Virus genome (UHGV): UHGV-0014568
From: a virus
Direction: 5' to 3' (one strand)
Length of the DNA stretch: 37,204 nucleotides
The notes under the pieces were generated by a model that did no database searches, was not told the origin of the DNA, and saw nothing but the letters and a program-made list of their open reading frames with translations. Both the position numbers and the translations under genes were made by a program. How positions within the stretch are numbered: the stretch's first letter is position 1; each line of letters begins with the position of its first letter. Positions 1 through 37,204 of the stretch are shown here, piece after piece.

Positions 1-2435
1 ATCTCGTATGCCATTGATGCCCCCTGAGCGTCACCAGCAAATGCATCCTTCACCATGTCAGAAAACTCAAGGCGAAGATCAGCATCTTTAGGCATCGGAA
101 TACCTTTCGCATCATCAGTACCTTTACGAGCCGCCGCGCCAGCAAGAATTGTCTGCGCAGCGGTTTCAGGAGACACGGAAACATCCGGATTAAACCAGTT
201 TTTTTCTGCCAAAATACCACCAGGCTTGTCCATCAGTATCCCGGCAACGGCAGCAGATGGAGCGTTGGCACTGATCTGCTGTAGTGCTGACATATACACC
301 TGCCCACCACCAGTGCTCTGCCTGATGGTATCGAGATATGCTGCCTGTTGGGAAACTGGAGCATCACGAAAGAAAACACCGATCTGATTGGCCTCGTCTT
401 TGGAAAAGAACGTCAGTGGAGTGCCATATGACTTAGCAAGGTCACTGACCTGAGCGGCACGCAAGGCAACGCTCTGTCCAAAGTTATCCTTATTGCTCAT
501 GTCGATAGGCTTTGCCTGTCCGGAGGCAAGAGAGAACTGCACAGGATCCGACTGCCGCTGCTTTATCACCTGATTTGCAGCCGAAACAACGTTGTCATAA
601 AGAGCTGCGCGAGACGCATAACCCTCTCCTGTCTCACCAGTATCCGGGCGTAATTGCTCAACATATGCGGTAATGCTGCTTGTCGGCATGTTGCGGAAAG
701 AGCCTATATACTGTCCGGCGATCTGCGTATTTCTGAACTCGGTATATCGCAGGTTTCCTTCTCTGACGCCATAAGCTGCAATAAAATCAGCCTCACCAGG
801 TGGGTTAGGAAATTCAACGCCACGCATATACGCAGCCGTCGCATCGCGAACCTGGCTGTCAATCATCGTTTTATATTCAGCCTGCTGCTGCCGACGAAGT
901 TGATCCGCCTGTCGCATAAAACTTGCCTGCGCCTCAGGAGATGCCGCATCGAATGCTGCATTACCGGTATAGCGTTTGGTGTTGGTTGGAATTGTTGATA
1001 AACCAAGTGCTGCACTGACACCAGCAGTTAACTGCTGATCACTGTATGGCTGACTACCGTTCTCATGATGGATAATGGCTGCACAAAGCGCCTTCAGGGT
1101 ATCAGGATTTGATGCATCGAGAGGCTCATCAGCAGAAACGCCAAGTTGTTCGCACACTGCTTTGATATACGACATAGTGTCATTTTTATCAGTAGGAGGT
1201 GCCCAGCGATTAATTATCTCACTGACGGTATCAATACCCTGCCGCTGATACGACATCAGGTTACGCCCTAATGCACGAATCCCGTGCTCAGGTGTTTCGA
1301 ATTTAGCAAATCGACCATCATCACCGGTCTGGCCTACCCACGGATTAGTTTTGCTGTATTCGAGATTTCCTGGGTTGTTATTACGGATACCGCGAGCACC
1401 ACCTTTTACGTAATACTGATCCTGCTGTTCGTGAAGTTTCTCAGCATAGGCGGTCGCATTCTCAGGGTTATCGAATATTCCAAGGTGTTTTCCAGTTTTT
1501 TCATACAGAGCAATAGCTTCGTCATCGGTAAGCAATTTTCCATCATCACTGACGGTGGGAATGAGAACTTCTCCAGCTTCCGTGCCTATAGAAATTGTTC
1601 GAACGGTACTGATAGTCCCATCTTCATTTTTGACAGATGGGCGGTTGAAGAGATTAATATTTCCTTGAACAACCATTCCCTTTGTGGACTTTGGCTCTCC
1701 ACCATAAGGATTAACAATAGCCCGCTTTGATCCAGCAGCAGTATCGCTTAACTCGCCATTACTTTGGATAAATGAGATCGCATTGTTTGCCGACCACTGG
1801 GACAATGCTGCATCAGCAACCTTCTCTTTAAACTCGATTTTCTTGGCCTGTATTTGCTCGTCGCTCCAGCCATGTGCAGCACCGTACTCCTCAATTTGCT
1901 GGAAAGTTTGCTTATTAGCCAATACGTATGCGGCATTGTCGCCATACAATGCTGCGGCATTTTTACCATTGTTCAGCAGCGTCGCCTGAAACTGACCTTC
2001 TTCGTAGGCATTAATTTGCCCTATCTCGTGCCGCCCGGCCTGCGTAGTGAACTGAATGCGCTGCTGCTGTGCCTGCTGCATGAAAGCATTACGAGCCTGT
2101 TCATCCGGCAGCGACATAGCCAGTTGCTCGACCTGGGCATCAAACTGCTGCGTATACTCCTGACCTTTTCCAATAGCATTTTTCCCTTTCAGGTTAAGCA
2201 AACCTGTTTCAGGGTTATTCAGCAGATCGCTGCTTATCTGGCTTAAGCTAAGAGAAGCATCCTGAGCCATAGCAACATTCGCACGCTGTTTTGCCTGCGC
2301 AATAATGCCTGCATATTGCTCTGCAACATCGCCAAGTACATCACCGACATTTGGTGTCTGAAACGATGAGAATCCCTGCGTCGAAATCCCTCTGCTCTGA
2401 ACCTGACGGCCCGATGTTGTTGGTACAACTGGCAT
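1..2435 (-). CDS. Large virion internal/ejection-type structural protein, 3' end runs off the window (at least 811 codons)
   Basis: ATG at 2435 with AAGGGG RBS upstream; reading frame stays open to position 1, so it is absent from the ORF track, which appears to list only ORFs closed inside the window. Sits after the gp13/gp14-like genes in a T7-like order. Function is positional inference. Confidence 0.45.
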
Positions 2436-2447
2436 CTTATTATCCCC

Positions 2448-2987
2448 TTATCGACCGGTTGGAGTGCCAACAGCAGCAGAAATCGGCGCAGCCTTCTGAG
2501 AGAACGGGCTCCACGTTCCGCCTCCCATCTGGTATGCACCGTATGCTTTTAGTGGTGCCGTTAACAAAGTGCTGGTCATCGATGATTTAGCAGCCGACTG
2601 AGCAGCTGCCCCCTGTGCCTGAGCATTCATTCCCTGAACCTGATACCCATATGCCTCACGCTGAGCATTATTCACTGTCGTTAACGCATCAAGAGTGCCG
2701 AACTGAGCATTATCCGCAAAAACGTCAAGAGCTGTTCCGCTACTTAATTCCGCACCGGTAGCCCCCATAGTAGCCGCCGCAGTGCCTGAGCGTTGACGCA
2801 TTTCACGACGACGCTGATCTGCTTCAATATTCCCACTATTGATTGAATCCTGTGCCTGAGCTTCAGCAATTTCAGCATTCCGATCAGCTATGGCTGACTG
2901 GTATTTTGCCTGCTTGCTCTGGCTGTACATTGACGCGGCTGTGGATGCCACTGTGACGGCAACCAAAGCGATGGCTGGGTTACACAT
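2448..2987 (-). CDS. Internal virion protein with N-terminal hydrophobic segment and Ala/Gln-rich coiled region (T7 gp14-like position)
   Basis: 179-aa ORF; hydrophobic N-terminus then low-complexity A/Q-rich sequence; tightly packed between neighbouring structural genes. Confidence 0.4.
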   Translation of the reverse strand: MCNPAIALVAVTVASTAASMYSQSKQAKYQSAIADRNAEIAEAQAQDSINSGNIEADQRRREMRQRSGTAAATMGATGAELSSGTALDVFADNAQFGTLDALTTVNNAQREAYGYQVQGMNAQAQGAAAQSAAKSSMTSTLLTAPLKAYGAYQMGGGTWSPFSQKAAPISAAVGTPTGR

Positions 2988-3451
2988 TATTTTCTCTCCA
3001 TGTGAAATCTGTGGAAATTAAGACCAAGAGCACCATAAGGCGCGGCTTCTTCAAGCCTGAATCCAAGCCAGTGCAGCCATGCTTTGGCAACATGGTTTCG
3101 CTCGTCGACGTAGTTTTCCAGGCGCGGATAAACTGCCAGCATCAGCTGCAATACAGGGCGGCAGTGGCGAAGAAATGTCTTCTGATATTTTTCAATACGG
3201 CTGGTTCCGACCAGCCAGGGTGTACCATTGCCACCGATCATTGACGCCGGAGATACACCAAACATGGTTACCAGTTCTCCGTTCGCGAACCCTGACCAGG
3301 CCATAGTCGCAGTGCGAAGACCAACACGCAGCGCATCTTCGGTAGTCATCAGCGATACCGCATACAGTTCGTCAATATCAGCCTGACGAACATCCGGCAA
3401 AATCATCTGAAGATGCTCTTCGGTAGCGGGAATAATTCGAACATCGATCAT
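2987..3451 (-). CDS. Virion structural protein (T7 gp13-like position)
   Basis: 154-aa ORF; its ends share a base with each neighbouring gene (start at 3451 = stop of upstream gene, stop at 2987 = start of downstream gene); position only. Confidence 0.35.
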   Translation of the reverse strand: MIDVRIIPATEEHLQMILPDVRQADIDELYAVSLMTTEDALRVGLRTATMAWSGFANGELVTMFGVSPASMIGGNGTPWLVGTSRIEKYQKTFLRHCRPVLQLMLAVYPRLENYVDERNHVAKAWLHWLGFRLEEAAPYGALGLNFHRFHMERK

Positions 3452-5922
3452 CAGAATCCCCCAACAGTAAGGCGAGGAATAACAGCAAGAACAGACAGCG
3501 GCAACGGGTCAAGCTGACGGATTCTTACACGTCCGTTTTTGCCCCAGTTACTGTCCAGTTTCACTTCTACTTTTCCGGTAGCGTCATCAATAGGATCATC
3601 GTAGAACTCGAATTCACGCTGTGGATATTCGTACCATTTACCGCCGGGCGTAGTCGCCCAGATGCCGCGGCTGGCATTCACAACCAGAGTAACGGAGGGG
3701 ATCACCTGTTTTTTGTCCAGCAGCGTTTCCTGTCCGTTAATGTTGATATCCAGTGTTTCGAATTCAGCAGTTATTGGCAGGCCGATGTGCACTACAGCCC
3801 CTGGTGATTCAAGCGTGACGGCACCTCCGGAAACTACTTTCTGTGGTTCCACGTTCGCATCAGAGAGGATGTTTACGGTCTGACCTTCAAGATGAGACAA
3901 GCCGCCAAATGCCCGGCGCGCCATCTGCCAGTTCGTGGTGGCCACATTCCTGAGGGATGGCGGGACGTTCCTGTTAGCACGAACCACTACAGCGGTGTTG
4001 CTGGTTACAGAAATAATGTCGCAACGTAATTCTTTTGACACTTCATCGCCAGTATCAGGATCAGTTCCGGTATAAGGGAACTGTAGTTGCGCACCGACAT
4101 CACTACTGGTGAAGTACGCACCACCAGAAATACTGATTGTATATTCCGCGCGGTAATCCCATTCGCCAGAACCACCAGTGATGGTCATCGTTCTGTCAGA
4201 CGTATTTCTTCCATCATAGCTAAGGCCAGAATCAACAAAGAAAGCATCTTCATCGCTGGTAAATAAACGGCTGGACAGCCGCTCGATGTATCTCACTGTT
4301 TGCCCGTTAACGGTTCGGTTAACGACGAAATACACTGCATCTTCATTGCCTTCGCTGATACTGCATGTGCTTTCATATTTTCCGGTACTGGATTGTGGTG
4401 CCCATGCAAAAACCTGCTGATCACGCAAATAGGTCATCACCAGTAATTTACCGTCATCACGAATGCAGAAGGCGCTGGAGTAAGGGACAATAGAGAAGCA
4501 CCAGTCAACAATGCTGTGCTTCTGAAAAAGATGATTGGCAAGGATGGTCAGGTCGTTCCCCTGATAGCCGTCAACATCGAATGAGTAGGCCAGATCACGG
4601 ACAACACTGCCTTTCTCCTGGACGAACAGAGCAATATTCGCCACGGCAATTGGTGGGACATTGCTCGAGCCATTTGATCCCTGAGAGCTGAATGCAAATG
4701 ATGATGGGGTAAGCACTTTGTTCTGGTCGCCGGTGATGACGTACTCACCTCCGGAAGTCAGCGCCACCAGCGAACCGACATCAATCAGGTGGCGGATCTC
4801 ATTAACCTGACGCCCGGCATAGGTGTAGATAATTCTGTCGTCATCCTGCGTAGGATTGCTTTTGCCAAAATCCTTATAATCCCCGGTACGGCTGGCCCAG
4901 ATAGTCTGAGGGAACGCAGTCGATGCGGCGAAGTAAAGACGTTGTTGATAATAAACAACAGTGCCAGGATAACCATTAACACTGTTCCAGGCATATTTAG
5001 CCCATTTATAGCTGGCATTATCCTCGCCAACTACCTGCGAAGGGATATAGGAAATCACCTCGGCAGTTGCAGTAGTTCCATTTGCAGCAGTGATACGGGC
5101 AATGCCAAAACCACTGTGCAGATATTCCCACTCAATGCCAGTATCATCATTACCGGATCCGCCCCAGCCATCCCATGATGTGCCTTCTGTATGCGAAGGG
5201 CGCAAAGTACCTGTTTTGCCTGCTGTAACGGCTCGATAGTAGTTACTGTCTGCACGGCGAATATCGCCAATAGACGTACTCTTACTGGTTTCCCATACCG
5301 GCACTGAATCCACTGCAGGCTGTTCCAGATAGAACAATTTGCCTACCTGCTCCGCGCCAAAAATAGAGGCGCTTGCCGTTAACGTAATTGTCCCGGTGCT
5401 GGCGCTGGCATAAACCGTCACTGACTCGTCAATATTGATATCTTCAAATGGCCCGTTCTTCGTTACCACATCAACCAGTTGCCAGTTGTCATGAGCATAT
5501 CGGCGCAACTCTTTCGGCGGGTATGCCGGGTGAACCAGCGTAAGCACGTCGGCGCTTTGCGTGAATTTAATTCGGAACAGATCGGCTTCAGTATATGGCG
5601 TGGCAATTTCATAAATAACATTGCTGCTGTTCAGCACCAACGCACCATCTTTGATAACGCGCATGTACTGGTGTCCGAACTCCAGAGCATAGGTCTGAAC
5701 CGTCGAGAACTGGAACGGGATCAGGCGGCATTTCCGATTTGGGTATTTGGCGGCACCGACAAAACGCGTACCAGGTCGATTCTCAACGCCGCCATACTGC
5801 CGCACGATAAAGTTATCGCACTTGCGCAATGCCACCTGGTACTTCGCCATGTCAATACGCCCGTACAACGACGGTCCAATCTCACCACCGGCAAAGCTGG
5901 GCTGGATCCAACTGATAGCCAT
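3451..5922 (-). CDS. Tail tubular protein B-like (nozzle) protein
   Basis: 823-aa ORF directly after a ~200-aa gene, as T7 gp11/gp12 are; N-terminus MAISWIQPSFAGGEIGPSLYGR resembles the start of podovirus nozzle proteins (recollection). Confidence 0.45.
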   Translation of the reverse strand: MAISWIQPSFAGGEIGPSLYGRIDMAKYQVALRKCDNFIVRQYGGVENRPGTRFVGAAKYPNRKCRLIPFQFSTVQTYALEFGHQYMRVIKDGALVLNSSNVIYEIATPYTEADLFRIKFTQSADVLTLVHPAYPPKELRRYAHDNWQLVDVVTKNGPFEDINIDESVTVYASASTGTITLTASASIFGAEQVGKLFYLEQPAVDSVPVWETSKSTSIGDIRRADSNYYRAVTAGKTGTLRPSHTEGTSWDGWGGSGNDDTGIEWEYLHSGFGIARITAANGTTATAEVISYIPSQVVGEDNASYKWAKYAWNSVNGYPGTVVYYQQRLYFAASTAFPQTIWASRTGDYKDFGKSNPTQDDDRIIYTYAGRQVNEIRHLIDVGSLVALTSGGEYVITGDQNKVLTPSSFAFSSQGSNGSSNVPPIAVANIALFVQEKGSVVRDLAYSFDVDGYQGNDLTILANHLFQKHSIVDWCFSIVPYSSAFCIRDDGKLLVMTYLRDQQVFAWAPQSSTGKYESTCSISEGNEDAVYFVVNRTVNGQTVRYIERLSSRLFTSDEDAFFVDSGLSYDGRNTSDRTMTITGGSGEWDYRAEYTISISGGAYFTSSDVGAQLQFPYTGTDPDTGDEVSKELRCDIISVTSNTAVVVRANRNVPPSLRNVATTNWQMARRAFGGLSHLEGQTVNILSDANVEPQKVVSGGAVTLESPGAVVHIGLPITAEFETLDININGQETLLDKKQVIPSVTLVVNASRGIWATTPGGKWYEYPQREFEFYDDPIDDATGKVEVKLDSNWGKNGRVRIRQLDPLPLSVLAVIPRLTVGGF

Positions 5923-6527
5923 CAGGACAACCTCGCAATGGTAAACTCATCAACCGGTGGCTGTGGTTCCTGTGATTCATTCTGGCTATGCGAGCCAGCA
6001 CTAAGAATCACGCGATTGTACATATTGAGGGCAAACGTACCGAGGTCTGCATTCCCAGTCAGCGCCATGTTAATAGCTGCCGCAAGACGCCAGGCCAACG
6101 CCTCCATAAAAATGGCATCAAACATGTTCACATCTGTAACGCGAGAGACATACTTGAGCCATGCCTGAGGCTGGTCTGTGTAGATCAACTTTCCTGTTCC
6201 GTTGGTGTCTGCACCAACTTCGTACTGAACGCGCATTGCTGCTGTTGGATTGCGTACACCAGGAAGCATAATTTCAGTAATGCGCAGACAATCGGACGGG
6301 TACTGATACGCATATTCCCAGTCAGGCGGTGGATTGCTCGTATCTGCAAGCGCCACGCGTTTGGTAGCAAAGTTCCAGTCAAAATCAGAAAGCACAGCAT
6401 CACGGCAGGCCTCAAAGTGCAGAGAACATTCCCCCGCTTCCTTGCTGGCTTCCGTCAGGCTGTTAATGCTGCGGCTATTGCCAATATTGGACAGCGCACG
6501 ATTGCAGATCTCTACTACAGAGGCCAT
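5922..6527 (-). CDS. Tail tubular protein A-like (adaptor/gatekeeper) protein
   Basis: 201-aa ORF directly upstream of the nozzle-like gene; size and position match T7 gp11-type proteins. Confidence 0.4.
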   Translation of the reverse strand: MASVVEICNRALSNIGNSRSINSLTEASKEAGECSLHFEACRDAVLSDFDWNFATKRVALADTSNPPPDWEYAYQYPSDCLRITEIMLPGVRNPTAAMRVQYEVGADTNGTGKLIYTDQPQAWLKYVSRVTDVNMFDAIFMEALAWRLAAAINMALTGNADLGTFALNMYNRVILSAGSHSQNESQEPQPPVDEFTIARLS

Positions 6528-6856
6528 TACTCACCCCCATTGCCGTACAGGGTTTCAGCCGCTGATTTTTCTACATCCCCGGAAACAGGAGCGATCGCCA
6601 TATCAGTGATCTGCAGATCGGCGCTGCGATTAACACCATCGTCAGTTTCTCTGGCAGACAGGCCTCGAATAACAGCCTTTGCAGTTATCATCACTTCTGT
6701 TCCGACGCCCTGAGGTTGCGCCTTCAGCTTATTCAATGTGTCGTTATTAAGAGTGATGCACAGCCCCCACGGGTATTCATCGCGAGTTCTGGTTTCTCCG
6801 CTCTCATCCTGGTAGCTGTCAGTGCCGGTTTTGAGGTTTACGAGTTCCATATACAC
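6527..6856 (-). CDS. Small virion-associated protein, unknown function
   Basis: 109-aa ORF inside the head/tail structural block. Confidence 0.35.
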   Translation of the reverse strand: MYMELVNLKTGTDSYQDESGETRTRDEYPWGLCITLNNDTLNKLKAQPQGVGTEVMITAKAVIRGLSARETDDGVNRSADLQITDMAIAPVSGDVEKSAAETLYGNGGE

Positions 6857-6900
6857 TCCTGCAATAAAGGGGCCGAAGCCCCTTGTCTGATTCGCGAGGC

Positions 6901-7245
6901 TTACACGCCCAGTTCTTTACGCTTATCTGCGATCTTCTCGCGGAGCGTTTCGGCTTTGGCGTTATGGTGTGGCTTCTCGTTAAAGAGCAATTCGTACTCT
7001 TCACGGAGCTTATCCAGTTCACCATCATCTGACACATCGTTGATGATTTTGGTGCTGGTTGCTGCCATAGACACCTTTCCTGCTACCTTTGCTTTTGCCT
7101 GTCTGGCTGCATCGTTAACAGGTTCCAGTGCGCTACCAGGCTCACCTTCGTATTCGATTTCTGCCCCCTCCGGCCACAGTGTGTTATGGATATGAGAGAG
7201 GCGCAGAACGCGGTATCTTGGTTTCTCACCTGACATCGATATCAC
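6901..7245 (-). CDS. Small virion-associated protein, unknown function
   Basis: 114-aa charged ORF in the structural block. Confidence 0.35.
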   Translation of the reverse strand: MISMSGEKPRYRVLRLSHIHNTLWPEGAEIEYEGEPGSALEPVNDAARQAKAKVAGKVSMAATSTKIINDVSDDGELDKLREEYELLFNEKPHHNAKAETLREKIADKRKELGV

Positions 7246-7246
7246 C

Positions 7247-7684
7247 TTAACCAGTTACTTTTGAGCGGATCGGATACGGCGTATTGGCATCAACATCAAG
7301 ACTGATACCAGCAGTGAATTCGCCAGCCGTTAGTGGGCCAGTTGCGACGGAGTAGTTAACACGCAGATATCGCTTAACACCGGCAGGCACCTTTGCAGAA
7401 ACAATTCGTTTACCTGCTGTCAGGGCGGTCTTTGCCAGTGCGCCACTATCATAAATAGTGGTCCATGAGCTGTTATTCTCACTCGTCTGCAACTGGATGT
7501 TTACAGTTGCATCACCGCTTGCCGCGGCGGCTGTGTTAACCAGCGCCCAAAACTCAAGCGGGTAACCCACGCCGATATCACGATGTTTTCCGTCAATTGG
7601 ACCGAGATCGATTACGTCAGTAGAAGCCGCGGTATTCGTAACCGCCTGAGCTTCGGAGAACATCAACAGTTTGTCGGTGATCAT
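7247..7684 (-). CDS. Putative minor capsid/decoration protein
   Basis: 145-aa ORF immediately downstream of the major capsid gene, with GGAGAAAG RBS; Ser/Thr/Ala-rich beta-type composition. Confidence 0.35.
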   Translation of the reverse strand: MITDKLLMFSEAQAVTNTAASTDVIDLGPIDGKHRDIGVGYPLEFWALVNTAAAASGDATVNIQLQTSENNSSWTTIYDSGALAKTALTAGKRIVSAKVPAGVKRYLRVNYSVATGPLTAGEFTAGISLDVDANTPYPIRSKVTG

Positions 7685-7699
7685 CTTCTTTCTCCATTA

Positions 7700-7719
7700 G
7701 TGGGTCTGTTACGACCCAC
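7700..7719 (-). other. Perfect 7-bp stem hairpin (GTGGGTC-N6-GACCCAC) just after the major capsid stop
   Basis: Inverted repeat between capsid stop (7736) and the next start (7684); no U-run follows, so attenuator or RNA-processing/stability element rather than a full terminator. Confidence 0.4.
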
Positions 7720-7735
7720 AGGTTAATAACAGGCG

Positions 7736-8728
7736 TTACACCACGCGGGCTTCTGTTTCCAGAAGCGCATCAGTTTCACGGATTGGTACACCACGGAATG
7801 AAGTCCACCACTCGCCTTCTGTCTCTTTTACGCTGATCGCCAGAGATGTTTTCTCCAGAGATTGCAGATCAAGAGCCTGGCCTACAGTGCGGTTCATGTA
7901 GAACACTGGGCGCCCCATGCCACGGTTTGGAATGCGATGCAGTGCTTTAACCATCAACTTCGCAATATTTGCGGCAGAGGAAGGTTCTGAAAGATTGCTG
8001 ACATCGATGTTTGCAATGCGAACGACATAACGCCAGTCACGCAGAGCAAGTCCGTTATCCCATTTGTAATGGGTACGGTAGCCTTCGTACTTGCCGCCAT
8101 TAGCATCTTCCAGTGTCACCTGGCCTTTATCTTCCATCTGAATGCCAGCCTTCTGCCCTTTCGGGAAGATGCCATGCACGGTGTTTTCGCCCCACACCAC
8201 TAACCAGATTGAGGTGTTATCTGTACCCGTGCCACCAGCATCAATGATGTTCTGAGCATTACCCGCAGACAGGCTGGAATAGCGGGAGGACAGCCCCATA
8301 AACTGCTGAGGGTTAACGCTGGAATCACCATAAAACAGCGTCTGCGCCATCTGCTGATTCATCGCTTCAATAAATGCTCGGTCTTCAGACAGGCGGAATT
8401 CGGCGGTATTGCCGTTCAGATCAGCCAGTGACTTATCGACTTCAGCATAGGTTTCCAGCATGCCAACGGAATCGGTGACCTGCACTGTGGTTGATTTGCT
8501 TGGCTGTACGCCATAGTTCAGCAAACGCCAGGTAGCTGAAGGTAAACCAGAACGAATGGTGGTTCGGTGTCCGGTAGGAAGGTTCCCTTCGACAAAAGGC
8601 ATATCCTGAAGGATCGGGTTAGTTTGACCGAGAAGCTCGATAATCTTATCGACTTTCCCGTTTGGATCGACGCGCTTACCCCAGTCAGCCAGCGTTAGCG
8701 CAGTTAAGCCTTTAACAGCCATTGTCAT
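7736..8728 (-). CDS. Major capsid protein
   Basis: 330-aa ORF directly after the scaffold-like gene and followed by a hairpin; size and position typical of an HK97-fold coat protein. Confidence 0.65.
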   Translation of the reverse strand: MTMAVKGLTALTLADWGKRVDPNGKVDKIIELLGQTNPILQDMPFVEGNLPTGHRTTIRSGLPSATWRLLNYGVQPSKSTTVQVTDSVGMLETYAEVDKSLADLNGNTAEFRLSEDRAFIEAMNQQMAQTLFYGDSSVNPQQFMGLSSRYSSLSAGNAQNIIDAGGTGTDNTSIWLVVWGENTVHGIFPKGQKAGIQMEDKGQVTLEDANGGKYEGYRTHYKWDNGLALRDWRYVVRIANIDVSNLSEPSSAANIAKLMVKALHRIPNRGMGRPVFYMNRTVGQALDLQSLEKTSLAISVKETEGEWWTSFRGVPIRETDALLETEARVV

Positions 8729-8736
8729 TTCCTCTC

Positions 8737-9438
8737 TTATTTGCCATAGAGCACTTCGGCCGCACTACGCTGGCCTTCATTACCACCGGTGACCATGCCA
8801 TCTTCAGACATCGCCTTTCCGATTTTCACGAACGTTTTGACCAGATCAGGGTGATTACCCAGCCCGGTGGCGTTCAGATACTCTTTGAGTTCAGGTGTCC
8901 CGAACTGGTCAAGCGCACGCTGTGCAGCGCTAAGGTTAGAAATCAACTTGTCGCCACCGATTTCTTTGTCAGCTTTTACATCCGCAGCCCACTGCTCGGT
9001 TGTTTTCTGCCAGGCTTCTGCCTGGCGCTGCTGAACACCTGCCAGAATCTTCGGATAAGCATCAACCAGCTTTTGCGCTTGCTCGTTGGTCAGGTTAAGT
9101 TCTCGCGCCACCGGCTCGAATTCCTTCAACGCTTCTGTATCCAGCTCTACGCCTTCGGCAGCCTGAAACTCGTACTTCTCAGGCGCACCCTCCGGTTTAT
9201 CGCCGTCCTTTTTTTCACCCTGCTTATCGCTTTCAGGCTTTTTGTCATCAGCAGGCTTATCGCCATCAGCAACAGGTTGTGTCTTATCACCTTCCTGTTG
9301 TGATGGATCACCAACTGGAGCAGGGTTATCACCTGCAGGCGCTGACGGTTCTGACGCAGCCGGAGCTGCTCCACCATCGACTGGTTGCTCATTGCAAAGA
9401 CGGCGATACAGCAAACGCTCAAATAAATTCATGATCAC
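8737..9438 (-). CDS. Scaffolding protein
   Basis: 233-aa highly acidic low-complexity protein (Asp/Glu/Lys/Pro-rich N-half, helical C-half) between portal and capsid genes. Confidence 0.5.
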   Translation of the reverse strand: MIMNLFERLLYRRLCNEQPVDGGAAPAASEPSAPAGDNPAPVGDPSQQEGDKTQPVADGDKPADDKKPESDKQGEKKDGDKPEGAPEKYEFQAAEGVELDTEALKEFEPVARELNLTNEQAQKLVDAYPKILAGVQQRQAEAWQKTTEQWAADVKADKEIGGDKLISNLSAAQRALDQFGTPELKEYLNATGLGNHPDLVKTFVKIGKAMSEDGMVTGGNEGQRSAAEVLYGK

Positions 9439-9731
9439 TCCTGTTCACTGGCCTCTTTGGCCATCTTCAAATACTGTTCAGGGCAATGCGCCATAACGCG
9501 CTGAAACAGTTCCAGCGCCAGATTGCGTTGCCCCTCATTAAATGCCATTGCCATAGCGTCCATCGGTGAGATAGCGGAAAACACACGGCCTTTCTCCAGC
9601 ACCGACCAGACAACGCGACGCCCCTGTTCACTGCTCATGACAAAGCGAATGTCATCAATTTCACGCTGCGCCATGTCACGTTGCTTACGGGCGTTTTCTT
9701 CTTTCAGTTGATCGTCTTCGTAATCTGTCAT
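9435..9731 (-). CDS. Small protein between portal and scaffold genes
   Basis: 98-aa ORF whose ends overlap the portal stop and scaffold start by 4 nt each, suggesting translational coupling. Confidence 0.4.
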   Translation of the reverse strand: MTDYEDDQLKEENARKQRDMAQREIDDIRFVMSSEQGRRVVWSVLEKGRVFSAISPMDAMAMAFNEGQRNLALELFQRVMAHCPEQYLKMAKEASEQE

Positions 9732-11407
9732 TGTGATTGCCCACCCTGACCACTAACTGCATTCGCCATAGCTGACAAAACACTCGGATCCGAAGTTTTA
9801 GCTTCGCTTAGCGTCTTGGCACCCTGTGCCGCCGCCATCCCCATCGCCATCATTTGTTGCTGCTGTTGCTGCTGTGCCCGTTGCTGGCGAGCCTGCTCAA
9901 CCTGTTCCTGCGGAACAATGACGGTTGGAGACACTCCGGACATATCAGCGAATGCATCGATCGCCTGATCAACGTTGAGTTTGTCGAGAGCTTCTGGTTT
10001 CGCTTGCGCAAGTTGACCAATGAAGTTAACCGTGGACGCCAGACTGGACAGGCCGATAGACTTCTGCGCCTGAGCCATGACGGAAATGTATTCGACCTTC
10101 AGGGGCATGCCTTCCATCGCGTCAGGCGGTGGCGGCAGCATGTTTTTACGCACCATCATCGAGAAAGCGCGGTAAATGAGAGGATTAAGACATTCGTCGT
10201 TCAGACGCTCAAGTACCGGCCCCAACATCAGAAGTTTTTCTTCTTTCATTTCGATCACCGCTTCAACAGGCATCGAGCGGGTATTGATGTTCTGCAACAT
10301 CATGAACAGATCGACAAAGTAGGCGCTGTTAATGATTTGACGAGTGTCCTGAATGTCTGCCACCAAATCTGCTGTACTGGGGTTAACCAGATAAGCAGGC
10401 CTGAAGCCATCCTGACCAGTAATCTGATCGATATACGTGATGTCGCCAGGAAGAAGGGAGGCGCGCTGATTCTTGAGGGAAGTCGGAGCAACCATCGGCG
10501 GATTGGTGGCTTTATCAATCAACTGCGACTTGCGCTTCTGGAGAAGCTGCAATGCCTTAACAGGTCCAAGCGCCAGCATACCCGGGCATGATGATCCATA
10601 AACATCTTCGCCGTTAACTTCCCAGCGCGGAGCCATAATTGGAAACTCATCAAATCCGGACTCACGCAACAACTTGTCGTTATCGCCACCAACCTCGTAA
10701 TAAACCGATTTGAATGGCTTGTTCTTGCTATCCAGCTTCGATGTATCGCGGTCAATGTTCGGGTAAACCGAATGCATCACTTCAATCCACTTCTCGTAGG
10801 TGCCGCTTTCCCACATGCTTTTTACGGATTCGCTGACGTTATTTAGCCCGAACTCCTGAACAAGCTGACGAACAGTCATAGAGAACTTGCGAAAACAGGT
10901 GTCCACACTGCCACGAGGTGAGTTAGCCAGGTAGTAACTGCCTATCGGGAATGGCATTGTGCGAATGATGTCCTCGTCATCCTCCAGTACTGCCATTGCA
11001 CCAGTGCTGTATGTGCCGAGGCTTCCGTATAACTGCGGCAGCGACTGATAGAGATTCGACTTATTGAACATATCGTTCATGCGGTTCTGCACCGCCTCAA
11101 GCCACAACTTAACAGGACCATAATCCATCATTTCAGGATCAGGCGTAGCCAGGCGAAACCACGGACGCGCGGGGCTTGTGATGCCAGACATCATGCCGCT
11201 GGCGAGAGTGCGCGCCGCCATAGTCCCGGTCGAATCAATAATGCGTGTATTGCGTCGATCGTTACGGTTGACCTCAGAAGTAAGAAAGCGGGAACCACGC
11301 GGGTTGATGTAATCACTCAACTCGCGCCAGTGCGGCTCGAACGACTGACGCTCGCTTTCAAGTTGTGCGAACTGTTTGTTCAATCGCTCTTTAGTTGTTT
11401 CCGCCAT
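9728..11407 (-). CDS. Portal (head-to-tail connector) protein, podovirus/T7 type
   Basis: 559-aa ORF; Gln-rich, Ala/Met-containing C-terminal tail (QQRAQQQQQQQMMAMGMAAAQGA) closely resembles the T7 gp8 C-terminus; lies just downstream of terL. Confidence 0.8.
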   Translation of the reverse strand: MAETTKERLNKQFAQLESERQSFEPHWRELSDYINPRGSRFLTSEVNRNDRRNTRIIDSTGTMAARTLASGMMSGITSPARPWFRLATPDPEMMDYGPVKLWLEAVQNRMNDMFNKSNLYQSLPQLYGSLGTYSTGAMAVLEDDEDIIRTMPFPIGSYYLANSPRGSVDTCFRKFSMTVRQLVQEFGLNNVSESVKSMWESGTYEKWIEVMHSVYPNIDRDTSKLDSKNKPFKSVYYEVGGDNDKLLRESGFDEFPIMAPRWEVNGEDVYGSSCPGMLALGPVKALQLLQKRKSQLIDKATNPPMVAPTSLKNQRASLLPGDITYIDQITGQDGFRPAYLVNPSTADLVADIQDTRQIINSAYFVDLFMMLQNINTRSMPVEAVIEMKEEKLLMLGPVLERLNDECLNPLIYRAFSMMVRKNMLPPPPDAMEGMPLKVEYISVMAQAQKSIGLSSLASTVNFIGQLAQAKPEALDKLNVDQAIDAFADMSGVSPTVIVPQEQVEQARQQRAQQQQQQQMMAMGMAAAQGAKTLSEAKTSDPSVLSAMANAVSGQGGQSQ

Positions 11408-11421
11408 TTCAATGACTCCGG

Positions 11422-11628
11422 TTACTGACCAAGCAGCGTTTTACCGCTGGTATTAGCGGTTGATGTGTCGCCCTGAGAACCGGTAAGCAGCGTAGAACTA
11501 CGACCAGCAGCAGCGCGACGGCGACGTGTTTCTTCGTCGCGGGCATCAACAACGGCAGCATCCTGCTCCTGTGGTGCTGCCTGAACTTCTGGTGTTGCAG
11601 GCACTGATGGTGAGCTACCCATGCACAT
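11422..11628 (-). CDS. Possible small acidic protein upstream of portal
   Basis: 68-aa ORF with a GGAG-type RBS; the same RBS context (CGGAGTCATTGA) precedes the portal start; overlaps another ORF frame, so uncertain. Confidence 0.2.
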   Translation of the reverse strand: MCMGSSPSVPATPEVQAAPQEQDAAVVDARDEETRRRRAAAGRSSTLLTGSQGDTSTANTSGKTLLGQ

Positions 11629-11696
11629 ATCAATGACTCCGTACGCAATTAAATTATTACCAATTTAACCACATATGATTTATTTATCGTAGATAG

Positions 11697-11733
11697 TTGA
11701 CATTTAACGCACGAATTATTACCTTTTAGGTAA
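11697..11733 (+). promoter_or_regulatory. Promoter-like region (TTGACA at 11697-11702) with TTACC-N5-GGTAA palindrome (11719-11733) upstream of the tRNA cassette
   Basis: Consensus -35 hexamer; no good -10 at canonical spacing; operator-like palindrome TTACCTTTTAGGTAA overlaps the expected -10/+1 region. Confidence 0.35.
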
Positions 11734-12055
11734 GCAAATGGTTCATTCCAGTTATTAACCTGACTGGCTTGTCGTTAAATTGAACAGGTGGAGTGAGCTT
11801 TTATTTTGAGCAGTACGGCGTATGGCACATGCGCCGATAGCGGTCTGGATACGTTTAAGGGGCACCCTCCCTTGCTCGGGCAAACGAACCAGGTAGCCGG
11901 AATGTGCAAGTCGAGCGGTTTTATTCCGCGCACGGGGATTCACCATCCCGGCGATTCGGTGTGACGCCTCGGAAGAGACGAGGATACAACGATGAGAGCA
12001 TTTCTGGAGCCGCGACAAAGTGTGGCGCCTTAACAGGCTAAGTGCTCTCAGCGTT

Positions 12056-12132
12056 GTGGCATTAGCTCAGTCGGACAGAGCAACCGCCTTCTAAGCGGTT
12101 GGTCGCAGGTTCGAATCCTGCATGCCACGCCA
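12056..12132 (+). tRNA. tRNA-Arg (anticodon UCU, reads AGA)
   Basis: Hand-folded cloverleaf: acceptor GTGGCAT/ATGCCAC, D-stem GCTC/GAGC, anticodon stem ACCGC/GCGGT with loop CTTCTAA (TCT at 12090-12092), T-arm GCAGG-TTCGAAT-CCTGC, discriminator G and encoded CCA. Confidence 0.85.
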
Positions 12133-12330
12133 GAATCACGCCTAAGGACCGTGATGCCAGAAGTTCCAGGTGCTTGGCGGTGATGGTTTCCCTTGAAGGA
12201 CTATCACCGCCCTTTTTACAGCAGGACGCCATTGCGATGACTTCATGCTGTAAACCAGTACAGCCACGGAAGGCATAACTCATTGCTTCCAGTTCGCCCG
12301 GTTCGCCGGGCATTTTTTTAAGGTGAGATT

Positions 12331-12687
12331 ATGAACGACCAGCAAATCGAAAAAGAAATCGTTGAGAAAGGCAAAACGGCACCGCGCGTTACGCCCCAAT
12401 ATATCGAAAGCATCATTCTTGAAGAGCATTTCTTTACTGCTTATGACGGTATTCGTGCCGCCAGTATGGGCGTTGGCGATACGTGGACAGCGCATAAATC
12501 TACAAACCTCCTTACTTTCTGCGTACTGGTGCTGAAGAATGGCTTCACCGTCACCGGAGAGAGCGCATGTGCAAGCCCGGAAAACTTTGATGCAGAAATT
12601 GGTCGGAAGATTGCCCGGCAGAATGCTGTAAACAAAATCTGGATGCTTGAAGGTTACTTGCTGAAGCAGAAGTTAAGCGAGCAATAA
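12331..12687 (+). CDS. Small moron protein, possibly phage Gp49/Sf6 gene-66-like family
   Basis: 118-aa ORF with AAGGTGAG RBS; opposite orientation to the flanking structural genes; family assignment is recollection of a conserved FFTAYDG...GDTW...NGFTVTGESAC pattern. Confidence 0.45.
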   Translation: MNDQQIEKEIVEKGKTAPRVTPQYIESIILEEHFFTAYDGIRAASMGVGDTWTAHKSTNLLTFCVLVLKNGFTVTGESACASPENFDAEIGRKIARQNAVNKIWMLEGYLLKQKLSEQ

Positions 12688-12691
12688 CACC

Positions 12692-12703
12692 GTGACATGT
12701 CAC
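12692..12703. repeat. 12-bp perfect palindrome GTGACATGTCAC (copy 1 of 3)
   Basis: Exact palindrome 5 nt after the stop of the plus-strand moron gene and just before its terminator. Confidence 0.8.
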
Positions 12704-12707
12704 AAAC

Positions 12708-12734
12708 AGCCAGCCTATGAGCTGGCTTTGTTTT
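12708..12734 (+). terminator. Rho-independent terminator for the tRNA/moron cassette
   Basis: 7-bp stem AGCCAGC/GCTGGCT with 6-nt loop followed by TTGTTTT. Confidence 0.6.
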
Positions 12735-12777
12735 ATCCTCACCAGAGGATATCAACGACATTATCCCCACCAGCGGA

Positions 12778-14253
12778 TTAAGCATAGGGATCGTAATCTG
12801 TAATGGCCTTGCCTTGCTGGTTCTGCTGACCTGGAATTCGCAGACGCTTCGACACAGGGAAAGCAAACGTCAGCAGTAGCGCATCGCCTTTACCCGGCGA
12901 ACGCCCAAGACGCTCTTTGATATCTTCCTTCGGTTCGATAACGATTTTACCGTCCACACGAACTTTGTACTCTGCCGCCGACAGGTCGTCTGCTGTTTCC
13001 TGGTCATCCAGTATGCCGCCCAGCCTCAGCCATGTCTTGCATGAATTGAACATCTCCCCACGCTTGTTGAGCATCTGCGGGTCAGTAGACGCGCCACCGA
13101 ACGGAACAAGTTGCCATGTACGACCCCATCCGTCACCGATTGACTTCAGACCGGTTCCGTAACCGAAGTCGATGAACACCGCGTCAGCCTGGTACTGGTC
13201 TTCAAAGTCAGCGATACGCTTCGCCATAATCAGATCGTCGGTGGTCTTGTTACCAGTCCATAGCACCTTACTGTGCAGCCCCTGCCGCAGGTATATCACC
13301 GCGTCATCAACGCCTGAGTATGCCGGGTCAACGCCGATTATCACCGGAGCATGTGCAACCTGCGCAGCGGTTACCACCCGTTTCATTGCCTCATCAGTAA
13401 GACCGGTAGGGATAAACTGCAATTCAGATGCATCAGGGAATATGCCGCGCACACGGATTTTAACGAAGTCGCTGTCTTCCCCGTAGTCATCAACCCATTT
13501 CTGCAACTGCTGTTTGTTAGTGCCTTCCACCGTCCGGCTGTCAATCTGCGCACACTTCCAGCGGTGTTTGTACTTGCGGAAACATTCACGGAAACGCCCG
13601 GTGTTACGCGTCGGGTTCCCGAACGCCACCCAGATGATTTCGGTGTCTTCGTCCGTCAGCGCACCCTCTGCTACCTCCCACACCAGATCGGCAATGTTCG
13701 ACGCTTCATCGAATACCACGATGATGCGTTTGCGCTCGTTGTGTAGTCCGGCGAATGCCTCAGTGTTGTGCTCAGACCAGGGGATTGCGTCAGCTCGCCA
13801 CCGCTTGTCGTGCCCAGGATCATTGCTGTACATCGCGGTAGCGGTACAGGTAAACCAGTCTTTCGTGATAGCAAGGTTCGACCACTTGATAATTTCCGGC
13901 CAGGTCTTCGTTCGTAGCTGGTTGTCGGTGTTGGCGGTCACCACGACCTTACAATCCTCGCAAGTGGACATGCCCCAGTTGATCAGCATTGAGATGAATG
14001 CGGATTTACCAATACCGTGACCAGAAGCGCGTGCCAGCATAAGCGGCTGATAGCGCGTCTCTGGATTCTGCAGGTGATCACGTATCTCTCGGAACGCATC
14101 AGCCTGCCACTGACGTGGGCCGGTGGCATGTGCCAGTTCAGTCCCCTCTTCCCCCCACGGGAACGCATAGAGGGCATAGCCAAGCGGATCGTGAGTGAAC
14201 CCTGCAATATCCTCGATCAACTGCTCTTCAGGAGATAACGCTGTATCTGTCAC
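12778..14253 (-). CDS. terL: Terminase large subunit
   Basis: 491-aa ORF; Walker A-like GHGIGKS near the N-terminus; overlaps terS by 4 nt; GTG start per ORF track. Confidence 0.85.
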   Translation of the reverse strand: MTDTALSPEEQLIEDIAGFTHDPLGYALYAFPWGEEGTELAHATGPRQWQADAFREIRDHLQNPETRYQPLMLARASGHGIGKSAFISMLINWGMSTCEDCKVVVTANTDNQLRTKTWPEIIKWSNLAITKDWFTCTATAMYSNDPGHDKRWRADAIPWSEHNTEAFAGLHNERKRIIVVFDEASNIADLVWEVAEGALTDEDTEIIWVAFGNPTRNTGRFRECFRKYKHRWKCAQIDSRTVEGTNKQQLQKWVDDYGEDSDFVKIRVRGIFPDASELQFIPTGLTDEAMKRVVTAAQVAHAPVIIGVDPAYSGVDDAVIYLRQGLHSKVLWTGNKTTDDLIMAKRIADFEDQYQADAVFIDFGYGTGLKSIGDGWGRTWQLVPFGGASTDPQMLNKRGEMFNSCKTWLRLGGILDDQETADDLSAAEYKVRVDGKIVIEPKEDIKERLGRSPGKGDALLLTFAFPVSKRLRIPGQQNQQGKAITDYDPYA

Positions 14254-14846
14254 TGATTACCATCCTGACGTTCTTTGAGTCGCTTCCTGGCTGCTGCTAT
14301 GCGATCAGCAATTGTCACATTCACATTAACATCCAGACGTTCTTTGAACGCGTTGACATCAACATGCTTACCAATCAGCTCAAGGTTCTTCACCTTGTCA
14401 GGCCATTTAATTTTTTTGAGGATTGTCTCTATCGAATCCTCGTTCATGTTCATGATGGTCGATGACAGATCAAAGCCACTAAGCGTAGTGCGCCAGATTT
14501 TCGGCCACTCACGGATTGGTTTAAGGCTCCCATCGTCGTTGAGGATGTCGATCACGTCCATCTGGTCGATCTCCACCAGGCGCATGAGAACGTAATCAGC
14601 ACTGACGCGCATTCGTTTGTTGCGCTCCTCCATCAACTCGGCAATCCGTTTTTGAATGCGTTCATCGCGCATCATGACACTGGCTTTAACTGCCGCTGTA
14701 TTTGGGGAGAATCCTGCGTTAATCGCTGCCTGAGTCTGGTTTTCAGGCGTTTTGATGTATGACTGGCAATAAGCCTCCTGCATTGCCGTTAGTGGCTTAA
14801 ATTGCGTTGATTTGCGTTTATAGGTTTTAGGTTCAGCAGGCATCAT
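14250..14846 (-). CDS. terS: Terminase small subunit
   Basis: Immediately upstream of and overlapping terL; ORF track starts at TTG 14924, but the in-frame ATG-ATG at 14846/14843 with a GGTGG RBS is the more likely start (about 198 aa). Confidence 0.65.
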   Translation of the reverse strand: MMPAEPKTYKRKSTQFKPLTAMQEAYCQSYIKTPENQTQAAINAGFSPNTAAVKASVMMRDERIQKRIAELMEERNKRMRVSADYVLMRLVEIDQMDVIDILNDDGSLKPIREWPKIWRTTLSGFDLSSTIMNMNEDSIETILKKIKWPDKVKNLELIGKHVDVNAFKERLDVNVNVTIADRIAAARKRLKERQDGNQ

Positions 14847-14863
14847 AACCACCGTGGTAATAG

Positions 14864-14878
14864 TTACCGTTGTGGTAA
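14864..14878. promoter_or_regulatory. TTACC-N5-GGTAA palindrome (TTACCGTTGTGGTAA) in the terS leader
   Basis: Exact operator-type palindrome 18 nt upstream of the preferred terS ATG, flanked by GTGGTAATAG direct repeats. Confidence 0.5.
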
Positions 14879-14956
14879 TAGTACCATGCAAAATAAAGCC
14901 GCCATAGTTGGCGGCAGTATTCAAAACACGTCAAATTCATCATGCATAATCTACTC

Positions 14957-14968
14957 GTGACATGTCAC
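14957..14968. repeat. 12-bp perfect palindrome GTGACATGTCAC (copy 2 of 3)
   Basis: Exact palindrome overlapping the stop of the upstream 115-aa ORF, about 110 nt upstream of the terS ATG. Confidence 0.8.
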
Positions 14969-15312
14969 ACTATTAATTTCGTTTCATGCCAGCCTTTAGT
15001 CACCCAGCATTGCGAGTCACCATTACACGGGCATGAATTAACTGGAACTCTCTCGCCGCACTTACCGCAACGTTTTCTGCTGATCGATTTTATACGCCCG
15101 CGCACACGTGCATCATCCTGGCGGATCAGCAGCGCGATGTACTCGGCCATTTCATAGGGATCGCGACCAGGGCGCCGGGCGGCGCAGTTCCGCGCCAGCA
15201 TTTCCTGCTCCTGCTTATCCAGCACCAGTTCAATTTTGCGCTCACCGGCGGCGGACTGCCGAGCGCGCTGCGCGGCTTTGCGTTCTGCGGGGGATTTAGC
15301 CACGAACCGCAC
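14965..15312 (-). CDS. Arg-rich protein with C-terminal Cys cluster, unknown function
   Basis: 115-aa ORF (GTG start); C-terminal CGKCG...CPCNG zinc-binding-like motif; start uncertain; overlaps the small ORF 15296..15418. Confidence 0.3.
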   Translation of the reverse strand: MRFVAKSPAERKAAQRARQSAAGERKIELVLDKQEQEMLARNCAARRPGRDPYEMAEYIALLIRQDDARVRGRIKSISRKRCGKCGERVPVNSCPCNGDSQCWVTKGWHETKLIV

Positions 15313-15418
15313 TCCACGCCAGATTGATTAATGACTCCCAGGTAATATAAACCCGGATACCAGCAGCCAGGCCGAAACCAATCACCATGGCATAAAGCAG
15401 AGCGTTGCACTTGTTCAT
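15296..15418 (-). CDS. Possible 40-aa single-pass membrane peptide
   Basis: ATG shares one base with the upstream stop (TGATG); hydrophobic core ALLYAMVIGFGLAAGI; below the ORF-track size cutoff; conflicts with the 115-aa ORF start. Confidence 0.25.
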   Translation of the reverse strand: MNKCNALLYAMVIGFGLAAGIRVYITWESLINLAWSAVRG

Positions 15419-15999
15419 CAGTTCACCTCCTGCGGTGGTTCCGGTAGCGGCATCCAGTGAGTTGAGCTCTCTACTTCGACGCCGTCTTTGTCCACAAAAG
15501 CCATCTTATTCCCGCCACGAGTGGGGCAAAAAACCTTATCCCAAGAACCGGGGAATACATTACCGAGATCATCGAGAAGAATCACATCGCAATATTCAGC
15601 AGGAACTGCATCACTACAGCTTATCCAGCCAGCCGGAGTTACCGGAGGGGTACCCGATAGCGCATTCTGCTCCAGTGATGCTTTTACAAACCACGCTGCC
15701 TGAACTATTACGCCATGAATCCAGCGCAAATCAGCATCGCGATCGTTCTTTTTCATCTTTTCACCACTTAAAGCCTGGCTTATGTGGCTGCATACTAGGT
15801 TTTCATGTAATTCCTTCGCATCCTCAATGGTGAAACCACCAGGTAAACGCCCCGGAGTTACCGGAGAGTTGCCAGCCTTGCGCATGGCAATTTCCACGAT
15901 TTCAACCATATCTTCTGGTGGAATTTTACAATGCTGGCCAATATGCCTCTGCTGTCTGGCATACTCGAGGATGTGCTCCAGCTTGGTTCGATTAATCAT
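15418..15999 (-). CDS. DUF551-like phage protein
   Basis: 193-aa ORF; C-terminal GWISCSDAVPAEYCDVILLDDLGN...THWMPLPEPP matches my recollection of the DUF551 pattern. Confidence 0.45.
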   Translation of the reverse strand: MINRTKLEHILEYARQQRHIGQHCKIPPEDMVEIVEIAMRKAGNSPVTPGRLPGGFTIEDAKELHENLVCSHISQALSGEKMKKNDRDADLRWIHGVIVQAAWFVKASLEQNALSGTPPVTPAGWISCSDAVPAEYCDVILLDDLGNVFPGSWDKVFCPTRGGNKMAFVDKDGVEVESSTHWMPLPEPPQEVN

Positions 16000-16442
16000 G
16001 ATTTATCTCCCTTAAGCATGGCGGCGCGGCAGGCTTCATCAACCATAGCTTCTACGTTTTCGAGAAGTACGTAACTGTACTGCTGCCCGCTAACCCATTC
16101 TTTTCTGCGAGGTAATGCGCGTGGGTCCGCTACAATGGCTCGCAAACGTTCCAGAACAGCTGGTACTGCTGGCGCTGGCGTGGCAGTGTATAGCGCCGTT
16201 GTACCCATCGGCTTATGATTGCATTTCGGGCAAACGTCGTTCTCTCGCCAGTCCTCAATTGTTTCCCACCCGCAGCGACAACATTCGTAACTGATGTAGT
16301 CAGGTTCTGCCTCCAGCGATGCCAGAGCAATCCGTGCCAGCTCTTCCGCTTCTTCTGCTGGCAGTACAACGTTGCTACCAGGTCCGTATGTTTCGCGCCA
16401 CTGCTTGATTGTCAGCAGTCGCTCTTTGGTAATAGTGTTCAT
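15996..16442 (-). CDS. Zinc-ribbon protein, unknown function
   Basis: 148-aa ORF with CCRCG...CPKCNH motif; 4-nt overlaps with both neighbours. Confidence 0.4.
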   Translation of the reverse strand: MNTITKERLLTIKQWRETYGPGSNVVLPAEEAEELARIALASLEAEPDYISYECCRCGWETIEDWRENDVCPKCNHKPMGTTALYTATPAPAVPAVLERLRAIVADPRALPRRKEWVSGQQYSYVLLENVEAMVDEACRAAMLKGDKS

Positions 16443-16804
16443 GCCGTAGCCCCTTCTTGATATTTTTCAAACCAGAACACAACCGGGTCAGATTTCATTT
16501 CAACCAATCCCATACGAACCAGCGCCTTGCCTTTCCCGGACGCAAGGAATTCACGACGACCATCACTGATAATTCGCCGATAATCTTCCAGGCTACTGCA
16601 ATGCTTGTGCAGATTGCATGGGTGGCATGCCGGAACCATGTTGGATATATCGTCACGATCCTGGTGAAGCATATTTCCATCAAAACGAATGACCGGTTTT
16701 ACATGGTCTGCATGCCACTTTTCGCCAAGTTCGCAGCCGCAATAAGCGCAGCGACCACCAAACTTCATGCGCAGCTCTGCACGTTGTTTTTTCGTCAGTG
16801 CCAT
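16439..16804 (-). CDS. HNH endonuclease
   Basis: CAYCGCEL...HADHVKP...CHPCNLHKH motif set; ATG at 16804 with AAGGAAAG RBS preferred over the longer track ORF (start 16894). Confidence 0.7.
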   Translation of the reverse strand: MALTKKQRAELRMKFGGRCAYCGCELGEKWHADHVKPVIRFDGNMLHQDRDDISNMVPACHPCNLHKHCSSLEDYRRIISDGRREFLASGKGKALVRMGLVEMKSDPVVFWFEKYQEGATA

Positions 16805-16805
16805 A

Positions 16806-17024
16806 TCAGCTTTCCTTATATGGATTAATTTTATTGTGCAGTGTGTTGAACGGGGCCCATACCACGTCGTTATACAATTCAATAACTGGCTCAATTATTT
16901 TCCCGATTGCCCAGACAAAAATTAGCAGGGATATCGGTATCATCAACACGACAAACAGAATGAGAAACAGAAATTCTACAGCCCTGTTTTTTCGCGGATA
17001 TTTTTTTCTGAATAATGTGACCAT
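16806..17024 (-). CDS. Small single-pass membrane protein
   Basis: 72-aa ORF; basic N-terminus followed by hydrophobic stretch LFLILFVVLMIPISLLIFVWAIG. Confidence 0.35.
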   Translation of the reverse strand: MVTLFRKKYPRKNRAVEFLFLILFVVLMIPISLLIFVWAIGKIIEPVIELYNDVVWAPFNTLHNKINPYKES

Positions 17025-17157
17025 TCATTACCGCCCTTCCGGGCGGCCTCCTGATGTTCTGAGGGTACAGAAATCCCTCCGGTTAAGGATTTAATAAAAA
17101 TCACTTCTGATTTAAATTTTCAGTGTTTTGTTGTCATGTGGTTTATCGCCTTTATGC

Positions 17158-17463
17158 TTAAGCCTTATTTCTCAGCCATACACAAACAGGACCATCTTCA
17201 GTGTCATGAATGGAACCAATGAACCAGCCTTCACCTTCCGGGCGCTCCGGTTTCCAGGAGGCAATATCGGGACCATCCGCGTCCAGATTAAAATCATCTT
17301 CATCCATAGTTCTGATGGTCCATTGAAGATTATTTTCCTCCATCCATGCGTTAAACTCTTCCGTTGAAATAAGTTCTCTAGCATCACAGAATTTTTCATA
17401 TTCAGGATGCGTCCAGCAGCCATATTCATCACGTACTACTGGTATTTCTCTAATTTCATTCAT
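17158..17463 (-). CDS. Hypothetical acidic protein
   Basis: 101-aa ORF in the nin-like block; overlaps the upstream gene. Confidence 0.4.
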   Translation of the reverse strand: MNEIREIPVVRDEYGCWTHPEYEKFCDARELISTEEFNAWMEENNLQWTIRTMDEDDFNLDADGPDIASWKPERPEGEGWFIGSIHDTEDGPVCVWLRNKA

Positions 17464-17713
17464 TTCTGTTCCTCCACGTTTTCAGACTTTCACCACAGAA
17501 CGGGCAAAAACACATTGCAACACCACGACCGATATATTGGCCGGAGTGAATTTGAGCAATGTCTAAGCCTGGCTCGCCGGTGTTTATATTCACGCGTTCC
17601 GGGATAAATATGCCTTTACTCTTAAAGGTTGGATTTCCATATTCGAGAGATTTTGCCAAAGCCGCGCACGGTTCTATCTTGTTGCCATTAATTTGGCATT
17701 TTGACTCACTCAC
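17456..17713 (-). CDS. Hypothetical Cys-containing small protein
   Basis: 85-aa ORF with CFCPFCGE motif. Confidence 0.4.
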   Translation of the reverse strand: MSESKCQINGNKIEPCAALAKSLEYGNPTFKSKGIFIPERVNINTGEPGLDIAQIHSGQYIGRGVAMCFCPFCGESLKTWRNRNE

Positions 17714-18288
17714 TGGTTGCCTCCTTTGCGAAGCTGGGCGGCGAATTTCTGTGCCTCTTTCTGGATGAATAGCTTTTTGCTGAAGTTATGGTACTGACCG
17801 AACATCTCCACGCCCTGCGCCCGCAGTTCCGACAGGAAAGCGTCGGTGGCTGGGTGCTCTGTCTGGCTATGCATTGCCCATTCAGATAAGTACTCGAAGC
17901 AACGGCGAAACTCCTGCCAATCACTGCACATGTTTAGGTTTCCGCCTTCACACTCGAACTGGTAATTCTCTAAACGGTCTGCAAACGCTCTGCCATTCTC
18001 GATGGCACCAAGTGGAGTTTCAGACTTCAGCCAAGCATTCTCCGCAGCCAGCGCCGAAAACTTCTCGTGTGCCAACTTAACAGCCGCATCAGCCTGCTTA
18101 ATTGACTCAATCGCTTTCTGGTGGTCTTCGGCCAGCGCATTAGCACGCACCAGTTGCACTTCCAGTTGCGTTGCCAAATCGCTGATCAGCTTTGCCACAC
18201 TGCGCATATCAACGGCACCACATTCTGCTTTCAGTTCCGAAGCCATCTCATGCCCGGCGGAAACTAACCCTTTGATATTACTTTCCAT
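17710..18288 (-). CDS. Hypothetical helical protein
   Basis: 192-aa ORF with a helical, coiled-coil-like N-half; no recognised motif. Confidence 0.4.
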   Translation of the reverse strand: MESNIKGLVSAGHEMASELKAECGAVDMRSVAKLISDLATQLEVQLVRANALAEDHQKAIESIKQADAAVKLAHEKFSALAAENAWLKSETPLGAIENGRAFADRLENYQFECEGGNLNMCSDWQEFRRCFEYLSEWAMHSQTEHPATDAFLSELRAQGVEMFGQYHNFSKKLFIQKEAQKFAAQLRKGGNQ

Positions 18289-18349
18289 CTTTACCCTCGC
18301 TTATCCACATAACTTATTGATTACATTGATAACTAAAAAGATCGTCGAT

Positions 18350-18694
18350 TCAGAACTCTTCGATGTTCCAGCCGCCACCTGCTTTCTTTGGTTTAACCGT
18401 TACCCCGATGATTCGGAACGGATACTGATCTGCGGCGACTTTGGTTTTCACCCTGGCGTCGTCGGTCCAGAAACCTTTCACTTCGTGCAGTTCCATCTCG
18501 CCGGTGGCGAGCATCACAGCAAAATCGGGCGTATAGAACGTGTTGTCAGCTAACCGCAGCTTGATACCCTCAAATCGATACCAGACGATTTCTCCTGCAC
18601 GTTTACGCAGCTCAAGGTGCTGGCAATACGCAGATTCTGTTTTGTTCATCTGTCCTGTTTTGAGTCGACCAAGAGCCTGTATCTGTTTTCTCAT
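18350..18694 (-). CDS. Small PD-(D/E)XK-like (DUF1064/VRR-NUC-like) nuclease-fold protein
   Basis: 114-aa ORF with TPDF...ELHEVK...K arrangement typical of a minimal PD-(D/E)XK core; AGGGG RBS. Confidence 0.4.
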   Translation of the reverse strand: MRKQIQALGRLKTGQMNKTESAYCQHLELRKRAGEIVWYRFEGIKLRLADNTFYTPDFAVMLATGEMELHEVKGFWTDDARVKTKVAADQYPFRIIGVTVKPKKAGGGWNIEEF

Positions 18695-18697
18695 GAT

Positions 18698-18774
18698 TTA
18701 CCCCTAAGGTAATTAAAAACCACATAAGACACGAAATCAATAGATTTTAGAATATTTTATTACCTAACAGGTAA
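18698..18774. promoter_or_regulatory. Intergenic control region with two TTACC-N5-GGTAA palindromes
   Basis: TTACCCCTAAGGTAA (18698-18712) and TTACCTAACAGGTAA (18760-18774) flank an IHF-like AATCAATAGATTT and an AACCACATA motif, between the P-like gene and the nin-like genes. Confidence 0.5.
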
Positions 18775-18794
18775 TTATCGAAACGTAAAAAAAT

Positions 18795-18810
18795 GCGCTA
18801 TCGCGCTGGT
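18795..18810 (-). terminator. Weak terminator-like hairpin plus 7-U run after the P-like gene
   Basis: On the minus strand GCGC-GATA-GCGC followed by TTTTTTT; stem is only 4 bp. Confidence 0.3.
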
Positions 18811-18811
18811 A

Positions 18812-19612
18812 TTACTTGATAAATCCTGACGCCTTTCCCCGCCTGTATTCCTCCATCAGCCACTGCGCCGGTGTTATTCCCCCCAGGGTGGCGGCGTTAG
18901 GCATACACCCGAAACTTCGCCCTGGTGGATGGTAAACGTCTCTCCCTGTGTCCGGAGGCGTACTCATGGGTTCTGGCTTTGCCTGTATGCTGATCACCGG
19001 ATCGGGTATCTGCTGTCCGGAAGCCACCTTTTTCGCCCAATCATCGAGCAGCCTGCGCGCGTGTTTCTCAACCTCAATCTCGCTAAGCTGGCGCTGATAC
19101 ATTGCACGGCGGGTATCACATACGACCCAGTACATAACCGGATGCCGCCACGGGAATCTTTCGGGACCACCAGGATATAAACTTTTTTCCTTGCTGTACC
19201 GGTGAAACTCCGTCATCACATCGTCAATGGTGACGCCAAGAACCATCTTGCTGTCTTTGCACCACTTGATGAATTGCCCTGGCGACGGCCAGAACGGAGA
19301 ATCACTGGCGCGGGCGTGGCGCATACCAGCAGAAACCTGTTCACGGGTTCGGATCCCCCCTTCGGCAAACGCAGCAATCCACTGCTGTTTTGCAGCAACT
19401 TCCTGCTCTGGCGTCTTCAGGTTGGTTACCACTGCCGCCGGAAACAGTTGTTTCAACTGTTTGAAAAGGGCATCAACAAGCCTCTCTGCTGACATGTTCA
19501 CTACGTTGTCATTGTTGGTGTACTGATGCTCATAACCTGACATGCGAGAAAGGGCCTCTCCGTCACGGTTTTGTATTGCGGTAAAAACGTTGTTCACAAG
19601 AAATCCTCCCAT
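18812..19612 (-). CDS. Replication protein P-like helicase loader
   Basis: 266-aa ORF; segment QWIAAFAEGGIRTREQVSAGMRHARASDSPFWPSPGQFIKWCKD parallels lambda P (QWVLAFRENGITTMEQVNAGMRVARRQNRPFLPSPGQFVAWCRE) from memory. Confidence 0.7.
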   Translation of the reverse strand: MGGFLVNNVFTAIQNRDGEALSRMSGYEHQYTNNDNVVNMSAERLVDALFKQLKQLFPAAVVTNLKTPEQEVAAKQQWIAAFAEGGIRTREQVSAGMRHARASDSPFWPSPGQFIKWCKDSKMVLGVTIDDVMTEFHRYSKEKSLYPGGPERFPWRHPVMYWVVCDTRRAMYQRQLSEIEVEKHARRLLDDWAKKVASGQQIPDPVISIQAKPEPMSTPPDTGRDVYHPPGRSFGCMPNAATLGGITPAQWLMEEYRRGKASGFIK

Positions 19613-20457
19613 GCTTCAGGGCTGTTCCAGTGCGGAACGTTGTTATCAGGTAATGTTGATTGCTTCTGTCTGCTAATCTGCAGCCGCCTTGCCAGCTTCT
19701 GCTCCCACTGTGCCTGATGGTATGCCTTACCCTCAGCCATCCAGTAAATTCTGAACTCTGCAAGTTCCTGTGCCGTTGGCAGACTGTCCAGGTAGATCCC
19801 CTGCAATGAGCTTTTCCGAAGAAAGTCATCTGATGGCTGCCATTGTTCATGCATGACAAATTTGCCTAATTGCCCTGGCCCACCAGGAGGAACAAAGTTA
19901 TTCATCACGGCGTTGTTTGCGCCGGGGTCATGAGGCACAGAATTCCCGTTTTTTGTCCTGCTCTCCCTCTCTTGGTTAAATGACTGGTTATATGACTGGT
20001 TCTGGATCCCGTTTTTGGGATCATTCAACATCCCGTTTTTGGGATCATTCAACATCCCGTTTTTGGGATCATTCAACATCCCGTTTTTGGGATCATTCAA
20101 CATCCCGTTTTTGGGTATATTCCCGTTTTCGGTAACATTACCGTTTTCGGGTTCATTACCCCCTTCCCGGTTGCCTTTAATGTTCCCGTTTTTGGTTATA
20201 TTAAGAGAGAAAACCCGCACTCTTTTCGTCGCTCCCTTTCTCTCTCCGGTATCTGAAATAAGCCCCATTTTCATGAGCGATATAAGCCCGGCCTGCACGG
20301 TTTTTTTATTCAGGCAAGTGTCTTTAACGAGGCGTTCTATGCTGGGGTAGCAGAGGTTATATTCATCGGCTCTGTCAGCCATCGAGAGCAGTATGAGCTT
20401 TAATGATGAGCTGCCTGGATCTGTCTCCCAAGCCCAATCTGTTGCATGTCTGCTCAT
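19594..20457 (-). CDS. Replication initiator (O-like position) with DnaT-like C-terminal domain and internal iteron-encoded repeats
   Basis: 287-aa ORF; C-terminal GKFVMHEQWQPSDDF...YWMAEGKAYHQAQWEQKLARRLQ resembles E. coli DnaT; contains GMLNDPKN x4 encoded by the 24-bp iterons; GGAG RBS. Confidence 0.65.
   Translation of the reverse strand: MSRHATDWAWETDPGSSSLKLILLSMADRADEYNLCYPSIERLVKDTCLNKKTVQAGLISLMKMGLISDTGERKGATKRVRVFSLNITKNGNIKGNREGGNEPENGNVTENGNIPKNGMLNDPKNGMLNDPKNGMLNDPKNGMLNDPKNGIQNQSYNQSFNQERESRTKNGNSVPHDPGANNAVMNNFVPPGGPGQLGKFVMHEQWQPSDDFLRKSSLQGIYLDSLPTAQELAEFRIYWMAEGKAYHQAQWEQKLARRLQISRQKQSTLPDNNVPHWNSPEAWEDFL
20006..20101. repeat. Four perfect tandem 24-bp direct repeats (ATCCCGTTTTTGGGATCATTCAAC), probable replication-origin iterons
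   Basis: Exact head-to-tail copies at 20006, 20030, 20054 and 20078, followed by degenerate CCCGTTTT(C/T)GG copies to about 20215 and preceded by a TGACTGGTT x2 repeat; all inside the replication initiator gene. Confidence 0.7.
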
Positions 20458-20472
20458 GATTAATCTCCGCTA

Positions 20473-20673
20473 TCAGCTTGAATGTTGTGGGGAGGAATTA
20501 ATCATGATCTGCTTAATCTCTGCCCTGATGCGACGGTTTGATTCCATGGTGCACTCAACACAGTGTCCGTTGTAAACCCAGCGCTCACTGTCATGTCCGT
20601 GCTTACATGGTTTTCCGGTGTAGTAGCGTTTAAGTCCGCGCTTTGCGGCATCAATACGTGTAATGATTTCCAT
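20473..20673 (-). CDS. Small Cys/His-containing protein at the cII-equivalent position
   Basis: 66 aa from ATG 20673 (track gives TTG 20736); YTGKPCKHGH...NGHCVEC motif; no clear RBS, low confidence. Confidence 0.3.
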   Translation of the reverse strand: MEIITRIDAAKRGLKRYYTGKPCKHGHDSERWVYNGHCVECTMESNRRIRAEIKQIMINSSPQHSS

Positions 20674-20753
20674 GGTAAGCCATGTTATTAGTATTGGGAT
20701 TACGGTTATTTTGTGCTGACACAAAAAAAAGATCAACCAGATTTGGTTTTTTA

Positions 20754-20800
20754 TTACCTTTAAGGTGCGAATAGATATGAAAAGACCGCCGGATGGCGGC
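20754..20800 (-). promoter_or_regulatory. Region after the cro-like gene: operator-variant TTACCTTTAAGGTG plus GC hairpin (possible tR1-like terminator)
   Basis: 5-bp GC stem CCGCC/GGCGG followed on the minus strand by CTTTTC; also a copy of GAATAGATATGA. Confidence 0.3.
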
Positions 20801-20823
20801 CTACAGAGGGTTGTGGCTGGATA

Positions 20824-21054
20824 TCATGAGTAGAAGAAGTATGCCAGTTCTGCTTTTGAGCGCAGCCATTGTCTTGTTTTACAGGCTTTAAAAAGCCCAT
20901 TCATCAATACCTTACCTGGCATTTTGCGCTTACCTGTTAAGTGAGTCTGGATATAGTGACTCGTCGTTCCGGCTTCCTGTGCGAAGGCTTCACGCTCATC
21001 CGGAGTAAGTGCAAGCCAGTGCTTTTTGAAATCGAAATGTCCGTTATCGCTCAT
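20824..21054 (-). CDS. Cro-like small HTH regulator
   Basis: 76-aa ORF divergent from the repressor gene across an operator-rich gap; HTH-like segment LTPDEREAFAQEAGTTSHYIQTHLTGKR; first gene of the long minus-strand series. Confidence 0.5.
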   Translation of the reverse strand: MSDNGHFDFKKHWLALTPDEREAFAQEAGTTSHYIQTHLTGKRKMPGKVLMNGLFKACKTRQWLRSKAELAYFFYS

Positions 21055-21091
21055 AGCTATTGCCTGATATTTATTTCAGATAATAAATATT

Positions 21092-21185
21092 CACCCATAA
21101 GGTAACAAAAATCAAGGATAGTTACCTATGGGGTGCATTTACCTGTTGGGTAATATTGCTTTAAATTGAATCATCTACTGATTCA
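21092..21185. promoter_or_regulatory. OR-like divergent operator/promoter region
   Basis: Inverted pair CACCCATAAGGTAAC (21092-21106) and GTTACCTATGGGGTG (21121-21135), exact TTACCTGTTGGGTAA (21139-21153), and a separate perfect palindrome TGAATCA-N5-TGATTCA (21167-21185). Confidence 0.6.
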
Positions 21186-21208
21186 TATATGAGGCGATTT
21201 TCCAGAAA

Positions 21209-21793
21209 ATGAAAAGTATCCAGGACGTCCGCAGGCAAAATCTCAACGACTTGATCGACCGTGAATTCAATGGTGTTCAGACGCGGATGGCAGAAAAACT
21301 TGGAACTCAGGCAAATCTGGTAAACCGCTGGGCTCTTGGCAAGAAGGTTATCGGCGACCAGGTTGCGCGAAAAATTGAAGCTGCCGCCAATAAACCCCGT
21401 AACTGGCTTGATATCGATCGCTCGCTTTCTCAAGAAGGTTTTCAGCCTGTCGGACCAAGCGACATTGGTCAGCTGGCGGCTCACAACCTGGAACGCTGGA
21501 TGAGCGAAAGCCGAGACCTTTCAACGCAGGGAAAACTTCACCGCGCATCCGGCGTCGCCCAGGTGACAATCAGCCGCCTGTTAAACAATGAGGTCAGCGT
21601 TTCCATTTCCACCCTGGAGAATGTTGCATCCGCATTCGGGCGTCACGGCTATGAATTACTGATTCACCCGCACGACCCTGCGACTATCAACTATGATCGC
21701 TCGCGCTACGCATTGTTACCTGAAACAGAGAAGGCAAAGATCGAAAGTTACATTGAATTTGTCATCAACCAGAACGAAAAAAGCAAACAATAA
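21209..21793 (+). CDS. Prophage repressor candidate (CI position) with two XRE-type HTH domains and no peptidase domain
   Basis: 194-aa ORF between the OR-like and OL-like regions, with its own terminator; two HTH-like segments (QTRMAEKLGTQANLVNRW and GVAQVTISRLLNNE); no Ser/Lys S24 autopeptidase motifs seen. Confidence 0.5.
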   Translation: MKSIQDVRRQNLNDLIDREFNGVQTRMAEKLGTQANLVNRWALGKKVIGDQVARKIEAAANKPRNWLDIDRSLSQEGFQPVGPSDIGQLAAHNLERWMSESRDLSTQGKLHRASGVAQVTISRLLNNEVSVSISTLENVASAFGRHGYELLIHPHDPATINYDRSRYALLPETEKAKIESYIEFVINQNEKSKQ

Positions 21794-21815
21794 AACTATA
21801 GTTTTCAGAAAGTAA

Positions 21816-21837
21816 GCCGCCTCATGGCGGCTTTTTT
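21816..21837 (+). terminator. Rho-independent terminator after the repressor gene
   Basis: GCCGCC-TCAT-GGCGGC followed by TTTTTT. Confidence 0.7.
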
Positions 21838-21850
21838 ATTGCCCATGAAA

Positions 21851-21927
21851 TTACCTTACGGGTAATTTTTTTAACTCATATCTATTGACAACAAACCAAA
21901 TACGCATAATTATTACCTAAACGGTAA
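21851..21927 (+). promoter_or_regulatory. OL/PL-like promoter with two TTACC-N5-GGTAA operators
   Basis: TTACCTTACGGGTAA (21851-21865), -35 TTGACA (21885-21890), CATAAT-like -10 region and TTACCTAAACGGTAA (21913-21927) just before the first gene of the plus-strand operon. Confidence 0.55.
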
Positions 21928-21946
21928 CAAGCCGAGGTAACAAGTT

Positions 21947-22099
21947 ATGCAGTGGAAAATCATCAACGGTTGGTACTGCGTTACTGCATGCGGATTCATG
22001 AGCTGGAAGTTCCGCACATTACAGGAAGGCATTAAGTGGGCTTTCGTCAGCAAAGAAGCTCGCGATGTGGCCAACGATAACGAGATATGGGAGGGCTGA
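21947..22099 (+). CDS. Small protein, first gene of the PL-like operon
   Basis: 50-aa ORF with GAGG RBS 8 nt upstream; below track cutoff; Trp/Cys-containing. Confidence 0.3.
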   Translation: MQWKIINGWYCVTACGFMSWKFRTLQEGIKWAFVSKEARDVANDNEIWEG

Positions 22100-22101
22100 T
22101 A

Positions 22102-22401
22102 ATGAACGTTAATCAGCAGAAAAATCTTCAAAAAATCATGCTGGCATTCGACAAGGACTACCGCCTGTCAGAACAGCTATATGACCGACAAGTTGAACTG
22201 ATTGAGAGCATCCGACTTCATCAACTGTCCTCAACTTTCGACGTTGTAACAGGCAAAGGCGTTCGTCAGGAAGTGCTGGAGGCAGCTAAAGACAGCCCTG
22301 AGTTCGAAGAACTTATGGATGCCTACCGGCGCGAGGCAATGGCAATTATCGCCCGCTGGGATCTGGCTGATCAGCTTGATGGGCAGAGGGACGCGGCATG
22401 A
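22102..22401 (+). CDS. Hypothetical protein upstream of the exonuclease
   Basis: 99 aa from ATG 22102 (track ORF starts at 22087); stop overlaps the exonuclease start. Confidence 0.4.
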   Translation: MNVNQQKNLQKIMLAFDKDYRLSEQLYDRQVELIESIRLHQLSSTFDVVTGKGVRQEVLEAAKDSPEFEELMDAYRREAMAIIARWDLADQLDGQRDAA

Positions 22402-23219
22402 AGCCGGGAATTTATTTCGACATCAGCAACGAAGACTACCACGCCGGTGACGGCGTGAGTAAGTCGCAACTGGACATGGTTGCCAAGAATCCGGCGCTTC
22501 TCAAATGGGTTCAGGCAGCACCAGAAGACGAAGAGAAAAAGTCTGCACTGGATATGGGAACCGCATTGCACTGTCTGCTTCTGGAACCTGGAGAATTCGA
22601 CAAACGCTTCATCGTTTCACCGAAATTCGATCGTCGGACAAAACAAGGTAAAGCTGACGAAGAAGCATTTCTTCGTGATGTGGCGGATATGGGTATTACG
22701 GTACTTGATGTCGAGCAGTGGCGAAAACTGGAGCTGATGCGTGATAGCGCAATGGCTCATCCGGCGGCACGCTGGATGCTGGAAGCACCTGGTTACTGCG
22801 AAGCATCAATGTACTGGAACGATGAAGATACGGGTGAGTTGTGCCGAATTCGTCCAGACAAATGGCTGAACGAGCACAACGTGATCGTCGACGTGAAAAA
22901 GGTTGCAGATATGGACCGTTTTGCACGCCACATCGAGGAATTCCGCTACCACGTGCAGGACGCAATGTACCGCGAAGGCGCAATGAGGGTTACTGGTCAG
23001 CCGCATGGTTTTTTCTTTCTTGCCGTGAGCGAAAGCATTGATTGTGGTCGGTATCCGGTACGCGTGTTCGAGCTGGATGCGCAGGATGTCGATGCCGGGC
23101 ACGCTCTGTTCCGCCGGGATCTGAATACCTATCACGAATGCCGCATCAATGATGAATGGGGTGGTGTGGAAATCATTAAACGCCCTGAGTGGGCACGCAA
23201 ACAGGATATGTACATATGA
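22398..23219 (+). CDS. PD-(D/E)XK exonuclease (RecE C-terminal-domain-like)
   Basis: 273-aa ORF; N-terminal YFDISNEDYHAGDGVSKSQLD and downstream D...IVDVKKV and YHVQDAMY motifs typical of phage RecE/YqaJ-type exonucleases; paired with RecT. Confidence 0.6.
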   Translation: MKPGIYFDISNEDYHAGDGVSKSQLDMVAKNPALLKWVQAAPEDEEKKSALDMGTALHCLLLEPGEFDKRFIVSPKFDRRTKQGKADEEAFLRDVADMGITVLDVEQWRKLELMRDSAMAHPAARWMLEAPGYCEASMYWNDEDTGELCRIRPDKWLNEHNVIVDVKKVADMDRFARHIEEFRYHVQDAMYREGAMRVTGQPHGFFFLAVSESIDCGRYPVRVFELDAQDVDAGHALFRRDLNTYHECRINDEWGGVEIIKRPEWARKQDMYI

Positions 23220-24157
23220 GCAACGACATCGCAAACATCAACGCACCAGTAGACACAGCAATCGCTGGAACTGCTGCAACTATTTTCAGCCCAGACGGCT
23301 TGAACCAACTGATGAAATTCGCCGAGGTAATGGCGCAAAGCCGCGTAACGGTACCGGCGCACCTCGCTGGGAAACCAGCTGATTGCATGGCCGTGGCAAT
23401 GCAGGCTGCGCAGTGGGGAATGAACCCGTTTGCCGTGGCTCAGAAAACCCATGTTGTGAACGGCACGCTAGGTTATGAAGCCCAATTAGTAAACGCAGTT
23501 ATCTCAACAATGTCGCCAACAAAAGATCGCATCAACTACGAGTGGTTCGGGCCGTGGGAACGCGTGATCGGTAAGTTTGTTGAGAAAACATCCAAAAACG
23601 GCAATCCGTATATCGCACCAGGCTGGACTCTAAAAGACGAAGAAGGTTGCGGTGTTCGCGTATGGGCAACCATGAAGGGCGAGGATCAACCTCGAGTGCT
23701 TGAGTTAATGCTGTCTCAAGCACAGGTAAGAAACTCCACACTTTGGGCCAGTGATCCGAAACAACAACTCGCATACCTTGCAACAAAACGCTGGTCTCGC
23801 TTGCACTGTCCTGACGTAATCATGGGCGTCTACACACCAGACGAATTACAGGAAACGGCACCGCGCGTTGAGCGAGACATTACTCCGCAAACGACCACTG
23901 CTGCGGGAATGAACAGTCTGATTAACGCTAAACAAGTGAAAAATCCTGATGAGCAAACGCGTAAAGCGGATAGCCGTGATCCAGAAGAAATGCTAATGGC
24001 CTTTACCAGCGCAGCGATGAATTACAGCACTGTCTCCGAACTGGATAAAGCTTACAAATACATTGCACAAAAACTTTCAGATGATGACGAACTGCTGGCA
24101 AAAGCCACCGACGTTTACAGCGTTCGTCGGGAAGAATTAAACGAAACATCTATGTAA
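23216..24157 (+). CDS. recT: RecT-family single-strand annealing protein
   Basis: ATG at 23216 overlaps the exonuclease stop (ATATGA) with an AGGA RBS; about 313 aa; the longer track ORF (23189) is an in-frame extension. Confidence 0.55.
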   Translation: MSNDIANINAPVDTAIAGTAATIFSPDGLNQLMKFAEVMAQSRVTVPAHLAGKPADCMAVAMQAAQWGMNPFAVAQKTHVVNGTLGYEAQLVNAVISTMSPTKDRINYEWFGPWERVIGKFVEKTSKNGNPYIAPGWTLKDEEGCGVRVWATMKGEDQPRVLELMLSQAQVRNSTLWASDPKQQLAYLATKRWSRLHCPDVIMGVYTPDELQETAPRVERDITPQTTTAAGMNSLINAKQVKNPDEQTRKADSRDPEEMLMAFTSAAMNYSTVSELDKAYKYIAQKLSDDDELLAKATDVYSVRREELNETSM

Positions 24158-24206
24158 CCACCACCGCGGCGCCACACGCGCCGCACTGCAACCAAGAGAG
24201 GTATTT

Positions 24207-24455
24207 ATGAAAGGTGCATTAGGTAAGAAGGAACTCCTGGCGGTGGTGCCACTGTCATGGAGCACTATCGACCGTATGGAGCGCGCAGGGGAATTTCCTA
24301 AACGCTGGTATATCACCGATAAACGCTGCGCATGGAACCGCGATGAAGTTGAGCGTTGGCTTGATGAACGTCAGGCAGCAAGCCCGGCAGAGTTCCAGGG
24401 TAAAAAACCTCCTGTTCAGCAACGTGTATATCGTCCTGTGAGCAACGCGGCATGA
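24207..24455 (+). CDS. AlpA-family small DNA-binding protein (regulator or excisionase candidate)
   Basis: 82-aa ORF with strong RBS; LLAVVPLSWSTIDRMERAGEFPKRWYI...W...EVERWL matches the AlpA/Xis pattern from memory. Confidence 0.5.
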   Translation: MKGALGKKELLAVVPLSWSTIDRMERAGEFPKRWYITDKRCAWNRDEVERWLDERQAASPAEFQGKKPPVQQRVYRPVSNAA

Positions 24456-24564
24456 GTGTGCTGCTAAGGCACTGGAGCAAATGGTCAGGATGGTACTTAT
24501 TCCTGGCCTCTGTTTCAGCATGGCTTTATCTGCTGGCATTAATTTTCAGAGAGGGTTGGATTAA

Positions 24565-24864
24565 GTGAGAAAGTTAAGCCGACTTGAAAAATATCACATG
24601 AACAAGGTTTCAATGCGCAGCCATTCAAAGGTTGTTGCCGTTACTCCTGCGGCGATAGAGATCGAAAAACGCGCGATTGAAAGAGAGAAAAAAGGGCAGT
24701 TCCGCATTGCCGCTCACCTTTGGCTTCAGTGTATGGATGTTGCTTCTGGTGATGTTGAGCGTGCAAGGATCGCGGTTCGCAGGGACCAATGTATCACAAA
24801 AGGTAACGGCCTTCGCCGTGGCGACTATAGCGGCATAGGATGTTGTGGGGTGGTTTATGACTAA
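24565..24864 (+). CDS. Small regulator-like protein, possibly PerC-family
   Basis: 99-aa ORF (GTG start with GAGGG RBS); family call from recollection of a G.FRIAAHLWL...RR.QC pattern; weak. Confidence 0.3.
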   Translation: MRKLSRLEKYHMNKVSMRSHSKVVAVTPAAIEIEKRAIEREKKGQFRIAAHLWLQCMDVASGDVERARIAVRRDQCITKGNGLRRGDYSGIGCCGVVYD

Positions 24865-25507
24865 GAAATACACACTAATCTATGCAGATCCACCCTGGGT
24901 ATACCGGGACAAAGCCGCAGATGGTAATCGCGGTGCCGGTTTTAAATATCCGGTTATGAGTGTGCTGGATATCTGCCGCCTTCCTGTGTGGTGTTTGGCC
25001 GATGAAAACTGTCTGTTGGCCATGTGGTGGGTGCCAACACAACCACTCGAAGCACTAAAAGTTGTTGAAGCCTGGGGATTCCGTCTGATGACCATGAAGG
25101 GATTCACGTGGATAAAATGTGGTAGTCGACAACCAGATAAACTGGTTATGGGTATGGGTCACATGACTCGCGCCAATAGTGAAGATTGCCTGTTTGCAGT
25201 AAAGGGAAAACTACCTCCGCGCATTAATGCAGGGATCGTTCAGTCATTTACCGCACCGCGGCTTGAGCATTCAAGAAAACCAGATGTCGTTCGTGAAAAA
25301 CTTGTGCAATTGTTAGGCGATGTTTCTCGCATTGAACTGTTCGCCCGCCAGTCGTCTCATGGCTTCGATGTTTGGGGTAATCAGTGCGAAGACCCGGCAG
25401 TGCAACTACACCCTGGATACGCGTTGGATATTGCCAGATTAACAAATGCATTCAGCAATGCTCCGCTGTCACCAACAGACAACCAGGGGCGGGAGCGTGC
25501 AGCATGA
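24857..25507 (+). CDS. MT-A70-family DNA N6-adenine methyltransferase
   Basis: About 216 aa from ATG 24857 with GGGGTGG RBS; catalytic DPPW motif in YADPPWVY near the N-terminus. Confidence 0.7.
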   Translation: MTKKYTLIYADPPWVYRDKAADGNRGAGFKYPVMSVLDICRLPVWCLADENCLLAMWWVPTQPLEALKVVEAWGFRLMTMKGFTWIKCGSRQPDKLVMGMGHMTRANSEDCLFAVKGKLPPRINAGIVQSFTAPRLEHSRKPDVVREKLVQLLGDVSRIELFARQSSHGFDVWGNQCEDPAVQLHPGYALDIARLTNAFSNAPLSPTDNQGRERAA

Positions 25508-25698
25508 ACCGGGCATCACCAGCAGATTTAAGGAAATGCCTTGAAACTGCAAACATGCTTGCACACAGCGGGATCAGGTTTGTTCCAATTCCCGCTGTCA
25601 CTGATGCTGAATTTGCAACACTGTCAGCAATATTCGCAGATAAAATTGAATCACTGGCAGCAGAAGCCGAGATGGAAGAAAATCAGCAGAATAATTAA
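25504..25698 (+). CDS. Small protein, possibly DUF1382-like
   Basis: 64 aa from ATG 25504 overlapping the methyltransferase stop (ATGA); the track's 104-aa version starts inside the upstream gene. Confidence 0.3.
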   Translation: MNRASPADLRKCLETANMLAHSGIRFVPIPAVTDAEFATLSAIFADKIESLAAEAEMEENQQNN

Positions 25699-25701
25699 AC
25701 G

Positions 25702-26952
25702 TTATTCCCCCGCCATCCACTTCTCAAACTTCGACGGGGAGAACGGAATCAGATCCGTATGCTCCCCGTTAATCCAGGAATCAATCATATCGGCCCACTG
25801 CTGCAACATGTAGGCGCGCTGTCTGGCATATTCCGCTTTGTTATATACGGCGCGCACACCTTTCTGCTCATGTGCCAGAGCCTTTTCAATCCAGTCTGAA
25901 GGATAACCAGCCTCATGCAACAACGTACTGGCTGTACGGCGCATATCATGTACAGTGAAGTCCTGAATATGCTCACCATCTTCATTTATTATTTTCACCG
26001 TTCTGTCGATCAGAGAGTTCAGCGCGGCATTAGATAATGGCTTCCGGAAGTTGTAACGACCAGGAACCAGATATTCACTTCCACCAGCGCACATCTGCAA
26101 CCCGACCAATATATCCTGTGCCTGTTTAGGCAGGTAAATAACGTGCGCCCGGCTTCCCTTCATGCGGTCTGAAGGAATTGTCCATGTCCATTTTTTAAAA
26201 TCTATTTCGTCCCACGTTGCATTGGTGAATTCGCCTTTACGAACCATAGTGATAAGCACCAGTTTTAAAGCCATTTTCATAGTGCCCATAGCACCAATGG
26301 CATCCAACGTGCGGAAGAACAGGCCAATTTCTTCTGGTGTCAGTGTTCGCTCTCGTGGTTTAAATATGGCGATAGACGAAGGCTTAATGTCAGCCGCAGG
26401 ATTAAACAAACCATGACCACGGTCATTGGCGTGACGGTATACGCTGCTGATGATCTCCCTGGCCTGCACTGCTGTTGCCCGGCCACCGCGTTCGACAATC
26501 CGGTCACACAAATCACGAACCATCGATGTGGTAATTTCAGCCATCATTTTGTTGCCAAGAACCGGAAGTATGTCACGGTCGATCACTGCCTGCTTCATTG
26601 CGCGGGTACTTTCAGCCATGATGACGTGTTTCATATAACTGTCGGTATGTACCGCAAACGTCTCGGCACCACGAATCTTTTTGATACCGTCACGTTTAGC
26701 CGCAGCCGGCGACTGGCCTGCTTTAAGCAGCTTCTTTGCAGCAATCAGTTCTTCCCGCGCTTCTGCCAGGCTTATACCGTCACGCCCATACTGCCCGATT
26801 ACCAGTGTTTCGCGGCGACCGTTGATACGGTAGTCATAGCGAAACGAGACCGTACCTGACGTAAGCACAGCTACATACAGCCCGTCACGATCGGAGACTT
26901 TGTACAGTTTGTCCTGCGGCTTGAGGTTTTTCAATTTTGTATCGGTAAGCAC
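25702..26952 (-). CDS. int: Tyrosine integrase, P4-like family
   Basis: 416-aa ORF; N-terminus LTDTKLKNLKPQDKLYKVSDRDGLYV typical of P4-type integrases; C-terminal catalytic region with HDMRRT and Y-containing tail; GTG start. Confidence 0.85.
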   Translation of the reverse strand: MLTDTKLKNLKPQDKLYKVSDRDGLYVAVLTSGTVSFRYDYRINGRRETLVIGQYGRDGISLAEAREELIAAKKLLKAGQSPAAAKRDGIKKIRGAETFAVHTDSYMKHVIMAESTRAMKQAVIDRDILPVLGNKMMAEITTSMVRDLCDRIVERGGRATAVQAREIISSVYRHANDRGHGLFNPAADIKPSSIAIFKPRERTLTPEEIGLFFRTLDAIGAMGTMKMALKLVLITMVRKGEFTNATWDEIDFKKWTWTIPSDRMKGSRAHVIYLPKQAQDILVGLQMCAGGSEYLVPGRYNFRKPLSNAALNSLIDRTVKIINEDGEHIQDFTVHDMRRTASTLLHEAGYPSDWIEKALAHEQKGVRAVYNKAEYARQRAYMLQQWADMIDSWINGEHTDLIPFSPSKFEKWMAGE

Positions 26953-27269
26953 AATTCACCCGTATAGAAACCATTTTCATGACGGTATGAGAGTATACCT
27001 TTCGGGTAATACCGTCACCTATACCGTCGAAAAATGTGGTGTAGAGTGAATAGATATGAGTAGATATAAACAAAAACCCTCTGCAATTACAGAGGGTTAG
27101 GGAAGACATTGAATAGATATGATGTGCTATGAACTAGCTATACATCATTCCCACTCAATTATTTACGAAAGCCATAACCAATTGAGTGATAACATTTTTC
27201 CAAAACCTCATTTTTTTAGTACCGTTTTATATACCGTCACCGGAAATCAGTACCATGAAAAATGCCATG
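26953..27269. other. Candidate attP region with arm-type repeats
   Basis: TACCGTC core four times (26981-26987 inverted, 27010-27016, 27022-28, 27232-27238), (T)GAATAGATATGA twice (27048-27059, 27111-27122), in the gap between int and Rz. Confidence 0.35.
27064..27098 (-). terminator. Rho-independent terminator ending the lysis/late transcript
   Basis: 9-bp perfect stem AACCCTCTG/CAGAGGGTT with 6-nt loop, followed on the minus strand by TTTTTGTTTAT. Confidence 0.65.
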
Positions 27270-27752
27270 CTATCTTGTCAGGGTGTCATACTGTTTTTCG
27301 CAGACTCTTCCGGCTTCGGCTGCCCGGTCAGCATACTCTGCCAGTTGTCTGTTTCTCTCGAGAGATTTGCTGAGCACGTCGGCAAGCAAAACTCCGGTGT
27401 CTGCGGCTGACGTCCCAGCGCCGACAATGGCGTTATACTGCCTGAGCTGCTCACGGATGGCAAAGAGTTGTTGCTGCAACCTGCCAGCGCGAACGGCAGC
27501 ATCAAGAGCATCATTGCGCGCCTGGTCGATCCTCTGCTGAGCTTCACGTTCATTGGTCGCTTTCTCCCGTTCGTACTGCTTACGAATTCTCTCATCTTCA
27601 GCTTTGCGGTCTTCCTTAGCCTGCGCATACCCGGCGTCGTACTGACGACTGCCGTGTGCATTCCAGGCTACAACTCCTGATATTACCAGAACAGCAAGCA
27701 TCACCATGATAACCAACTGTTTCCAGTATGCTTTTGCGAATGCCCAGATCAT
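27270..27752 (-). CDS. Rz-like inner-membrane spanin
   Basis: 160-aa ORF overlapping the endolysin stop; N-terminal TM ([18 protein letters not shown]) then charged coiled-coil region. Confidence 0.6.
27278..27514 (-). CDS. Rz1-like outer-membrane lipoprotein spanin embedded in the +1 frame of Rz
   Basis: Signal peptide with lipobox ([13 protein letters not shown]), Pro-rich mature part; wholly inside the Rz gene. Confidence 0.5.
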   Translation of the reverse strand: MMLLMLPFALAGCSNNSLPSVSSSGSITPLSALGRQPQTPEFCLPTCSANLSRETDNWQSMLTGQPKPEESAKNSMTP

Positions 27753-28378
27753 ACCGCCAGCACCTTACTGGCAGTGATGTACCGCGCGCGCCGGTCGTCG
27801 ATGCCGTTCCGGCCACCATTGATAATCAGAGTTACACGTGCAATATCGCCGGTATACTTCATGCAACCTTTGCTGGAGAAGAACCACGCCGCGCTACGAG
27901 CCGCGTATTCGTCCTGCGCCAGCAGTTCAGGATTCTCCAGCAAGTCCACTTTCAAGCCGTTTCCGCAGTCACGATAGTTATTCAAACCGGTAATCTGGAT
28001 AAGTCCGCGACCTCGGTAATTCCAGCCATCACCAGGGGCATTGTTCCCCATGCGTTTGCTGTACACCAGATTGGCGATCGCTCTCTGGCGCTCAAGTGGC
28101 AACAGCGGTTCGCCTACGCGTCGCCCCAATGCGTTAGCCTGTCCCTGGGTGAGACGCCCAGCCCGAACGAAGTTAGCCAGTCCGGTGACGCTGTAGTTGA
28201 AATTTTCCTGCAACCGGGTGAAGCCCACAGACTCATGCCCGACCTGAGCAATAAACATTGCCTGATCTTCGGGTTTGCTTATTCCAAACTCTTTCATCGC
28301 TGAAGTTATATGCGAGAACCAGCGTGCAGCCAGTGCCTCGCTAATACCAGCAGCTCGCTGGAATTGTTTAATCTCCAT
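27749..28378 (-). CDS. Endolysin, glycoside hydrolase family 19-like
   Basis: 209-aa ORF with GAGG RBS; [16 protein letters not shown] motif typical of GH19-type lysins; no N-terminal signal-anchor. Confidence 0.7.
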
Positions 28379-28676
28379 ATTTAGACCTCGTTATTTTGAA
28401 AATCTGAACGACGTTACCGCGCGTTTTAATAACCGCAGCAAGCATGACAGCGTTGATAATGACCTCAGATAAATCCACAACCATTGGCGTGCGTAACCAG
28501 ATTGCATAAACAACACGAACAGGGATACTGGCCGCTGCAACAATCAGGAAATAAGCAAGCCACCCACCCCATCTCCTGTGTTGAGAACCGTTTCTCCGAA
28601 ATGTGGCAACTCGAACTGCTATACCGGCGCAAATAGCCGCATTGGTGATAAGCAAAAAAAGCTCATGAGTTACCAT
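28368..28676 (-). CDS. Holin (three predicted TM segments)
   Basis: 102-aa ORF immediately upstream of and overlapping the endolysin; three hydrophobic stretches; GGAG RBS. Confidence 0.5.
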
Positions 28677-29067
28677 CGTCTTTTCTCCCCGGAATTAACT
28701 CGCGTGGATTATCGGAACGGTGATAGAGCCAGATTCCAATTCGCACTGCGACGATTGCTGACACAAATGCACCGGCAGAGAAAACAATCCCTTTCTCGAA
28801 AGAATCCTGTGTGATTGTAGGGATCAGGCTGGCTATGCCGATAAGAATTGATGCTGCTGGTTTGTAGAATAGAAGTCCGCATAGAAAGCTAAGCATCGAC
28901 AAAAGCACGCGACGACGAATTGGATACTCTACCGCAGAGGTAACAAAAATTACCGCCCCAGACAAAGACCCCAAAGCAACCTCAGGAGGAACACCGGCCA
29001 CAACCGCAATAAAAGAACTAACACTAAGCCACTGATTTAAAGACTCACTTGTTAGTTGAACTGACAT
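28663..29067 (-). CDS. Multi-pass membrane protein of the lysis cassette (second holin or antiholin candidate)
   Basis: 133 aa from ATG 29067 with GGTGG RBS (track's longer ORF starts at 29157); several hydrophobic segments; overlaps the holin start. Confidence 0.4.
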   Translation of the reverse strand: MSVQLTSESLNQWLSVSSFIAVVAGVPPEVALGSLSGAVIFVTSAVEYPIRRRVLLSMLSFLCGLLFYKPAASILIGIASLIPTITQDSFEKGIVFSAGAFVSAIVAVRIGIWLYHRSDNPRELIPGRKDDGNS

Positions 29068-29168
29068 AAAAACCACCGTTTCATGTGCATGAAGAACCCA
29101 CTTATTTGTGAGTTCATCATACACAATAAACCATATGTGGTTAAACCATAAAGACAACTATCTTGTCT

Positions 29169-31907
29169 TTATTGGATAATATGGAACGAATTTTTAACAT
29201 GAATAGTAGCAGAATTATTACTATTATTAATTAAAGCGATCTTCCCGCCAGAATATCCGGGAACAGCCTGTTGAACAGTTCCGCCAGTAGTGGGTTTAAC
29301 TGTTATTGTAGGTACTGACCCTGCCAGGCCAGCTGTAAGCTTGACCTCACCTGTCACATCGCAAGTCAATGTGCCGACAACAGTAAGAGCGCCGAAAAGC
29401 ATTGTTGAAATCTCAATTCCAGTTGAAGTTCTCTTTGCAACAACTCCGCTTTGTGAAGTAGGTTTATAGTAAAAAATCACTCCACAGCCAACAGGAATTG
29501 ATGATAAAGCAACGTTTTGAACATTTGGTGATTTAGTTGCACCATACATATCAGGAGATTCATCATTAGCAGTTTCTGCCGCATACGACAATAACAAATC
29601 AGCTCTATCCCTTACCTGCCCATATACTCCTTTTATTGCATTTTCAGCAAGATACACTGAAGCGCTTTGCGAGCATGACTCTTTCAAATCTCCTCTAAAC
29701 AACAGCCCTGGTGGATATACTTTTGATGGCGTACCATCGTAAATAATCTCAATCTGATTAAGTCCTTTTTTAAGGGTTCCAAGGTGAGTGGTTAGTTTGT
29801 TTGTAAACGATGAGACGCCATTACTAGCGATATTACCAGAACTAAATGCTGTATTACGGATATCTTGTTGTCGGATAGAGATGGAGTTAGCGCGACCGTT
29901 TGCAACATATGTTGGGTTATACGGCTCAAAAACAACCAATGATATATCAGAAGTTTCACACCAGACAAAATATCGTATGGTTAAATTTTCAGTAGCTGGG
30001 TAAACCACGCCCCAGCCAGTTAGACCATTTAGATACGTGTCTCCACTCAACCGCTCCATACCAACGCTGTACGTGCTACCAGACGGGAAGCCAAATGGCT
30101 GGATATCATTATCAACTGTTGGTACGAAGTTATTCCCTTTTTTCGCAGTGTGGACTCTATACGGCATAACAGCCTTTGCTGCATATGCGCCGATATATTG
30201 ATGGCCCAGAGGAGCAAAATGCGTGCTATCAAAAGTGCCATCTGTCGGGCGCCGAGCAATATCTTCAAGCGTATAGCTTCCGAGGTCTCTGTACATCTCG
30301 GTTACTGGCTGAGAGAGATCGAGGAACTCTACCGCAGGGAACAGGCGTTCAATATGCTTCTTAATTGATGCTTCGAGAGCCGCCCATTGTGAGCCATTCT
30401 GGTTCATTGAAACAACGCAGACGGCACATCCGTAACCCCATGCTTTACGGATAAACTGCTCAAAACGGAATAAATACTGATCGAACCCTAACGTATCAAG
30501 TTGTCCGTTATCGTTAACGCCCATGGATATGAAGCAAACGTCTGGCGGCACGTTTCCGTATGCAGTGTTTTTGAAGAAGCCATGGTCAAAGTTACGATTC
30601 GCCCACCCGTCAATGAGTCGCTTTCCAGAAGATGCGCAGTTTTCAGCCTTAAATATGTAAGCACTATTTTTAGTAAATCGGTTAAGCCAGTCGGTAAATG
30701 TGCGAAACCAAGAACCTGAACCACCATTACTATTGTGATCGTAGTTAGTTGAAGATAGGTCACCATTAGAATCGGTTGGATTAGCTGACCATCCAGCACC
30801 GTATGCGCCGTCAGTGATTGAATCACCAACGATACCAACACGACATAGCGTATTGCGGCGAGCGAACTGGTTTATTACGTTGAATGCAGTGTATTTACTG
30901 CCATGAGTTGCCAATCCAACATCAAATATGTGCTCATTCCCCCATGGATCTCTGGTGAGAATTTTTCCTTCACCGATAAATTTTGTCACATCATCATCTG
31001 GCAGGAAATTGCAGCGTAGCTGAACATCCTTCGGAACATAAATTTGTCCAGTATAAGCGTATACTGCAGCGCGGTTATCTGTCTCGCTATCAATGACTAC
31101 CCCAGGAACATATTTCACGGCTAATGCATCATTGCGATATTTACCGTTGCTTAGCTCTGTCCTTAATACAGCATCACCTACACCTATCCATGCCCCTGGA
31201 CCAACACCACCAGTAGTGGTAGGAGTTGATCCAGGCGGAACTACTTTGGGCAGTGGCCCATCCCATCTGTAGTATTCGCCGTTGCTTTCCCAGAGAAGAA
31301 CATCGTTAAGATAGATGATGGTATTACCCAACTCAAAAGATTTCTTCGTGTTATAGCCATACAATCCATTTTCTAAGGTTTCAATAATGGTGCTAAGTAT
31401 GGTACTAAATTTTGCATAAAGATCATCAGTATATTTTTTTGTAGCAGCATCTTGGGGAAGAGATGGATCACGAAGATTTCTAATATAATTTGAAAGCGCG
31501 TCATAAAAAATTGCTACGTCATTTGGCTTTCTTAAAGCCAACTTATCATTTCTTAATGATTGTTGAATGAGCATAGTAAGTTTATCAAACGCATCCTCAT
31601 GTACCTCAGCGAAGAACTTACCCTGATTACGTAAATCCGTTTCCTGAGTAGCTGGTAGTTCTCGTGATATAGATATCTGATGACCGTTAGCCAACGCCTT
31701 CGAGAGAATTACATTACCGCCGTTGTACCCTCCCGCTCCGGTGACGATGTAATCTGTATCAAGAACCAGTACGTTTATATTCTCGCTAATGTCAACAACC
31801 TGTACTACCAGATCTGATTTTTTGAAGATCCTAAATTTGTAAGGGAATGTCGTCGTAACACCATTGCCAGTGTATTCGTTGTGGTTAACTTCGGTTGAGA
31901 CCGTCAT
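29169..31907 (-). CDS. Tailspike/tail fibre with T7-type N-terminal attachment domain and SGNH (GDSL) esterase domain
   Basis: About 912 aa from ATG 31907 with GGAGA RBS (track ORF starts at 31949); N-terminus VNHNEYTGNGVTTTFPYKF resembles podovirus fibre N-terminal domains; SGNH blocks GDSITDG (Ser codon at 30819-30821), GVNDNG and DSTHF. Confidence 0.7.
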   Translation of the reverse strand: MTVSTEVNHNEYTGNGVTTTFPYKFRIFKKSDLVVQVVDISENINVLVLDTDYIVTGAGGYNGGNVILSKALANGHQISISRELPATQETDLRNQGKFFAEVHEDAFDKLTMLIQQSLRNDKLALRKPNDVAIFYDALSNYIRNLRDPSLPQDAATKKYTDDLYAKFSTILSTIIETLENGLYGYNTKKSFELGNTIIYLNDVLLWESNGEYYRWDGPLPKVVPPGSTPTTTGGVGPGAWIGVGDAVLRTELSNGKYRNDALAVKYVPGVVIDSETDNRAAVYAYTGQIYVPKDVQLRCNFLPDDDVTKFIGEGKILTRDPWGNEHIFDVGLATHGSKYTAFNVINQFARRNTLCRVGIVGDSITDGAYGAGWSANPTDSNGDLSSTNYDHNSNGGSGSWFRTFTDWLNRFTKNSAYIFKAENCASSGKRLIDGWANRNFDHGFFKNTAYGNVPPDVCFISMGVNDNGQLDTLGFDQYLFRFEQFIRKAWGYGCAVCVVSMNQNGSQWAALEASIKKHIERLFPAVEFLDLSQPVTEMYRDLGSYTLEDIARRPTDGTFDSTHFAPLGHQYIGAYAAKAVMPYRVHTAKKGNNFVPTVDNDIQPFGFPSGSTYSVGMERLSGDTYLNGLTGWGVVYPATENLTIRYFVWCETSDISLVVFEPYNPTYVANGRANSISIRQQDIRNTAFSSGNIASNGVSSFTNKLTTHLGTLKKGLNQIEIIYDGTPSKVYPPGLLFRGDLKESCSQSASVYLAENAIKGVYGQVRDRADLLLSYAAETANDESPDMYGATKSPNVQNVALSSIPVGCGVIFYYKPTSQSGVVAKRTSTGIEISTMLFGALTVVGTLTCDVTGEVKLTAGLAGSVPTITVKPTTGGTVQQAVPGYSGGKIALINNSNNSATIHVKNSFHIIQ

Positions 31908-31961
31908 GTTAAATCTCCAGATAGTCGCAGCACCCGTTGCGCCGCACATCCGGTCATTCTA

Positions 31962-32026
31962 TTACCTGAAAAACCACATATGGATAGATAACCCATAAAT
32001 ACGAACAGATATCACCTTTCAGGTAA
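31962..32026. promoter_or_regulatory. Long-range inverted repeat TTACCTGAAA ... TTTCAGGTAA with AACCACATATG motif between tailspike and the LexA-box gene
   Basis: Half-sites at 31962-31971 and 32017-32026 are exact reverse complements, 45 bp apart; AACCACATATG at 31972-31982. Confidence 0.4.
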
Positions 32027-32063
32027 TTCGCAAAACGTGCTGGATAGCAAACAAATTATTTGA

Positions 32064-32083
32064 TACTGTATAAATATACAGTT
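32064..32083 (+). promoter_or_regulatory. LexA (SOS) box overlapping a promoter
   Basis: TACTGTATAAATATACAGTT is a near-match to the LexA consensus TACTGTATATATATACAGTA; TTGATA -35-like hexamer at 32060-32065; 20 nt upstream of the ATG at 32103. Confidence 0.7.
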
Positions 32084-32102
32084 ATTGCATGGAGAAGATA
32101 AG

Positions 32103-32360
32103 ATGCAGCAGTATCACTATCCACTGGAAGACGGATTTACCGAAAGGATTCACACGCCGGGAGGCGTCAGGTCACTGGTGGAGGGATCGCACTTGATGAA
32201 ATTACTCCGGGATCTCGATAAGGATGGATTTAATGTCGATGGCCCACTTGCCGAACTGACTGCACTGATTAACTACGTCACCAGCTCACAGATGTCTATG
32301 CAGGATCTGCAAACACATCTCGACTATTGTGCCGAACAATTGCGAAAACAAACCACATAA
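32103..32360 (+). CDS. Small SOS-regulated protein, candidate antirepressor
   Basis: 85 aa from ATG 32103 with GGAGAAG RBS (track's TTG start at 32085 is less likely); opposite orientation to the flanking virion genes; no family recognised. Confidence 0.5.
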   Translation: MQQYHYPLEDGFTERIHTPGGVRSLVEGSHLMKLLRDLDKDGFNVDGPLAELTALINYVTSSQMSMQDLQTHLDYCAEQLRKQTT

Positions 32361-32382
32361 AGAAAAGGCCGCGAAAGCGGCC
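32351..32382 (-). terminator. Terminator-like hairpin GGCCGC-GAAA-GCGGCC with minus-strand U-rich tail
   Basis: Perfect 6-bp GC stem at 32367-32382; TTTTCTTTATG follows on the minus strand (end of internal-virion-protein transcript); no T-run on the plus side. Confidence 0.45.
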
Positions 32383-32383
32383 T

Positions 32384-32395
32384 GTGACATGTCAC
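32384..32395. repeat. 12-bp perfect palindrome GTGACATGTCAC (copy 3 of 3)
   Basis: Exact palindrome abutting the GC hairpin between two convergent genes. Confidence 0.8.
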
Positions 32396-32402
32396 GCTCA
32401 CG

Positions 32403-32543
32403 TTATGACAAACCTATGTACCCTGCCACACCAGATAATATCAAAACAACTGCAACAGCAAATTCACCATCACCAATGATACATTTACGGTTCATAACGC
32501 CAAGTGCAACAAGCGCAAACACAACAAGAATAAAAGCAATCAT
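32403..32543 (-). CDS. Possible 46-aa two-helix membrane peptide
   Basis: ATG at 32543 ten nt after the 824-aa gene stop, AGGA-type RBS; MIAFILVVFALVALGV...FAVAVVLILSGVAGYIGLS; below the track cutoff. Confidence 0.3.
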   Translation of the reverse strand: MIAFILVVFALVALGVMNRKCIIGDGEFAVAVVLILSGVAGYIGLS

Positions 32544-32552
32544 TTCTCATCC

Positions 32553-35027
32553 TTATTGCGGAGTGACATCCTGCGGTCGCCACCAGTATGTCTGATTAAA
32601 CTCTTTCTTCGAACGTTGCTCCATTTTACGCAAATAGCCTGGTGAAAAATACTCCTGCATCTGGTTAAAGATCATATGATCGAGAGCCGCCTTCAAGTAC
32701 CAGAGATTAGCACCTGGCATCAGCCCCTTCCCAAGCTTAACCAGATCACCACCAGTCTGCTCATTCTTCCCTTCCACAGCATTTAACGGTATGCCCTGAG
32801 CAATCTTCACTACGTCATCAACCAGACCAGCTACCGGGCCAAGCATCGACGCCAGCGCGCCGCTTCCGTACCTAGTGTGATCTGACAATAAAAAGTCACC
32901 GTAAAGGCCAAGACCACCACCTTTCAGTAGAGCACCAAGCCAAAATTTAGCAGCATCTTCCCCCGTCATCTCGCGAGGATTACGACCAGACGCAAGGTCG
33001 TTAAGTTGCTGCGACAAAGCGCCAAGAATGGTCGTACTGGCAATAAACGTCGCAATATATGCCGCACGCCCACCAGCAGACGGCATCCCCATAGCGCGTG
33101 ACCAGTGACGCATAACCACCGAGATAGGGAACGATTTAAACAGGAAAACACTTCTCGTTAATTCACCTTTCCATGTTCCACGCTGAATACCAGAACCTGT
33201 TATCAGTTGCTCACGTGCGCCAGGAGTGATGACCGCCATATCCACTTCTTCGGTCACCGCCCCGAGCAGTTTACGCATTGCCTCAAATTTCACGCGTTCA
33301 GGCTCACCAAGATGTTTAACTGCTGAATCAGGGATACGCATAATGCTTTCCGGTGTCAGCATCGTATTATTACCGTTACCCCAGTCCTCCTGTTGCGCCA
33401 GCTTCCATACGCTCCAGTCTGTGTCAGTAATCCCTTTGCTTTTCAGGATACGAAAATCAGAGTAATCGAGGCTACGAAGGTCTGGTGTCCGTGACACTAC
33501 TTCTCCCAGGCTTCCCATCATAGTTACGCCATAGGCGCGCTTGTGCGCATCTGACCATGCTGTAAGCCCACTGGCACGCATTACCGCCGTTGCCGCCCAA
33601 CGAGACACTGACGGCCCCATATTATCCATCGCCCAGCGGTTAACGCTGCCAAGTAGAGATTCCATCGCCAGACCAGCGCGGCGCGCCCGCGCAAGTTCTG
33701 TACGGTTCGTTGGGTCCATAGCTTCAAGCTGGTTGCGGAATAACTGGTTCATTGGAAGGTTGGTAACCTTCGCAGACAGATACATGGTTCCAAGATCAGA
33801 GAACGATGACAGCAACGCGGATCCGAGTCTGCTGGCAACCAGCCAGTTGCGGATATTGTCAGACCATCGCGCGATATGCGGATTCGCTACAGGCTGTGTC
33901 TTTCCGGAAATAAAGTTGTACAGATTCTCTGTGTTGTTCGCCAGCCGCTCGACTTTACCGGTTTTACTCGGGTTAGCTGTTGCCGTTTCTGCCTTCACCT
34001 GATCAAGAAGAGAGCGGAAAACATGATCGGGGTTTGGGCCATATGTTTCCACCAGTGCAATATCTTTACTGATACCTTCCAGGTGACCGACCATGATTTC
34101 CCATAGAGAGCGATCGCCATAAAGTTGCTGATATTGCAGATAGGAATCTGCATCTTTGAAATGTATCTGTCGTGATGCATTACCACGGTTAGCACGTGCG
34201 CCGGAAATTCGCATTCCGGTATCAGTAAGCTTATTCAGCCCACCAGTAGCGATCGTGTTATAAGCCTCTCCAAGAAATGCAGACAACTCGGCATCGTTCA
34301 TCAGTTGTCCATCGGCTCGGGTATAATATTTGCGATCCAGCTTACCTATAACATCGCTAACCCACTTATCCTTTGATACCGCCCCAACCTTTTCCATAGA
34401 ATGATGTTGAGGGATCCCCCAGTTTTCGAGATAGCCAATGTCCCCACCAGCATCATTAAACCGGCGGCGCAGCAGCTCTGTAACTTCTCTCCACGCCTTA
34501 GCACCTTTTCTTGCTTTAGCATTGCCAGTATTTTGCCCTCGCATTTCATATACCAGGTCACGCACGCCAGCTTCATCTTCAAACAGGCCAAAAAAGCGAG
34601 GATCAACTGCTTCAAATGCCTCTTGCAATTGACTCAATGCATAATCACGAGTGGCTTTTGTTCTGGACTCAACAGAGAGGAAATTCGATTTACCGTCTGC
34701 ATTAAAAGCAATAGTACGGTTAAGAGCGCCAAGCTTCCCATCAGCCCCTTGATAGCTATTGATAAATTTATCCAATCTCTGACGTGCGGCTATAGTGAGG
34801 GCCACACGACGTTTCTTTAATGCCGCTTCTCGCTGTAATTCTTCAGATGCCAATTGTGCTGCACGATATAGCCGCTCTGATTCGGGAAGTTGTCTCCACG
34901 ACATCGGGTCATCACGAGCAATGGAGCGCATATTTCGATAAATGCGGTCTTCAATGTTCTGTATTTCTCGCGCCGTTAACGTGCGCTGCGCCGCCTGCTG
35001 GACCGCTTGTATACATTCCTGTCTCAT
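32553..35027 (-). CDS. Large internal virion (core/ejection) protein
   Basis: 824-aa ORF upstream of the tailspike; large mixed helical protein; role inferred from position. Confidence 0.45.
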   Translation of the reverse strand: MRQECIQAVQQAAQRTLTAREIQNIEDRIYRNMRSIARDDPMSWRQLPESERLYRAAQLASEELQREAALKKRRVALTIAARQRLDKFINSYQGADGKLGALNRTIAFNADGKSNFLSVESRTKATRDYALSQLQEAFEAVDPRFFGLFEDEAGVRDLVYEMRGQNTGNAKARKGAKAWREVTELLRRRFNDAGGDIGYLENWGIPQHHSMEKVGAVSKDKWVSDVIGKLDRKYYTRADGQLMNDAELSAFLGEAYNTIATGGLNKLTDTGMRISGARANRGNASRQIHFKDADSYLQYQQLYGDRSLWEIMVGHLEGISKDIALVETYGPNPDHVFRSLLDQVKAETATANPSKTGKVERLANNTENLYNFISGKTQPVANPHIARWSDNIRNWLVASRLGSALLSSFSDLGTMYLSAKVTNLPMNQLFRNQLEAMDPTNRTELARARRAGLAMESLLGSVNRWAMDNMGPSVSRWAATAVMRASGLTAWSDAHKRAYGVTMMGSLGEVVSRTPDLRSLDYSDFRILKSKGITDTDWSVWKLAQQEDWGNGNNTMLTPESIMRIPDSAVKHLGEPERVKFEAMRKLLGAVTEEVDMAVITPGAREQLITGSGIQRGTWKGELTRSVFLFKSFPISVVMRHWSRAMGMPSAGGRAAYIATFIASTTILGALSQQLNDLASGRNPREMTGEDAAKFWLGALLKGGGLGLYGDFLLSDHTRYGSGALASMLGPVAGLVDDVVKIAQGIPLNAVEGKNEQTGGDLVKLGKGLMPGANLWYLKAALDHMIFNQMQEYFSPGYLRKMEQRSKKEFNQTYWWRPQDVTPQ

Positions 35028-35032
35028 TTAAT

Positions 35033-36835
35033 TTAACCTCTCAAGAAACACGCCACAGCGACATCAAACAGGCTGGAATCCTGTATTGCCTGCTCACTTT
35101 CCCTGTTCGCTTCATCCAGTACTTCACGCGCGCTGCGCGATTGTGGATTACCATCATCATCCAGCACGGTTATTATCATGTCCGGTGATTCAAGCAGCGA
35201 GTCTTCAGCTATGCGCAGATCAATATCTCCTGCCGGATCTGCCATCATCTTTTGTTCTGCCTGTTGCAATATCTTACCTGGCTCAAAAGGAGCTACTTCG
35301 TCTGGCGTCCTGACCTCTGCTGTTTTATAGAATGAAACAGCCTGAGCATTAAGTTCACTCTCAGCCTGCTGTCGCCGTGCCAGTTCTGCTCGAGCTTCAA
35401 AAAACTGACCGCCAGGCTCGTGCGGTGCCAACGCGTTACGGGAAAATTCCAGGCGTTCTTGTGCCTGCCGGATTCGTTGATCAATATCGCGAAGTCTGGC
35501 CTGTTTATCTGATCGAGCACGAGACAAAGCTTTACCGCTACCGGTTGGATCTTCTGCAAGAATTTGTGCACGCTGTTCAGTGAGATTTTCAATAATTCGT
35601 TGGCTATTAGCGATTTCAGACTGGTAAACCTGTCTATCTCCACGCGGCAAAAGCTGCGCGGCCTGTTCTTCAAGCAACCGATTTTCTATAGCGCGCGCCG
35701 TTACTCCATCATCTACAGATGACAGAGCCTCATTAACTGCCTGAGACAGCAGACTCTTGCGCCCAGGAATTTCACTGAAAGATGCAGACTCAACAATGCT
35801 GGCAACGTCTACAGGTCTCCCTTGGCTAACATCAGACATAGCTTTTCGCAGAGCCTGAATGTGAGAATTGCGCGAAAGCACGTTGATCGGCACGCCGGGC
35901 GCAATATCAATTTCAGCATGATGAGCGGCATTCGCCGCCAGTGCAGCATCGATATCAACTGGTGAAAAATTTGGTGCGTTTGTAGACTCGCCGCGAGAGT
36001 TAATAAATCTGCCGACACCACCAAACGCCACCCCAAGAACAGCATCAATAGCAATTGCCTGTCGATCCAACACATCATACTGGTTAGCCATTTCGCTATA
36101 GCCACCATCACGAAGCGTTTTTGCAGTAAGCCCACGCTGTGCCATACCGAACGCAATATTTGTACCTGCGGCATAGGCAATATCTGGCGTTGCACGTACT
36201 GCTGTTGCTGCGGCGCGTCGCACTGAACTCTCACCCGTCCGCGCAAGCTGAGCCGCCACACCTTCCGCCAGCGCACCACCAGCACGTAACCCGAGGCTCA
36301 TAGGGATCAGTGTTCCGGCACCAGCAGCAATGCCCTGCACTAATCCCGCTTCCTGCGCCGTCCTGAAATCAACACCCTGTGCTGTCAGCCGTTCAAACTC
36401 AGAAAAACCCTGTAGCGAAGTTACCGCCGCTGCACCTCCGACAGGACCACCGAGCGTTGTACCGACAACAGCCTGCCCGCCCATATCGAACAACCCATAA
36501 AGAACCTGCCCGGCGGTTCCGGTTGTCGCGGCATCAGGCGTCAGCCGCTTAACCTGCTGCTCTGCTAGTTTTCTCTGCTCAGCAATGTATGAAACTGAAG
36601 TGTCATTGAGCGAGGTGTTTTCGTTAACAAACTGAGCAATCGGGGATACGATTTTATCCATCCCTGCCCATAGCAACTGATCTGGCTTTGCCACCAGCCC
36701 GGAGTACAAACCAGACAATGCCGCTCCTACAGCGTTGTCGAAAAAACCAACATCGCTGTTAAAGCCAGCTGGATTTGATGCTGCTTCGTCAAGCTGCTGA
36801 TTCTGGTTTACTGGATTAAGGCCAAAGTAACTCAT
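35033..36835 (-). CDS. Gly/Ala-rich internal virion (ejection) protein
   Basis: 600-aa ORF with a Gly/Ala-rich hydrophobic N-half and a charged coiled-coil C-half. Confidence 0.45.
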   Translation of the reverse strand: MSYFGLNPVNQNQQLDEAASNPAGFNSDVGFFDNAVGAALSGLYSGLVAKPDQLLWAGMDKIVSPIAQFVNENTSLNDTSVSYIAEQRKLAEQQVKRLTPDAATTGTAGQVLYGLFDMGGQAVVGTTLGGPVGGAAAVTSLQGFSEFERLTAQGVDFRTAQEAGLVQGIAAGAGTLIPMSLGLRAGGALAEGVAAQLARTGESSVRRAAATAVRATPDIAYAAGTNIAFGMAQRGLTAKTLRDGGYSEMANQYDVLDRQAIAIDAVLGVAFGGVGRFINSRGESTNAPNFSPVDIDAALAANAAHHAEIDIAPGVPINVLSRNSHIQALRKAMSDVSQGRPVDVASIVESASFSEIPGRKSLLSQAVNEALSSVDDGVTARAIENRLLEEQAAQLLPRGDRQVYQSEIANSQRIIENLTEQRAQILAEDPTGSGKALSRARSDKQARLRDIDQRIRQAQERLEFSRNALAPHEPGGQFFEARAELARRQQAESELNAQAVSFYKTAEVRTPDEVAPFEPGKILQQAEQKMMADPAGDIDLRIAEDSLLESPDMIITVLDDDGNPQSRSAREVLDEANRESEQAIQDSSLFDVAVACFLRG

Positions 36836-37179
36836 TGCGGAATATCTCCGGAGAATCTCTGACGCTTCTGTGTCAGATTAAGAACAACGGGAGAACCATC
36901 ATCTTTCAGCAGATAACCAGTACCAAGTTTCACCAGGTACTGACTATCGCCGTAACTTTGCAAACCATACTGACCAGGCGGTGTTTTTATCCCGGAGCCG
37001 ACAACTTGTTCATTCCAAGCCTGATTAACCTGCTTATCGAATTGCTCTGCAGACATTCCCCACGGCAAAAGGACATTCCCCATTCCGTTATAGTCATGCA
37101 CGCCACCTGTAGCTACGTTAACAGCCTGTTTCCAGACATCATTGTCAATTTCGCCTGATACCACGCCTTTTTTCGCCAT
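36832..37179 (-). CDS. Small virion-associated protein
   Basis: About 115 aa from ATG 37179 (GTG at 37182 also possible) with AAGGA RBS; stop overlaps the next gene start. Confidence 0.35.
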   Translation of the reverse strand: MAKKGVVSGEIDNDVWKQAVNVATGGVHDYNGMGNVLLPWGMSAEQFDKQVNQAWNEQVVGSGIKTPPGQYGLQSYGDSQYLVKLGTGYLLKDDGSPVVLNLTQKRQRFSGDIPQ

Positions 37180-37204
37180 CACACCAGCGTAATAATCCTT
37201 TGCG

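Follow-up and report, generated by a model that had tools for sequence, protein, structure and literature searches.

In epsilon15 and phiV10, the junction that runs from gp49 or p55 to terS has a regular layout: replication genes, DUF1064 or RuvC, and Ea-like accessory genes come first and are followed by a 112-aa regulator, a leader, terS and terL. The site at which packaging begins differs among headful phages. SPP1 has its pac site over the terS promoter and the 5' part of terS, while P22, Sf6 and P1, which are headful phages of enterobacteria, have theirs within the gene for the small subunit. Some cos terminases require an HNH protein as a partner (PMC9410871; PMC13595911), and the known packaging HNH cofactors are encoded directly adjacent to terS and terL and are conserved with them (PMC13595911; PMC12967558). 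A preliminary description of the DNA analysed here (UHGV virus genome UHGV-0014568; 37,204 nucleotides, hereafter the window) had proposed that an HNH endonuclease upstream of terS acts with a cos-type terminase, and that the packaging start site may lie in the intervening leader.

Gene map of the early-late junction

Judged from gene order and nucleotide identity, the window is a temperate E. coli podophage of the epsilon15/phiV10-like Uetakevirus group. Its gene order agrees with those of epsilon15, phiV10, Tyrion and other relatives, and nucleotide identity to phiV10-group phages across terS and terL is 95-97%. No complete E. coli genome covered 80% or more of 12778-16900, and a tRNA was the sole match in an Rfam search. 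The genes at the junction, in the order in which they are read, are:

16806-17024, minus strand: DUF4014 small membrane protein gene (Pfam DUF4014, E=7.4e-24)
16439-16804, minus strand: HNH endonuclease, an ORF of 121 aa with its ATG at 16804
15996-16442, minus strand: 148-aa ORF (phrog_60 and phrog_660, both families of unknown function)
15418-15999, minus strand: DUF551 protein of 193 aa (Pfam DUF551, E=7.9e-19)
15296-15418, minus strand: 40-aa ORF (phrog_5525, E=2e-29), hydrophobic by sequence
14965-15303, minus strand: 112-aa Cys-rich 'transcriptional regulator' (phrog_536, E=5.5e-54)
14250-14846, minus strand: terS, small terminase (Pfam Terminase_2, E=1e-29; phrog_51, E=7.7e-58)
12778-14253, minus strand: terL, large terminase (phrog_2, E=1e-52)

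The HNH gene, four small genes, a 118-nt leader (14847-14964), terS and terL thus follow one another on the minus strand, and the terS ATG begins at position 14846. The terminase genes are syntenic with the 112-aa regulator, a homologue of phiV10 p55 and epsilon15 gp49 and the last gene before the late genes, as at other Uetakevirus early-late junctions. With a probability of roughly three in four, the region would mark the transition from the early-right operon, of which it holds the 3' end, to the late (packaging) genes.

From the DUF4014 gene through the regulator, start and stop codons overlap or abut; for instance, the start codon of the 148-aa ORF overlaps the HNH stop codon. The HNH gene is packed into this operon with no promoter of its own, and would be translated from it together with its neighbours. 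Only the first ~50 aa of the 148-aa ORF are common to neighbouring genes in relatives, and the 40-aa ORF is kept in L006 and L008. The DUF4014 gene adjoins HNH homologues in ArgO145, HK225, g341c and E. coli prophages, and so usually accompanies this HNH where it occurs in other phages.

The HNH protein matches Pfam HNH (PF01844) above the cut-off at E=1.9e-6 and phrog_2118 at E=3.4e-56. Its catalytic motif, CxxC...DH...N...CxxC, is complete, is of the beta-beta-alpha-metal type found in gp74-type packaging HNH proteins, and has residues that align with those of the GVE2 HNH (4h9d), although the similarity between the two proteins reaches only E=0.054. A NinG/Rap-like role was considered and rejected, as the Pfam NinG match is below cut-off and covers the HNH core only.

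The HNH gene and the terminase

If the HNH, like HK97 gp74, helped TerS and TerL to cleave concatemers, here at a cos-type site within the leader, an intact catalytic motif and a gene that lies 1.6 kb upstream of terS and is read in the same direction would be in keeping with that role, for which there is precedent in the cos terminases that require HNH proteins (PMC9410871; PMC13595911). However, the 1,593 nt between the HNH gene and terS hold four ORFs, a terminator and two operators, placing the HNH gene in the early operon beyond a terminator, and the direct adjacency to terS and terL that is a trait of packaging HNH proteins is thus missing. BLASTP of the window HNH against HK97 gp74 gave no alignment. 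Neither is the gene conserved together with the terminase, as it is carried by only 4 of 31 relatives. For instance, phiV10, TL-2011b, EC.W1-9 and PH444 have a TerS identical to that of the window at 198/198 residues and TerL proteins that are 97-99% identical, and yet none of them has a match to the HNH. Across the whole phiV10 and epsilon15 genomes there is likewise neither an HNH match nor an annotated HNH, and phiV10, with the same TerS, forms plaques. Because identical or near-identical terminases occur in phages without the HNH, it is probably not needed by the terminase, and would be an optional cargo gene and no terminase partner.

The terminase itself also seems to differ from what had been proposed. 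TerS, which is 100% identical to that of phiV10 and 77% identical to that of epsilon15, matches the small terminase of Bacillus phage SF6 (3zqp, E=6.7e-7) and is of the SF6/SPP1 type; TerL is 99% and 95% identical to its phiV10 and epsilon15 counterparts, respectively, and is distantly similar to P1 PacB. The likeness of both subunits to pac-type proteins suggests a pac/headful enzyme and not a cos enzyme. Together with the distribution of the gene, this makes a gp74-like partnership at a cos-type site very improbable.

Stx, HK225 and P22-like phages encode the nearest HNH homologues, in accessory regions that are distant from any terminase. Copies that are 99% identical occur in Stx2a phages and one E. 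coli prophage; in the Stx phage ArgO145, the gene lies among Ea22-like, toxin-antitoxin and anti-repressor genes. The HK225 homologue (61% identical) follows replication genes and adjoins a DUF4014 gene, and that of the P22-like g341c (49% identical) adjoins DUF4014 and Ea22 genes. In contrast, the siphoviruses Bas77-80 encode a 48%-identical HNH just upstream of their terminase genes; in Bas77 this arrangement would favour a packaging partner, and packaging roles within the protein family are therefore conceivable. Tyrion has an unrelated HNH in the same accessory region, which could imply a selective value for a nuclease there.

Like a free-standing homing endonuclease, the window HNH is sporadic in close relatives and present in unrelated phages. 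The genes flanking it differ between carriers, and thus a simple single-gene insertion is not evident. From these comparisons, a stand-alone nuclease, accessory or selfish, is the likeliest identity of the HNH. Its gene would belong to a set of exchangeable cargo genes that separate the replication genes from the conserved 112-aa regulator, and would move between lambdoid, P22-like and epsilon15-like prophages, often with a DUF4014 gene.

The terS leader

The components named in the preliminary description (the HNH gene, terS, a leader, an operator-type palindrome and a copy of GTGACATGTCAC) are all present at the positions that it gave, and its regulatory leader is borne out by repressor-type operators, a terminator and a promoter-like element. 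From the regulator towards terS, and including the first base of the gene, the elements are:

14957-14968, no strand: GTGACATGTCAC copy 1, overlapping the TGA stop codon of the regulator
14921-14947, minus strand: mini-ORF MHDEFDVF*, from comparison of the leader with L006 and L003
14898-14915, minus strand: intrinsic-terminator-like hairpin GCCGCCAACTATGGCGGC, then TTTATTTTG (T run)
14878-14886, minus strand: extended -10 promoter-like element TGGTACTAT, read from the sequence
14845-14879, minus strand: tandem operators O1 (14863-14879) and O2 (14845-14861), motif ATTACC-N5-GGTAAT

The operator-type palindrome described earlier corresponds to two tandem copies of ATTACC-N5-GGTAAT, with a spacing of 18 nt, and O2 overlaps the terS start codon. 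In the window, 2, 9 and 11 copies of the motif are present at 0, 1 and 2 mismatches, compared with 0, 0.03 and 0.9 in 200 shuffles. They sit at the head of most transcription units, some in pairs 18 or 62 bp apart, and also flank the repressor gene. At least one copy lies directly upstream of terS in all 35 relatives, and in the epsilon15 GenBank record the same site is annotated as 'protein_bind: repressor'. The window repressor (21209-21793) is a clear homologue of SPC32H Rep (5D50, E=3.5e-42). However, the repressors of epsilon15 and the phiV10 group are only 43% identical and nevertheless have one operator motif in common, and therefore the motif could belong to another conserved protein.

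The last two bases of TGGTACTAT are the first two of O1, and the same overlap between -10 element and operator occurs at the PL-like and DUF1064 promoters. The extended -10 sequence TGnTAnTAT is found in 33 of the 35 relatives. The hairpin, which the preliminary description did not include, is present in 28 of 35, and its epsilon15 equivalent is annotated as a rho-independent terminator. These elements are kept although the length of the spacer varies among the 35 genomes. Some relatives have a 70-aa ORF or a LexA-controlled UmuD-like ORF between the regulator and terS, whereas the window has neither; by leader comparison, its mini-ORF is what remains of the 70-aa one.

From the arrangement of these elements, we infer a transcriptional control point, at which the repressor would bind and the extended -10 element would act as a promoter. 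The early operon would end at the regulator stop codon and the intrinsic terminator, and a weak extended -10 promoter would come next. The two operators would cover the start region of this promoter and the terS ribosome site, so that the prophage repressor would shut off terminase expression directly. In this phage group, the early-to-late junction thereby resolves into a terminator, a putative extended -10 promoter and a pair of operators that cover the start of terS, a map that suggests direct silencing of the terminase genes in the prophage.

A packaging role for the same stretch was also considered. The recognition and first-cut site of a headful system could lie in or beside the leader (14850-14970) independently of the HNH, as in SPP1, where pac lies around the terS 5' end. 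The small terminase does belong to the Terminase_2 family and matches that of SF6, and the leader's promoter and operators are conserved in 33-35 of the 35 genomes compared. Nevertheless, the conserved motifs are not unique to the site, as the genome carries 11 copies of the operator and three dispersed copies of the palindrome, and the segment from palindrome to terminator, a remnant ORF, is prone to insertions and falls into three length classes. In P22, Sf6 and P1, moreover, pac is inside the small-subunit gene. The accessible literature gave nothing usable on virion-DNA end mapping for epsilon15, phiV10 or Uetakevirus. The starts of the phiV10 and epsilon15 GenBank records were rejected as a guide to physical ends, since the phiV10 record begins past the stop codon of its final gene and thereby splits the palindrome. 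A pac site in the leader is thus unlikely, and none of the motifs ahead of terS (operators, terminator or palindrome) constitutes evidence for a packaging site, contrary to the earlier suggestion that they mark the packaging start.

The 112-aa regulator and the palindromes

The regulator has 738 homologues, all unnamed, and five invariant cysteines. Sequence and profile searches against Pfam, NCBIfam and PDB gave no match. An AlphaFold2 model has a pLDDT of 66.5, and helices 33-46 and 55-79 are its only well-predicted parts; a Foldseek search of PDB with this low-confidence model was also negative. A ribbon-helix-helix fold, guessed from the sequence pattern, gained no support from the sequence, profile and fold searches.

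Exactly three copies of GTGACATGTCAC occur in the window (two beyond the one at 14957), compared with 0.05 expected by chance. The other two are:

12692-12703, no strand: copy 2 (element 12692-12727), adjoining a hairpin at 12708-12727
32384-32395, minus strand: copy 3 (element 32357-32395), then terminator GGCCGCTTTCGCGGCC and a T run

Copy 2 lies between terL and a convergent Gp49-family gene, and copy 3 past the last virion gene, ahead of the tail-fibre gene. All three positions are the same in epsilon15 and phiV10, and copy 1 is present with at most one mismatch in 35/35 contiguous relatives. In a scan of IMG/VR for the 14-mer TGTGACATGTCACG, 61 of 135 matches listed were in Uetakevirus-like contexts; the remaining instances are probably chance matches, given the size of the collection and a query of only 14 letters. 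A host CRP/FNR-type site was rejected, as the GTGA-N4-TCAC spacing of the palindrome does not fit the N6 spacing of CRP sites. Every Uetakevirus examined keeps GTGACATGTCAC at three operon ends, neither more nor fewer. Tentatively, the palindrome could be what the 112-aa regulator recognises, in DNA or in RNA, the two forming a new type of late-gene switch. If so, terminator read-through or boundary insulation would be controlled at each operon end and not at a single promoter.

The order of regulator, palindrome, terminator and late genes also resembles a Q-like late switch, in which a promoter overlapping the palindrome would make a short terminated RNA unless the 112-aa regulator modified RNA polymerase, and the leader would serve mainly antitermination and not repression. 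A promoter-like GTGACA-18-CATGAT does use a palindrome half-site, epsilon15 has GTGACA-17-TAAATT, and hairpins directly adjoin the other two palindromes, at the ends of operons. However, although the terminator is kept in most relatives, the promoter match is at chance level (5 found, compared with 5.4 expected in the region), and an inserted ORF separates the palindrome from the terminator in 19 of the 35 genomes compared. Nor does the regulator resemble a known Q family or any Pfam family, and the fold search gave no match. We consider a Q-like switch doubtful, and the preferred reading is that of a repressor-controlled entry into the late genes.

Comparison with known systems

The HK97 gp74-type cofactors (also in phi-SLT-type staphylococcal phages, Geobacillus GVE2 and, as HrdP, lactococcal Skunavirus) resemble the window HNH in being small HNH or zinc-finger nucleases encoded upstream on the same strand. 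The window HNH differs in its 1.6 kb distance, in belonging to another transcription unit, in its sporadic occurrence, in being unrelated in sequence to gp74 and in accompanying a pac-like terminase. An HNH gene within a few kb of a terminase is, as a caution, no evidence of a packaging role, and near-identical phages without the gene offer a cheap comparison that settles such questions.

A closer likeness is to the stand-alone HNH genes in the ea/nin accessory regions of lambdoid and P22-like phages (ArgO145 gp11, HK225 gp55 and g341c gp24). These are of the same size and have DUF4014 or Ea22-like neighbours, but their phages have other morphotypes and their map positions differ. While the order of the conserved genes is that of epsilon15 and phiV10, the accessory cargo is different: the window has DUF4014-HNH-148aa-DUF551, epsilon15 has DUF4014-DUF551 and no HNH, and phiV10 has Ea22-like, ASCH and other genes instead. 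The leader has the same terminator and the same ATTACC-N5-GGTAAT site as in these two phages, and the epsilon15 record annotates both elements. Lastly, SPC32H Rep binds palindromic sites as a tetramer (PMC9638917), and such binding fits the paired operators of the window, 18 or 62 bp apart.

Genome type and gene content of the locus

Across terS and terL, the genes for the small and large terminase subunits (TerS and TerL), nucleotide identity is 95-97% to phiV10, O157 typing phages 9 and 10, ZX5, TL-2011b, and others, and approximately 82% to epsilon15. The annotated epsilon15, phiV10, and Tyrion records share one map with the window: replication genes, DUF1064 or RuvC, an Ea-like accessory run, a 112-aa regulator, terS, terL, and portal. 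Joining positions 36830-37204 to 1-2450 yields one continuous 939-aa frame, a homologue of phiV10 p18 (838 aa) with approximately 100 extra residues. Because this frame runs unbroken across the ends, the window is probably a circularly permuted complete Uetakevirus genome and not a prophage flanked by host DNA. Within this known phage group the locus is unremarkable; its cargo genes form a different set. All of its genes are on the minus strand, and they are listed here in the direction of transcription.

Genes of the locus, with families assigned by Pfam and PHROG matches
16806-17024 (-): DUF4014 gene (Pfam)
16439-16804 (-): HNH gene, 121 aa (Pfam HNH, E=1.9e-6; phrog_2118, E=3.4e-56)
15996-16442 (-): 148-aa ORF, no function assigned
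15418-15999 (-): DUF551 gene (Pfam)
15296-15418 (-): 40-aa ORF (phrog_5525)
14965-15303 (-): 112-aa "transcriptional regulator" (phrog_536)
14847-14964 (-): leader, 118 nt
14250-14846 (-): terS (Pfam Terminase_2, E=1e-29)
12778-14253 (-): terL (phrog_2, E=1e-52)

The HNH gene, leader, and terS noted in the preliminary description are thus confirmed, and of the coordinates that delimited them, 14846 is the base at which the terS start codon begins and 16804 the one at which the HNH start codon begins. From DUF4014 to the regulator, each start codon overlaps or abuts the preceding stop codon, indicating a single packed operon. The 148-aa ORF has only its N-terminal ~50 residues in common (90-96% identity) with the N-termini of DUF551/Ea22 genes from TL-2011b, EC.W1-9, and PH444 that differ elsewhere, a pattern resembling a recombination joint located within gene starts. 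Between terL and the portal operon, the opposite strand carries as cargo a tRNA-Arg (anticodon TCT; 12056-12132, +) and a Gp49/Sf6-gp66-family gene (12331-12687, +). In the DnaT-like replication-initiator protein (19594-20457, -), the 8-residue unit PKNGMLND occurs four to five times in tandem, reflecting a 24-nt repeat in the gene.

The terS leader

The earlier reading of a regulatory leader was right: a hairpin, a -10-like element, and operators lie within the 118 nt before terS. The hairpin is annotated as a rho-independent terminator in the epsilon15 GenBank record.

Features between the regulator and terS
14968-14957: palindrome GTGACATGTCAC, which overlaps the regulator's TGA stop codon
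14947-14921 (-): mini-ORF MHDEFDVF*, 27 nt
14915-14898 (-): hairpin GCCGCCAACTATGGCGGC, then TTTATTTTG
14886-14878 (-): TGGTACTAT, a putative extended -10 element
14879-14863 (-): operator-type palindrome O1, ATTACCACAACGGTAAC
14861-14845 (-): operator-type palindrome O2, ATTACCACGGTGGTTAT, whose last two bases start the terS ATG

Among 35 relatives with contiguous regulator and terS, the palindrome on the regulator's stop codon and at least one operator no more than 70 nt from terS are present in all 35, TGnTAnTAT in 33, and the GCCGCC...GGCGGC hairpin in 28. Spacing falls into three classes.

Spacing between regulator and terS in the 35 relatives
103-121 nt: 16 relatives; content as in the window
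~307 nt: 11 relatives; intact 70-aa ORF, of which the window mini-ORF is a remnant
406-466 nt: 8 relatives; LexA box and UmuD-like ORF

In the window (14921-14947), only 8 codons are left of the 70-aa ORF (5144-5356 in locus L006), whose intact form E. coli 2013C-4538 and PH444 retain. The LexA-box promoter and UmuD-like ORF are found in Klebsiella and Enterobacter relatives (leaders of loci L009-L011). These classes mark the stretch from palindrome to terminator as an insertion hotspot and not as a conserved site.

Operators and repressor

The operator-type palindrome reported before terS is real, but it is not singular. The motif ATTACC-N5-GGTAAT occurs 2, 9, and 11 times in the window when 0, 1, and 2 mismatches are allowed (at 11718, 14845, 14863, 18697, 18759, 21138, 21850, 21912, 26994, 28708, and 32011), against means of 0, 0.03, and 0.9 in 200 dinucleotide shuffles. 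Copies, frequently paired 18 or 62 bp apart, flank the repressor gene and precede DUF1064, terS, the portal operon, the tail-fibre gene, the lysis genes, and int. The PL-like and DUF1064 promoters each have a good -35/-10 pair whose end coincides exactly with the operator's first two bases, and the -10/operator overlap in the terS leader is arranged in the same way.

The epsilon15 GenBank record labels these operator sites "protein_bind: repressor, lysogeny"; one of them, at 12-27, is in the terS leader of epsilon15. The window repressor (21209-21793) is only 43% identical to epsilon15 gp38, with a well-conserved N-terminal helix-turn-helix region, and is clearly homologous to SPC32H Rep (5D50, E=3.5e-42), whose tetramers bind palindromic sites (PMC9638917). 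Given the many copies, the epsilon15 annotation, and the Rep homology, the leader operator is most simply read as a repressor site that would keep terS and terL silent in the lysogen. The distribution of operators suggests that the repressor directly silences both early and late operons.

A palindrome trio at operon ends

The GTGACATGTCAC copy described in the terS leader is present at 14957-14968, and two further exact copies (12692-12703 and 32384-32395) bring the total to 3, where 0.05 are expected. Epsilon15 (record L004; 2142, 19517, and 39612), phiV10, and Tyrion each have three palindromes at places homologous to those of the window; the third copy spans the record junction in phiV10, where it has one mismatch, and in Tyrion. 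Every Uetakevirus checked has exactly three, at homologous operon ends. The copy at 14957 overlaps the regulator's stop codon, that at 12692 is separated by 3-4 nt from the hairpin that follows terL, and that at 32384 lies 1-3 nt ahead of the terminator after the last virion gene. The hairpin beside the second copy varies in sequence among lineages, whereas the palindrome is constant. At all three sites, homology between genomes is lost on one side, where variable cargo starts. No annotation of the palindrome was found in the public epsilon15 and phiV10 records, and it had no Rfam match.

Regulators with only 51-59% identity still carry the palindrome on their stop codon, and others at 38-53% identity have the stop codon without it. 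None of the regulator's 738 homologues is named, and five cysteines (C43, CxxC, CPC) are invariant among them. Its structure model is of low confidence, and no Pfam, NCBIfam, PDB, profile, or fold match was obtained; its "transcriptional regulator" label therefore rests on annotation only. That the palindrome is the target of this adjacent protein is the most attractive idea, and the trio and the regulator are the only parts of the locus that merit a small follow-up.

Packaging and the HNH protein

The leader motifs had also been read as a hint that packaging may start in 14850-14970; these motifs give that no support, since the operator has many copies. The palindrome's three dispersed copies likewise argue against its being a pac site. 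TerS resembles its counterpart in Bacillus phage SF6 (3zqp, E=6.7e-7), an SPP1-like pac phage. TerL had no Pfam match and, by tblastn, only distant similarity to P1 PacB (E=5e-7) and "terminase B" of clostridial and enterococcal phages. Among the notes in the epsilon15 record are HHpred matches to SF6 TerS and Sf6 gp2, and the epsilon15 genome paper reportedly speaks of a "nonredundant genome". The TerL of Pseudomonas phage Ab31 is 53% identical to that of the window, and the Ab31 genome ends could not be localised by PCR (PMC3974807). Together, these features point to headful packaging as the inferred mode; a literature search for this phage group found no mapped genome ends.

The HNH protein had been proposed to act with the terminase. 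In the Bas77-80 siphoviruses, a homologue with 48% identity is encoded just upstream of terminase genes, so the protein family as such may have a packaging role. For this locus, comparison contradicts the coupling. TerS is identical (198/198) and TerL 97-99% identical in phiV10, TL-2011b, EC.W1-9, PH444, and the prophage of E. coli 2013C-4538, and among these five only the last has an HNH homologue. None was detected by tblastn in the whole phiV10 and epsilon15 genomes, nor is any HNH annotated in their records. Of 31 relatives whose sequence extends 2.5 kb or more upstream of the regulator, 4 (the window included) carry this HNH; Tyrion has an unrelated HNH within the same accessory region. 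None of 5,426 complete E. coli genomes contained at least 80% of 12778-16900; in many, the terminase is accompanied by different cargo, and others carry HNH and DUF4014 but not this terminase.

The closest HNH homologues are far from terminases: a 99% identical copy in Stx2a phage ArgO145 lies amid Ea22-like, toxin-antitoxin, and anti-repressor genes, a 61% identical copy in HK225 follows the replication genes beside DUF4014, and a 49% identical copy is found in the P22-like g341c. BLASTP gave no alignment with HK97 gp74, the known cofactor of this kind. This comparative evidence argues that the HNH protein is not a partner of the terminase. HNH proteins known to assist terminases are encoded immediately beside terS/terL and are conserved together with these genes (PMC13595911, PMC12967558, PMC9410871), whereas the HNH gene of the window belongs to the early operon, 1.6 kb from terS and with a terminator in between.

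Follow-up and report, generated by a model that had tools for sequence, protein, structure and literature searches.

Do the tandem repeats in the middle of a phage replication gene act as DNA, marking the origin at which the product of that gene works, or only as code for a flexible stretch of protein? The question is raised by an initiator gene in the window (the whole stretch of DNA analysed here, 37,204 nucleotides of virus genome UHGV-0014568), for which the original prediction had proposed a lambda-like iteron array inside a gene in the position of lambda O. Comparative analysis leads us to a reading that we hold to be very probable: the window derives from a phiV10-like temperate phage, and positions 19944-20198 would form an origin on the lambda plan, with dimers of the initiator's N-terminal domain on eight iterons and DnaB loaded.

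A repeat array within the initiator gene of a phiV10-like phage

We compared the window with known phages. Phages PAS61 and phiv142-3 match it at 97% identity over 84% of its first 25 kb, and its gene order is that of phiV10. On this basis we assign the window to a phiV10-like temperate phage of E. coli (Uetakevirus). The initiator gene lies on the minus strand, a point on which the original prediction was silent. Its phiV10 counterpart, phiV10p43 (94% identity), is annotated as "replication initiation protein", and the gene was present in 424 out of 5426 complete E. coli genomes (about 8%). Downstream, the expected lambda-P-like loader was confirmed by its match to Pfam Phage_lambda_P. The likely start of this P-like gene is the GTG at 19597, within a GTGA overlap with the initiator stop codon and with the Shine-Dalgarno sequence GGGAGGA upstream. 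The same 4-nt overlap between initiator and loader is found in the phiV10 annotation, and the P-like gene appears to be translationally coupled to the initiator. In RefSeq, E. coli prophages carry the same two genes as "DnaT-like ssDNA-binding domain-containing protein" followed by "replication protein P". The coordinates of all features are collected in Table 1.

Table 1. Features of the putative origin region and its neighbouring genes in the window
Feature	Position	Strand	Sequence or evidence
Replication initiator gene, 287 aa	19594..20457	-	ORF; Pfam HTH_36 + DnaT; phiV10p43 94% identical
N-terminal winged-helix coding region, aa 1-90, presumed iteron binder	20188..20457	-	AF2, Foldseek
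Outlying iteron	20183..20198		Coding strand TAACCAAAAACGGGAA; 45 bp to next iteron
Two degenerate iterons, 18-bp spacing	20120..20153		Coding strand GTTACCGAAAACGGGAA, GAACCCGAAAACGGTAA
Five iterons, 24-bp spacing	20006..20117		Coding strand ATCCCAAAAACGGGAT
Second-class 12-nt repeat, 2.4 copies	19973..20001		Coding strand AACCAGTCATAT AACCAGTCATTT AACCA
Purine-rich tract	19944..19975		Coding strand AAGAGAGGGAGAGCAGGACAAAAAACGGGAA; iteron half-site at its end
DnaT-like C-terminal domain, aa 196-281	19615..19872	-	phmmer vs PDB
Lambda-P-like helicase loader gene	18812..19612	-	Pfam Phage_lambda_P 1.7e-56
DUF1064 gene, downstream of loader	18350..18694	-	Operon position as in phiV10, SPN1S

Tandem Repeats Finder (TRF) detected three adjoining arrays in the initiator gene: a 24-bp array at 20006-20115 (4.6 copies, 100% matches, score 220), a period-18 array at 20105-20160 (3.1 copies, 78% matches) and a period-12 array at 19973-20001 (2.4 copies, 94% matches), which is the TGACTGGTT doublet. 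Ten other short arrays occur in the rest of the window, and the best of these scores 70. Eight iteron copies are in register, with start-to-start spacings of 24, 24, 24, 24, 18, 18 and 45. Their core, CCGTTTTYGG, occurs eight times within 20009-20195 (~190 bp) and once in the rest of the 37-kb window, whereas in dinucleotide-preserving shuffles of the whole window it averaged 0.20 occurrences and did not exceed 1. Repeats and coordinates had thus all been called correctly by the original prediction, and NGMLNDPK appears four times in the translation of the open reading frame. All of the window's iterons are read in a single frame.

The sequence ATCCCAAAAACGGGAT has dyad symmetry, with 5-bp inverted arms (ATCCC/GGGAT) flanking AAAAAC, and each full 24-bp unit contains a GATC site. 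On the coding strand the iterons are followed by AACCAGTCATAT AACCAGTCATTT AACCA and then by AAGAGAGGGAGAGCAGGACAAAAAACGGGAA, and an iteron copy (D3) lies at 19943-19956. The stretch adjoining the iterons is moderately AT-rich (about 55-62% AT). This AT content is only moderate, and so an unwinding element is not obvious; the 12-nt repeat is a candidate unwinding or loading element. Other signals in the region were set aside. The repeat, read on its antisense strand, accounts for the plus-strand open reading frames at 19980..20135 and 20015..20350 as well as for four "terminators" called on that strand at 20016-20107. A -1 frameshift at CCCAAAA was also rejected: with CCC AAA as the zero frame, the X XXY YYZ pattern is not matched.

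Domain architecture of the initiator

Pfam lists two domains in the protein, both well above the gathering cut-off of 25 bits: HTH_36 (PF13730) at residues 18-67 (2e-10, 40.7 bits) and the DnaT DNA-binding domain (PF17948) at residues 200-268 (1.3e-15, 57.3 bits). Phage_rep_O (PF04492) had no match above its cut-off in the protein. The C-terminus had been described as DnaT-like, and in addition to the Pfam match a phmmer search against the PDB aligned it with residues 85-170 of E. coli DnaT (E 7.4e-21; 9zbt, 4ou6 and 2ru8). DnaT residues 1-84, which comprise the N-terminal oligomerisation domain and the PriB-docking linker, have no counterpart in the window protein. Because these first 84 residues lack a counterpart, we do not regard the initiator as a DnaT orthologue, and the names "primosomal protein" and "DnaT-like" that databases commonly give to this gene are misleading.

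We modelled the protein with AF2. The single-sequence model was discarded (mean pLDDT of 38) and the model based on a 112-sequence alignment alone was used. Residues 1-88 were predicted with a pLDDT of 94-98 and have an H-H-H-H-beta-hairpin topology. Foldseek places this N-domain among winged-helix proteins that bind DNA (the Rep-DNA complex 5kbj is one of the hits); because the PDB matches were all generic winged helices and none reached E <0.001, we claim no specific structural homologue. The segment encoded by the repeats (about residues 87-162) has no predicted secondary structure and a pLDDT of 42-58, and lies between the winged helix and the C-terminal helices, within a predicted disordered segment that spans residues 90-205. 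By both the Pfam limits and the AF2 model, the repeats fall in the linker that joins the DNA-binding N-domain to the C-domain.

Layout of the region across the N-domain family

Clustered at 50% identity, the N-domain family comprises 3775 clusters. We collected 80 loci across different species of bacteria, and the counts below cover 85 loci with this N-domain. A 12-nt degenerate iteron motif had 203 matches in 37 kb of linker sequence and 17 in 487 kb outside the linkers, that is 5.5 versus 0.035 per kb, an enrichment of about 157-fold. Two distant phages whose initiators resemble that of the window in the N-terminal domain only have the same repeat layout: Vibrio phage H20 carries 4.6 perfect 24-bp units of CCGAAAACGGTACTTTGAATAGGC followed by 2.5 copies of AGAACCAGTCATT, and Edwardsiella phage GF-2 carries 2.8 24-bp units of AATGATCCCAAAATTGGGATTTTG, which is almost a perfect 16-bp palindrome. 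SPN1S and Tyrion have a DnaT-like C-terminus and other N-termini; no convincing iteron array came up in them in a simple repeat search, so the two phages provide no independent test.

A second repeat accompanies the iterons. For the 38 loci that have at least three iterons we counted 86 GAAYC cores in the 50 nt that follow the last one, a density of 45.7 per kb compared with 1.6 per kb in other places. Neighbouring cores lie 12 or 13 nt apart in most cases (range 10-13), and in 27 of the 38 loci more than one frame is used; CAGAACCAGTCATTAGAACCAGTCATAGAACCA, read as QNQSLEPVIEP, is representative. All 38 analysable loci keep the order iterons, GAAYC repeats (at 10-13 nt) and, usually, a tract rich in A or in purines. 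Averaged over the family, AT content is highest (64.5%) between +20 and +40 past the last iteron, and many members have clear A-runs. Set against this family pattern, the TGACTGGTT doublet of the window is not incidental, and its 12-nt repeats together with the purine-rich tract probably represent the opening or loading region. The GAATTCTG found also at the lambda, phi80 and GF-2 junction was too short to interpret.

The number of iterons varies. In a set of 80 near-identical viral contigs, copies of the 24-bp unit number one to five, with a mode of two, and those of the 18-bp unit one to four; one protein cluster (P0001) has seven 24-bp units. With four full 24-bp units, the window is at the high end of this range, and its extra perfect copies may be neutral slippage products. 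Since the copies in any one phage are perfectly identical, slippage or conversion seems to be ongoing, and judging from these contigs iteron number is evidently not tightly constrained. Published Stx phages have six iterons compared with four in lambda, and two of the copies are identical (PMC7466680).

The iterons could in principle be initiator-binding sites with a mainly regulatory role, serving in titration, handcuffing, autoregulation or the exclusion of related phages, with opening and loading taking place elsewhere in the genome; we consider this quite improbable. Plasmid iterons have control roles of this kind, control sites tolerate a variable copy number more easily, and no strongly AT-rich tract lies beside the array in the window. 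Cloned lambda ori iterons give a replication-inhibition phenotype (PMC3349717). Against a mainly regulatory role stands the conserved order of iterons, GAAYC repeats and A-rich or purine-rich tract, a layout that parallels the origins of lambda, phi80 and P22 and occupies the same place in the initiator genes. In addition, the window holds no other repeat cluster of comparable size. We therefore retain the origin as the preferred reading of the array.

Conservation of the DNA sequence versus the encoded peptide

We examined the frames in which the iteron motif is read. Two or three frames are used in 30 of the 85 loci. In Acinetobacter pollinis (locus L104), where AGTCCCAAAAACGG(A/T)AC occurs three times in succession, AGTCCCAAAAACGGAAC is read as VPKTE, then as SQKRN and then as SPKNG. 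The motif is occasionally inverted in relatives, as in a Burkholderiaceae genome (L142), and SPVFP is a further peptide that it encodes. Linker peptides encoded by iterons were found in 115 of 125 full-length representatives of the family, and in 61 of the 125 they derive from at least two frames. A position matrix built from 197 sites showed that AA at -6/-5 and A at +12 are kept in all three frames. Because these flanking bases are conserved, the site is about 20 bp long, AAyAnnCCCAAAAACGGnA. The window's own iterons occupy one frame, so the frame argument rests on its relatives.

These observations bear on the explanation that the repeats act at the protein level, as a low-complexity, N/G/P/K-rich flexible linker driven by slippage, with DNA that has no binding role. 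Several features of the locus are what such an explanation would predict: the linker is predicted to be disordered, the 24-bp copy number ranges from 1 to 7 among near-identical prophages, the copies within one phage are identical, as recent slippage would give, and Pro (CCN) and Gly (GGN) codons supply the CC...GG inverted arms for free. A repeat maintained at the peptide level cannot explain a motif that is read in several frames, whereas a protein-binding DNA site placed on a tolerant linker can, and the peptides that result are unrelated to one another. The conservation in all frames of bases that flank the P-x-N-G codons, the strong enrichment of the motif in linkers, its covariation with the N-domain subfamily and its match to the annotated initiator-binding sites of phi80 (see below) likewise argue against the protein-level explanation, which we regard as highly improbable. 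The conserved entity is thus the DNA and not the peptide.

Association of the iterons with the N-terminal domain

The iteron motif accompanies the N-domain regardless of the C-terminus or the downstream gene. To describe this association at a finer level we split the N-domain into subfamilies by the position of the DTGE motif; a split by the wing motif failed. The subfamily with DTGE before residue 73 has 111 CC(A/G)AWWW(C/T)GG and 12 CCAAC(A/G)NNGG sites, and the other subfamily has 13 and 81, respectively. Because Acinetobacter hosts carry both iteron types, the host by itself does not account for this covariation. The sites that the phi80 record marks as gp15-binding, TTCCCGAAAACGGGAA, have the same consensus as GTTACCGAAAACGGGAA, GAACCCGAAAACGGTAA and GATCCCAAAAACGGGATG of the window. 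From this we infer that the iterons are bound by the initiator's own N-domain. In a small profile-profile comparison (hhalign), the recognition helix and wing of HTH_36 matched those of the Phage_rep_O N-domain with a probability of 74% (E 2.7e-5), and HTH_36 has been reported in lambda O by HHpred (Brezellec et al., PMC5509034). A remote homology of the window N-domain to the N-domains of lambda O and phi80 gp15 is thus possible.

That the iterons are instead bound by some host factor or by a different phage protein, such as SeqA or Dam-dependent factors acting at the GATC sites, has a very slim chance of being correct: these sites, five in 120 bp, form the densest GATC stretch of the window and replicons derived from Stx phages need seqA (PMC7466680), but Acinetobacter and Vibrio relatives keep the iteron without GATC (AGTCCC..., GGCCCG...), so that GATC is an enterobacterial add-on and not part of the conserved core, and the motif tracks the N-domain subfamily even inside Acinetobacter.

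Modular pairing of the initiator with helicase recruiters

We clustered the C-terminal halves and the downstream open reading frames of the 85 loci. A P-like gene follows the DnaT-like C-terminus in all eight sampled loci with that C-terminus. P-like genes were also found after Phg_2220_C (lambda-O-like) C-termini and after one other type, and the downstream partner of other members is a DnaB helicase, an IstB/DnaC-like ATPase or a Toprim-DnaB protein. The module formed by the N-domain and the iterons is combined with helicase-recruitment modules of at least five kinds (P, DnaB, IstB/DnaC-like, Toprim-DnaB and others). Modular exchange of this sort is known for lambdoid phage origins. The design is best described as an origin-recognition module, consisting of N-domain and iterons, coupled to a helicase-recruitment module, consisting of C-domain and partner.

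The combination of a DnaT-like C-terminus with a P-like loader had been called unusual. This did not hold up, as the two co-occur in those eight loci, in the RefSeq prophages and in the published DopC/DopE pair, in which HTH_36 and DnaT_C lie beside a P homologue (Brezellec et al. 2017, PMC5509034). We also found the DnaT-like domain in 51 phage records; many of these show the initiator alone or carry no annotation, and where a neighbour is specifically named it is repeatedly replication protein P. By these comparisons the pairing is an ordinary one.

Comparison with known replication systems

Lambda ori has the same plan as the window. Its dyad-symmetric direct repeats occupy the central part of the initiator gene, where they separate the DNA-binding N-domain from the loader-binding C-domain; after them come a purine-rich or A-rich tract and, downstream, a coupled P gene. 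Its iterons are also read in different frames, as in the relatives of the window (PMC7466680). Lambda O differs in its N-domain, which is Phage_rep_O according to Pfam, and in its C-terminus, which is not DnaT-like and was identified as Phg_2220_C by HHpred (PMC5509034). The lambda iterons, ATCCCTCAAAACGAGGGA, are about 19 bp long and non-identical, and are a close, longer relative of the window consensus. The AT-rich tract of lambda is much richer than that of the window, and lambda is without GAAYC repeats at 12-13 nt.

In phi80, the four sites annotated for gp15 binding agree in consensus with the window's iterons and have the same place in gene 15, and gp14 is P-like. Its gp15 differs from the window protein in having Phage_rep_O rather than HTH_36 as N-domain and a C-terminus that is lambda-O-like rather than DnaT-like. 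P22 resembles the family in that its origin is annotated within gene 18 and the last iteron is followed by GAATCAGTCA and then an A-rich tract; it differs in its iterons (ATCGGTAAAAC), in the Phage_rep_O N-domain of gp18 and in its partner gp12, a DnaB-type helicase instead of P. BLASTP found no similarity of the window protein to phi80 gp15 or P22 gp18 outside the repeat-encoded linker. The lambda-like iteron array predicted for this O-position gene is thus backed by strong comparative evidence, and for phages of this kind it is nothing out of the ordinary to have the origin within the initiator gene.

The closest domain architecture is that of DopC/DopE of Cellvibrionales and Oceanospirillales, with HTH_36 and the DnaT C-terminal domain directly upstream of a lambda-P homologue. 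These are resident chromosomal genes, and neither iterons nor a signal of origin activity were found at dopC (PMC5509034), in contrast to the phage context and full iteron array of the window. E. coli DnaT (primosomal protein I) shares with the window the C-terminal domain, including the HxxQWxQKLARxLQIxR stretch. The N-terminal oligomerisation domain and the PriA/PriB context of DnaT are absent from the window, which has a predicted sequence-specific winged helix and iterons instead, and the partner is P-like rather than the DnaC of E. coli DnaT. RepA_N plasmid replicons have iterated binding sites inside the rep coding sequence. The winged-helix N-domains of their initiators (5kbj, 4pql) are among the structural neighbours of the window's N-domain; they differ in having no detectable sequence relationship to it, in belonging to Gram-positive plasmids and in another C-terminal domain and host-factor recruitment. 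In the literature we found nothing specific on an origin in phiV10 or on iterons with HTH_36, and no description of an origin-in-initiator arrangement for this large N-domain family.

A proposed mechanism of initiation

The scheme that we propose draws on established knowledge of lambda initiation. Dimers of the initiator's N-terminal winged helix would occupy the eight dyad-symmetric iterons and form an O-some-like array. This array would destabilise the adjoining 12-nt repeats and purine-rich tract, leading to opening. The DnaT-like C-domains, concentrated there by the array, would recruit the complex of P-like loader and host DnaB, after which DnaB would be loaded. More speculatively, the same C-domains could also engage or hold the exposed single strand. 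The mechanism is modelled by analogy on lambda (PMC7466680).

A more specific version extends this last step and treats the initiator as a sequence-targeted DnaT. The arrayed C-domains would polymerise on one strand at the GAAYC repeats and keep the origin open for P-DnaB. The C-terminal domains of DnaT form filaments on single-stranded DNA (the lagging strand) in the restart preprimosome (PMC13377028). We consider this version unlikely. If it were true, the GAAYC repeats, which much of the examined set of family loci has in common, would be a previously unrecognised origin element, and phage modules of this type would be the ancestors of cellular DnaT-DnaC and DopC-DopE. The lambda-like scheme, in which the GAAYC repeats and purine-rich tract would be the site of opening or loading, remains the one that we favour.

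Implications for phage origins and DnaT-type proteins

On the lambda-like reading, a likely origin is mapped for the phiV10-like prophages present in ~8% of complete E. coli genomes, and the annotation of a gene known as "primosomal protein" or "DnaT-like" is corrected to that of a lambda-O-type initiator. More broadly, thousands of HTH_36 initiators appear to bear their own origin in the segment that encodes the linker. A binding site overprinted in any of three frames, together with an adjacent second repeat, would provide a simple sequence rule for locating origins in many proteobacterial phages and prophages. Finally, the combination of HTH_36, DnaT_C and P, which had been proposed as a bacterial domestication on the basis of DopC/DopE, is already present in phages, where it comes with iterons, and its presence there bears on the origin of DnaT-type proteins.

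A second repeat and GATC sites at the iterons

Immediately after the last iteron, nearly all members of the family that share the N-domain of the window's initiator conserve a second class of repeat with a GAAYC core, present in 2–3 copies at a spacing of 10–13 nt (see the table). This repeat occurs in different reading frames. We found no earlier description of it; the P22 origin has a single GAATCAGTCA at the equivalent position.

Each perfect 24-bp iteron unit of the window (20005-20094) contains a GATC. The result is five Dam sites in 120 bp, the highest local density in the window, which averages 4 per kb. The iterons of the Acinetobacter and Vibrio relatives are without GATC. A little past the second-class repeats, AAAGATCT is found in many members from enterobacteria and Vibrio. 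Control of the origin by Dam/SeqA is possible.

Over the array, the plus strand shows antisense ORFs at 19980..20135 and 20015..20350 (encoding GSFNIPFL x4), together with four hairpins resembling terminators at 20016-20107. We rejected the ORFs as genes and the hairpins as signals; both are by-products of the dyad-symmetric repeats.

Among the relatives, the representative protein P0158 has a higher-order repeat of 33 aa (99 bp), x3, each copy of which contains iteron-encoded peptides from three frames (VPKAE, STEIG, VPKTE, SRKRN and PEIG). The Arsenophonus nasoniae locus (L108) has 4 iteron-pattern matches outside the initiator-gene linker, against 0–1 in every other locus.

C-terminal modules and their junction with the origin

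Coordinates of features in the window and in related loci
Feature	Locus	Position
Second-class repeat, GAAYC core	Window	19973-20001
Second-class repeat, GAAYC core	L002, L003 (Edwardsiella phage GF-2), L087-L165	
GAGAATTCTG(A/G)CGAATCCTC	L003 (GF-2)	about 2950-2975
GAGAATTCTG(A/G)CGAATCCTC	L170 (phi80)	6775-6805
GAGAATTCTG(A/G)CGAATCCTC	L086 (lambda)	1165-1195
SPN1S initiator (with DnaT-like C-terminal domain)	L167 (Salmonella phage SPN1S)	991-2271

Pfam recognises no N-domain in the SPN1S initiator, which is followed by DUF1064 rather than a P-like gene. Neither the SPN1S locus nor phage Tyrion showed a clear iteron array in a simple search for repeats.

In the window (19594-19640), the DNA encoding the initiator tail WNSPEAWEDFL takes in both the GTG at which the P-like gene starts (GTGA overlap) and the Shine-Dalgarno sequence of that gene. 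Providencia-type initiators (L091 and L092) end in the near-identical tail WNTPEAWRDFI; their C-terminal domain is otherwise unrelated to that of the window, yet a P-like gene again comes next.

Elsewhere in the window, two overlapping plus-strand ORFs of 273 aa and 322 aa occupy 22398-24157, a region annotated in phiV10 as a single RecE-RecT fusion protein (phiV10p37). E. coli NADC1036 (survey match H132) has the initiator gene both on its chromosome and on NZ_CP076267.1, a 38.7-kb record that is labelled a plasmid and appears to be the circular genome of the excised phage, assembled as if it were a replicon.

Directly after the origin, at the start of the lambda-O-type C-terminal module, GF-2, phi80 and lambda have in common GAGAATTCTG(A/G)CGAATCCTC, of which only GGGAATTCTG remains in the window. 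This shared stretch appears to mark the point at which recombination joined the C-terminal module to the origin module.

Follow-up and report, generated by a model that had tools for sequence, protein, structure and literature searches.

The region between positions 20,824 and 21,927 of the window, by which we mean the whole 37,204-nucleotide stretch of DNA analysed here, raises the question of how a repressor that occupies a cI-like position, but carries no peptidase domain, is removed from its operators, and whether a second palindrome in front of its gene is read by a different protein. Judging from its sequence, the window is a Uetakevirus, a temperate phiV10/epsilon15-like podophage of E. 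coli. Over positions 20700–22000 it showed 97.8% nucleotide identity to phiV10, in which the homologue of the 194-aa protein is annotated as 'putative transcriptional repressor, two helix-turn-helix motifs' (gp40; DQ126339). The region is very probably a lysogeny control or immunity switch, operating like the Rep/Ant/LexA switch of Salmonella phage SPC32H. Such a switch is already known, the Rep family having been solved by crystallography and a near-identical phage having been tested; what the present analysis adds to the preliminary description of this locus is the recurrence of the operator at genus-conserved positions and an assessment of the palindrome TGAATCA-N5-TGATTCA. The lytic switch of SPC32H was reportedly described by Kim & Ryu in J Virol in 2013 and by Kim et al. 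in PNAS in 2016 (PDB 5D4Z and 5D50).

We first consider the repressor gene, rep, and its terminator.

21209–21793, plus strand: rep, encoding the 194-aa protein identified as the prophage repressor (ORF; Pfam, PDB and AlphaFold/Foldseek matches; identity to ZX5 ORF21)

21814–21841, plus strand: intrinsic terminator of rep (terminator scan; the same terminator is annotated in phiV10)

The terminator consists of an 8-bp G+C-rich stem (21814–21833) followed by TTTTTATT, bearing out the earlier description of a gene with its own terminator. In the Pfam search, Rep matched HTH-type families only, namely, HTH_3 at aa 106–147 (E=1.2e-9) and, below the threshold, a YdaS/Cro-type HTH at aa 21–61 (E=3e-4). 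Peptidase_S24 was not detected in Rep by Pfam at E<0.1, and a peptidase domain was present in 0 of 86 Rep homologues, as expected from the preliminary description, which had noted a repressor without this domain. NCBIfam gave no family above the cut-off for Rep, the Cro-like protein or the antirepressor Ant, and the PHROG repressor families matched aa 1–76 of Rep. In a phmmer search against PDB, aa 1–190 of Rep aligned with aa 2–197 of SPC32H Rep (5D50_A, E=3.5e-42), indicating a full-length homologue, and the C-terminal half also matched 5D4Z. The AlphaFold model (pLDDT 78) contained helices at 4–59, 86–151 and 164–192 and a disordered linker at 75–83, forming two helical bundles; its best Foldseek matches were again 5D50 and 5D4Z, with a target-normalised TM of 0.65–0.70 for the C-terminal half, and the matches ranking after SPC32H Rep were XRE-family HTH domains.

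Using the domain names of PMC9986798, we divided Rep into an N-terminal HTH DNA-binding domain (approximately aa 1–72), a linker (73–85), an HTH_3-like middle dimerisation domain (approximately aa 86–152) and a C-terminal tetramerisation/Ant-binding tail (approximately aa 153–194). The net charge was +5 for the N-terminal domain and 0 for the middle domain. SPC32H Rep is composed of an N-terminal DBD, a middle MDD and a C-terminal CAD/tetramerisation domain (PMC9986798; PMC9638917), of which only the N-terminal HTH domain binds DNA, the second HTH-like module serving dimerisation (PMC9986798). The dual-HTH character assigned to Rep in the preliminary description thus holds at the level of the fold, with the HTH_3 match and the two helical bundles, but not, going by the published structure of SPC32H Rep, at the level of function. 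The tetramer interface of SPC32H Rep is formed by Phe187 and Phe190 (PMC9986798); these residues aligned with Tyr181 and Phe184 of the window Rep, and Phe184 was invariant in 5 and in 25 homologues. Within the N-terminal domain, the segment NLVNRW was invariant in the five phages first compared, all of which share the TTACC/GGTAA half-site described below.

Rep was identical to ORF21 of phage ZX5 at 193 of 194 residues. Overexpression of ZX5 ORF21 reduced free phage to zero and lowered holin and endolysin mRNA by 99.97–99.99% (PMC9782041). On this identity and the sequence matches above, the 194-aa protein is the prophage repressor, as had been supposed. Rep was only 42–44% identical to the crystallised SPC32H Rep, and its oligomeric state and Ant sensitivity are therefore extrapolated.

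Next, we examined the intergenic regions on both sides of rep for operators and promoters, together with the divergent Cro-like gene.

20783–20802, minus strand: intrinsic terminator after the Cro-like gene (terminator scan; annotated in phiV10)

20824–21054, minus strand: Cro-like gene (ORF), encoding an HTH protein of 76 aa; heads the rightward operon, divergent from rep

21080–21115, minus strand: candidate PR-like promoter of the Cro-like operon (putative; promoter scan and alignment)

21091–21105, unstranded: O_R1, TCACCCATAAGGTAA, one mismatch, inside the candidate rightward promoter

21122–21136, unstranded: O_R2, TTACCTATGGGGTGC, two mismatches; its variant half-site GGTGC is itself conserved

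21139–21153, unstranded: O_R3, TTACCTGTTGGGTAA, perfect; the operator closest to rep

21851–21865, unstranded: O_L1, TTACCTTACGGGTAA, perfect; lies upstream of the −35 element of PL

21885–21913, plus strand: PL-like promoter, TTGACA-17-AATTAT (promoter scan, 10/12 matches; gene order)

21913–21927, unstranded: O_L2, TTACCTAAACGGTAA, perfect; overlaps the −10 element of PL and its start region

The operator clusters and the cI-like position proposed earlier were both recovered: rep is flanked by three OR-like and two OL-like sites, is divergent from the Cro-like gene and lies upstream of the PL-like promoter, behind which the gene order places a 50-aa gene followed by recombination, xis-like and methylase genes. 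In nine related loci of the phiV10 clade, half-sites were 96–100% conserved and spacers 60–80%. The half-sites of O_R1 were 100% conserved with a spacer at 78%, those of O_R2 showed values of 1.00 and 0.96 with a spacer at 0.60, and O_R3 was found in all 12 aligned OR regions. The distance of 62 bp between O_L1 and O_L2 was kept in Tyrion, SPC32H and the five phiV10-clade prophage loci L010–L014. For the PR-like promoter, the candidates were TTGTTA-17-TATTAT (from the scan) and TTGATT-17-GAATAT, and the −35 block AAAAATCAA (plus strand) was invariant in five of the phages compared. Upstream of rep, the consensus scan gave no good sigma-70 match. In hand-picked candidates for the rep promoter, the second base of the −10 element was not the conserved A. 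The Cro-like protein matched PHROG 35 'transcriptional repressor' (E=5.6e-13) and showed weak HTH-type similarity to 8BNY (E=0.18), with no family match in Pfam or NCBIfam.

Induction through a LexA-controlled antirepressor (32066–32360), which the absence of a peptidase domain implies, had been missed in the preliminary description. Two features at this locus were identified.

32066–32081, unstranded: LexA box CTGTATAAATATACAG, perfect, in the ant promoter, 22 bp upstream of the ant start codon

32103–32360, plus strand: ant, 85-aa antirepressor (PDB 5D50_E 'Anti-repressor protein'; PHROG 450)

Ant was approximately 87% identical to SPC32H Ant (5D50_E, E=1.3e-47), and its aa 27–75 also matched PHROG 1760 'anti-repressor'. 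The gene lies between a tail-fibre gene and a structural gene, approximately 10 kb from rep. The LexA box is the only CTGT-N8-ACAG in the window with an all-A/T spacer, and no LexA box was found inside OR or OL. A LexA box is also located directly upstream of ant in SPC32H (L007 19958), and ZX5 and Tyrion have one in the equivalent intergenic region. SPC32H Ant is said by Kim & Ryu (2013) to be structurally distinct from the antirepressors of sipho- and myoviruses. The surrounding DNA of ZX5 and phiV10 is 97–98% identical to that of the window; ZX5 differs in an additional 231-aa Bro-N antirepressor (ORF4), and this larger protein is the one credited with antirepression in ZX5 (PMC9782041). 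The C-terminal 74 residues of ZX5 ORF4 were 42% identical to the small Ant, indicating a shared module. The ZX5-type Bro-N antirepressor is absent from the window, which carries the small Ant only.

The window phage thus resembles SPC32H in genus, gene order, DBD–MDD–CAD layout, Ant and the LexA box in the ant promoter, and its TTACC/GGTAA half-sites stand at equivalent genomic positions. It differs in that the operator spacers of SPC32H are all A/T and those of the window phage are of mixed sequence, that SPC32H has a third PL operator, and that a degenerate operator half-site is found in SPC32H where the window phage has the TGAATCA palindrome. The arrangement also resembles that of lambda: the repressor and cro-like genes are divergent and separated by three operators, cro is followed by a terminator, and a leftward-type early promoter has a further set of operators. 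A lambda-CI-type repressor, inactivated by RecA-stimulated self-cleavage, would fit this cI-like position, divergent from the cro-like gene and with a PL-like promoter downstream. However, the Pfam result and the 86 homologues speak against an S24 peptidase, the C-terminal half matches the MDD/CAD structure of Rep, and a LexA-boxed antirepressor is present; we consider self-cleavage of the lambda type exceedingly improbable. Unlike lambda CI, the window Rep lacks the S24 peptidase, should not undergo RecA-dependent cleavage, is predicted to be a tetramer of HTH-like and p53-like modules and would be released by an antirepressor. In addition, the perfect OR operator of the window phage is the one nearest rep, and its operator is present at approximately six further loci.

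The reading that we prefer, a switch of the SPC32H type, would proceed as follows. The N-terminal HTH of Rep would bind 15–17-bp palindromes of the form (A)TTACC-N5-GGTAA(T), the HTH_3-like module would dimerise Rep, and the C-terminal tail would join two dimers into a tetramer with two DNA-reading heads. Three operators would cover the promoters of the diverging cro-like and rep genes and another two border the PL-like promoter, and their occupancy would silence both early operons in the lysogen. The distances within operator pairs, 31 bp for O_R1–O_R2 and 62 bp for PL and the second rightward cassette, would suit clamping by one tetramer or by a tetramer pair, with bridging as a presumed consequence. 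Because Rep has no peptidase domain, RecA-driven self-cleavage would not take place; instead, DNA damage would remove LexA from the box in the ant promoter, and the 85-aa Ant would be made, bind the C-terminal region of Rep and pull Rep off DNA. Repression was demonstrated with the ZX5 protein, and tetramer formation, Ant binding and LexA control with SPC32H; all of these would apply to the window Rep by analogy.

With respect to its logic, the switch may be likened to systems with LexA-controlled antirepressors, which reportedly include Tum of 186, AntC of N15 and GfoA/GfhA of the Gifsy phages (the last attributed to Lemire et al. in 2011): the repressor cannot be cleaved, and the SOS signal is relayed by an antirepressor gene that LexA represses and that lies outside the immunity region. 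In SPC32H, the Rep tetramer binds DNA and the Ant tetramer binds two Rep dimers (PMC9986798; PMC9638917). Rco of the Bacillus plasmid pLS20 is similar in having an N-terminal HTH domain, a C-terminal strand–helix tetramerisation domain and an antirepressor partner; this p53-like tetramerisation domain is termed TetDloop, and DNA looping between operator sets has been proposed for Rco (PMC9986798). Rco differs from Rep in the absence of a middle dimerisation domain, in its unrelated replicon and host, and in a tail without detectable sequence similarity.

We then analysed the second type of symmetric sequence in the OR region, which the preliminary description had taken to suggest two different DNA-binding specificities.

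21167–21185, unstranded: palindrome TGAATCA-N5-TGATTCA, perfect, 24 bp upstream of the rep start codon

The palindrome was present as described, and this copy was the sole perfect one in the window. When the 154-bp OR region was shuffled with its dinucleotides preserved, 21% of the shuffles held some perfect 7-bp inverted repeat, and the palindrome is therefore not significant alone. Among the nine phiV10-clade loci, its arms were conserved at 0.90 and 0.94 compared with 0.73 for the loop, but neighbouring non-palindromic sequence was conserved at 0.91–0.95, that is, the palindrome did no better. Its moderate conservation was confined to the phiV10 clade; the SPC32H, Klebsiella and Serratia relatives lacked it. 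At one locus (P0079), changes on both arms kept the symmetry, and in four loci with a Rep 58–70% identical to that of the window, the arms were identical and the loop was different in each. To our knowledge, the palindrome fits none of the consensus sequences of ArgR, CRP, FNR, IHF and PdhR. A reading of the palindrome as an RNA hairpin was rejected: the 19-nt hairpin reached −5.1 kcal/mol, the 56-nt context gave z=−0.03, and the equivalents in Tyrion and BUCT554 were unfolded. A gathering-threshold scan of the whole window with Rfam detected tRNA-Arg only.

If the 76-aa Cro-like protein had the palindrome as its specific site, the repressor and Cro would read different sequences. The palindrome stands ahead of the rep start codon, on the rep side of the operators, and a protein bound to it could prevent expression of rep; this location, the difference in conservation between arms and loop, and the symmetry-keeping changes of P0079 are all consistent with such a site. 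The Cro-like protein itself argues against it, being strongly conserved across relatives, with a recognition segment, AGTTSHYIQ(T/V)HLTG, that is near-identical with or without the palindrome. This segment, AGTTSHYIQTHLTG, was identical in the palindrome-less SPC32H, and the palindrome-less Klebsiella phage showed a single conservative change, Thr to Val. The palindrome therefore does not co-vary with the Cro-like protein, and given also its single copy, its ordinary conservation and the frequency of such repeats in shuffled sequence, we regard the separate Cro site put forward in the preliminary description as unlikely.

Another reading assigns both specificities to Rep itself, the N-terminal HTH recognizing TTACC-N5-GGTAA and the middle HTH_3 module the TGAATCA palindrome for autoregulation. 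By sequence, the middle module is a genuine HTH_3, and, like the palindrome, it is not the same in the phiV10 and SPC32H clades. Against this stand the crystal structures, in which the middle module (MDD) is the dimer interface (PMC9986798), and the lack of net positive charge in this module versus the N-terminal domain; a second DNA-reading function of Rep is thus highly unlikely. The palindrome may, on the other hand, have no regulatory role of its own, representing a chance symmetry or a part of the rep promoter or leader. Its lack of significance against shuffles, the weak hairpin, lost in Tyrion and BUCT554, and the equal conservation of its flanks point in this direction, but the identical arms with different loops in the four loci with diverged Rep do not, and we give this reading slightly less than an even chance.

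Finally, we analysed the distribution of the operator motif over the whole window. Perfect matches to TTACC-N5-GGTAA numbered 7 (0.01 expected), and 13 sites had one mismatch or fewer (0.51 expected); neither count was reached in any of 100 shuffles, and operator sites recurred in 11 related genomes or loci. Outside OR and OL, the following sites were identified.

11719–11733, unstranded: operator site, perfect, in front of the small gene preceding the portal gene

14846–14878, unstranded: tandem pair of operator sites, behind a terminator and ahead of the terS start codon

18698–18774, minus strand: second operator–promoter–operator cassette ('PR2'), upstream of the DUF1064 gene

26995–27009, unstranded: operator-like site ATACCTTTCGGGTAA, approximately 45 bp upstream of int

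32012–32026, unstranded: operator-like site TCACCTTTCAGGTAA, between ant and the tail-fibre gene

In PR2, perfect sites at 18698 and 18760, again 62 bp apart, flank TTGATT-17-TTTAAT. This cassette, at a second rightward promoter that follows the replication genes, aligned without gaps to the PL cassettes of the same window and of SPC32H, and its position was kept in four genomes. The site near the portal gene has counterparts at SPC32H 3175, Tyrion 3969 and Klebsiella phage 34570, and the tandem sites adjacent to terS have positional counterparts in SPC32H (L007 12) and Tyrion (L009 67 and 85). Upstream of int, the identical one-mismatch variant was found at the equivalent position in SPC32H, Tyrion and the Klebsiella phage. 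The site in the ant region is perfect in ZX5, and SPC32H, Tyrion and the Klebsiella phage each have one at the equivalent relative position. Scanning the extra sites for promoters gave ambiguous results. The Uetakevirus genomes sharing the approximately eight operator positions were from Escherichia, Salmonella, Enterobacter and Klebsiella.

Based on these sites, we tentatively raise the possibility that the Rep operator extends beyond OR and OL to at least 12 TTACC-N5-GGTAA sites at approximately eight conserved positions, and that almost all transcription units of the prophage are silenced by one tetrameric Rep, which would probably bridge pairs of sites. The sites outside OR and OL could instead be bound mainly by a protein other than Rep, such as the Cro-like protein or a late regulator. 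Those that precede terS and the small gene ahead of the portal gene adjoin late genes, which classically do not require a prophage repressor, and Cro-type proteins usually have operators in common with the repressor. The half-sites and spacing of the extra sites are, however, identical to those of the OR and OL operators, and in the Serratia relative, the HTH of the Cro-like protein has diverged, but the operators and the corresponding Rep segment (NLISRW) have both been retained; binding mainly by another protein is rather doubtful.

For annotation, these results indicate that the 194-aa gene should be designated rep (SPC32H-type repressor) and the 85-aa ORF at 32103–32360 ant, with a LexA box in its promoter. 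Since ant carries a LexA box, the prophage should be SOS-inducible even though Rep lacks a peptidase domain, and this predicted inducibility is relevant to phiV10-type phages of E. coli O157 and to the reporter phages engineered from them. If Rep occupies every site, direct silencing would include the late genes, the integrase and the region of its own antirepressor, unlike the lambda cascade. The 31-bp and 62-bp site pairs, if occupied by Rep, would provide a testable geometry for the published 'trans' DNA-binding model, and the wider operator set, if truly occupied by Rep, would represent a compact case of whole-genome silencing by a single tetrameric repressor.

The window represents a temperate podophage of the genus Uetakevirus. 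Positions 20700–22000 showed 97.8% identity to Escherichia phage phiV10, with 16 further E. coli phage records nearly as close, and Enterobacter phages Tyrion and BUCT554 matched at approximately 77%. The preliminary description had proposed a lambda-like immunity region at 20824–21927, and the ORF, terminator, divergent gene and PL-like promoter of this layout were all found in place:

20824–21054, − strand: 76-aa Cro-like ORF, divergent from rep, with its own terminator (ORF call and terminator scan)
21209–21793, + strand: 194-aa repressor ORF, rep (ORF call)
21814–21833, + strand: strong intrinsic terminator of rep (terminator scan)
21885–21913, + strand: PL-like promoter TTGACA-17-AATTAT (promoter scan)

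In phiV10, the 194-aa gene is annotated as 'putative transcriptional repressor; two helix-turn-helix motifs', and its flanking terminators are also annotated. The PL-like operon is of the leftward type, directed towards int, and carries genes for small proteins, RecE/RecT-like recombination genes, an AlpA-like regulator and a methylase, and on the other side, next after the Cro-like gene, come a small Zn-ribbon-like gene, a DnaT/O-like gene and a lambda-P-like replication gene. The region thus resembles the lambda immunity region in layout, but its repressor lacks the self-cleavage feature that defines the CI/LexA family.

Elsewhere in the window, a tRNA-Arg gene (anticodon TCT; 12056–12132, + strand) lies between the terminase and portal modules, as at the equivalent place in phages SPC32H and ZX5. 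The published phiV10/ZX5 attP core, ATTGAGTGGGAATGATT, was found with one mismatch at 27143–27159 (− strand) with phage DNA on both sides, and the window therefore has the arrangement of an unintegrated phage, not of a prophage junction. Within the DnaT/O-like replication gene, a 24-bp unit recurs in 4.6 perfect tandem copies (20006–20115; peptide repeat NGMLNDPK), and degenerate 18-bp repeats come after it (20105–20160). By likeness to lambda O, in which origin iterons lie within the initiator gene, these repeats are probably origin iterons.

Pfam analysis of the repressor (Rep) detected HTH_3 at aa 106–147 (E=1.2e-9) and, at a sub-threshold level only, a YdaS/Cro-type HTH at aa 21–61. No peptidase domain was detected in Rep or in any of the 86 clusters of its family, which is common in enterobacterial prophages and uniformly about 194 aa long, in agreement with the preliminary description. 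Rep aligned end to end with the SPC32H repressor (PDB 5D50, E=3.5e-42), and its C-terminal half also matched PDB 5D4Z; the same two entries were the best structural matches of an AlphaFold model (25 homologues, pLDDT 78), followed by XRE-family HTH domains such as those of SinR, DdrO and P22 C2. Crystal structures and genetics are available for the SPC32H Rep/Ant/LexA system. SPC32H Rep binds DNA with its N-terminal domain, dimerises through a middle domain (MDD), and uses a p53-like C-terminal domain (CAD) for tetramerisation and Ant binding (PMC9986798). Its DNA-binding form is a tetramer, in which the two DNA-binding domains on one palindrome are contributed by different dimers, and the antirepressor Ant, itself a tetramer, binds two Rep dimers and breaks the Rep tetramer (PMC9638917).

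The proposal of a dual-HTH repressor stands in that a second HTH module is present, but in the SPC32H structure this module is the dimerisation module and not a second DNA reader. The same assignment for the window's Rep, made by analogy, fits the net charges (+5 for the N-terminal domain, 0 for the middle module), the N-terminal segment NLVNRW, which was invariant in the five phages first compared, all with the TTACC half-site, and the alignment of Tyr181/Phe184 with the SPC32H tetramer-interface residues Phe187/Phe190. The sole Shine–Dalgarno-like sequence for rep (GAGG; 21191–21211) lies 14 nt upstream of the ATG, an unusually long spacing that may hold Rep translation at a low level. Most phiV10-clade relatives have a conserved GAG about as far from the start.

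Rep and ORF21 of phage vB_EcoP_ZX5 differ at a single residue (S192N). When ORF21 was overexpressed, free phage fell to zero, and transcripts dropped by 99.99% for endolysin and 99.97% for holin (PMC9782041). According to the same authors, phiV10 ORF40 is identical in sequence to ORF21 (PMC9782041).

The repeated element of the immunity region is the palindrome (A)TTACC-N5-GGTAA(T), found at the following positions:

21091: O_R1, one mismatch, between the divergent genes
21122: O_R2, two mismatches, between the divergent genes
21139: O_R3, perfect, between the divergent genes
21851 and 21913: PL operators, both perfect, 62 bp apart

The OR copies are spaced 31 and 17 bp centre to centre; of the PL operators, that at 21851 precedes the −35 element and that at 21913 overlies the −10 element and the start region. 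Across the window, we identified 7 perfect copies against 0.01 expected, and 13 copies with at most one mismatch against 0.51 expected. Among nine related loci, whose repressors were 54–100% identical, the half-sites were 96–100% conserved, compared with 60–80% for the 5-bp spacers, and even the non-consensus half-sites (TCACC in O_R1 and GGTGC in O_R2) were conserved. At the sequence level, such a pattern marks these sites as real operators whose affinities form a built-in hierarchy. In the OR/OL comparison with loci L003 and L007 (SPC32H), half-sites were identical across SPC32H, the Klebsiella phage and the phiV10 clade, while the spacers were exclusively A/T in SPC32H, mostly A/T in the Klebsiella phage and mixed G/C and A/T in the phiV10 clade. 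Any inter-clade immunity specificity may be set not by the half-sites but by the shape of the spacer or by flanking bases. The Cro-like gene leader (21067–21090) also contains ATATTTATT-N6-AATAAATAT, a 9-bp perfect inverted repeat of A/T only, which Tyrion and BUCT554 keep only in part.

The TGAATCA palindrome noted in the preliminary description is present, perfect and unique in the window, 24 bp ahead of the start codon of rep. Dinucleotide shuffling of the OR region gave a perfect 7-bp inverted repeat (gap 0–12 bp) in 21% of cases, and the palindrome on its own is not significant. Among nine phiV10-clade loci, the loop was 73% conserved and the arms 90% and 94%; in four loci whose repressors have diverged (58–70% identical), both arms are unchanged and the loop differs, and one phiV10-clade locus, P0079, carried matched changes in both arms. 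The non-palindromic neighbouring sequence was equally conserved (0.91–0.95). In the alignment of OR regions, the palindrome was absent from SPC32H and the Klebsiella and Serratia relatives, and SPC32H and the Klebsiella relative have a degenerate operator half-site at its position. The recognition segment AGTTSHYIQ(T/V)HLTG of the Cro-like protein argues against the suggestion that the palindrome is a private site of that protein: the segment scarcely differs between phages that carry the palindrome and phages that lack it, with no change in SPC32H and a single conservative substitution in the Klebsiella phage. An RNA hairpin was weak and vanished in Tyrion and BUCT554. The palindrome is possibly an element with some function.

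Lacking a self-cleavage domain, a repressor of this kind must be linked to the SOS signal in some other way, and such a link was found in the window:

32066–32081: perfect LexA box CTGTATAAATATACAG, 22 bases upstream of the ant start codon
32103–32360, + strand: ant, 85-aa ORF, matching the antirepressor chain of 5D50 (E=1.3e-47, approximately 87% identical)

This module adjoins the tail-fibre gene, about 10 kb from the immunity region, and apart from CTGTATAAATATACAG no LexA-box match in the window has an all-A/T spacer. In SPC32H, a LexA box lies directly upstream of ant; ZX5 and Tyrion have one in the equivalent intergenic region. Judged from these sequences, the box and ant form the predicted induction module called for by the missing peptidase domain, and the SOS signal would reach Rep through LexA-boxed ant and not via Rep self-cleavage. 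Residues I160, Y162, D163, Y167, L170, P171, E174, K175, K177, I178, F184, Q188 and N189 of the Rep tail are invariant between clades, which fits a conserved Ant interface despite only 42–44% overall identity to SPC32H Rep. In ZX5 (L002), the small LexA-boxed ant (25899–26156) is an unnamed ORF annotated 'hypothetical protein', and the name antirepressor was given to a 231-aa Bro-N protein (26472–27167; PMC9782041). The C-terminal 74 residues of the latter are 42% identical to small Ant, and the Ant module therefore exists in free-standing and fused forms, of which the window has only the small one.

Further operators were detected outside the immunity region:

11719: operator before a small gene upstream of the portal gene
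14846 and 14864: tandem operators, with a terminator on one side and the terS start codon on the other
18698 and 18760: perfect pair, 62 bp apart, flanking TTGATT-17-TTTAAT upstream of a DUF1064 gene
20754: weaker copy just beyond the Cro-like gene terminator
26995: operator approximately 45 bp upstream of int
32012: operator in the ant/tail-fibre intergenic region

Wherever the complete genomes of SPC32H, Tyrion (L009) and Klebsiella phage BUCT711 include the region concerned, a site is present at each of these positions, and the one-mismatch variant before int and the 62-bp pair were kept. The OR and OL pattern was repeated in seven prophage loci of Citrobacter, Escherichia, Raoultella and Serratia, and across Uetakevirus genomes from hosts of four genera, about eight motif positions were conserved. 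These observations suggest a Rep regulon much wider than OR and OL. The PL region (21846–21949, + strand) and the 18.7-kb region (18692–18780, − strand) of the window aligned without gaps with each other and with the two SPC32H cassettes, with a shared layout of operator, CTATTGA (−35) and a second operator overlapping the −10 element; the phage therefore uses one operator–promoter–operator cassette twice. Since the second cassette is located after the replication genes, as is the DUF1064 gene, and after a terminator, it may be an independent repressor-controlled promoter for nin-like genes. The Serratia relative has a diverged Cro-like HTH, yet retains the operators and the Rep N-terminal segment (NLISRW), which favours Rep as the likely reader of TTACC-N5-GGTAA sites. 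In the Rep(92–198) crystal structure, the two MDD pairs, attachment points of the DNA-binding domains, are reported to be approximately 100 Å apart (PMC9986798); unbent DNA might therefore suffice for the 31-bp O_R1–O_R2 spacing (about 105 Å) to be bridged, and the 62-bp pairs would have to be looped or bound by two tetramers.

All testable features of the SPC32H system were found in that of the window, and the repressor is one residue from that tested in ZX5; the immunity region as first described is therefore correct and represents a switch that has been characterised before. Novelty might lie only in the operator map, which has fixed spacings and extends across the genus, and in the palindrome specific to the phiV10 clade.

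Follow-up and report, generated by a model that had tools for sequence, protein, structure and literature searches.

ORF99, a protein of 99 aa encoded directly upstream of a RecE-type nuclease and a RecT annealing protein in a phiV10-like phage genome, is most likely a very divergent Gam-type inhibitor of the host nuclease RecBCD, as judged from profile comparisons. The DNA analysed (hereafter the window) is 37,204 nt long and carries a second small gene, ORF50, in front of ORF99. Taking the whole of the evidence, we lean, somewhat beyond an even balance, towards an explanation in which a repressor-controlled early-left operon encodes ORF99 as an inhibitor of the Gam superfamily and ORF50 as a Kil-type function, the latter by position. 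An earlier note on this DNA had put forward both small genes as candidates for the roles of Gam and Kil because of where they lie. For ORF99 the proposal has been strengthened by profile similarity, by length and acidity and by an exchange with the GamL gene, with the enrichment of Chi sites speaking against a full block; for ORF50, position is still what it has.

Lambda Gam blocks the host RecBCD nuclease. In the mechanism that we propose, the lifting of repression would give one transcript from the promoter at 21885-21913, which would carry ORF50, ORF99, the RecE-type exonuclease and RecT, and then the excision and methylase genes. ORF99, a small, acidic, helical and probably dimeric protein, would be made just before the recombinase pair and would bind the host double-strand-end nuclease, most probably RecBCD, whereby linear and rolling-circle phage DNA, as well as the ends that serve RecE/RecT as substrates, would be spared degradation. 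RecE and RecT would act on these phage DNA ends by single-strand annealing. ORF99 would retain the globular DNA-mimic core of Gam, with a different N-terminal helix in place of the RecB-channel plug of Gam and GamL, so that its mode of binding may differ or its block may be less complete.

A repressor-controlled operon in a phiV10-like genome

The window as a whole is a phiV10-like (Uetakevirus) genome, that is, the genome of a temperate podovirus of the phiV10/epsilon15 type. Over the recombination region its identity to phage phiV10 is 97.7%, and in that phage the counterparts of ORF50 and ORF99 are annotated as the hypothetical proteins p39 and p38. The possibility that positions 27000-37204 represent host DNA flanking a prophage was rejected, because the Chi sites there are spaced as in the late region of phiV10, which marks this part as phage DNA.

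The four open reading frames that the earlier note had placed at 21947-24157 lie there on the plus strand and, as it had also held, they belong to one operon. ORF50, ORF99, the nuclease and RecT form a single repressor-controlled unit with its own promoter (Table 1): the promoter at 21885-21913 is shared, and gene ends and starts are coupled, being adjacent or overlapping. Both palindromes that flank the promoter (21851 and 21913) are perfect copies of TTACC-N5-GGTAA, a motif of which the window has 13 copies where 0.5 would be expected, and the annotation of epsilon15 has repressor sites at the place equivalent to the 21851 palindrome. The repressor at 21209..21793 is the counterpart of phiV10p40 and epsilon15 gp38, and the terminator at 21814..21833 is likewise annotated in phiV10.

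Table 1. Features of the recombination operon and its surroundings in the window
Feature	Coordinates	Strand	Description
Immunity repressor, two HTH domains	21209..21793	+	PF01381 HTH_3, phrog_8; upstream of operon
Intrinsic terminator of repressor transcript	21814..21833	+	8-pair GC-rich stem, then T run
Operator-like palindrome TTACCTTACGGGTAA	21851..21865	.	TTACC-N5-GGTAA, upstream of -35 hexamer
Sigma-70 promoter of early-left (recombination) operon	21885..21913	+	TTGACA-17-AATTAT; consensus matches 10/12
Operator-like palindrome TTACCTAAACGGTAA	21913..21927	.	abuts -10 hexamer and likely transcript start
ORF50	21947..22099	+	50 aa, Trp-rich, phrog_898
ORF99	22102..22401	+	99 aa, acidic, all-helical, phrog_856
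RecE-type nuclease	22398..23219	+	273 aa; start overlaps ORF99 stop (ATGA)
RecT annealing protein	23216..24157	+	313 aa; ATG overlaps nuclease stop (ATGA)
AlpA/excisionase-like	24207-24455	+	same operon, downstream of RecT
Small ORF	24452-24568	+	same operon
PerC-like	24565-24864	+	same operon
MT-A70 methylase	24845-25507	+	same operon
DUF1382 protein	ends 25698	+	downstream part of operon = 24207..25698
Integrase	25702-26952	-	converges on operon

ORF50 and ORF99 are both real genes, since purifying selection acts on both (dN/dS of 0.04-0.3 across comparisons for ORF50 and of ~0.1-0.4 for ORF99). An upstream ATG at 22087 would make ORF99 a protein of 104 aa; its homologues begin with MN(V/I), which makes 99 aa the right length.

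The nuclease and the annealing protein

Single-strand-annealing recombination by RecE together with RecT is known from both families. The annealing protein of the window is a RecT, as the earlier note had it: it matches PF03837 with an E of 3e-44 (151 bits, with the cut-off at 24) and also phrog_561. The start given for it in the list was a GTG at 23189; the start that overlaps the nuclease stop is the ATG at 23216.

The label of RecE-type exonuclease holds in part. The nuclease matches PF12684 (DUF3799, PD-(D/E)XK; E 5.9e-22) and phrog_412, exonuclease VIII (E 8.6e-126), and it aligns with positions 606-873 of the 877 of the NCBIfam exodeoxyribonuclease VIII model NF007259 (E 5.6e-92), on which it scores 309 bits, far under the equivalog cut-off of 1269. 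Because the alignment covers just this last part of the model, the predicted protein is the C-terminal PD-(D/E)XK domain of RecE only, and the label applies to the nuclease domain and fails for the full-length RecE architecture. Like the RecE/RecT pair of the Rac prophage, the module thus has the catalytic C-terminal domain of RecE followed by a RecT-family annealing protein. Unlike Rac RecE, the nuclease has 273 aa compared with the 877 positions of the full-length model and lacks the N-terminal region of ~600 aa, and the genes upstream in the window are ORF50 and ORF99.

Similarity of ORF99 to the globular core of lambda Gam

Scans against Pfam, PHROG and NCBIfam assigned ORF99 to the unnamed phrog_856 only; no Pfam family was returned at E values up to 10, and no Gam in PHROG at E values up to 0.1. 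The phrog_856 family is termed hypothetical in every database record examined, and a literature search found no study on epsilon15 gp36/gp37 or phiV10 p38/p39. An exhaustive HMM search among 1.84 billion protein representatives gave 32 relatives, all of ~100 aa and from Enterobacterales only, with no fused domain or named function among them. ORF99 is predicted to be all-helical with a long first helix (helices 3-50, 56-63 and 66-98); its structure model is poor, and the fold searches from the predicted structures (pLDDT 66 for ORF99 and 56 for ORF50) were uninformative.

The profile searches that the earlier note had suggested as a check give ORF99 a weak and specific similarity to Gam, and ORF50 no known relative. 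When a profile built from 14 diverse members of the ORF99 family was compared with 177,635 PDB sequences, the two best matches were both lambda Gam (5mbv_A and 2uuz_A, E 0.05), whereas a narrow ORF99 profile found nothing relevant in the same collection and did not find Gam. Positions 30-87 of the diverse profile align with GamS 32-90 in a collinear register and share the pattern G-x-+-x-x-[IV]...[DE]-x-x-EF-[QE]-E, and this remote similarity covers the globular core of Gam (Gam 75-130). As single targets, SEN34 Gam received a p of 2.5e-8 (20.4 bits) and lambda Gam one of 1.7e-6, values that may be somewhat liberal, as the ORF99 HMM also gives a p of 5.7e-5 to the unrelated small lambda protein orf63. 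In the reciprocal direction, the Gam HMM matched 14 of 14 ORF99 relatives with p between 4.8e-8 and 0.013, and ranked ORF99 first among the 681 six-frame segments of the window. The true score was reached by none of 20,000 composition-matched GamS shuffles, and hhalign of the diverse profile against an alignment of four Gam sequences gave a probability of 61% (E 8e-5, 54 columns). In quality, the scores between ORF99 and Gam equal those between Gam and GamL.

The likeness to lambda Gam (GamS; PDB 2UUZ, 5MBV) extends to general properties, as both proteins are all-helical, of ~98-99 aa (99 in ORF99, 98 in GamS) and acidic (pI 4.71 in ORF99 compared with 4.7-5.0, and ~4.7 in lambda Gam), and in both cases the gene follows a tiny gene and directly precedes those for the annealing protein and the exonuclease. 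On the other hand, ORF99 scores under the family thresholds and has RecE/RecT, not Exo/Bet, as partners. It also differs in its N-terminus: the helix with the motif MNAY..DRIE..W, common to Gam and GamL (hhalign 92%, 25 columns), is absent from ORF99, and its first 30 residues remain unaligned with Gam. In the cryo-EM structure it is this N-terminal helix of Gam that enters the ssDNA channel of RecB (PMC5218532), and ORF99 lacks the motif that plugs this channel. In comparisons with P22 Abc1, Abc2 and Arf, no similarity to ORF99 was found.

Genomic context of ORF99 and its exchange with GamL

GamL of phi80-type phages (PF28165, phrog_1050) is a second sequence type of anti-RecBCD protein. In two close relatives, L016 and L015, whose DNA is 97-98% identical on both flanks, the gene directly upstream of the nuclease is a PF28165 GamL gene in the former and an ORF99-like gene in the latter, and a third, L007, has the layout of L016 with an ORF99 relative instead of GamL. 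GamL is like ORF99 in length (93-96 aa), in acidity and in its slot directly before RecT or a RecE-type nuclease, where it replaces ORF99-type genes in close relatives, but its sequence shows no detectable likeness to that of ORF99: with six GamL proteins aligned, the hhalign probability was 0.3-0.5% and HMM scores were at most 4 bits (the alignment was used for this test; a Pfam scan misses even a true GamL protein). The resemblance to Gam lies in the N-terminal helix in the case of GamL and in the C-terminal core in the case of ORF99. In other phages, GamL or Gam precedes RecT or Bet, often after Kil; GamL precedes RecT in KO-TP1, CobraSix and PA2, and lambda does carry the order kil-gam-bet-exo on which the earlier note had relied.

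Directly downstream of ORF99 relatives there is a DUF3799 nuclease, a YqaJ nuclease or RecT itself. The idea that ORF99 is a nuclease-specific subunit was rejected, as ORF99 and the nuclease and RecT types assort independently. Between epsilon15 and Tyrion, ORF99 is 83% identical and the nucleases and RecT are 11% and 22% identical, which makes the phage recombinase an unlikely target. This pairing of nearly the same ORF99 with unrelated nuclease/RecT pairs also argues against an alternative that we regard as unlikely, namely that ORF99 is an accessory recombination factor, as Arf or Abc1 are for P22 Erf, which works on DNA alongside RecT or the exonuclease (e.g., in loading, SSB bridging or end protection) and inhibits no host nuclease. 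Such a role would suit a gene that in every case directly precedes a recombination gene, often overlapping its start, as well as the Chi-rich genomes, which are expected where RecBCD is active (PMC12315714), but in some cases small genes separate ORF99 from the nuclease, a GamL gene takes the place of ORF99 in relatives, and Gam is the sole detectable similarity of ORF99. P22 Arf and Abc1 offer a precedent as small helpers of unknown mechanism in a comparable module; Abc2, Abc1 and Arf share with ORF99 a small size and membership of a recombination module, in which they modify RecBCD or aid recombination, but Abc1 and Abc2 are encoded downstream of erf and Arf is much smaller than ORF99.

It is improbable, in our view, that ORF50, ORF99 or both have nothing to do with recombination and serve early host takeover or counter host defences (e.g., by inhibiting restriction or another defence system), being present here only because early-left operons collect such genes. 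The tie of ORF99 to recombinase genes in four different phage backbones and the specificity of its similarity to Gam stand against this proposal, which draws on the nature of the slot, a hotspot where phrog_1376, phrog_2201 and phrog_6396 come and go, on a 2026 preprint in which recombination loci are described as reservoirs for anti-immunity genes, and on the two families themselves, both small, unannotated and restricted to Enterobacterales (with those 32 representatives in the case of ORF99).

Chi sites and the extent of the proposed RecBCD inhibition

The window contains 8 Chi sites, all in one orientation, compared with 1.35 expected from dinucleotide shuffles and 2.4 from codon shuffles, of which 0 of 1000 reach 8. 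Epsilon15 has 6 Chi sites on the top strand and 0 on the bottom strand, and phiV10 has at least 8 and 0, respectively. Among lambdoid phages, Chi-rich genomes are associated with the lack of an anti-RecBCD gene, as 18 of 25 phages without such a gene are Chi-rich versus 24 of 202 with an inhibitor (PMC12315714). The phage that carries ORF99 differs in this from lambda Gam-type cases, since most lambdoid phages with an anti-RecBCD gene are Chi-poor (PMC12315714), and its Chi enrichment speaks, indirectly, against a complete block of RecBCD by ORF99. The co-occurrence of a putative inhibitor with strongly enriched, co-oriented Chi sites is unexplained. We consider it doubtful that ORF99 is a Gam descendant without the RecB-plugging helix that modulates or redirects RecBCD, or targets another end-processing nuclease such as SbcCD; RecBCD-Chi recombination would then be open to Chi-rich epsilon15-type phages at the same time as their own RecE/RecT, and ORF50 would be a new small host inhibitor acting alongside.

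Implications of a probable Gam-type inhibitor in RecE/RecT modules

RecE/RecT modules such as that of the Gifsy-1 type have been classed as being without an anti-RecBCD gene (PMC12315714). Should ORF99 be the Gam-type inhibitor that we favour, it would represent a third sequence type of Gam-like inhibitor, and epsilon15/phiV10-type phages would own all three parts of a recombination module of the lambda Red kind. In that case, recombineering in E. coli, Salmonella, Klebsiella and Enterobacter would gain a compact native cassette made up of the inhibitor, RecE and RecT. In addition, the Gam core would be combinable with a different N-terminal helix, which bears on the evolution of DNA-mimic inhibitors, and the finding would bear on which phage proteins trigger the defences that guard RecBCD (OLD, retron Ec48).

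ORF50, the first gene of the operon

Lambda Kil and Rac KilR (PF27398) are inhibitors of FtsZ ring formation. From its position, our best guess is that ORF50 acts early on the host as Kil does, by inhibiting cell division transiently. Its slot is that of KilR in L008 (KilR-ORF99-like-nuclease-RecT) and of Kil in Klebsiella phage KO-TP1 (Kil-GamL-RecT), comparable to kil-gam in lambda, and ORF50 is like lambda Kil (47 aa) and Rac KilR in its size and in lying directly before a Gam-type gene. Unlike them, it is Trp-rich and lacks sequence similarity (hhalign probability <1% and HMM p of 0.02 or worse against lambda Kil, P22 Kil and KilR), and in some relatives other genes are found between ORF50 and ORF99, unlike in lambda kil-gam.

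Scans against Pfam, PHROG and NCBIfam matched ORF50 to the unnamed phrog_898 only (E 1.9e-38), its profile gave chance matches alone in the PDB (mucolipin, putidaredoxin), and it showed no sequence similarity to cIII or Arf. Its homologues are confined to Enterobacterales. ORF50 is a small, strongly conserved protein tied to the Uetakevirus-type immunity region and not to the recombinase genes. That it is linked to the repressor/operator/promoter unit and is always the first gene after that promoter, that it is missing where ORF99 relatives occur in a lambdoid background, and that it is better conserved than its neighbours (79% to epsilon15, versus 50% for ORF99) could point to a lysis-lysogeny regulator instead of a Kil-type protein (a cIII-like protease inhibitor, an anti-repressor or a small transcription factor), a role that is very improbable for a protein without cIII similarity, without an HTH or other DNA-binding signature and without an arginine-rich motif, in an operon that has no internal intrinsic terminators that would need antitermination.

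The AlphaFold model of ORF50, a single helix with a pLDDT of 56, is not trusted; the pattern of the conserved core suggests a beta-hairpin followed by a helix, an arrangement not visible in that model. The ATG is preceded by GAGG at 9 nt, and the conserved core comprises residues 1-36, followed by a variable tail. Between the window and Tyrion, pS is 0.67 and pN 0.07 (dN/dS 0.04). Conservation of the N-terminus as an RNA or DNA element was rejected: within codons 1-35, pS is 0.70 and pN 0.05, so that synonymous sites are near saturation and the protein is kept.

Organization and control of the early-left operon

By its sequence, the window is the genome of a phage of the phiV10/epsilon15 type (Uetakevirus). 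It is 97.7% identical to Escherichia phage phiV10 across 21800-24200, and the same block is present in 36 records of the phage collection. The earlier description of a RecE-type exonuclease and RecT preceded in one operon by ORFs of 50 and 99 aa (here ORF50 and ORF99) is confirmed by the coordinates, the promoter and the ATGA stop/start overlaps found at both the ORF99/nuclease and nuclease/RecT junctions. Against an expectation of 0.5, the window contains 13 copies of the palindrome TTACC-N5-GGTAA, and the epsilon15 record annotates repressor sites at positions equivalent to the window palindromes, together with further scattered sites; ORF50-ORF99-nuclease-RecT is therefore a repressor-controlled early-left operon. 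Copies lie at both early promoters, with distant pairs in the replication and late regions (positions include 11719, 14846, 14864, 18698, 18760, 21091, 21139, 21851 and 21913), and, given this scatter, repressor control may extend beyond the immunity region.

Features of the early-left region, Chi sites and genes inserted in related loci (window coordinates unless a locus is named)
Feature	Position	Strand	Remark
Two-HTH repressor	21209-21793	+	
Intrinsic terminator	21814-21833	+	
Perfect TTACC-N5-GGTAA palindromes	21851 and 21913		On both sides of promoter
Promoter	21885-21913	+	TTGACA-17-AATTAT
ORF50	21947-22099	+	
ORF99	22102-22401	+	
273-aa nuclease	22398-23219	+	PF12684; exonuclease VIII model 606-873 of 877
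RecT	23216-24157	+	PF03837
AlpA/excisionase-like, PerC-like, MT-A70 methylase, DUF1382 genes	After RecT	+	
Integrase	Beyond DUF1382 gene	-	Converging
Chi sites	4764, 8232, 12767, 26081, 33070, 34444, 36276, 36691	-	
phrog_1376	L007 264-1244; L016 3249-4229; L020 5147-6139		326-330-aa charged coiled-coil protein
phrog_6396	L018 5119-5307; L020 6148-6321		57-62-aa proteins
phrog_2201	L012 3943-4197		84-aa protein

As judged by their substitution pattern, ORF50 and ORF99 are real genes, because synonymous sites are near saturation across relatives and the proteins are conserved. Between the window and Enterobacter phage Tyrion, ORF50 has a pS of 0.67, a pN of 0.07 and a dN/dS of 0.04. The ORF50 core (codons 1-35) gives 0.70 and 0.05 for pS and pN, and dN/dS of ORF99 is about 0.1-0.4 across relatives. 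Both families (phrog_898 for ORF50, phrog_856 for ORF99) lack a name and are confined to Enterobacterales. In the phage collection, the records with ORF50 and those with ORF99 are the same 36, all epsilon15-like. Exhaustive searching of 1.84 billion representative proteins with a profile yielded only 32 ORF99 relatives, each about 100 aa long. A literature search found no paper treating these genes. The Tyrion record annotates an opposite-strand ORF (gp39) across an intact, unannotated ORF50 homologue that is 84% identical (L013, about 3501-3650).

ORF99 shares a slot with GamL

Distant relatives of ORF99 in other backgrounds always have a recombination gene directly downstream. In the lambdoid prophage L008 this is a DUF3799 nuclease gene, with a KilR gene in the place of ORF50; in locus L009, as in epsilon15, the ORF99-type gene precedes a YqaJ/lambda-Exo-type nuclease, and in locus L006 RecT follows immediately. 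Between epsilon15 and Tyrion, ORF50 and ORF99 are 94% and 83% identical, the nuclease 11% and RecT 22%; between the window and Tyrion the nuclease is 92% identical but ORF99 only 46%. Such lack of co-variation with its neighbours speaks against ORF99 contacting the phage recombinase specifically and favours the host or DNA as its target.

Two relatives of Hafnia type, L015 and L016, encode identical ORF50 proteins, and their flanking DNA is 97-98% identical on either side. Between ORF50 and the nuclease, L016 carries a 326-aa phrog_1376 gene and a 94-aa protein recorded as GamL (PF28165), the second anti-RecBCD sequence type, which matches GamL or gam-like host nuclease inhibitor annotations in 127 phage records; L015 has there a divergent ORF99-like protein of 94 aa (p 9e-5 to the ORF99 profile). 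Locus L007 has the layout of L016 with GamL replaced by an ORF99 relative, and in other phages the gene at this position, ahead of RecT or Bet, is GamL or Gam, often with Kil upstream of it. Thus, ORF99-type genes and GamL are interchangeable at one slot. Three genes of unknown function, phrog_1376, phrog_6396 and phrog_2201, are also gained or lost between ORF50 and the nuclease.

Resemblance of ORF99 to the Gam core

Single-sequence and narrow-profile searches gave no Gam match for ORF99. When profile A7, built from 14 diverse members of the family, was run against 177,635 PDB sequences, the best two matches were lambda Gam (5mbv_A and 2uuz_A; E 0.05), with A7 positions 30-87 aligned to 32-90 of GamS, its 98-aa form. 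Single-target p-values apply because Gam was the prior hypothesis, and these range from 2.5e-8 (SEN34 Gam, 20.4 bits) to 1.7e-6 (lambda Gam). A reciprocal Gam HMM scores 14/14 ORF99 relatives, with p from 4.8e-8 to 0.013, and, across the window, ranks ORF99 first of 681 six-frame segments; none of 20,000 GamS shuffles reaches the true score of 16.0 (best 14.3). Profile-profile comparison aligns ORF99 33-86 with Gam 75-130 over 54 columns (probability 61%, E 8e-5). The two proteins are collinear and similar in length (99 vs 98 aa) and pI (4.71 vs 4.7-5.0), and ORF99 is predicted to be all-helical with a long first helix. Scores of comparable size connect Gam with GamL, a pair for which a common fold is accepted (PMC12315714).

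The likeness is limited to the core that follows the N-terminal helix. Gam and GamL have in common the helix motif MNAY..DRIE..W, whereas ORF99 lacks it; in the RecBCD-Gam structure this helix enters the RecB ssDNA channel (PMC5218532). HMM and profile-profile comparisons detected zero similarity between ORF99 and GamL, and the silence of the local Pfam copy on GamL is uninformative, as that model is missing from it. Strict membership of ORF99 in the Gam or GamL family fails, with no family-model match and no N-terminal motif. We propose instead, with somewhat more confidence than doubt, that phrog_856 would be a third sequence type of Gam-like inhibitor, combining the Gam core with a different N-terminal helix. 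The ORF99 HMM also matches lambda orf63 (L003, 6-197; p 5.7e-5, 9.6 bits), perhaps by chance, perhaps through a distant relationship, and its statistics may accordingly be somewhat liberal. [quoted passage not shown]

Chi sites as counter-evidence

The most important evidence against this proposal comes from Chi (GCTGGTGG), whose richness is unexpected in a phage possibly encoding a RecBCD inhibitor. All 8 sites in the window are on one strand and none on the other, against 1.35 expected from dinucleotide shuffles and 2.4 from codon shuffles (0/1000 reach 8); epsilon15 has 6 on the top strand and 0 on the bottom, and phiV10 at least 8 and 0. Lambdoid Rec modules are Chi-rich in 18/25 cases without an anti-RecBCD gene and in 24/202 with one (PMC12315714), a roughly six-fold likelihood ratio against a complete RecBCD inhibitor. 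Homology and slot exchange are here given more weight than this evidence, which nevertheless holds the Gam-type reading at slightly better than an even chance and leaves room for ORF99 to inhibit only partially or to act on another target. It is argued in a 2026 preprint that more RecBCD inhibitors are concealed in recombination loci, and the assays described there would be suited to testing ORF99.

ORF50 and the Kil position

The earlier note had named both small ORFs as Gam/Kil candidates by position. The Gam half has gained good indirect support from the A7 homology and the GamL slot swap; the Kil half is still a matter of position, namely kil-gam in lambda (an equivalence that holds), Kil-GamL-RecT in KO-TP1 and KilR-ORF99-like in L008. 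Profile searches, suggested at the same time, led from ORF99 to lambda Gam (A7, E 0.05); for ORF50, direct comparisons and a PDB profile search found no similarity to Kil, KilR, cIII, Arf, Ral or any solved structure. A Kil-type role for ORF50 is conceivable from its position, if rather unlikely.

In Uetakevirus-type immunity regions, the early-left promoter is invariably followed by ORF50 as its first gene. Since inserted genes (phrog_1376, phrog_6396) can separate it from ORF99, and its protein is identical whether GamL (L016) or an ORF99-like gene (L015) comes next, it is not an obligate ORF99 partner. It has five Trp; its core (MQW..NGWYCVTACG.M..K...L) is invariant and its tail variable. 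We suspect from this pattern a beta-hairpin followed by a helix; the AlphaFold model, a single helix at an unreliable pLDDT of 56, lends the hairpin no support. The nearest resemblance to ORF50, a very weak one (p 0.0065), is that of the phrog_6396 proteins.

The nuclease-RecT pair and genome layout

The label 'RecE-type' fits the C-terminal nuclease domain (PF12684; 606-873 of 877), and by this match the 273-aa nuclease is that PD-(D/E)XK domain only. The pair it forms with RecT is ordinary and already annotated. In phiV10 a RecE-RecT 'fusion protein' is annotated because an A-run lying 17 bp ahead of the nuclease stop is longer there by one A (AAAA vs AAA; window 23198-23201, L001 about 5397-5401). 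In the window, Tyrion and BUCT554 the two genes are separate and overlap as ATGA; a sequencing error or a frameshift of recent origin may underlie the fusion. Epsilon15 (L010 30081-32012, compared with window 22398-24157) retains ORF50 and ORF99 and has a 299-aa nuclease of the YqaJ/lambda-Exo type (12% identity) and a RecT of 24% identity; the pair lying between ORF99 and the AlpA-like gene has been exchanged cleanly, as a module.

Chi spacing in window 27000-37204 (1374, 1832, 415) matches phiV10 15190-18811, so this part is not host sequence adjoining a prophage. The window is thus a phage genome that is almost complete, in reverse orientation and permuted, and its attachment region lies near 27000. 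The replication initiator gene (- strand, 19594-20457) contains a perfect 24-bp tandem repeat (4.6 copies, 20006-20115) that encodes NGMLNDPK repeats and looks like origin iterons inside an initiator gene, as in lambda O.

Follow-up and report, generated by a model that had tools for sequence, protein, structure and literature searches.

The int-Rz intergenic gap of a phiV10/epsilon15-type phage genome as the probable attP for integration at the 3' end of guaA

The gap between the integrase gene and the Rz-like spanin gene was analysed in a phage genome of 37,204 nucleotides (UHGV-0014568), the whole of which is called the window here. Comparison of the sequences indicates, with a probability of about 0.93, that this gap is the attP of a phiV10/epsilon15-type podophage (Uetakevirus) which integrates at the 3' end of guaA by ordinary Int-mediated site-specific recombination. 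The initial annotation had proposed an attP beside int, and the proposal was borne out by homology to known attP regions, by a core common with attB and by the hybrid attL and attR of the lysogen ET358.

The attP region was assigned to the whole int-Rz intergenic gap (26953-27269, 317 nt) by its homology to known attP regions. Its borders in the open reading frame list are exact, the start codon of int lying on one side and the stop codon of Rz on the other. The int gene (25702-26952, minus strand, GTG start) was identified from its reading frame and Pfam domains as a P4-type tyrosine integrase of 416 aa, and its first 600 nt are 98% identical to phiV10 int. The Pfam domains were Arm-DNA-bind_3 (PF13356, residues 2-87, E 3.9e-20), Phage_int_M and Phage_integrase, a set which points to a dedicated arm-binding domain as a lambda-type complex attP calls for. 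The spanin gene (27270-27752, minus strand; DUF2514 by reading frame and Pfam) borders the P' arm and is the last gene of the lysis operon, with endolysin and holins upstream of it. Over 601 nt the region shares 94% identity with Escherichia phage phiV10, and it shares 84% with Salmonella phage epsilon15, both of which are Uetakevirus; over all 317 nt of the gap the identity was 89% to phiV10, 88% to Escherichia phage vB_EcoP_ZX5 (ZX5) and 81% to epsilon15. An alignment was made of nine attP regions of Uetakevirus, taken from phages of Escherichia, Salmonella, Enterobacter and Klebsiella, whose noncoding identity to the window ranges from 89% down to 70%. The alignment revealed that 59% of the columns are invariant and that these are clustered in discrete blocks, namely GGTAATACCGTCA (27005-27017), TAGAGTGAATAG (27042-27053), both arms of the terminator, ATCATTCCCACTCAATTATTTAC (27144-27166) and TACCGTTTTATATACCGTCAC (27220-27240). 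The central segment 27040-27145 was closer to Enterobacter phage BUCT554 than to phiV10 in the alignment.

The common core TCATTCCCACTCAAT (27145-27159), shared by attP, attB, attL and attR, is unique in the window and is the reverse complement of ATT GAG TGG GAA TGA, the last four codons and the stop of guaA. The empty site of E. coli K-12 carries the same 15-mer at the guaA stop codon (...ggtcaaaTCATTCCCACTCAATggtagc...), and the identity with this attB reaches 27144, giving 16 nt. In phage ZX5 the core attgagtgggaatgatt, located about 190 bp from the 5' end of int, recombines with the 3' end of guaA as determined by PCR and Sanger sequencing (PMC9782041); the same paper gives attgagtgggaatgatt also as the attP of phiV10 and epsilon15, citing Perry 2009 and Kropinski 2007. 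The window core agrees with this published sequence at 16 of the 17 positions, the one mismatch being G for T at the outer edge (27143), and it lies at 27144-27159, which is 193-207 bp from the int start. The initial annotation had suggested a BLAST of 27030-27230 against host genomes; it had not located the core, and the interval does contain it.

The junctions of a lysogen were compared with both parental sites. In the attL of ET358 the order is int - P arm - ...ctatacaTCATTCCCACTCAATggtagctggcgg... - guaA, and all 1578 nt of guaA are retained; attR, about 40 kb from attL, reads yfgI - host terminator - ...ggtcaaaTCATTCCCACTCAATtatttacg... - P' arm - Rz. When the K-12 attB, the ET358 attL and attR and the attP were placed side by side, the reciprocal junctions were found to be exact. 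The int-proximal part of the region (window 26953-27159) was matched by 565 of 5426 complete E. coli genomes, nearly all of which matched in this part alone, and 60 rows were sampled evenly down the ranking of these 565 matches. The match lay at guaA in 57 of the 60 sampled rows, where only 26953-27159 matched and the match ended inside the annotated guaA. Chromosomes with prophages in tandem likewise contain an intact attP between phage genes.

The chromosomal target had earlier been supposed not to be a tRNA gene despite the P4-type integrase. The result is in accordance with this view, as the sequences place the target at the 3' end of guaA, and the P4-type domain set was confirmed. The related statement that no tRNA 3' end is visible here also held, since ARAGORN detected no tRNA in the gap and the only tRNA of the window is a tRNA-Arg at 12056-12132. 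A tRNA target was accordingly rejected, there being no tRNA in or near the gap and the core corresponding to the 3' terminus of guaA.

The longest invariant block in the alignment of nine phages is ATCATTCCCACTCAATTATTTAC (27144-27166), comprising the core and its P'-side flank, and it probably holds the core-type Int sites. Direct reading of the sequence revealed an imperfect dyad, TACATCATT / TAAATAATT, matching at 7 of 9 positions around CCCACTC. From the dyad TCATT-N7-AAT(T/G), the 7-bp overlap is probably CCCACTC (27150-27156). The GIsul2 island integrates at GAGTGGGA, which is within the guaA attB (PMC9376610), and this location fits the proposed overlap. The attR of other genera also agrees with it, as host-type bases are present to the left of 27147. 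In genomes of Klebsiella, Citrobacter, Kluyvera, Scandinavium and Pseudocitrobacter, ...CCCACTCAAT connects the P'-arm 21-mer with a terminator region of host type, which by analogy with E. coli would be the region downstream of guaA.

The comparison of the whole window with phiV10 gave one circular permutation, with the first base of the window aligned to phiV10 14683 and the last (37204) to 14684, so that the two ends abut within one gene at a single phiV10 coordinate (14683/14684). Two larger segments remained unaligned to phiV10 and matched other phages; they consist of lambdoid early genes and of a tailspike related to those of phages Shashou and Snoke. No host DNA was detected in the window by the phiV10 comparison and the matching of the larger unaligned segments. 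Judged by this comparison, the window is a complete, circularly permuted genome of Uetakevirus (phiV10/epsilon15 group), and because the ends close on themselves and host DNA is absent, the site is read as being in the unrecombined (attP) form. This is what the initial annotation had meant by the unintegrated form, and its remark that phage genes continue on both sides can be put more strongly, the whole window permuting onto phiV10. It may be argued that the assembly ran across two prophages standing in tandem in a chromosome, an arrangement that would also put an intact attP between phage genes. Full-length attP is indeed present in nine E. coli genomes; in strain Z1323CEC0007, with three att places in its record, the full-length attP is flanked by two copies of the prophage some 40 kb apart. 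Such an origin is nevertheless unlikely for the window, as ends that abut at one coordinate without host sequence are expected of a closed circular assembly. With either a tandem prophage or a circular assembly, the site is attP.

The repeats around the core were analysed for number, position and conservation. The motif TACCGTC is present 12 times in the window, where 2.17 occurrences are expected, and no count as high as 12 was obtained in 100 shuffles; of the 12, seven fall in 26433-27238. Four copies are in the gap, at 26981 (minus strand) and at 27010, 27022 and 27232 (plus strand), together with a degenerate TACCGTT at 27220, and three further copies lie inside int. The longer 10-mer ATACCGTCAC has 5 exact copies in 37 kb, all of them within the 810 bp around the gap (26431-27240). 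The first putative arm-type site, P1 (27009-27018, plus strand), is an exact ATACCGTCAC in the invariant block GGTAATACCGTCA. The second, P2 (27021-27030, plus strand), obtained by motif search, reads ATACCGTCGA and follows 12 nt after P1; its TACCG is invariant in nine phages while its last bases vary. An inverted copy ATACCGTCAT (26979-26988, minus strand) differs from the 10-mer by one mismatch and is mostly conserved as TG(A/T)CG(G/C)TA(T/C)G. The P' arm (27219-27240, plus strand) consists of a degenerate GTACCGTTTT at 27219-27228 and an exact ATACCGTCAC at 27231-27240, and the 12-nt spacing of P1 and P2 recurs in this second direct pair. The 21-nt P' block TACCGTTTTATATACCGTCAC is invariant in nine phages and was found exactly in 8 species-representative Enterobacterales genomes.

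Measured from the centre of the core, the arm-type sites lie at about -168, -138 and -126 bp in the P arm and at about +72 and +84 bp in the P' arm. The geometry is the same as that of the arm-type sites of the lambda attP, at about -170 to -125 and +70 to +85 bp. As the copies stand on either side of the core, at distances like those in lambda, and do not vary among the nine phages, ATACCGTCAC is best read as the arm-type Int site, a reading based on position, conservation and analogy. Repeated arm-type sites would thus be present on both sides of the core, as in a lambda-type complex attP. The GenBank record of epsilon15 (NC_004775) carries 10-nt protein_bind features named 'integrase' at the equivalents of 26684, 26774, 27009 and 27231. 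That the repeats are a product of chance or composition and functionless has the small size of the motif as its only argument, and with the outcome of the shuffles and the invariance of the motif blocks across nine diverged phages such an origin deserves practically no weight. The repetition of TACCGTC, to which the initial annotation had drawn attention, is therefore real and far above chance. Its reading of the repeats as arm sites fits the TACCGTC elements; the GAATAGATATGA elements, to which it had been extended, are a separate conserved repeat.

Two exact ATACCGTCAC copies are located inside int, at 26684-26693 and 26774-26783 (plus strand), both of which encode RDGI on the minus strand. 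The former is conserved in 8 of the 9 phages; the latter is invariant in all nine while the flanking synonymous positions vary. Five of the six third-codon positions within these copies are invariant compared to 40 of 200 in the background, for which a binomial estimate gives P ~0.002. The copies lie 380-470 bp from the core, and the one at 26684 is possibly a distal arm-type or an autoregulatory site. The remaining ATACCGTCAC copy, at 26431-26440 (minus strand), is probably due to chance since it is not conserved in relatives.

The 12-mer GAATAGATATGA has exact copies in the gap at 27048 and 27111, and a degenerate one, in tandem, is located at 27058. The two exact copies head a 25-nt direct repeat, found by repeat search, whose members are 80% identical, stand 63 nt apart and bracket the terminator. 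Copy A, TGAATAGATATGAGTAGATATAAAC (27047-27071, plus strand), contains GAATAGATAT/GAGTAGATAT as a 10-bp tandem, and its TAGAGTGAATAG does not vary among the nine phages; copy B, TGAATAGATATGATGTGCTATGAAC (27110-27134, plus strand), is conserved in them as TGA(A/G)TAG..ATGA. A third exact GAATAGATATGA at 20769, outside the gap, and an 11/12 copy at 21876 adjoin the operators and terminators of the immunity region. Being a conserved repeat of a different kind, GAATAGATATGA should not be called an Int arm site, and the 25-nt direct repeats are candidates for excisionase sites. A role of GAATAGATATGA as the repressor operator was considered and rejected, the operators being a different, well-defined palindrome, ATTACC-N5-GGTAAT. 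Copies with one or two mismatches are also found at gene starts, at 21051 in the window and at the equivalents in phiV10 and epsilon15, and look like unrelated translation-initiation regions.

Accessory factors were looked for by consensus scan and domain search. Three IHF-like sites lie between the core and the P' arm, at 27153-27165 (plus strand), 27175-27187 and 27179-27191 (both minus strand), within the inverted repeat CACTCAATTATTTA / TAACCAATTGAGTG. They are one-mismatch matches to WATCAANNNNTTR, each of them weak, against 0.77 expected, and the epsilon15 record has predicted IHF sites at the equivalent positions. The gene at 24207-24455 (plus strand) belongs to the AlpA family, its match to Pfam Phage_AlpA (E 3.1e-5) scoring above the curated cut-off, and it is a candidate for the excisionase, or recombination directionality factor. 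Its homologue in epsilon15 bears the annotation 'excisionase and transcriptional regulator', and the AlpA-family protein is likely to be the excisionase.

The terminator scan predicted a rho-independent terminator on the minus strand (27075-27098) with a 10-bp stem AACCCTCTGT/GCAGAGGGTT and a T-rich tail toward int. The stem is conserved in nine phages, and the terminator is annotated in the phiV10 and epsilon15 records. The initial annotation had described the gap as lying between the integrase and the lysis-operon terminator; the gap itself was correctly recognised, running from int to Rz, while the terminator is not its edge and lies inside it (27098..27075). The stem of the phage hairpin AAAAACCCTCTGCAATTACAGAGGGTT is nearly the same as that of the E. 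coli K-12 guaA terminator AAAAAACCCTCTGTAGTAACAGAGGGTTTT, and the hairpin also resembles terminators beside attR in Klebsiella, Citrobacter and Kluyvera genomes. The phage copy may have been captured from a host. Since the hairpin has the same orientation in attP and attB and stands on the corresponding side of the core in each, integration would swap the two hairpins. It would follow directly that the phage copy terminates guaA at attL and the host copy terminates the lysis operon at attR. The predicted terminator would accordingly serve the lysis operon while the phage is free and guaA once it is integrated.

A structured RNA was considered as an alternative, the gap being a 3' UTR, either for the lysis operon or, in a lysogen, for guaA, in which RNase III hairpins control int or the lysis genes as in lambda sib. 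For the minus-strand RNA 27269..27055 the folding energy was -61.9 kcal/mol, with a z-score of -4.7 against shuffles, and the epsilon15 record lists three predicted RNase III sites in or next to the region. The covariation term from the alignment of nine phages was however +0.49, which gives no support; most of the predicted pairs never vary and a double change was seen in only 4 of 52. The hairpins are moreover made of DNA inverted repeats that also form the arm sites, the core and the terminator. The Rfam search of the gap gave no match above threshold, and the sub-threshold matches (rli38, MicX, mir-310) were taken as chance, so a known RNA family was rejected. In lambda, int lies upstream of attP, which is the context of sib retroregulation. 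Here int lies downstream of attP, and retroregulation of the sib type is thus not directly transferable. A conserved RNA structure or RNase III element was discarded because the strong single-sequence fold has no covariation support in nine phages, and control by such an RNA is very improbable beside the reading of the gap as attP.

The P arm was further analysed for sites of transcription control. An operator-like dyad, TATACC-N5-GGTAAT (26994-27010), lies about 45 nt upstream of the int start, overlaps P1 and is a candidate site for the immunity repressor, whose gene is at 21209-21793. The dyad has the proper spacer of 5 nt and departs at 2 positions from ATTACC-N5-GGTAAT, the consensus of the sites that the epsilon15 record labels 'repressor'. 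This consensus at no more than 2 mismatches has 11 matches in the window against 1.04 expected. The half-sites of the dyad are invariant and its spacer is variable in the nine phages, and the same variant is found in phiV10 and in Klebsiella phage BUCT711, whose repressor is 46% identical and whose operator consensus is the same. A single 2-mismatch match is within the chance expectation, and for this reason the dyad stays a lead; that the P arm carries a conserved, weakened immunity operator (26994-27010) embedded in attP is a tentative proposal, with the odds somewhat against it. If it is true, the repressor would bind inside attP/attL and directly gate int transcription and/or intasome assembly, and excision competence would be tied to the loss of immunity. 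The int-internal ATACCGTCAC copies and the GAATAGATATGA repeat shared with the immunity region could be part of the same regulatory layer.

The motifs upstream of int may, in a wider sense, serve mainly to regulate transcription, by autoregulation of Int through ATACCGTCAC and/or by the repressor through the dyad, which would be compatible with an attP. Such a main role agrees with the fit of the dyad to the operator consensus, with its invariant half-sites and its recurrence in phiV10 and BUCT711, with a GGTA just 5' of P1 that is absent from the other arm-type copies, and with the two conserved int-internal ATACCGTCAC copies, which at 380-470 bp are too far away for a lambda-like intasome. 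It is made doubtful by the one or so 2-mismatch operator match expected per window by chance, by the epsilon15 record, which has no repressor site here, and by operator specificity looking uniform across the genus. The P' sites, lying beyond the core, cannot regulate int. The consensus scan of the gap found no sigma-70-like promoter for int, and manual inspection of the gap revealed nothing beyond a -10-like TATACT that lacks a -35 element. A mainly regulatory role is therefore possible but decidedly the lesser expectation.

For the attP the following course of integration is proposed. The N-terminal arm-binding domain of Int would bind the ATACCGTCAC-type sites on either side of the core, while its catalytic and core-binding domains would bind TCATTCCCACTCAAT (27145-27159), with host IHF presumably bending the DNA. 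Strands would be exchanged with the 15-16 bp of identical sequence that chromosomal guaA carries at its 3' end, CCCACTC probably being the overlap. The phage core would then supply the last four codons and the stop of guaA, and the look-alike terminator would stand about 45 nt further on. Integration would leave guaA full length and terminated at attL, next to int, and the host terminator would end up behind the phage lysis operon at attR. The assignment of each protein to its repeat, the position of the overlap and the roles of IHF and the excisionase are inferred.

The feature is already known. The core and the guaA target have been published for ZX5, phiV10 and epsilon15, and the arm-type sites, IHF sites and terminator are already annotated in the public epsilon15 record; as the site has been described for the phage group, it is an ordinary one. 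For the window phage the analysis adds the precise core, the gene that is targeted and the location of the terminator, which matters little beyond correct annotation. The site illustrates a harmless insertion into a gene of an essential pathway, in which the phage brings the last codons and a look-alike terminator, and about 1 in 10 complete E. coli genomes match the att arm, with guaA as the location in nearly all of the sampled rows (57/60). If the dyad and the int-internal copies are real, they would form a regulatory link between immunity and the integrase in a phage group used for the detection and typing of O157 and Salmonella.

The site resembles the lambda attP in having its core between arm-type repeats, an Int with a separate arm-binding domain, predicted IHF-like sites and, elsewhere in the phage, a small helix-turn-helix excisionase candidate. 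It differs from lambda in that the integrase is of the P4 type, that int is downstream of attP in the direction of transcription, and that the phage targets a protein-coding gene at its end and itself brings along the 3' end and terminator of that gene. The P and P' sites of the window also share one orientation, unlike those of lambda. With P4, CP4-57 and other P4-type systems that target tRNA or tmRNA genes, the window phage shares the domain architecture of the integrase, an AlpA-type partner, and an attP by which the target gene is restored, as its 3' end is included there; its gap differs from these systems in having no tRNA-like sequence, and its target is not a tRNA. GIsul2 uses the same chromosomal spot GAGTGGGA in the last codons of guaA and carries int and alpA, but it is a genomic island and not a phage, and its reported identity segment is shorter, at 8 bp (PMC9376610). 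The arms of GIsul2 may be unrelated to those of the window. The closest likeness is to ZX5, phiV10 and epsilon15. Their attP lies, like that of the window, between int and Rz with 81-89% identity, and they share with the window phage the ATACCGTCAC sites, the terminator, the predicted IHF-like sites and the integrase family. The window phage differs from this group in its tailspike and in being without the O-acetyltransferase gene of phiV10, while the guaA target of these phages is the same as that of the window phage, seen here in E. coli lysogens.

The occurrence of the phage attachment site in bacterial genomes was analysed. The intact attP, which lies in the int-Rz intergenic gap, is present in nine complete E. 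coli genomes, and in at least one chromosome among these nine it is placed between tandem prophages. This chromosome belongs to E. coli Z1323CEC0007 (L006), where attP stands between two prophage copies about 40 kb apart and three att places are found. Two duck isolates (NZ_CP079771.1 / NZ_CP079768.1) carry attP on a circular replicon of 41,027 bp, and their chromosome additionally shows attL, the guaA-int junction, at guaA. At attR, the junction beside Rz, the host side of the core in Klebsiella pneumoniae ATCC 13883 (L014) and Pseudocitrobacter faecalis (L021) reads (G/A)ATTTCCCACTCAAT, as against T(C/T)ATTCCCACTCAAT, and therefore the stop-codon remnant is altered or one base shorter; either a different neighbouring element or drift of a remnant that has no function could account for this change. 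A complete, unrecombined attP was also found on a contig of Candidatus Erwinia dacicola (L015, 2643 nt). Its central segment, read side by side with that of the window, looks very similar, and thus a relative of this phage seems to be associated with the insect-symbiont assembly.

The terminators at the core were compared between phage and hosts. The stem of the attP terminator (27073-27099) is near-identical to that of the host terminators adjoining the core, AACCCTCTG...CAGAGGGTT, in E. coli K-12 (L004 1908-1935, with guaA annotated) and in four further host sequences (L014, L017, L018 and L020), and these look-alikes cover Escherichia, Klebsiella, Citrobacter and Kluyvera. Integration exchanges the phage hairpin with the host hairpin, and the phage may have acquired its own copy from a host. 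As RNA, the 215 nt of the minus strand between the Rz stop codon and the terminator (27055-27269) are predicted to form an unusually stable fold (-61.9 kcal/mol, z -4.7), and no covariation support for this fold was obtained across nine relatives.

The repressor operator, ATTACC-N5-GGTAAT, is enriched in the window, with 11 palindromes observed against 1.04 expected at no more than two mismatches. Those with at most one mismatch (11718, 14845, 14863, 18697, 18759, 21138, 21850, 21912 and 32011) are spread over the genome, in the immunity region and beyond, and the majority of those checked in phiV10 coordinates lie between transcription units, which suggests that many transcription units are under repressor control. 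An operator-like dyad, TATACC-N5-GGTAAT (26994-27010), with two mismatches to the operator, is located within the P arm about 45 nt upstream of int, where it overlaps the candidate arm-type integrase site P1. Across the nine phages aligned, the two half-sites of the dyad do not change but the spacer does, and phiV10 and Klebsiella phage BUCT711 carry the same variant.

The att-region 12-mer GAATAGATATGA recurs in the immunity region, where an exact copy (20769-20780) and a copy with one mismatch (21876-21887) both adjoin operators; the latter copy overlaps a pL-like promoter at its -35 element, TTGACA. Each of these two copies is preceded, in the direction of transcription, by a terminator hairpin; 21051-21062 is another recurrence outside the att region. 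The segment ACAGAGGGTT at 20803-20812 is identical to one arm of the att terminator. Within the int coding sequence, ATACCGTCAC occurs exactly at 26684-26693 and 26774-26783, both encoding RDGI, and 5 of 6 third-codon positions are invariant among the nine phages compared with 40 of 200 in the background. Their distance from the core, 380-470 bp, exceeds what a lambda-like intasome would span. A third copy, on the minus strand at 26431-26440, revealed no conservation among the nine phages.

The tailspike (29146-31949, 926 aa) is not of the phiV10 type, and over its body it shares about 82% identity with those of phages Shashou, Snoke and Sciku. phiV10 possesses an O-acetyltransferase gene (oac), whereas here there is no space for it between the tailspike and lysis genes (28663-29157), and thus the serotype-conversion function is, from the gene layout, probably absent. 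A tRNA-Arg(TCT) gene (12056-12132) is located between the structural and terminase regions; in L006, the related prophage of E. coli has a tRNA-Arg annotated in the comparable region, between its portal and terminase genes, whereas the phiV10 record has no such annotation.

Follow-up and report, generated by a model that had tools for sequence, protein, structure and literature searches.

A predicted acetyl-esterase tailspike of the G7C gp63.1 type in a temperate phiV10-like phage

The tailspike gp63.1 of phage G7C is described as taking O-acetyl groups off the E. coli 4s O-antigen while the backbone stays intact, and this deacetylation as essential for infection (PMC10743462; PMC6393563; PMC13123978). 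In the virion, gp63.1 is joined through a second fibre, gp66 (PMC6393563). Two Pectobacterium phage receptor-binding proteins with an SGNH domain, Possum gp66 and the PP99 tailspike, have been shown experimentally to deacetylate O-polysaccharide (PMC10743462). Klebsiella prophage receptor-binding proteins with an SGNH domain show an association with capsule loci, and esterase activity was demonstrated for two (PMC13123978). The activity measured in these Pectobacterium and Klebsiella proteins was O-polysaccharide deacetylation or pNPA hydrolysis. The G7C-type esterase tailspike design is already known and fairly common. The temperate phages phiV10 and epsilon15 keep seroconversion genes beside the spike, oac in phiV10 and gp21/gp22 in epsilon15. 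The oac product serves phiV10 in O-antigen acetylation and superinfection exclusion. The epsilon15 spike, gp20, has a right-handed beta-helix and, as a 2026 preprint describes it, also a separate protruding esterase "petal".

The window studied here, the whole 37,204-nucleotide stretch of virus genome UHGV-0014568, is a complete phiV10-like (Uetakevirus) genome, with a backbone at ∼96% DNA identity to phiV10. Its tailspike gene very probably specifies the only receptor-binding spike of a temperate podovirus like phiV10 and epsilon15, a predicted acetyl-esterase that would remove O-acetyl groups from a host surface polysaccharide and leave the backbone intact.

Tailspike gene and exchange segment

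A single intact minus-strand gene encodes the tailspike (912 aa plus stop). The surrounding ORF, 29169..31949, counts 926 aa from its first in-frame ATG, but that ATG at 31949 is probably unused. The start codon at 31907 (MTVSTEV...) has a Shine-Dalgarno GGAG before it; it coincides with where the homologues of phiV10 and epsilon15 begin, and the identical 912-aa tailspike was called independently with this start on several ENA metagenome contigs. With the ORF intact and identical on several contigs, a pseudogene was ruled out. A promoter and terminator scan gave no promoters around the gene above shuffled expectation. Features of the locus are:

29169..31907, minus strand: tailspike coding sequence (ORF list; ribosome-binding site; identical metagenome gene calls; PHROG tail-fibre families, E = 2e-168)
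29146..31560, no strand: module-exchange segment, without DNA similarity to phiV10 (blastn against phiV10; phiV10 annotation)
28663..29067, minus strand: 134-aa membrane protein, Phage_holin_8 (PF16931, E = 3.8e-10; gene call on identical contig; phiV10 and epsilon15 annotations)

The tailspike gene is syntenic in position with those of phiV10 and epsilon15. DNA identity to phiV10 is 89% at window 31561-32360 (blastn) and gives way to the exchange segment, where GC is 0.39-0.46 versus ∼0.50 elsewhere. The distal parts of phiV10 p25 and epsilon15 gp20 are unrelated to that of the window spike, and no oac homologue was found anywhere in the window (tblastn E > 5). As judged by this sequence comparison, the esterase module has replaced both the distal part of the phiV10 tail fibre and the O-acetyltransferase gene oac; the locus shows a tailspike and its adjacent seroconversion gene swapped together. 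The Phage_holin_8 protein, a homologue of phiV10 p27 and epsilon15 gp23, is encoded downstream of the tailspike as the first of the lysis cassette. Its gene marks the far edge of an empty "seroconversion slot", the window lacking the genes that phiV10 and epsilon15 carry beside the spike.

Domain architecture

The 912-aa protein divides as follows:

31413..31907, minus strand: N-terminal particle-binding (tail-hub attachment) domain, aa 1-165, of the epsilon15 gp20 / phiV10 p25 type
31173..31355, minus strand: Tail_spike_N (PF18668), aa 185-245 (Pfam 68.7 bits, cut-off 25)
30918..31109, minus strand: G7C gp63.1 "domain 3" (PF21562), aa 267-330 (Pfam 97.8 bits, cut-off 27)
30153..30845, minus strand: SGNH/GDSL esterase domain, aa ∼355-585
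29697..30095, minus strand: galactose-binding-domain-like beta-sandwich (PF21988, G7C_GBD), aa 605-737 (Pfam 38.2 bits, cut-off 27; aligns to 4QNL ∼514-664)
29172..29693, minus strand: C-terminal beta-sandwich, aa 739-912, with a ConA/lectin-like fold as in the G7C C-terminal domain

The N-terminus shares 79% identity with epsilon15 gp20 aa 1-163, 62% with phiV10 p25 aa 1-233 (over aa 1-223) and 83.6% with the N-terminus of the Kayfunavirus PAS61 tailspike. The first-pass annotation had called this attachment domain T7-type, which holds remotely: its fold matches are 8ck1_B, 7ey9_a (E = 7.4e-5, TMt 0.51) and 8dsp_E, the latter two confirmed as T7 gp17, and window aa 1-163 align to aa 1-155 of protein P0064 (BLASTP E = 2e-22), which passes PF03906 at 41.5 bits. 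It does not hold as a direct sequence match, since PF03906 gave none in the window tailspike at E <= 10 (Pfam) and BLASTP against T7 gp17 gave nothing (best E = 1.8); the sequence type is that of epsilon15 gp20. G7C gp63.1 reaches its virion through gp66, whereas the window spike has its own epsilon15-type hub-binding domain, and no gp66-like gene lies next to it (window ORFs, gene calls on the identical contig).

Downstream of the anchor the likeness is to G7C. The tailspike matches gp63.1 (PDB 4QNL) by phmmer at E = 9.6e-106, with an alignment continuous along 4QNL residues 103-664, and by BLASTP at 37% identity over 575 columns (E = 8e-109). PF18668, PF21562 and PF21988 all score above cut-off and in the order of gp63.1. 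The first-pass reading of a receptor-modifying spike that would deacetylate a surface polysaccharide, as the G7C spike does, is supported. In the Tail_spike_N stretch, PDB sequence matches include CBA120 TSP1-4 among others; in "domain 3", R279, C299, P303, D305, D306, G312 and G314 are invariant in the homologue alignment. Pfam detected no beta-helix or other depolymerase domain in the tailspike, unlike epsilon15 gp20 with its beta-helix, and a beta-helix depolymerase was dismissed on that ground. Because the middle part so closely matches the G7C tailspike, acetyl stripping rather than chain cutting is the most likely activity.

The C-terminal domain is more distant. Pfam gave no match on the C-terminal 183 aa or on aa 739-912, including to G7C_C (PF22245), the family found in gp63.1. 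A domain-only AF2 model (pLDDT 80, pTM 0.78) had 4QNL as its first Foldseek match (E = 2.5e-7, TMq 0.68, 187 columns, 14% identity), with CBM66, galectins and legume lectins ranking next. An hhalign comparison with G7C_C was weak (P = 0.011) though in register, and BLASTP bridges the two via protein P0088; kinship with G7C_C would thus be one of modelled fold only. The domain is probably a glycan-binding specificity domain, to go by the model. That a C-terminal beta-sandwich might instead act as a lyase or hydrolase, cleaving the backbone as well, is suggested by low-ranking fold matches to beta-jelly-roll PL7 alginate lyases and GH43-associated beta-sandwiches. We consider this very unlikely: those matches have low TM (0.2-0.5) and are to non-catalytic CBM or lectin modules, while by far the best match is the corresponding part of gp63.1, an enzyme described as sparing the backbone (PMC10743462; PMC6393563).

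Predicted esterase site

Four conserved SGNH blocks were located in the esterase domain:

30807..30827, minus strand: block I, GDSITDG, aa 361-367, with Ser363 the predicted nucleophile
30621..30632, minus strand: block II, SSGK, aa 426-429, with Gly428 a predicted oxyanion-hole residue
30504..30521, minus strand: block III, GVNDNG, aa 463-468, with Asn465 a predicted oxyanion-hole residue
30216..30230, minus strand: block V, DSTHF, aa 560-564, with Asp560 and His563 predicted catalytic-triad members

These residue roles are assigned from the general SGNH mechanism. The first-pass annotation had proposed a tailspike with a complete SGNH motif set at residues ∼350-620, and both parts proved accurate: GDSITDG, GVNDNG and DSTHF all fall within the intact gene, and the esterase extends over aa 359-573 by Pfam and ∼355-585 by the alpha/beta region of the model. 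The block II glycine (SSGK), missing from that earlier list, is present as well. Homology to a solved esterase tailspike excludes chance occurrence of the motifs.

In an alignment of 42 homologues at 27-92% identity, G361, D362 and S363 were invariant (42/42 sequences), as were N465, D466 and H563; G428 and D560 were conserved in at least 90%. The structure was predicted as a monomer without templates, from an input alignment that included G7C gp63.1 as one row. In the model the esterase domain adopts a flavodoxin-like alpha/beta/alpha fold of three layers, and the blocks sit where strands end. Block I falls where strand 355-360 ends and helix 363-366 begins, Gly428 of block II in the loop following strand 419-423, block III after strand 457-461, where helix 464-473 begins, and block V in the loop preceding helix 566-580. 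Structure prediction, which had been suggested as a check, thus places every block at a canonical SGNH strand-end or helix-start position. Global superposition on 4QNL, together with this secondary-structure context, suggests a triad geometry compatible with an SGNH site.

Neither Pfam GDSL model reaches its cut-off on the window tailspike (PF13472, 26.7 bits against 32.9; PF00657, 14.6 against 23.6), which might be taken to mean that the SGNH domain is catalytically silent, a mere carbohydrate-binding module. The solved gp63.1 itself only just clears PF00657 (26.7 against 23.6), so we attribute the low scores to insensitivity of these models for this clade. Strict conservation of the catalytic residues down to 27% identity is what selection for catalysis would be expected to produce, and G7C is described as needing catalytic activity to infect (PMC10743462); a silent domain is extremely unlikely. 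The SGNH fold also serves O-acetyltransferases that add acetyl groups, such as PatB, OatA and AlgX. For the window spike we give such a role practically no credence: it would be an extracellular virion protein without an acetyl donor, the structural neighbours of its model are mostly esterases, and its closest characterised homologue is an esterase (PMC10743462; PMC6393563).

The reading we favour is that of an active acetyl-esterase. The spike is presumably a trimer, as other tailspikes are. Residues 1-165 would anchor it to the tail hub. The SGNH acetyl-esterase domain would be carried on a helical neck together with the Tail_spike_N and "domain 3" adaptors, and the two lectin-like beta-sandwiches (aa 605-737 and 739-912) would most likely hold the polysaccharide. 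The spike would bind an O-acetylated host surface polysaccharide, most likely LPS O-antigen. Ser363 would attack the acetyl ester, with His563 as general base oriented by Asp560 and an oxyanion hole formed by Gly428, Asn465 and the Ser363 backbone NH, and acetyl groups would come off an intact glycan backbone. Repeated binding and deacetylation may then commit the virion to the surface and route it to the outer membrane, as described for G7C gp63.1.

Substrate, relatives and comparison with known spikes

O-antigen is proposed as the receptor because O-antigen seroconversion genes adjoin the tailspike in phiV10 and epsilon15, and because an 89%-identical Enterobacter hormaechei allele directly adjoins an O-antigen-modification cassette of gtrA, gtrB and a glucosyltransferase gene. 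Such gtr operons modify O-antigen. The same enzyme could act elsewhere, on a capsule (K-antigen) or on an exopolysaccharide such as colanic acid or ECA: no sequence feature singles out the glycan, and the active Klebsiella prophage esterases belong to a group tied to capsule loci (PMC13123978). We think this unlikely, given the O-antigen specificity of phiV10 and epsilon15, the gtrABC-type neighbourhood of the Enterobacter allele, and the action of the characterised homologues (G7C; Pectobacterium phages Possum and PP99) on O-polysaccharide.

The tailspike would determine which strains are open to this temperate phage, and an unusual resistance route is predicted, in which O-antigen acetylation is lost and not the O-antigen itself. 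A further-reaching proposal has the spike displacing the distal tail fibre and oac as one cassette: with a spike that both requires and removes O-acetyl groups, the phage might be specialised for cells with acetylated O-antigen, including lysogens of oac-carrying relatives, the spike would counter acetylation-based superinfection exclusion, and the empty slot would be adaptive rather than an accident. We regard this as a long shot.

The same esterase module occurs in other E. coli Uetakevirus prophages and is joined to five further types of virion anchor (P22-type, T7-type, tail-collar, siphovirus and N4-like). Close relatives are spikes of the Kagunavirus siphophages Shashou, Sciku, Schulenburg and Snoke and prophage proteins of E. 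coli and Enterobacter hormaechei (P0001, P0004, P0025), which are 82-92% identical over aa ∼212-911, a region comprising the esterase and both beta-sandwich domains. The N-terminal anchors of this group fit other virion types, for example a siphovirus tail tip; P0001, a 912-aa E. coli protein, shares the complete architecture of the window spike and lies within an integrated phiV10-like prophage. Near-identical copies were absent from 5,426 complete E. coli genomes, where four matches at 82-85% identity were found; of these, one was placed in its genomic context and belongs to a P22-like prophage. Spikes of the Pectobacterium N4-like phages CB1, CB3, CB4 and Nepra share 33-34% identity over aa 190-904. 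The Possum, PP99 and Klebsiella proteins are of lower identity to the window spike, and come from other hosts and other virion contexts. For annotation, the consequence is that Pfam GDSL models miss this clade at curated thresholds and that close relatives are mislabelled in GenBank, the Shashou protein being entered as "tailspike endosialidase".

Current understanding is unchanged by this locus, because G7C-type deacetylating spikes and prophage SGNH receptor-binding proteins were already documented. It adds another clear case of one esterase receptor-binding module moving among epsilon15-like, P22-like, T7-like and N4-like virions and siphoviruses. The two phages differ in kind, the window phage being a temperate Uetakevirus and G7C a virulent phage of the N4-like group; at 37% identity between their spikes, the glycan specificity presumably differs from that of G7C.

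Gene and predicted catalytic core of the tailspike

The tailspike ORF is intact on the minus strand, at 29169..31949 in the ORF list. Its ATG at 31907 is preceded by GGAG and yields a protein of 912 aa. The phiV10 and epsilon15 homologues begin at the matching position, as do genes called independently on metagenome contigs coding for the identical protein. A second in-frame ATG lies 14 codons upstream (31908–31949) and would give 926 aa. With no obvious ribosome-binding site, and unused in the homologues, this ATG is unlikely to be the true start.

The first-pass annotation had read three SGNH blocks (GDSITDG, GVNDNG and DSTHF) in this protein, and all three lie where it put them. The block II glycine, which it did not list, is added here.

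Motifs and Pfam domains of the 912-aa tailspike (protein coordinates)
aa 361–367, minus strand: SGNH block I, GDSITDG
aa 426–429, minus strand: SGNH block II Gly, in SSGK
aa 463–468, minus strand: SGNH block III, GVNDNG
aa 560–564, minus strand: SGNH block V, DSTHF
aa 185–245: Tail_spike_N (above curated cut-off)
aa 267–330: G7C-specific domain 3 (above curated cut-off)
aa 605–737: G7C galactose-binding-like domain (above curated cut-off)

Residues 190–738 matched gp63.1, the solved esterase tailspike of phage G7C (PDB 4QNL), at E = 9.6e-106 in phmmer, with 37% identity across 575 columns in BLASTP. Generic Pfam GDSL models covered aa 359–573 below their cut-offs (26.7 vs 32.9 bits; 14.6 vs 23.6). 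G7C gp63.1 itself barely clears one of the two, evidence that these models are insensitive for its clade. In an alignment of 42 homologues at 27–92% identity, G361, D362, S363, N465, D466 and H563 were invariant and G428 and D560 were conserved at ≥90%; together these make up the complete Ser-Gly-Asn-His tetrad and the triad Asp. Such conservation of catalytic residues makes it unlikely that the SGNH domain has become a silent binding module.

A template-free AlphaFold2 monomer model from the same 42-homologue alignment had a mean pLDDT of 80.6 and was confident over aa 260–912. The helical neck (aa 85–184) was ill resolved, as one would expect when a trimeric stalk is modelled as a monomer; the spike is presumably a trimer, like other tailspikes. 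The top Foldseek match to the full model was 4QNL (E = 9e-69, TM 0.63/0.68, 798 columns). Judged by strand and helix position, every SGNH block takes its canonical place in the predicted fold: Ser363 where the first strand ends and a helix begins, Gly428 within the loop following the second strand, Asn465 where the helix that follows the third strand begins, and Asp560 and His563 in the loop preceding the last helix.

Anchor and C-terminal domain

The first 163 aa share 79% identity with epsilon15 gp20 and about 62% with phiV10 p25, identifying the N-terminus as the Uetakevirus hub-binding domain. The T7-type attachment domain proposed in the first-pass annotation holds only as a remote relationship. 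Pfam gave no PF03906 match and BLASTP no T7 gp17 match to the N-terminus; the model did match T7 gp17 N-terminal chains 7ey9 and 8dsp in Foldseek (chain identity confirmed), and the homologue P0064, which passes PF03906, has an N-terminus to which the anchor aligned (E = 2e-22).

The last 174 aa had no Pfam match, G7C_C (PF22245) included, and profile–profile comparison with G7C-type C-termini was weak (P = 0.011). Modelled separately, aa 735–912 (pLDDT 80, pTM 0.78) matched 4QNL best in Foldseek (E = 2.5e-7, TMq 0.68, 187 columns); CBM66, galectins and legume lectins came next. This points to a G7C-type, lectin-like beta-sandwich, strongly diverged as a specificity domain would be expected to be. 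That the beta-sandwich domains add a lyase activity is unlikely, their fold matches being weak and non-catalytic.

Module exchange and distribution

The window and phiV10 are collinear, with about 96% identity. The window looks like a complete, circularly permuted phiV10-like phage genome of ~37.2 kb and no fragment, since its last and first bases (37204 and 1) map side by side on phiV10 (14684 and 14683). Segment 29146–31560 does not resemble phiV10 at the DNA level and is lower in GC (0.39–0.46); in its place phiV10 has the distal tail fibre and oac, both replaced in the window. The phiV10 oac gene is annotated as an O-acetyltransferase acetylating O-antigen for superinfection immunity, and the entire window lacks an oac homologue. 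The slot between tailspike and Phage_holin_8 gene, which holds oac in phiV10 (L001, 9522–10709) and O-antigen polymerase and polymerase-inhibitor conversion genes in epsilon15 (L018, 5231–6824), is empty here (29068–29168): 101 nt separate the tailspike stop from the Phage_holin_8 membrane protein, and lysis genes follow. Directly 3' of the stop, exactly at the border of the exchanged segment, is a short hairpin (29146–29168; AAGACAA-GATAG-TTGTCTT, then TAT), perhaps a weak terminator or else what is left of the recombination junction.

Other departures from phiV10 were noted. At ~32358–32360, ~1 kb of phiV10 (19531–20542) is absent, comprising Bro-N (antirepressor-like) p23, small ORF p22 and a terminator. 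An early-region block without DNA similarity (15303–18130) includes a DUF551 protein (15418–15999), an HNH endonuclease (16439–16894) and several ORFs with no Pfam match. Stretches 1400–1730 and 2299–2982, around the p17/p18 internal-virion/'head protein' genes, are unalignable within a structural region otherwise 94–98% identical, which suggests local mosaicism.

ENA metagenome contigs of 37–43 kb carry the identical tailspike, and phiV10-like prophages integrated in E. coli carry one that is 92% identical (P0001). At least 21 contigs of E. coli have a second esterase allele, P0062, whose esterase part is 52% identical; its anchor is the same, and oac is again missing. Related prophages of E. 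coli that bear the P0062 spike retain a Bro-N gene at the phiV10 position (L010, 3523–4233). Among complete genomes of E. coli (5,426 in all), only 4 gave a DNA match, at 82–85% identity. Integrated relatives (L007, 10856–14739; L010, 9915–12745) stop directly after the Rz gene beside the same host genes (DUF5384, glycine-zipper lipoprotein, DUF2633, MASE1-EAL protein), which indicates a common attachment site in E. coli for such Uetakevirus prophages.

Esterase and lectin module together recur at 82–89% identity in Kagunavirus siphophages (Shashou and relatives) and in siphovirus-type prophages of Enterobacter hormaechei; remoter copies carry N-termini of P22 head-binding (PF09008), T7-tail (PF03906) or tail-collar (PF12571) type. 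The Shashou protein (L002, 3719–6091, MK931440.1) is labelled 'tailspike endosialidase', yet is 83% identical to the window module (aa 212–911); the label looks wrong and was probably taken from N-terminal similarity to K1-type phages. In the Enterobacter prophages a gtrA/gtrB/glucosyltransferase cassette comes straight after the spike gene. In one from E. hormaechei (L014, 7413–10131, GCA_054068375.1) this gtrA/gtrB/Glucos_trans_II cassette is directly downstream of, and convergent with, the gene for the 89% identical spike, pairing a glucosylating seroconversion system with a predicted deacetylating spike. Cassettes of this kind modify O-antigen, and the adjacency supports O-antigen as receptor for this allele group.

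Predicted action and known systems

We propose that the spike would bind an O-acetylated surface polysaccharide, most likely O-antigen, and hydrolyse its acetyl esters. The sole serious alternative substrate, capsule or another exopolysaccharide, is improbable. Following the established SGNH mechanism, Ser363 would act as nucleophile, with His563–Asp560 as the base pair, and the oxyanion hole would consist of Gly428 and Asn465. The domain is unlikely to be an acetyltransferase, there being no acetyl donor outside the cell. Under the deacetylation reading the polysaccharide backbone would stay intact, since Pfam detected no depolymerase domain in the tailspike and an intact backbone is reported for G7C gp63.1, whose activity is essential for infection, acetylation-deficient hosts being resistant (PMC10743462; PMC6393563; PMC13123978). 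The activity, substrate and adsorption role of the window spike are inferred.

The esterase spike was correctly noted in the sequence, but it is ordinary: several phage groups with deacetylating spikes are already known (PMC10743462, among others), SGNH receptor-binding proteins have been described as common in prophages (PMC13123978), and epsilon15's own spike is reported to carry an esterase domain of different architecture. Mildly interesting is the joint replacement of the distal tail fibre and the O-acetyltransferase gene by a predicted deacetylating spike. It permits the speculative reading, to which we give very little weight, that phages of this kind are aimed at O-antigens that are acetylated, among them the O-antigens made by oac-carrying lysogens. 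For its four central domains the spike belongs to the gp63.1-type esterase tailspike family. It differs from G7C gp63.1 on three counts: its anchor is direct and of epsilon15 type, where G7C uses a gp66 branch; its C-terminal domain is divergent; and the phage carrying it is temperate.

Follow-up and report, generated by a model that had tools for sequence, protein, structure and literature searches.

A LexA-box-preceded ortholog of the SPC32H antirepressor gene and a probable Rep/Ant/LexA switch in a phiV10-like Uetakevirus genome

Our analysis of the virus genome UHGV-0014568 (37,204 nucleotides; this whole stretch of DNA is referred to here as the window) revealed an antirepressor gene, ant, preceded by a LexA box, and the lysis-lysogeny switch of this phage is very probably a Rep/Ant/LexA circuit of the type known from phage SPC32H. 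What was observed here comprises the box and the gene, the orthology of Ant and of Rep, the shared gene order, the conservation of the box and the joint occurrence of Ant and Rep in phage records. LexA control, the binding of Ant to Rep and the disassembly mechanism come from work on SPC32H, as described in PMC7380047, PMC9638917 and PMC9986798 and summarised in a bioRxiv preprint (10.1101/2025.11.27.690993). According to these sources, the SPC32H switch was originally described by Kim & Ryu (2013, J Virol 87:11775) and Kim et al. (2016, PNAS 113:E2480). It has genetic, biochemical and crystallographic support, and ant expression in SPC32H is reported to be LexA dependent and needed for prophage induction (PMC7380047). 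All testable features place the gene in the window within the SPC32H Ant family, and the window represents the E. coli (phiV10-like) counterpart of this established switch.

The window is the complete genome of a phiV10-like temperate podophage of the genus Uetakevirus. Its ends, positions 1 and 37204, are adjacent in phiV10 (14683/14684), and it thus constitutes a complete, circularly permuted and reverse-oriented genome and not a fragment of an integrated prophage. It differs from phiV10 in a swapped tailspike, in its early-gene block and in the O-acetyltransferase gene oac of phiV10, which has no counterpart in the window. The tailspike (29169-31907, minus strand) joins an N-terminus of the epsilon15/phiV10 type to a body resembling G7C gp63.1, with the domains Tail_spike_N, Gp63_3rd_G7C, a sub-threshold GDSL-like lipase/acylhydrolase and G7C_GBD. 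These domain matches suggest a G7C-like SGNH esterase of the O-antigen deacetylase type. The early-gene block at 15302-18131 is unlike that of phiV10 and includes the genes of a DUF551 protein (15418-15999, minus strand) and an HNH endonuclease (16439-16894, minus strand). Elsewhere in the window, 4.6 perfect tandem copies of the 24-bp unit ATCCCGTTTTTGGGATCATTCAAC are found at 20006-20115 (and 20105-20160). These repeats are located inside the gene of a 287-aa replication initiator (19594-20457, minus strand), where they encode PKNGMLND. They have the appearance of origin iterons embedded in an initiator gene, an arrangement known from lambda O.

The elements of the proposed switch are as follows.

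32103-32360, plus strand: ant, ortholog of SPC32H ant, encoding 85 aa plus stop, with its ATG at 32103
32064-32083: LexA (SOS) box, TACTGTATAAATATACAGTT
32041-32069, plus strand: putative ant promoter, with −35 TGGATA at 32041-46, a 17-bp spacer, TG at 32061-62 and −10 TACTGT at 32064-69
32091-32094, plus strand: GGAG core of the Shine-Dalgarno sequence, 8 nt ahead of the ATG
32011-32027: ATCACCTTTCAGGTAAT, a palindrome resembling the Rep operator, between the tailspike gene and ant
32366-32383: GC-rich hairpin found by a terminator scan between the convergent ant and 46-aa membrane-protein genes, with its T-run on the minus strand
21209-21793, plus strand: rep, encoding the presumed target of Ant, 194 aa, matching chain A of PDB 5D50

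The ant gene is read from the plus strand amid minus-strand virion genes, namely those of the tailspike and of 46-aa, 824-aa and 600-aa proteins, and this opposite orientation had been correctly recognised in the first-pass annotation. The mechanical list of open reading frames places the start of the 85-aa frame at an upstream TTG (32085) instead of the ATG at 32103. The same annotation had recognised no family for the protein and had proposed a profile search. This search recovered SPC32H Ant, deposited as chain E of PDB 5D50 and named 'Anti-repressor protein' (E value of 1.3e-47, residues 2-85 aligned with 3-86), together with phrog_450 (E value of 1.4e-47), so that the protein does belong to a family, one that has already been characterised and crystallised. 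Pfam and NCBIfam hold no model for it and returned only sub-threshold noise (DUF724, UpsF). The Ant protein of the window is 88.1% identical to the annotated ant product of KC911856 (SPC32H) by tblastn and 87% identical in a protein alignment. Across the phage collection, the 'ant: anti-repressor protein' of both SPC32H and SPC32N matches it with 88.1% identity, and its counterparts in the E. coli phages phiV10, TL-2011b, ZX5, PAS61 and others, named 'hypothetical proteins', share 97-100% identity with it. A possible second Ant-like copy at 17269-17343 (tblastn, 25 aa, E value of 0.075) falls inside an unrelated 101-aa open reading frame and was judged to be a chance match.

A search of enterobacterial genomes yielded 132 Ant homologues. 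Of 5,426 complete E. coli genomes, 542 carry the ant locus at 90-99% identity, STEC of serogroups O26, O103 and O157 among them, and all E. coli Uetakevirus records contain it as well. Among the matches listed, every E. coli genome record labels the gene 'hypothetical protein', which we attribute to the missing Pfam and NCBIfam models. The practical value of the present analysis lies in the annotation of ant in E. coli genomes and phages; recognising this gene explains how prophages with a non-self-cleaving repressor respond to DNA-damaging antibiotics.

The LexA box at 32064-32083 agrees with the E. coli consensus TACTG(TA)5CAGTA at 18 of 20 positions, and the near-consensus SOS box reported earlier was read as claimed, with 2 of 20 positions off consensus. 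It is the sole site within three mismatches of the LexA consensus in the 37.2-kb window (0.00 expected); for the null, 100 dinucleotide-preserving shuffles were scanned, and none contained a site within this limit. The looser core CTGT-N8-ACAG occurs in three copies in the window, compared with 0.47 expected, and just one of the three, again that at 32064-32083, combines the AT-rich spacer with TA flanks. The box had been placed 20 nt upstream of the open reading frame: its upstream position holds, with 19 nt separating it from the ATG.

The sequence preceding ant was aligned in two sets, one of 10 phages and one of 14 loci, the latter adding prophages of Scandinavium, Pluralibacter, Enterobacter asburiae and Klebsiella oxytoca and a metagenomic contig. 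In the 14 loci, which cover Escherichia, Salmonella, Enterobacter, Klebsiella, Scandinavium and Pluralibacter, the LexA box, the Shine-Dalgarno sequence and the ATG are found at constant spacing. Although the neighbouring sequence drifts, four elements hold their register: both arms of the LexA box, the GGAG with the ATG, a CTGG..A block located 17 bp upstream of TACTGT, and a TG two bases ahead of TACTGT. Within the box itself, the arms are conserved and the spacer is variable. A perfect CTGT-N8-ACAG is present in 8 of the 14 loci, and the left arm reads ATGT instead of CTGT, with a one-base insertion, in the 6 that form the Klebsiella/Pluralibacter lineage. The ATGT left arm is located as follows.

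L006, L007, L008, L019 and L022-L025, about 350-375 of each locus: ATGT left-arm lineage, from the two alignments

Judged by this arm, LexA control may be weakened or lost in the Klebsiella/Pluralibacter sub-lineage and thus in some relatives. We also observed that the ATGT variant creates a better −10-like hexamer, TATATG. Between SPC32H and SPC32N, a natural mutant, the right arm of the box changes from CAG to AAG. A single change in the LexA site reportedly makes Ant expression constitutive and SPC32N lytic.

We infer the promoter hexamers of ant from the conserved blocks and by analogy with promoter p95 of phage 186. The LexA box begins with the putative −10 hexamer TACTGT, and LexA bound to the box would thus cover both the −10 region and the transcription start. 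The CTGG..A, T.TG.TA and TGT elements of the putative promoter are invariant in the 14 loci. A scan of 31900-32600 for the sigma-70 consensus called no plus-strand promoter, and an Rfam search of 31700-32700 at E≤1 returned no match. The ribosome-binding site had been described as strong; we consider it adequate, not exceptional, with a GGAG core that is invariant in the 14 related loci. Downstream of ant, the hairpin at 32366-32383 resembles a terminator that would serve the virion operon, and the equivalent stem-loop is annotated as a rho-independent terminator in the epsilon15 record. Only the minus strand carries the T-run, so it is uncertain whether the ant transcript terminates there, and ant transcripts may read through antisense into the virion operon.

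The presumed target of Ant, the Rep repressor, aligned with chain A of 5D50 ('Repressor') over residues 1-190 of 194 (E value of 3.5e-42). Rep contains an HTH-like region at approximately residues 20-61 and a Pfam HTH_3 match at 106-147, HTH families being its sole Pfam matches, and no Peptidase_S24 domain was found by Pfam in its 194 residues even at E≤1. These matches and the end-to-end alignment with the peptidase-free 5D50 chain A uphold the earlier description of a repressor with two HTH regions and no S24 domain; a cleavable peptidase domain, the feature that would have spoken against that description, was not found. PMC9986798 divides SPC32H Rep into an N-terminal domain that binds DNA, a dimerisation domain in the middle and a C-terminal domain for tetramerisation and Ant binding. 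The window Rep shares with SPC32H Rep a three-domain architecture that lacks a peptidase and has an HTH-like middle domain. The two repressors are 42-43% identical overall, and with approximate, author-set domain boundaries the identities between the window and SPC32H are distributed as follows.

DNA-binding domain: 54% identity
C-terminal domain: 49% identity
Middle domain: 34% identity
Linker: 22% identity

The better conserved domains are those reported to contact Ant or DNA. In addition, the recognition-helix motif NLVNRW is invariant, and the tetramer-interface residues F187 and F190 of SPC32H Rep align with Y181 and F184 of the window Rep. Three clades can be distinguished in the Rep family, with identities of about 43% between them, the corresponding Ant proteins being 61-88% identical. 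The clade of the window Rep is common to phiV10, Tyrion and BUCT554, and SPC32H Rep belongs to a different one. Ant and the Rep family occur together in all 35 of the 35 Ant-carrying phage records, across all three clades. This pattern of sequence conservation fits retained binding of Ant by the window Rep.

The palindrome ATTACC-N5-GGTAAT, allowing up to 2 mismatches, is present in 11 copies in the window, compared with 1.04 expected, and it is probably the operator of Rep. The copies and their main clusters are listed below.

11718, 14845, 14863, 18697, 18759, 21138, 21850, 21912, 26994, 28708 and 32011: 17-bp ATTACC-N5-GGTAAT sites
21089-21154: three operator-like palindromes between rep and a divergent cro-like gene (20824-21054, minus strand)
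21850-66 and 21912-28: palindrome pair, 62 bp apart, flanking an early-left promoter-like site
21885-21913: early-left promoter-like site (TTGACA, 17 bp, AATTAT)

A second pair spaced by exactly 62 bp (18697/18759) is found beyond the replication genes, and the sequence ahead of the small terminase gene holds additional copies. Despite a Rep identity of only about 43%, this layout is kept in SPC32H, Tyrion and BUCT711: the cluster of the 21089-21154 type is present in all three, and the 62-bp pair downstream of rep in SPC32H and Tyrion. The equivalent palindromes of epsilon15, including the ortholog of the 32011-32027 site, are annotated in its record as 'protein_bind: repressor'. The LexA box follows the site at 32011-32027 at 37 bp, and the spacing of about 55 bp between this site and the centre of the box is the same in all 14 loci, among which the TTACC/GGTAA arms of the site do not vary either. 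This candidate operator may gate a divergent tailspike promoter or add a Rep input to ant. A leftward tailspike promoter whose spacer would be the operator itself (TTGCGA, 16 bp, TG-n-TATCTG, minus strand) was considered and rejected, its hexamers not being conserved in SPC32H.

Transferred from SPC32H to the window, the circuit would operate as follows. In the lysogen, a Rep tetramer bound to TTACC-N5-GGTAA palindromes at the early promoters would keep the lytic genes off, and host LexA bound to the box at 32064-32083 would keep ant silent, as the box covers the putative −10 region and transcription start. Having no autoprotease, Rep would not be inactivated by RecA directly. Upon DNA damage, LexA would cleave itself, and the 85-aa Ant protein would be made and assemble into a tetramer. 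The Ant tetramer would then bind two Rep dimers through the C-terminal tetramerisation domain and also through the N-terminal domains, and the Rep tetramer would be split into dimers that leave the operators, allowing lytic growth of the prophage. The first-pass annotation had proposed a LexA-repressed small antirepressor acting on a non-cleaving repressor, which is encoded about 10 kb away. This proposal gains support from orthology with SPC32H, namely the 87-88% identity of Ant, the shared Rep family, the shared gene order and the shared register of the LexA box.

In sister Uetakeviruses, ant is immediately followed, on its own strand, by the gene of a Bro-N protein annotated as 'anti-repressor'.

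Tyrion gp20, L016:121-822, minus strand: Bro-N plus an Ant-like C-terminal domain
ZX5 ORF4, L026:1081-1773, minus strand: Bro-N plus an Ant-like C-terminal domain
phiV10p23, L010:19649-20230, minus strand: Bro-N with a truncated Ant-like stretch only

The C-terminal ~80 residues of Tyrion gp20 and ZX5 ORF4 are homologous to the whole of Ant. Residues 151-232 of Tyrion gp20 share 38% identity with Ant (E value of 2e-19) and match phrog_450 at 1e-34; residues 150-223 of ZX5 ORF4 share 42% identity (E value of 8e-16) and likewise match phrog_450. Pfam gave no Bro-N (PF02498) match in the 85-aa Ant, unlike Tyrion gp20 and phiV10p23, which both have this domain. The module of approximately 1 kb that carries these genes (phiV10 19531-20542) is inserted directly after ant in phiV10 and several relatives, and it is absent from both the window (between 32360 and 32366) and SPC32H. 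DNA matches in two places per record, at first suspected to reflect a repeat, were traced to this module, which splits the query in phiV10-type genomes. ZX5 carries a Rep that is 99.5% identical to that of the window and an identical LexA box. Overexpression of ZX5 ORF4 lowered prophage titres approximately 1000-fold and shifted the phage towards lysis, and the authors took this neighbouring Bro-N protein as 'the' anti-repressor and left the ant gene unnamed (PMC9782041). We regard the ZX5 result as related but indirect experimental support for the coupling of Ant and Rep.

The divergence of Rep raises the question of whether Ant still acts on the repressor of its own phage. With Rep at just 42-43% and Ant at 87-88% identity to their SPC32H counterparts, Ant could have ceased to bind the resident Rep and could act mainly in trans on other Uetakevirus prophages, as in Gifsy-type crosstalk, or persist as a dispensable relic, and prophage induction would then require some other factor. 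Antirepressors that act in trans are on record for Gifsy prophages (PMC3121763), many sister phages encode the second, Bro-N-type Ant-like protein just downstream of ant, and it was this second protein that was tested in ZX5. We nevertheless consider such uncoupling unlikely. The window, like SPC32H, has no Bro-N module, leaving Ant as its only candidate inducer, and a Rep without an S24 domain needs some antirepressor. Moreover, the C-terminal and N-terminal domains are the better conserved parts of Rep, and the joint occurrence of Ant and Rep in every one of the 35 records extends over all three Rep clades. A search of the literature on mitomycin C induction of TL-2011b or PAS61 yielded nothing useful.

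Even less probable, and in our view very improbable, is that the palindrome at 32064-32083 is an AT-rich promoter element and not a working LexA operator, with ant controlled by Rep via the palindrome upstream of it or expressed constitutively at a low level. This reading would draw on the invariant Rep-operator-like palindrome 37 bp upstream of the box and on the replacement of CTGT by ATGT in one sub-lineage. However, an AT-rich element would hardly be expected to match the LexA consensus at 18 of 20 positions when no such site arose in 100 shuffles, nor to conserve its arms while its spacer varies. Furthermore, the LexA box of 186 tum is 19/20 identical to that of SPC32H and is likewise placed over a −10 region, the difference between SPC32H and SPC32N falls in the CAG arm, and LexA control of SPC32H Ant is given in the review literature (PMC7380047).

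The Rep/Ant/LexA circuit remains the preferred reading, and it may be extended. More tentatively, and with some doubt, we propose that ant may be controlled by a two-input switch and that the Ant fold may be a portable Rep-binding module. The layout upstream of ant mirrors that of the early-left promoter, the LexA box taking the position of the promoter-proximal operator, and the Ant fold is also found fused to Bro-N downstream of the ant promoter in the sister phages. If the two-input reading were true, Ant would feed back on its own expression or on that of the tailspike once Rep had been removed.

Among the known repressor systems, Rep falls outside the autocleaving class of lambda CI and LexA, as it has no C-terminal Peptidase_S24 domain. 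The resemblance to coliphage 186 Tum and the Gifsy prophages proposed in the first-pass annotation holds for the shared logic and does not extend to homology with Tum, which is an analogue only. Phage 186 resembles the window in combining a non-cleavable repressor with a small antirepressor whose gene is remote from the immunity region, and in its record the −10 hexamer of p95, the tum promoter, is TACTGT at the start of the LexA box (TACTGTATGTTTATACAGTA), the same hexamer in the same geometry as at 32064-32069. Homology of Ant to Tum was rejected (BLASTP E value of 0.07 with 14/46 identities in a single pairwise comparison), as was that of Rep to 186 CI (E value of 4.9). Tum is a DinI-type protein according to its NCBI record, whereas Ant has no DinI match in Pfam, and 186 is a P2-like myovirus, a type of phage unlike that of the window. 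The antirepressors GfoA and GfhA of Gifsy-1 and Gifsy-3, which are LexA repressed and act against non-cleavable repressors (Lemire et al. 2011, PMC3121763), are likened to Ant by concept; they come from siphovirus prophages.

The closest known system is that of the Uetakevirus SPC32H (PDB 5D50 and 5D4Z; KC911856 ant and rep), whose Ant is 87-88% identical to that of the window over its full length. Both genomes have the gene order tailspike (minus), ant (plus), small membrane protein (minus) and injection protein (minus), both have the LexA box in matching register to the Shine-Dalgarno sequence and the ATG, and both carry TTACC-N5-GGTAA palindromes in the immunity region and upstream of ant. 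The differences are that SPC32H is a Salmonella phage, whereas the window has an E. coli host and a phiV10-like backbone, and that the window Ant is one residue shorter at its N-terminus. Finally, the spacer of the LexA box is ATAAATAT in the window and ATGTTTAT in SPC32H, that of the window being closer to the consensus.
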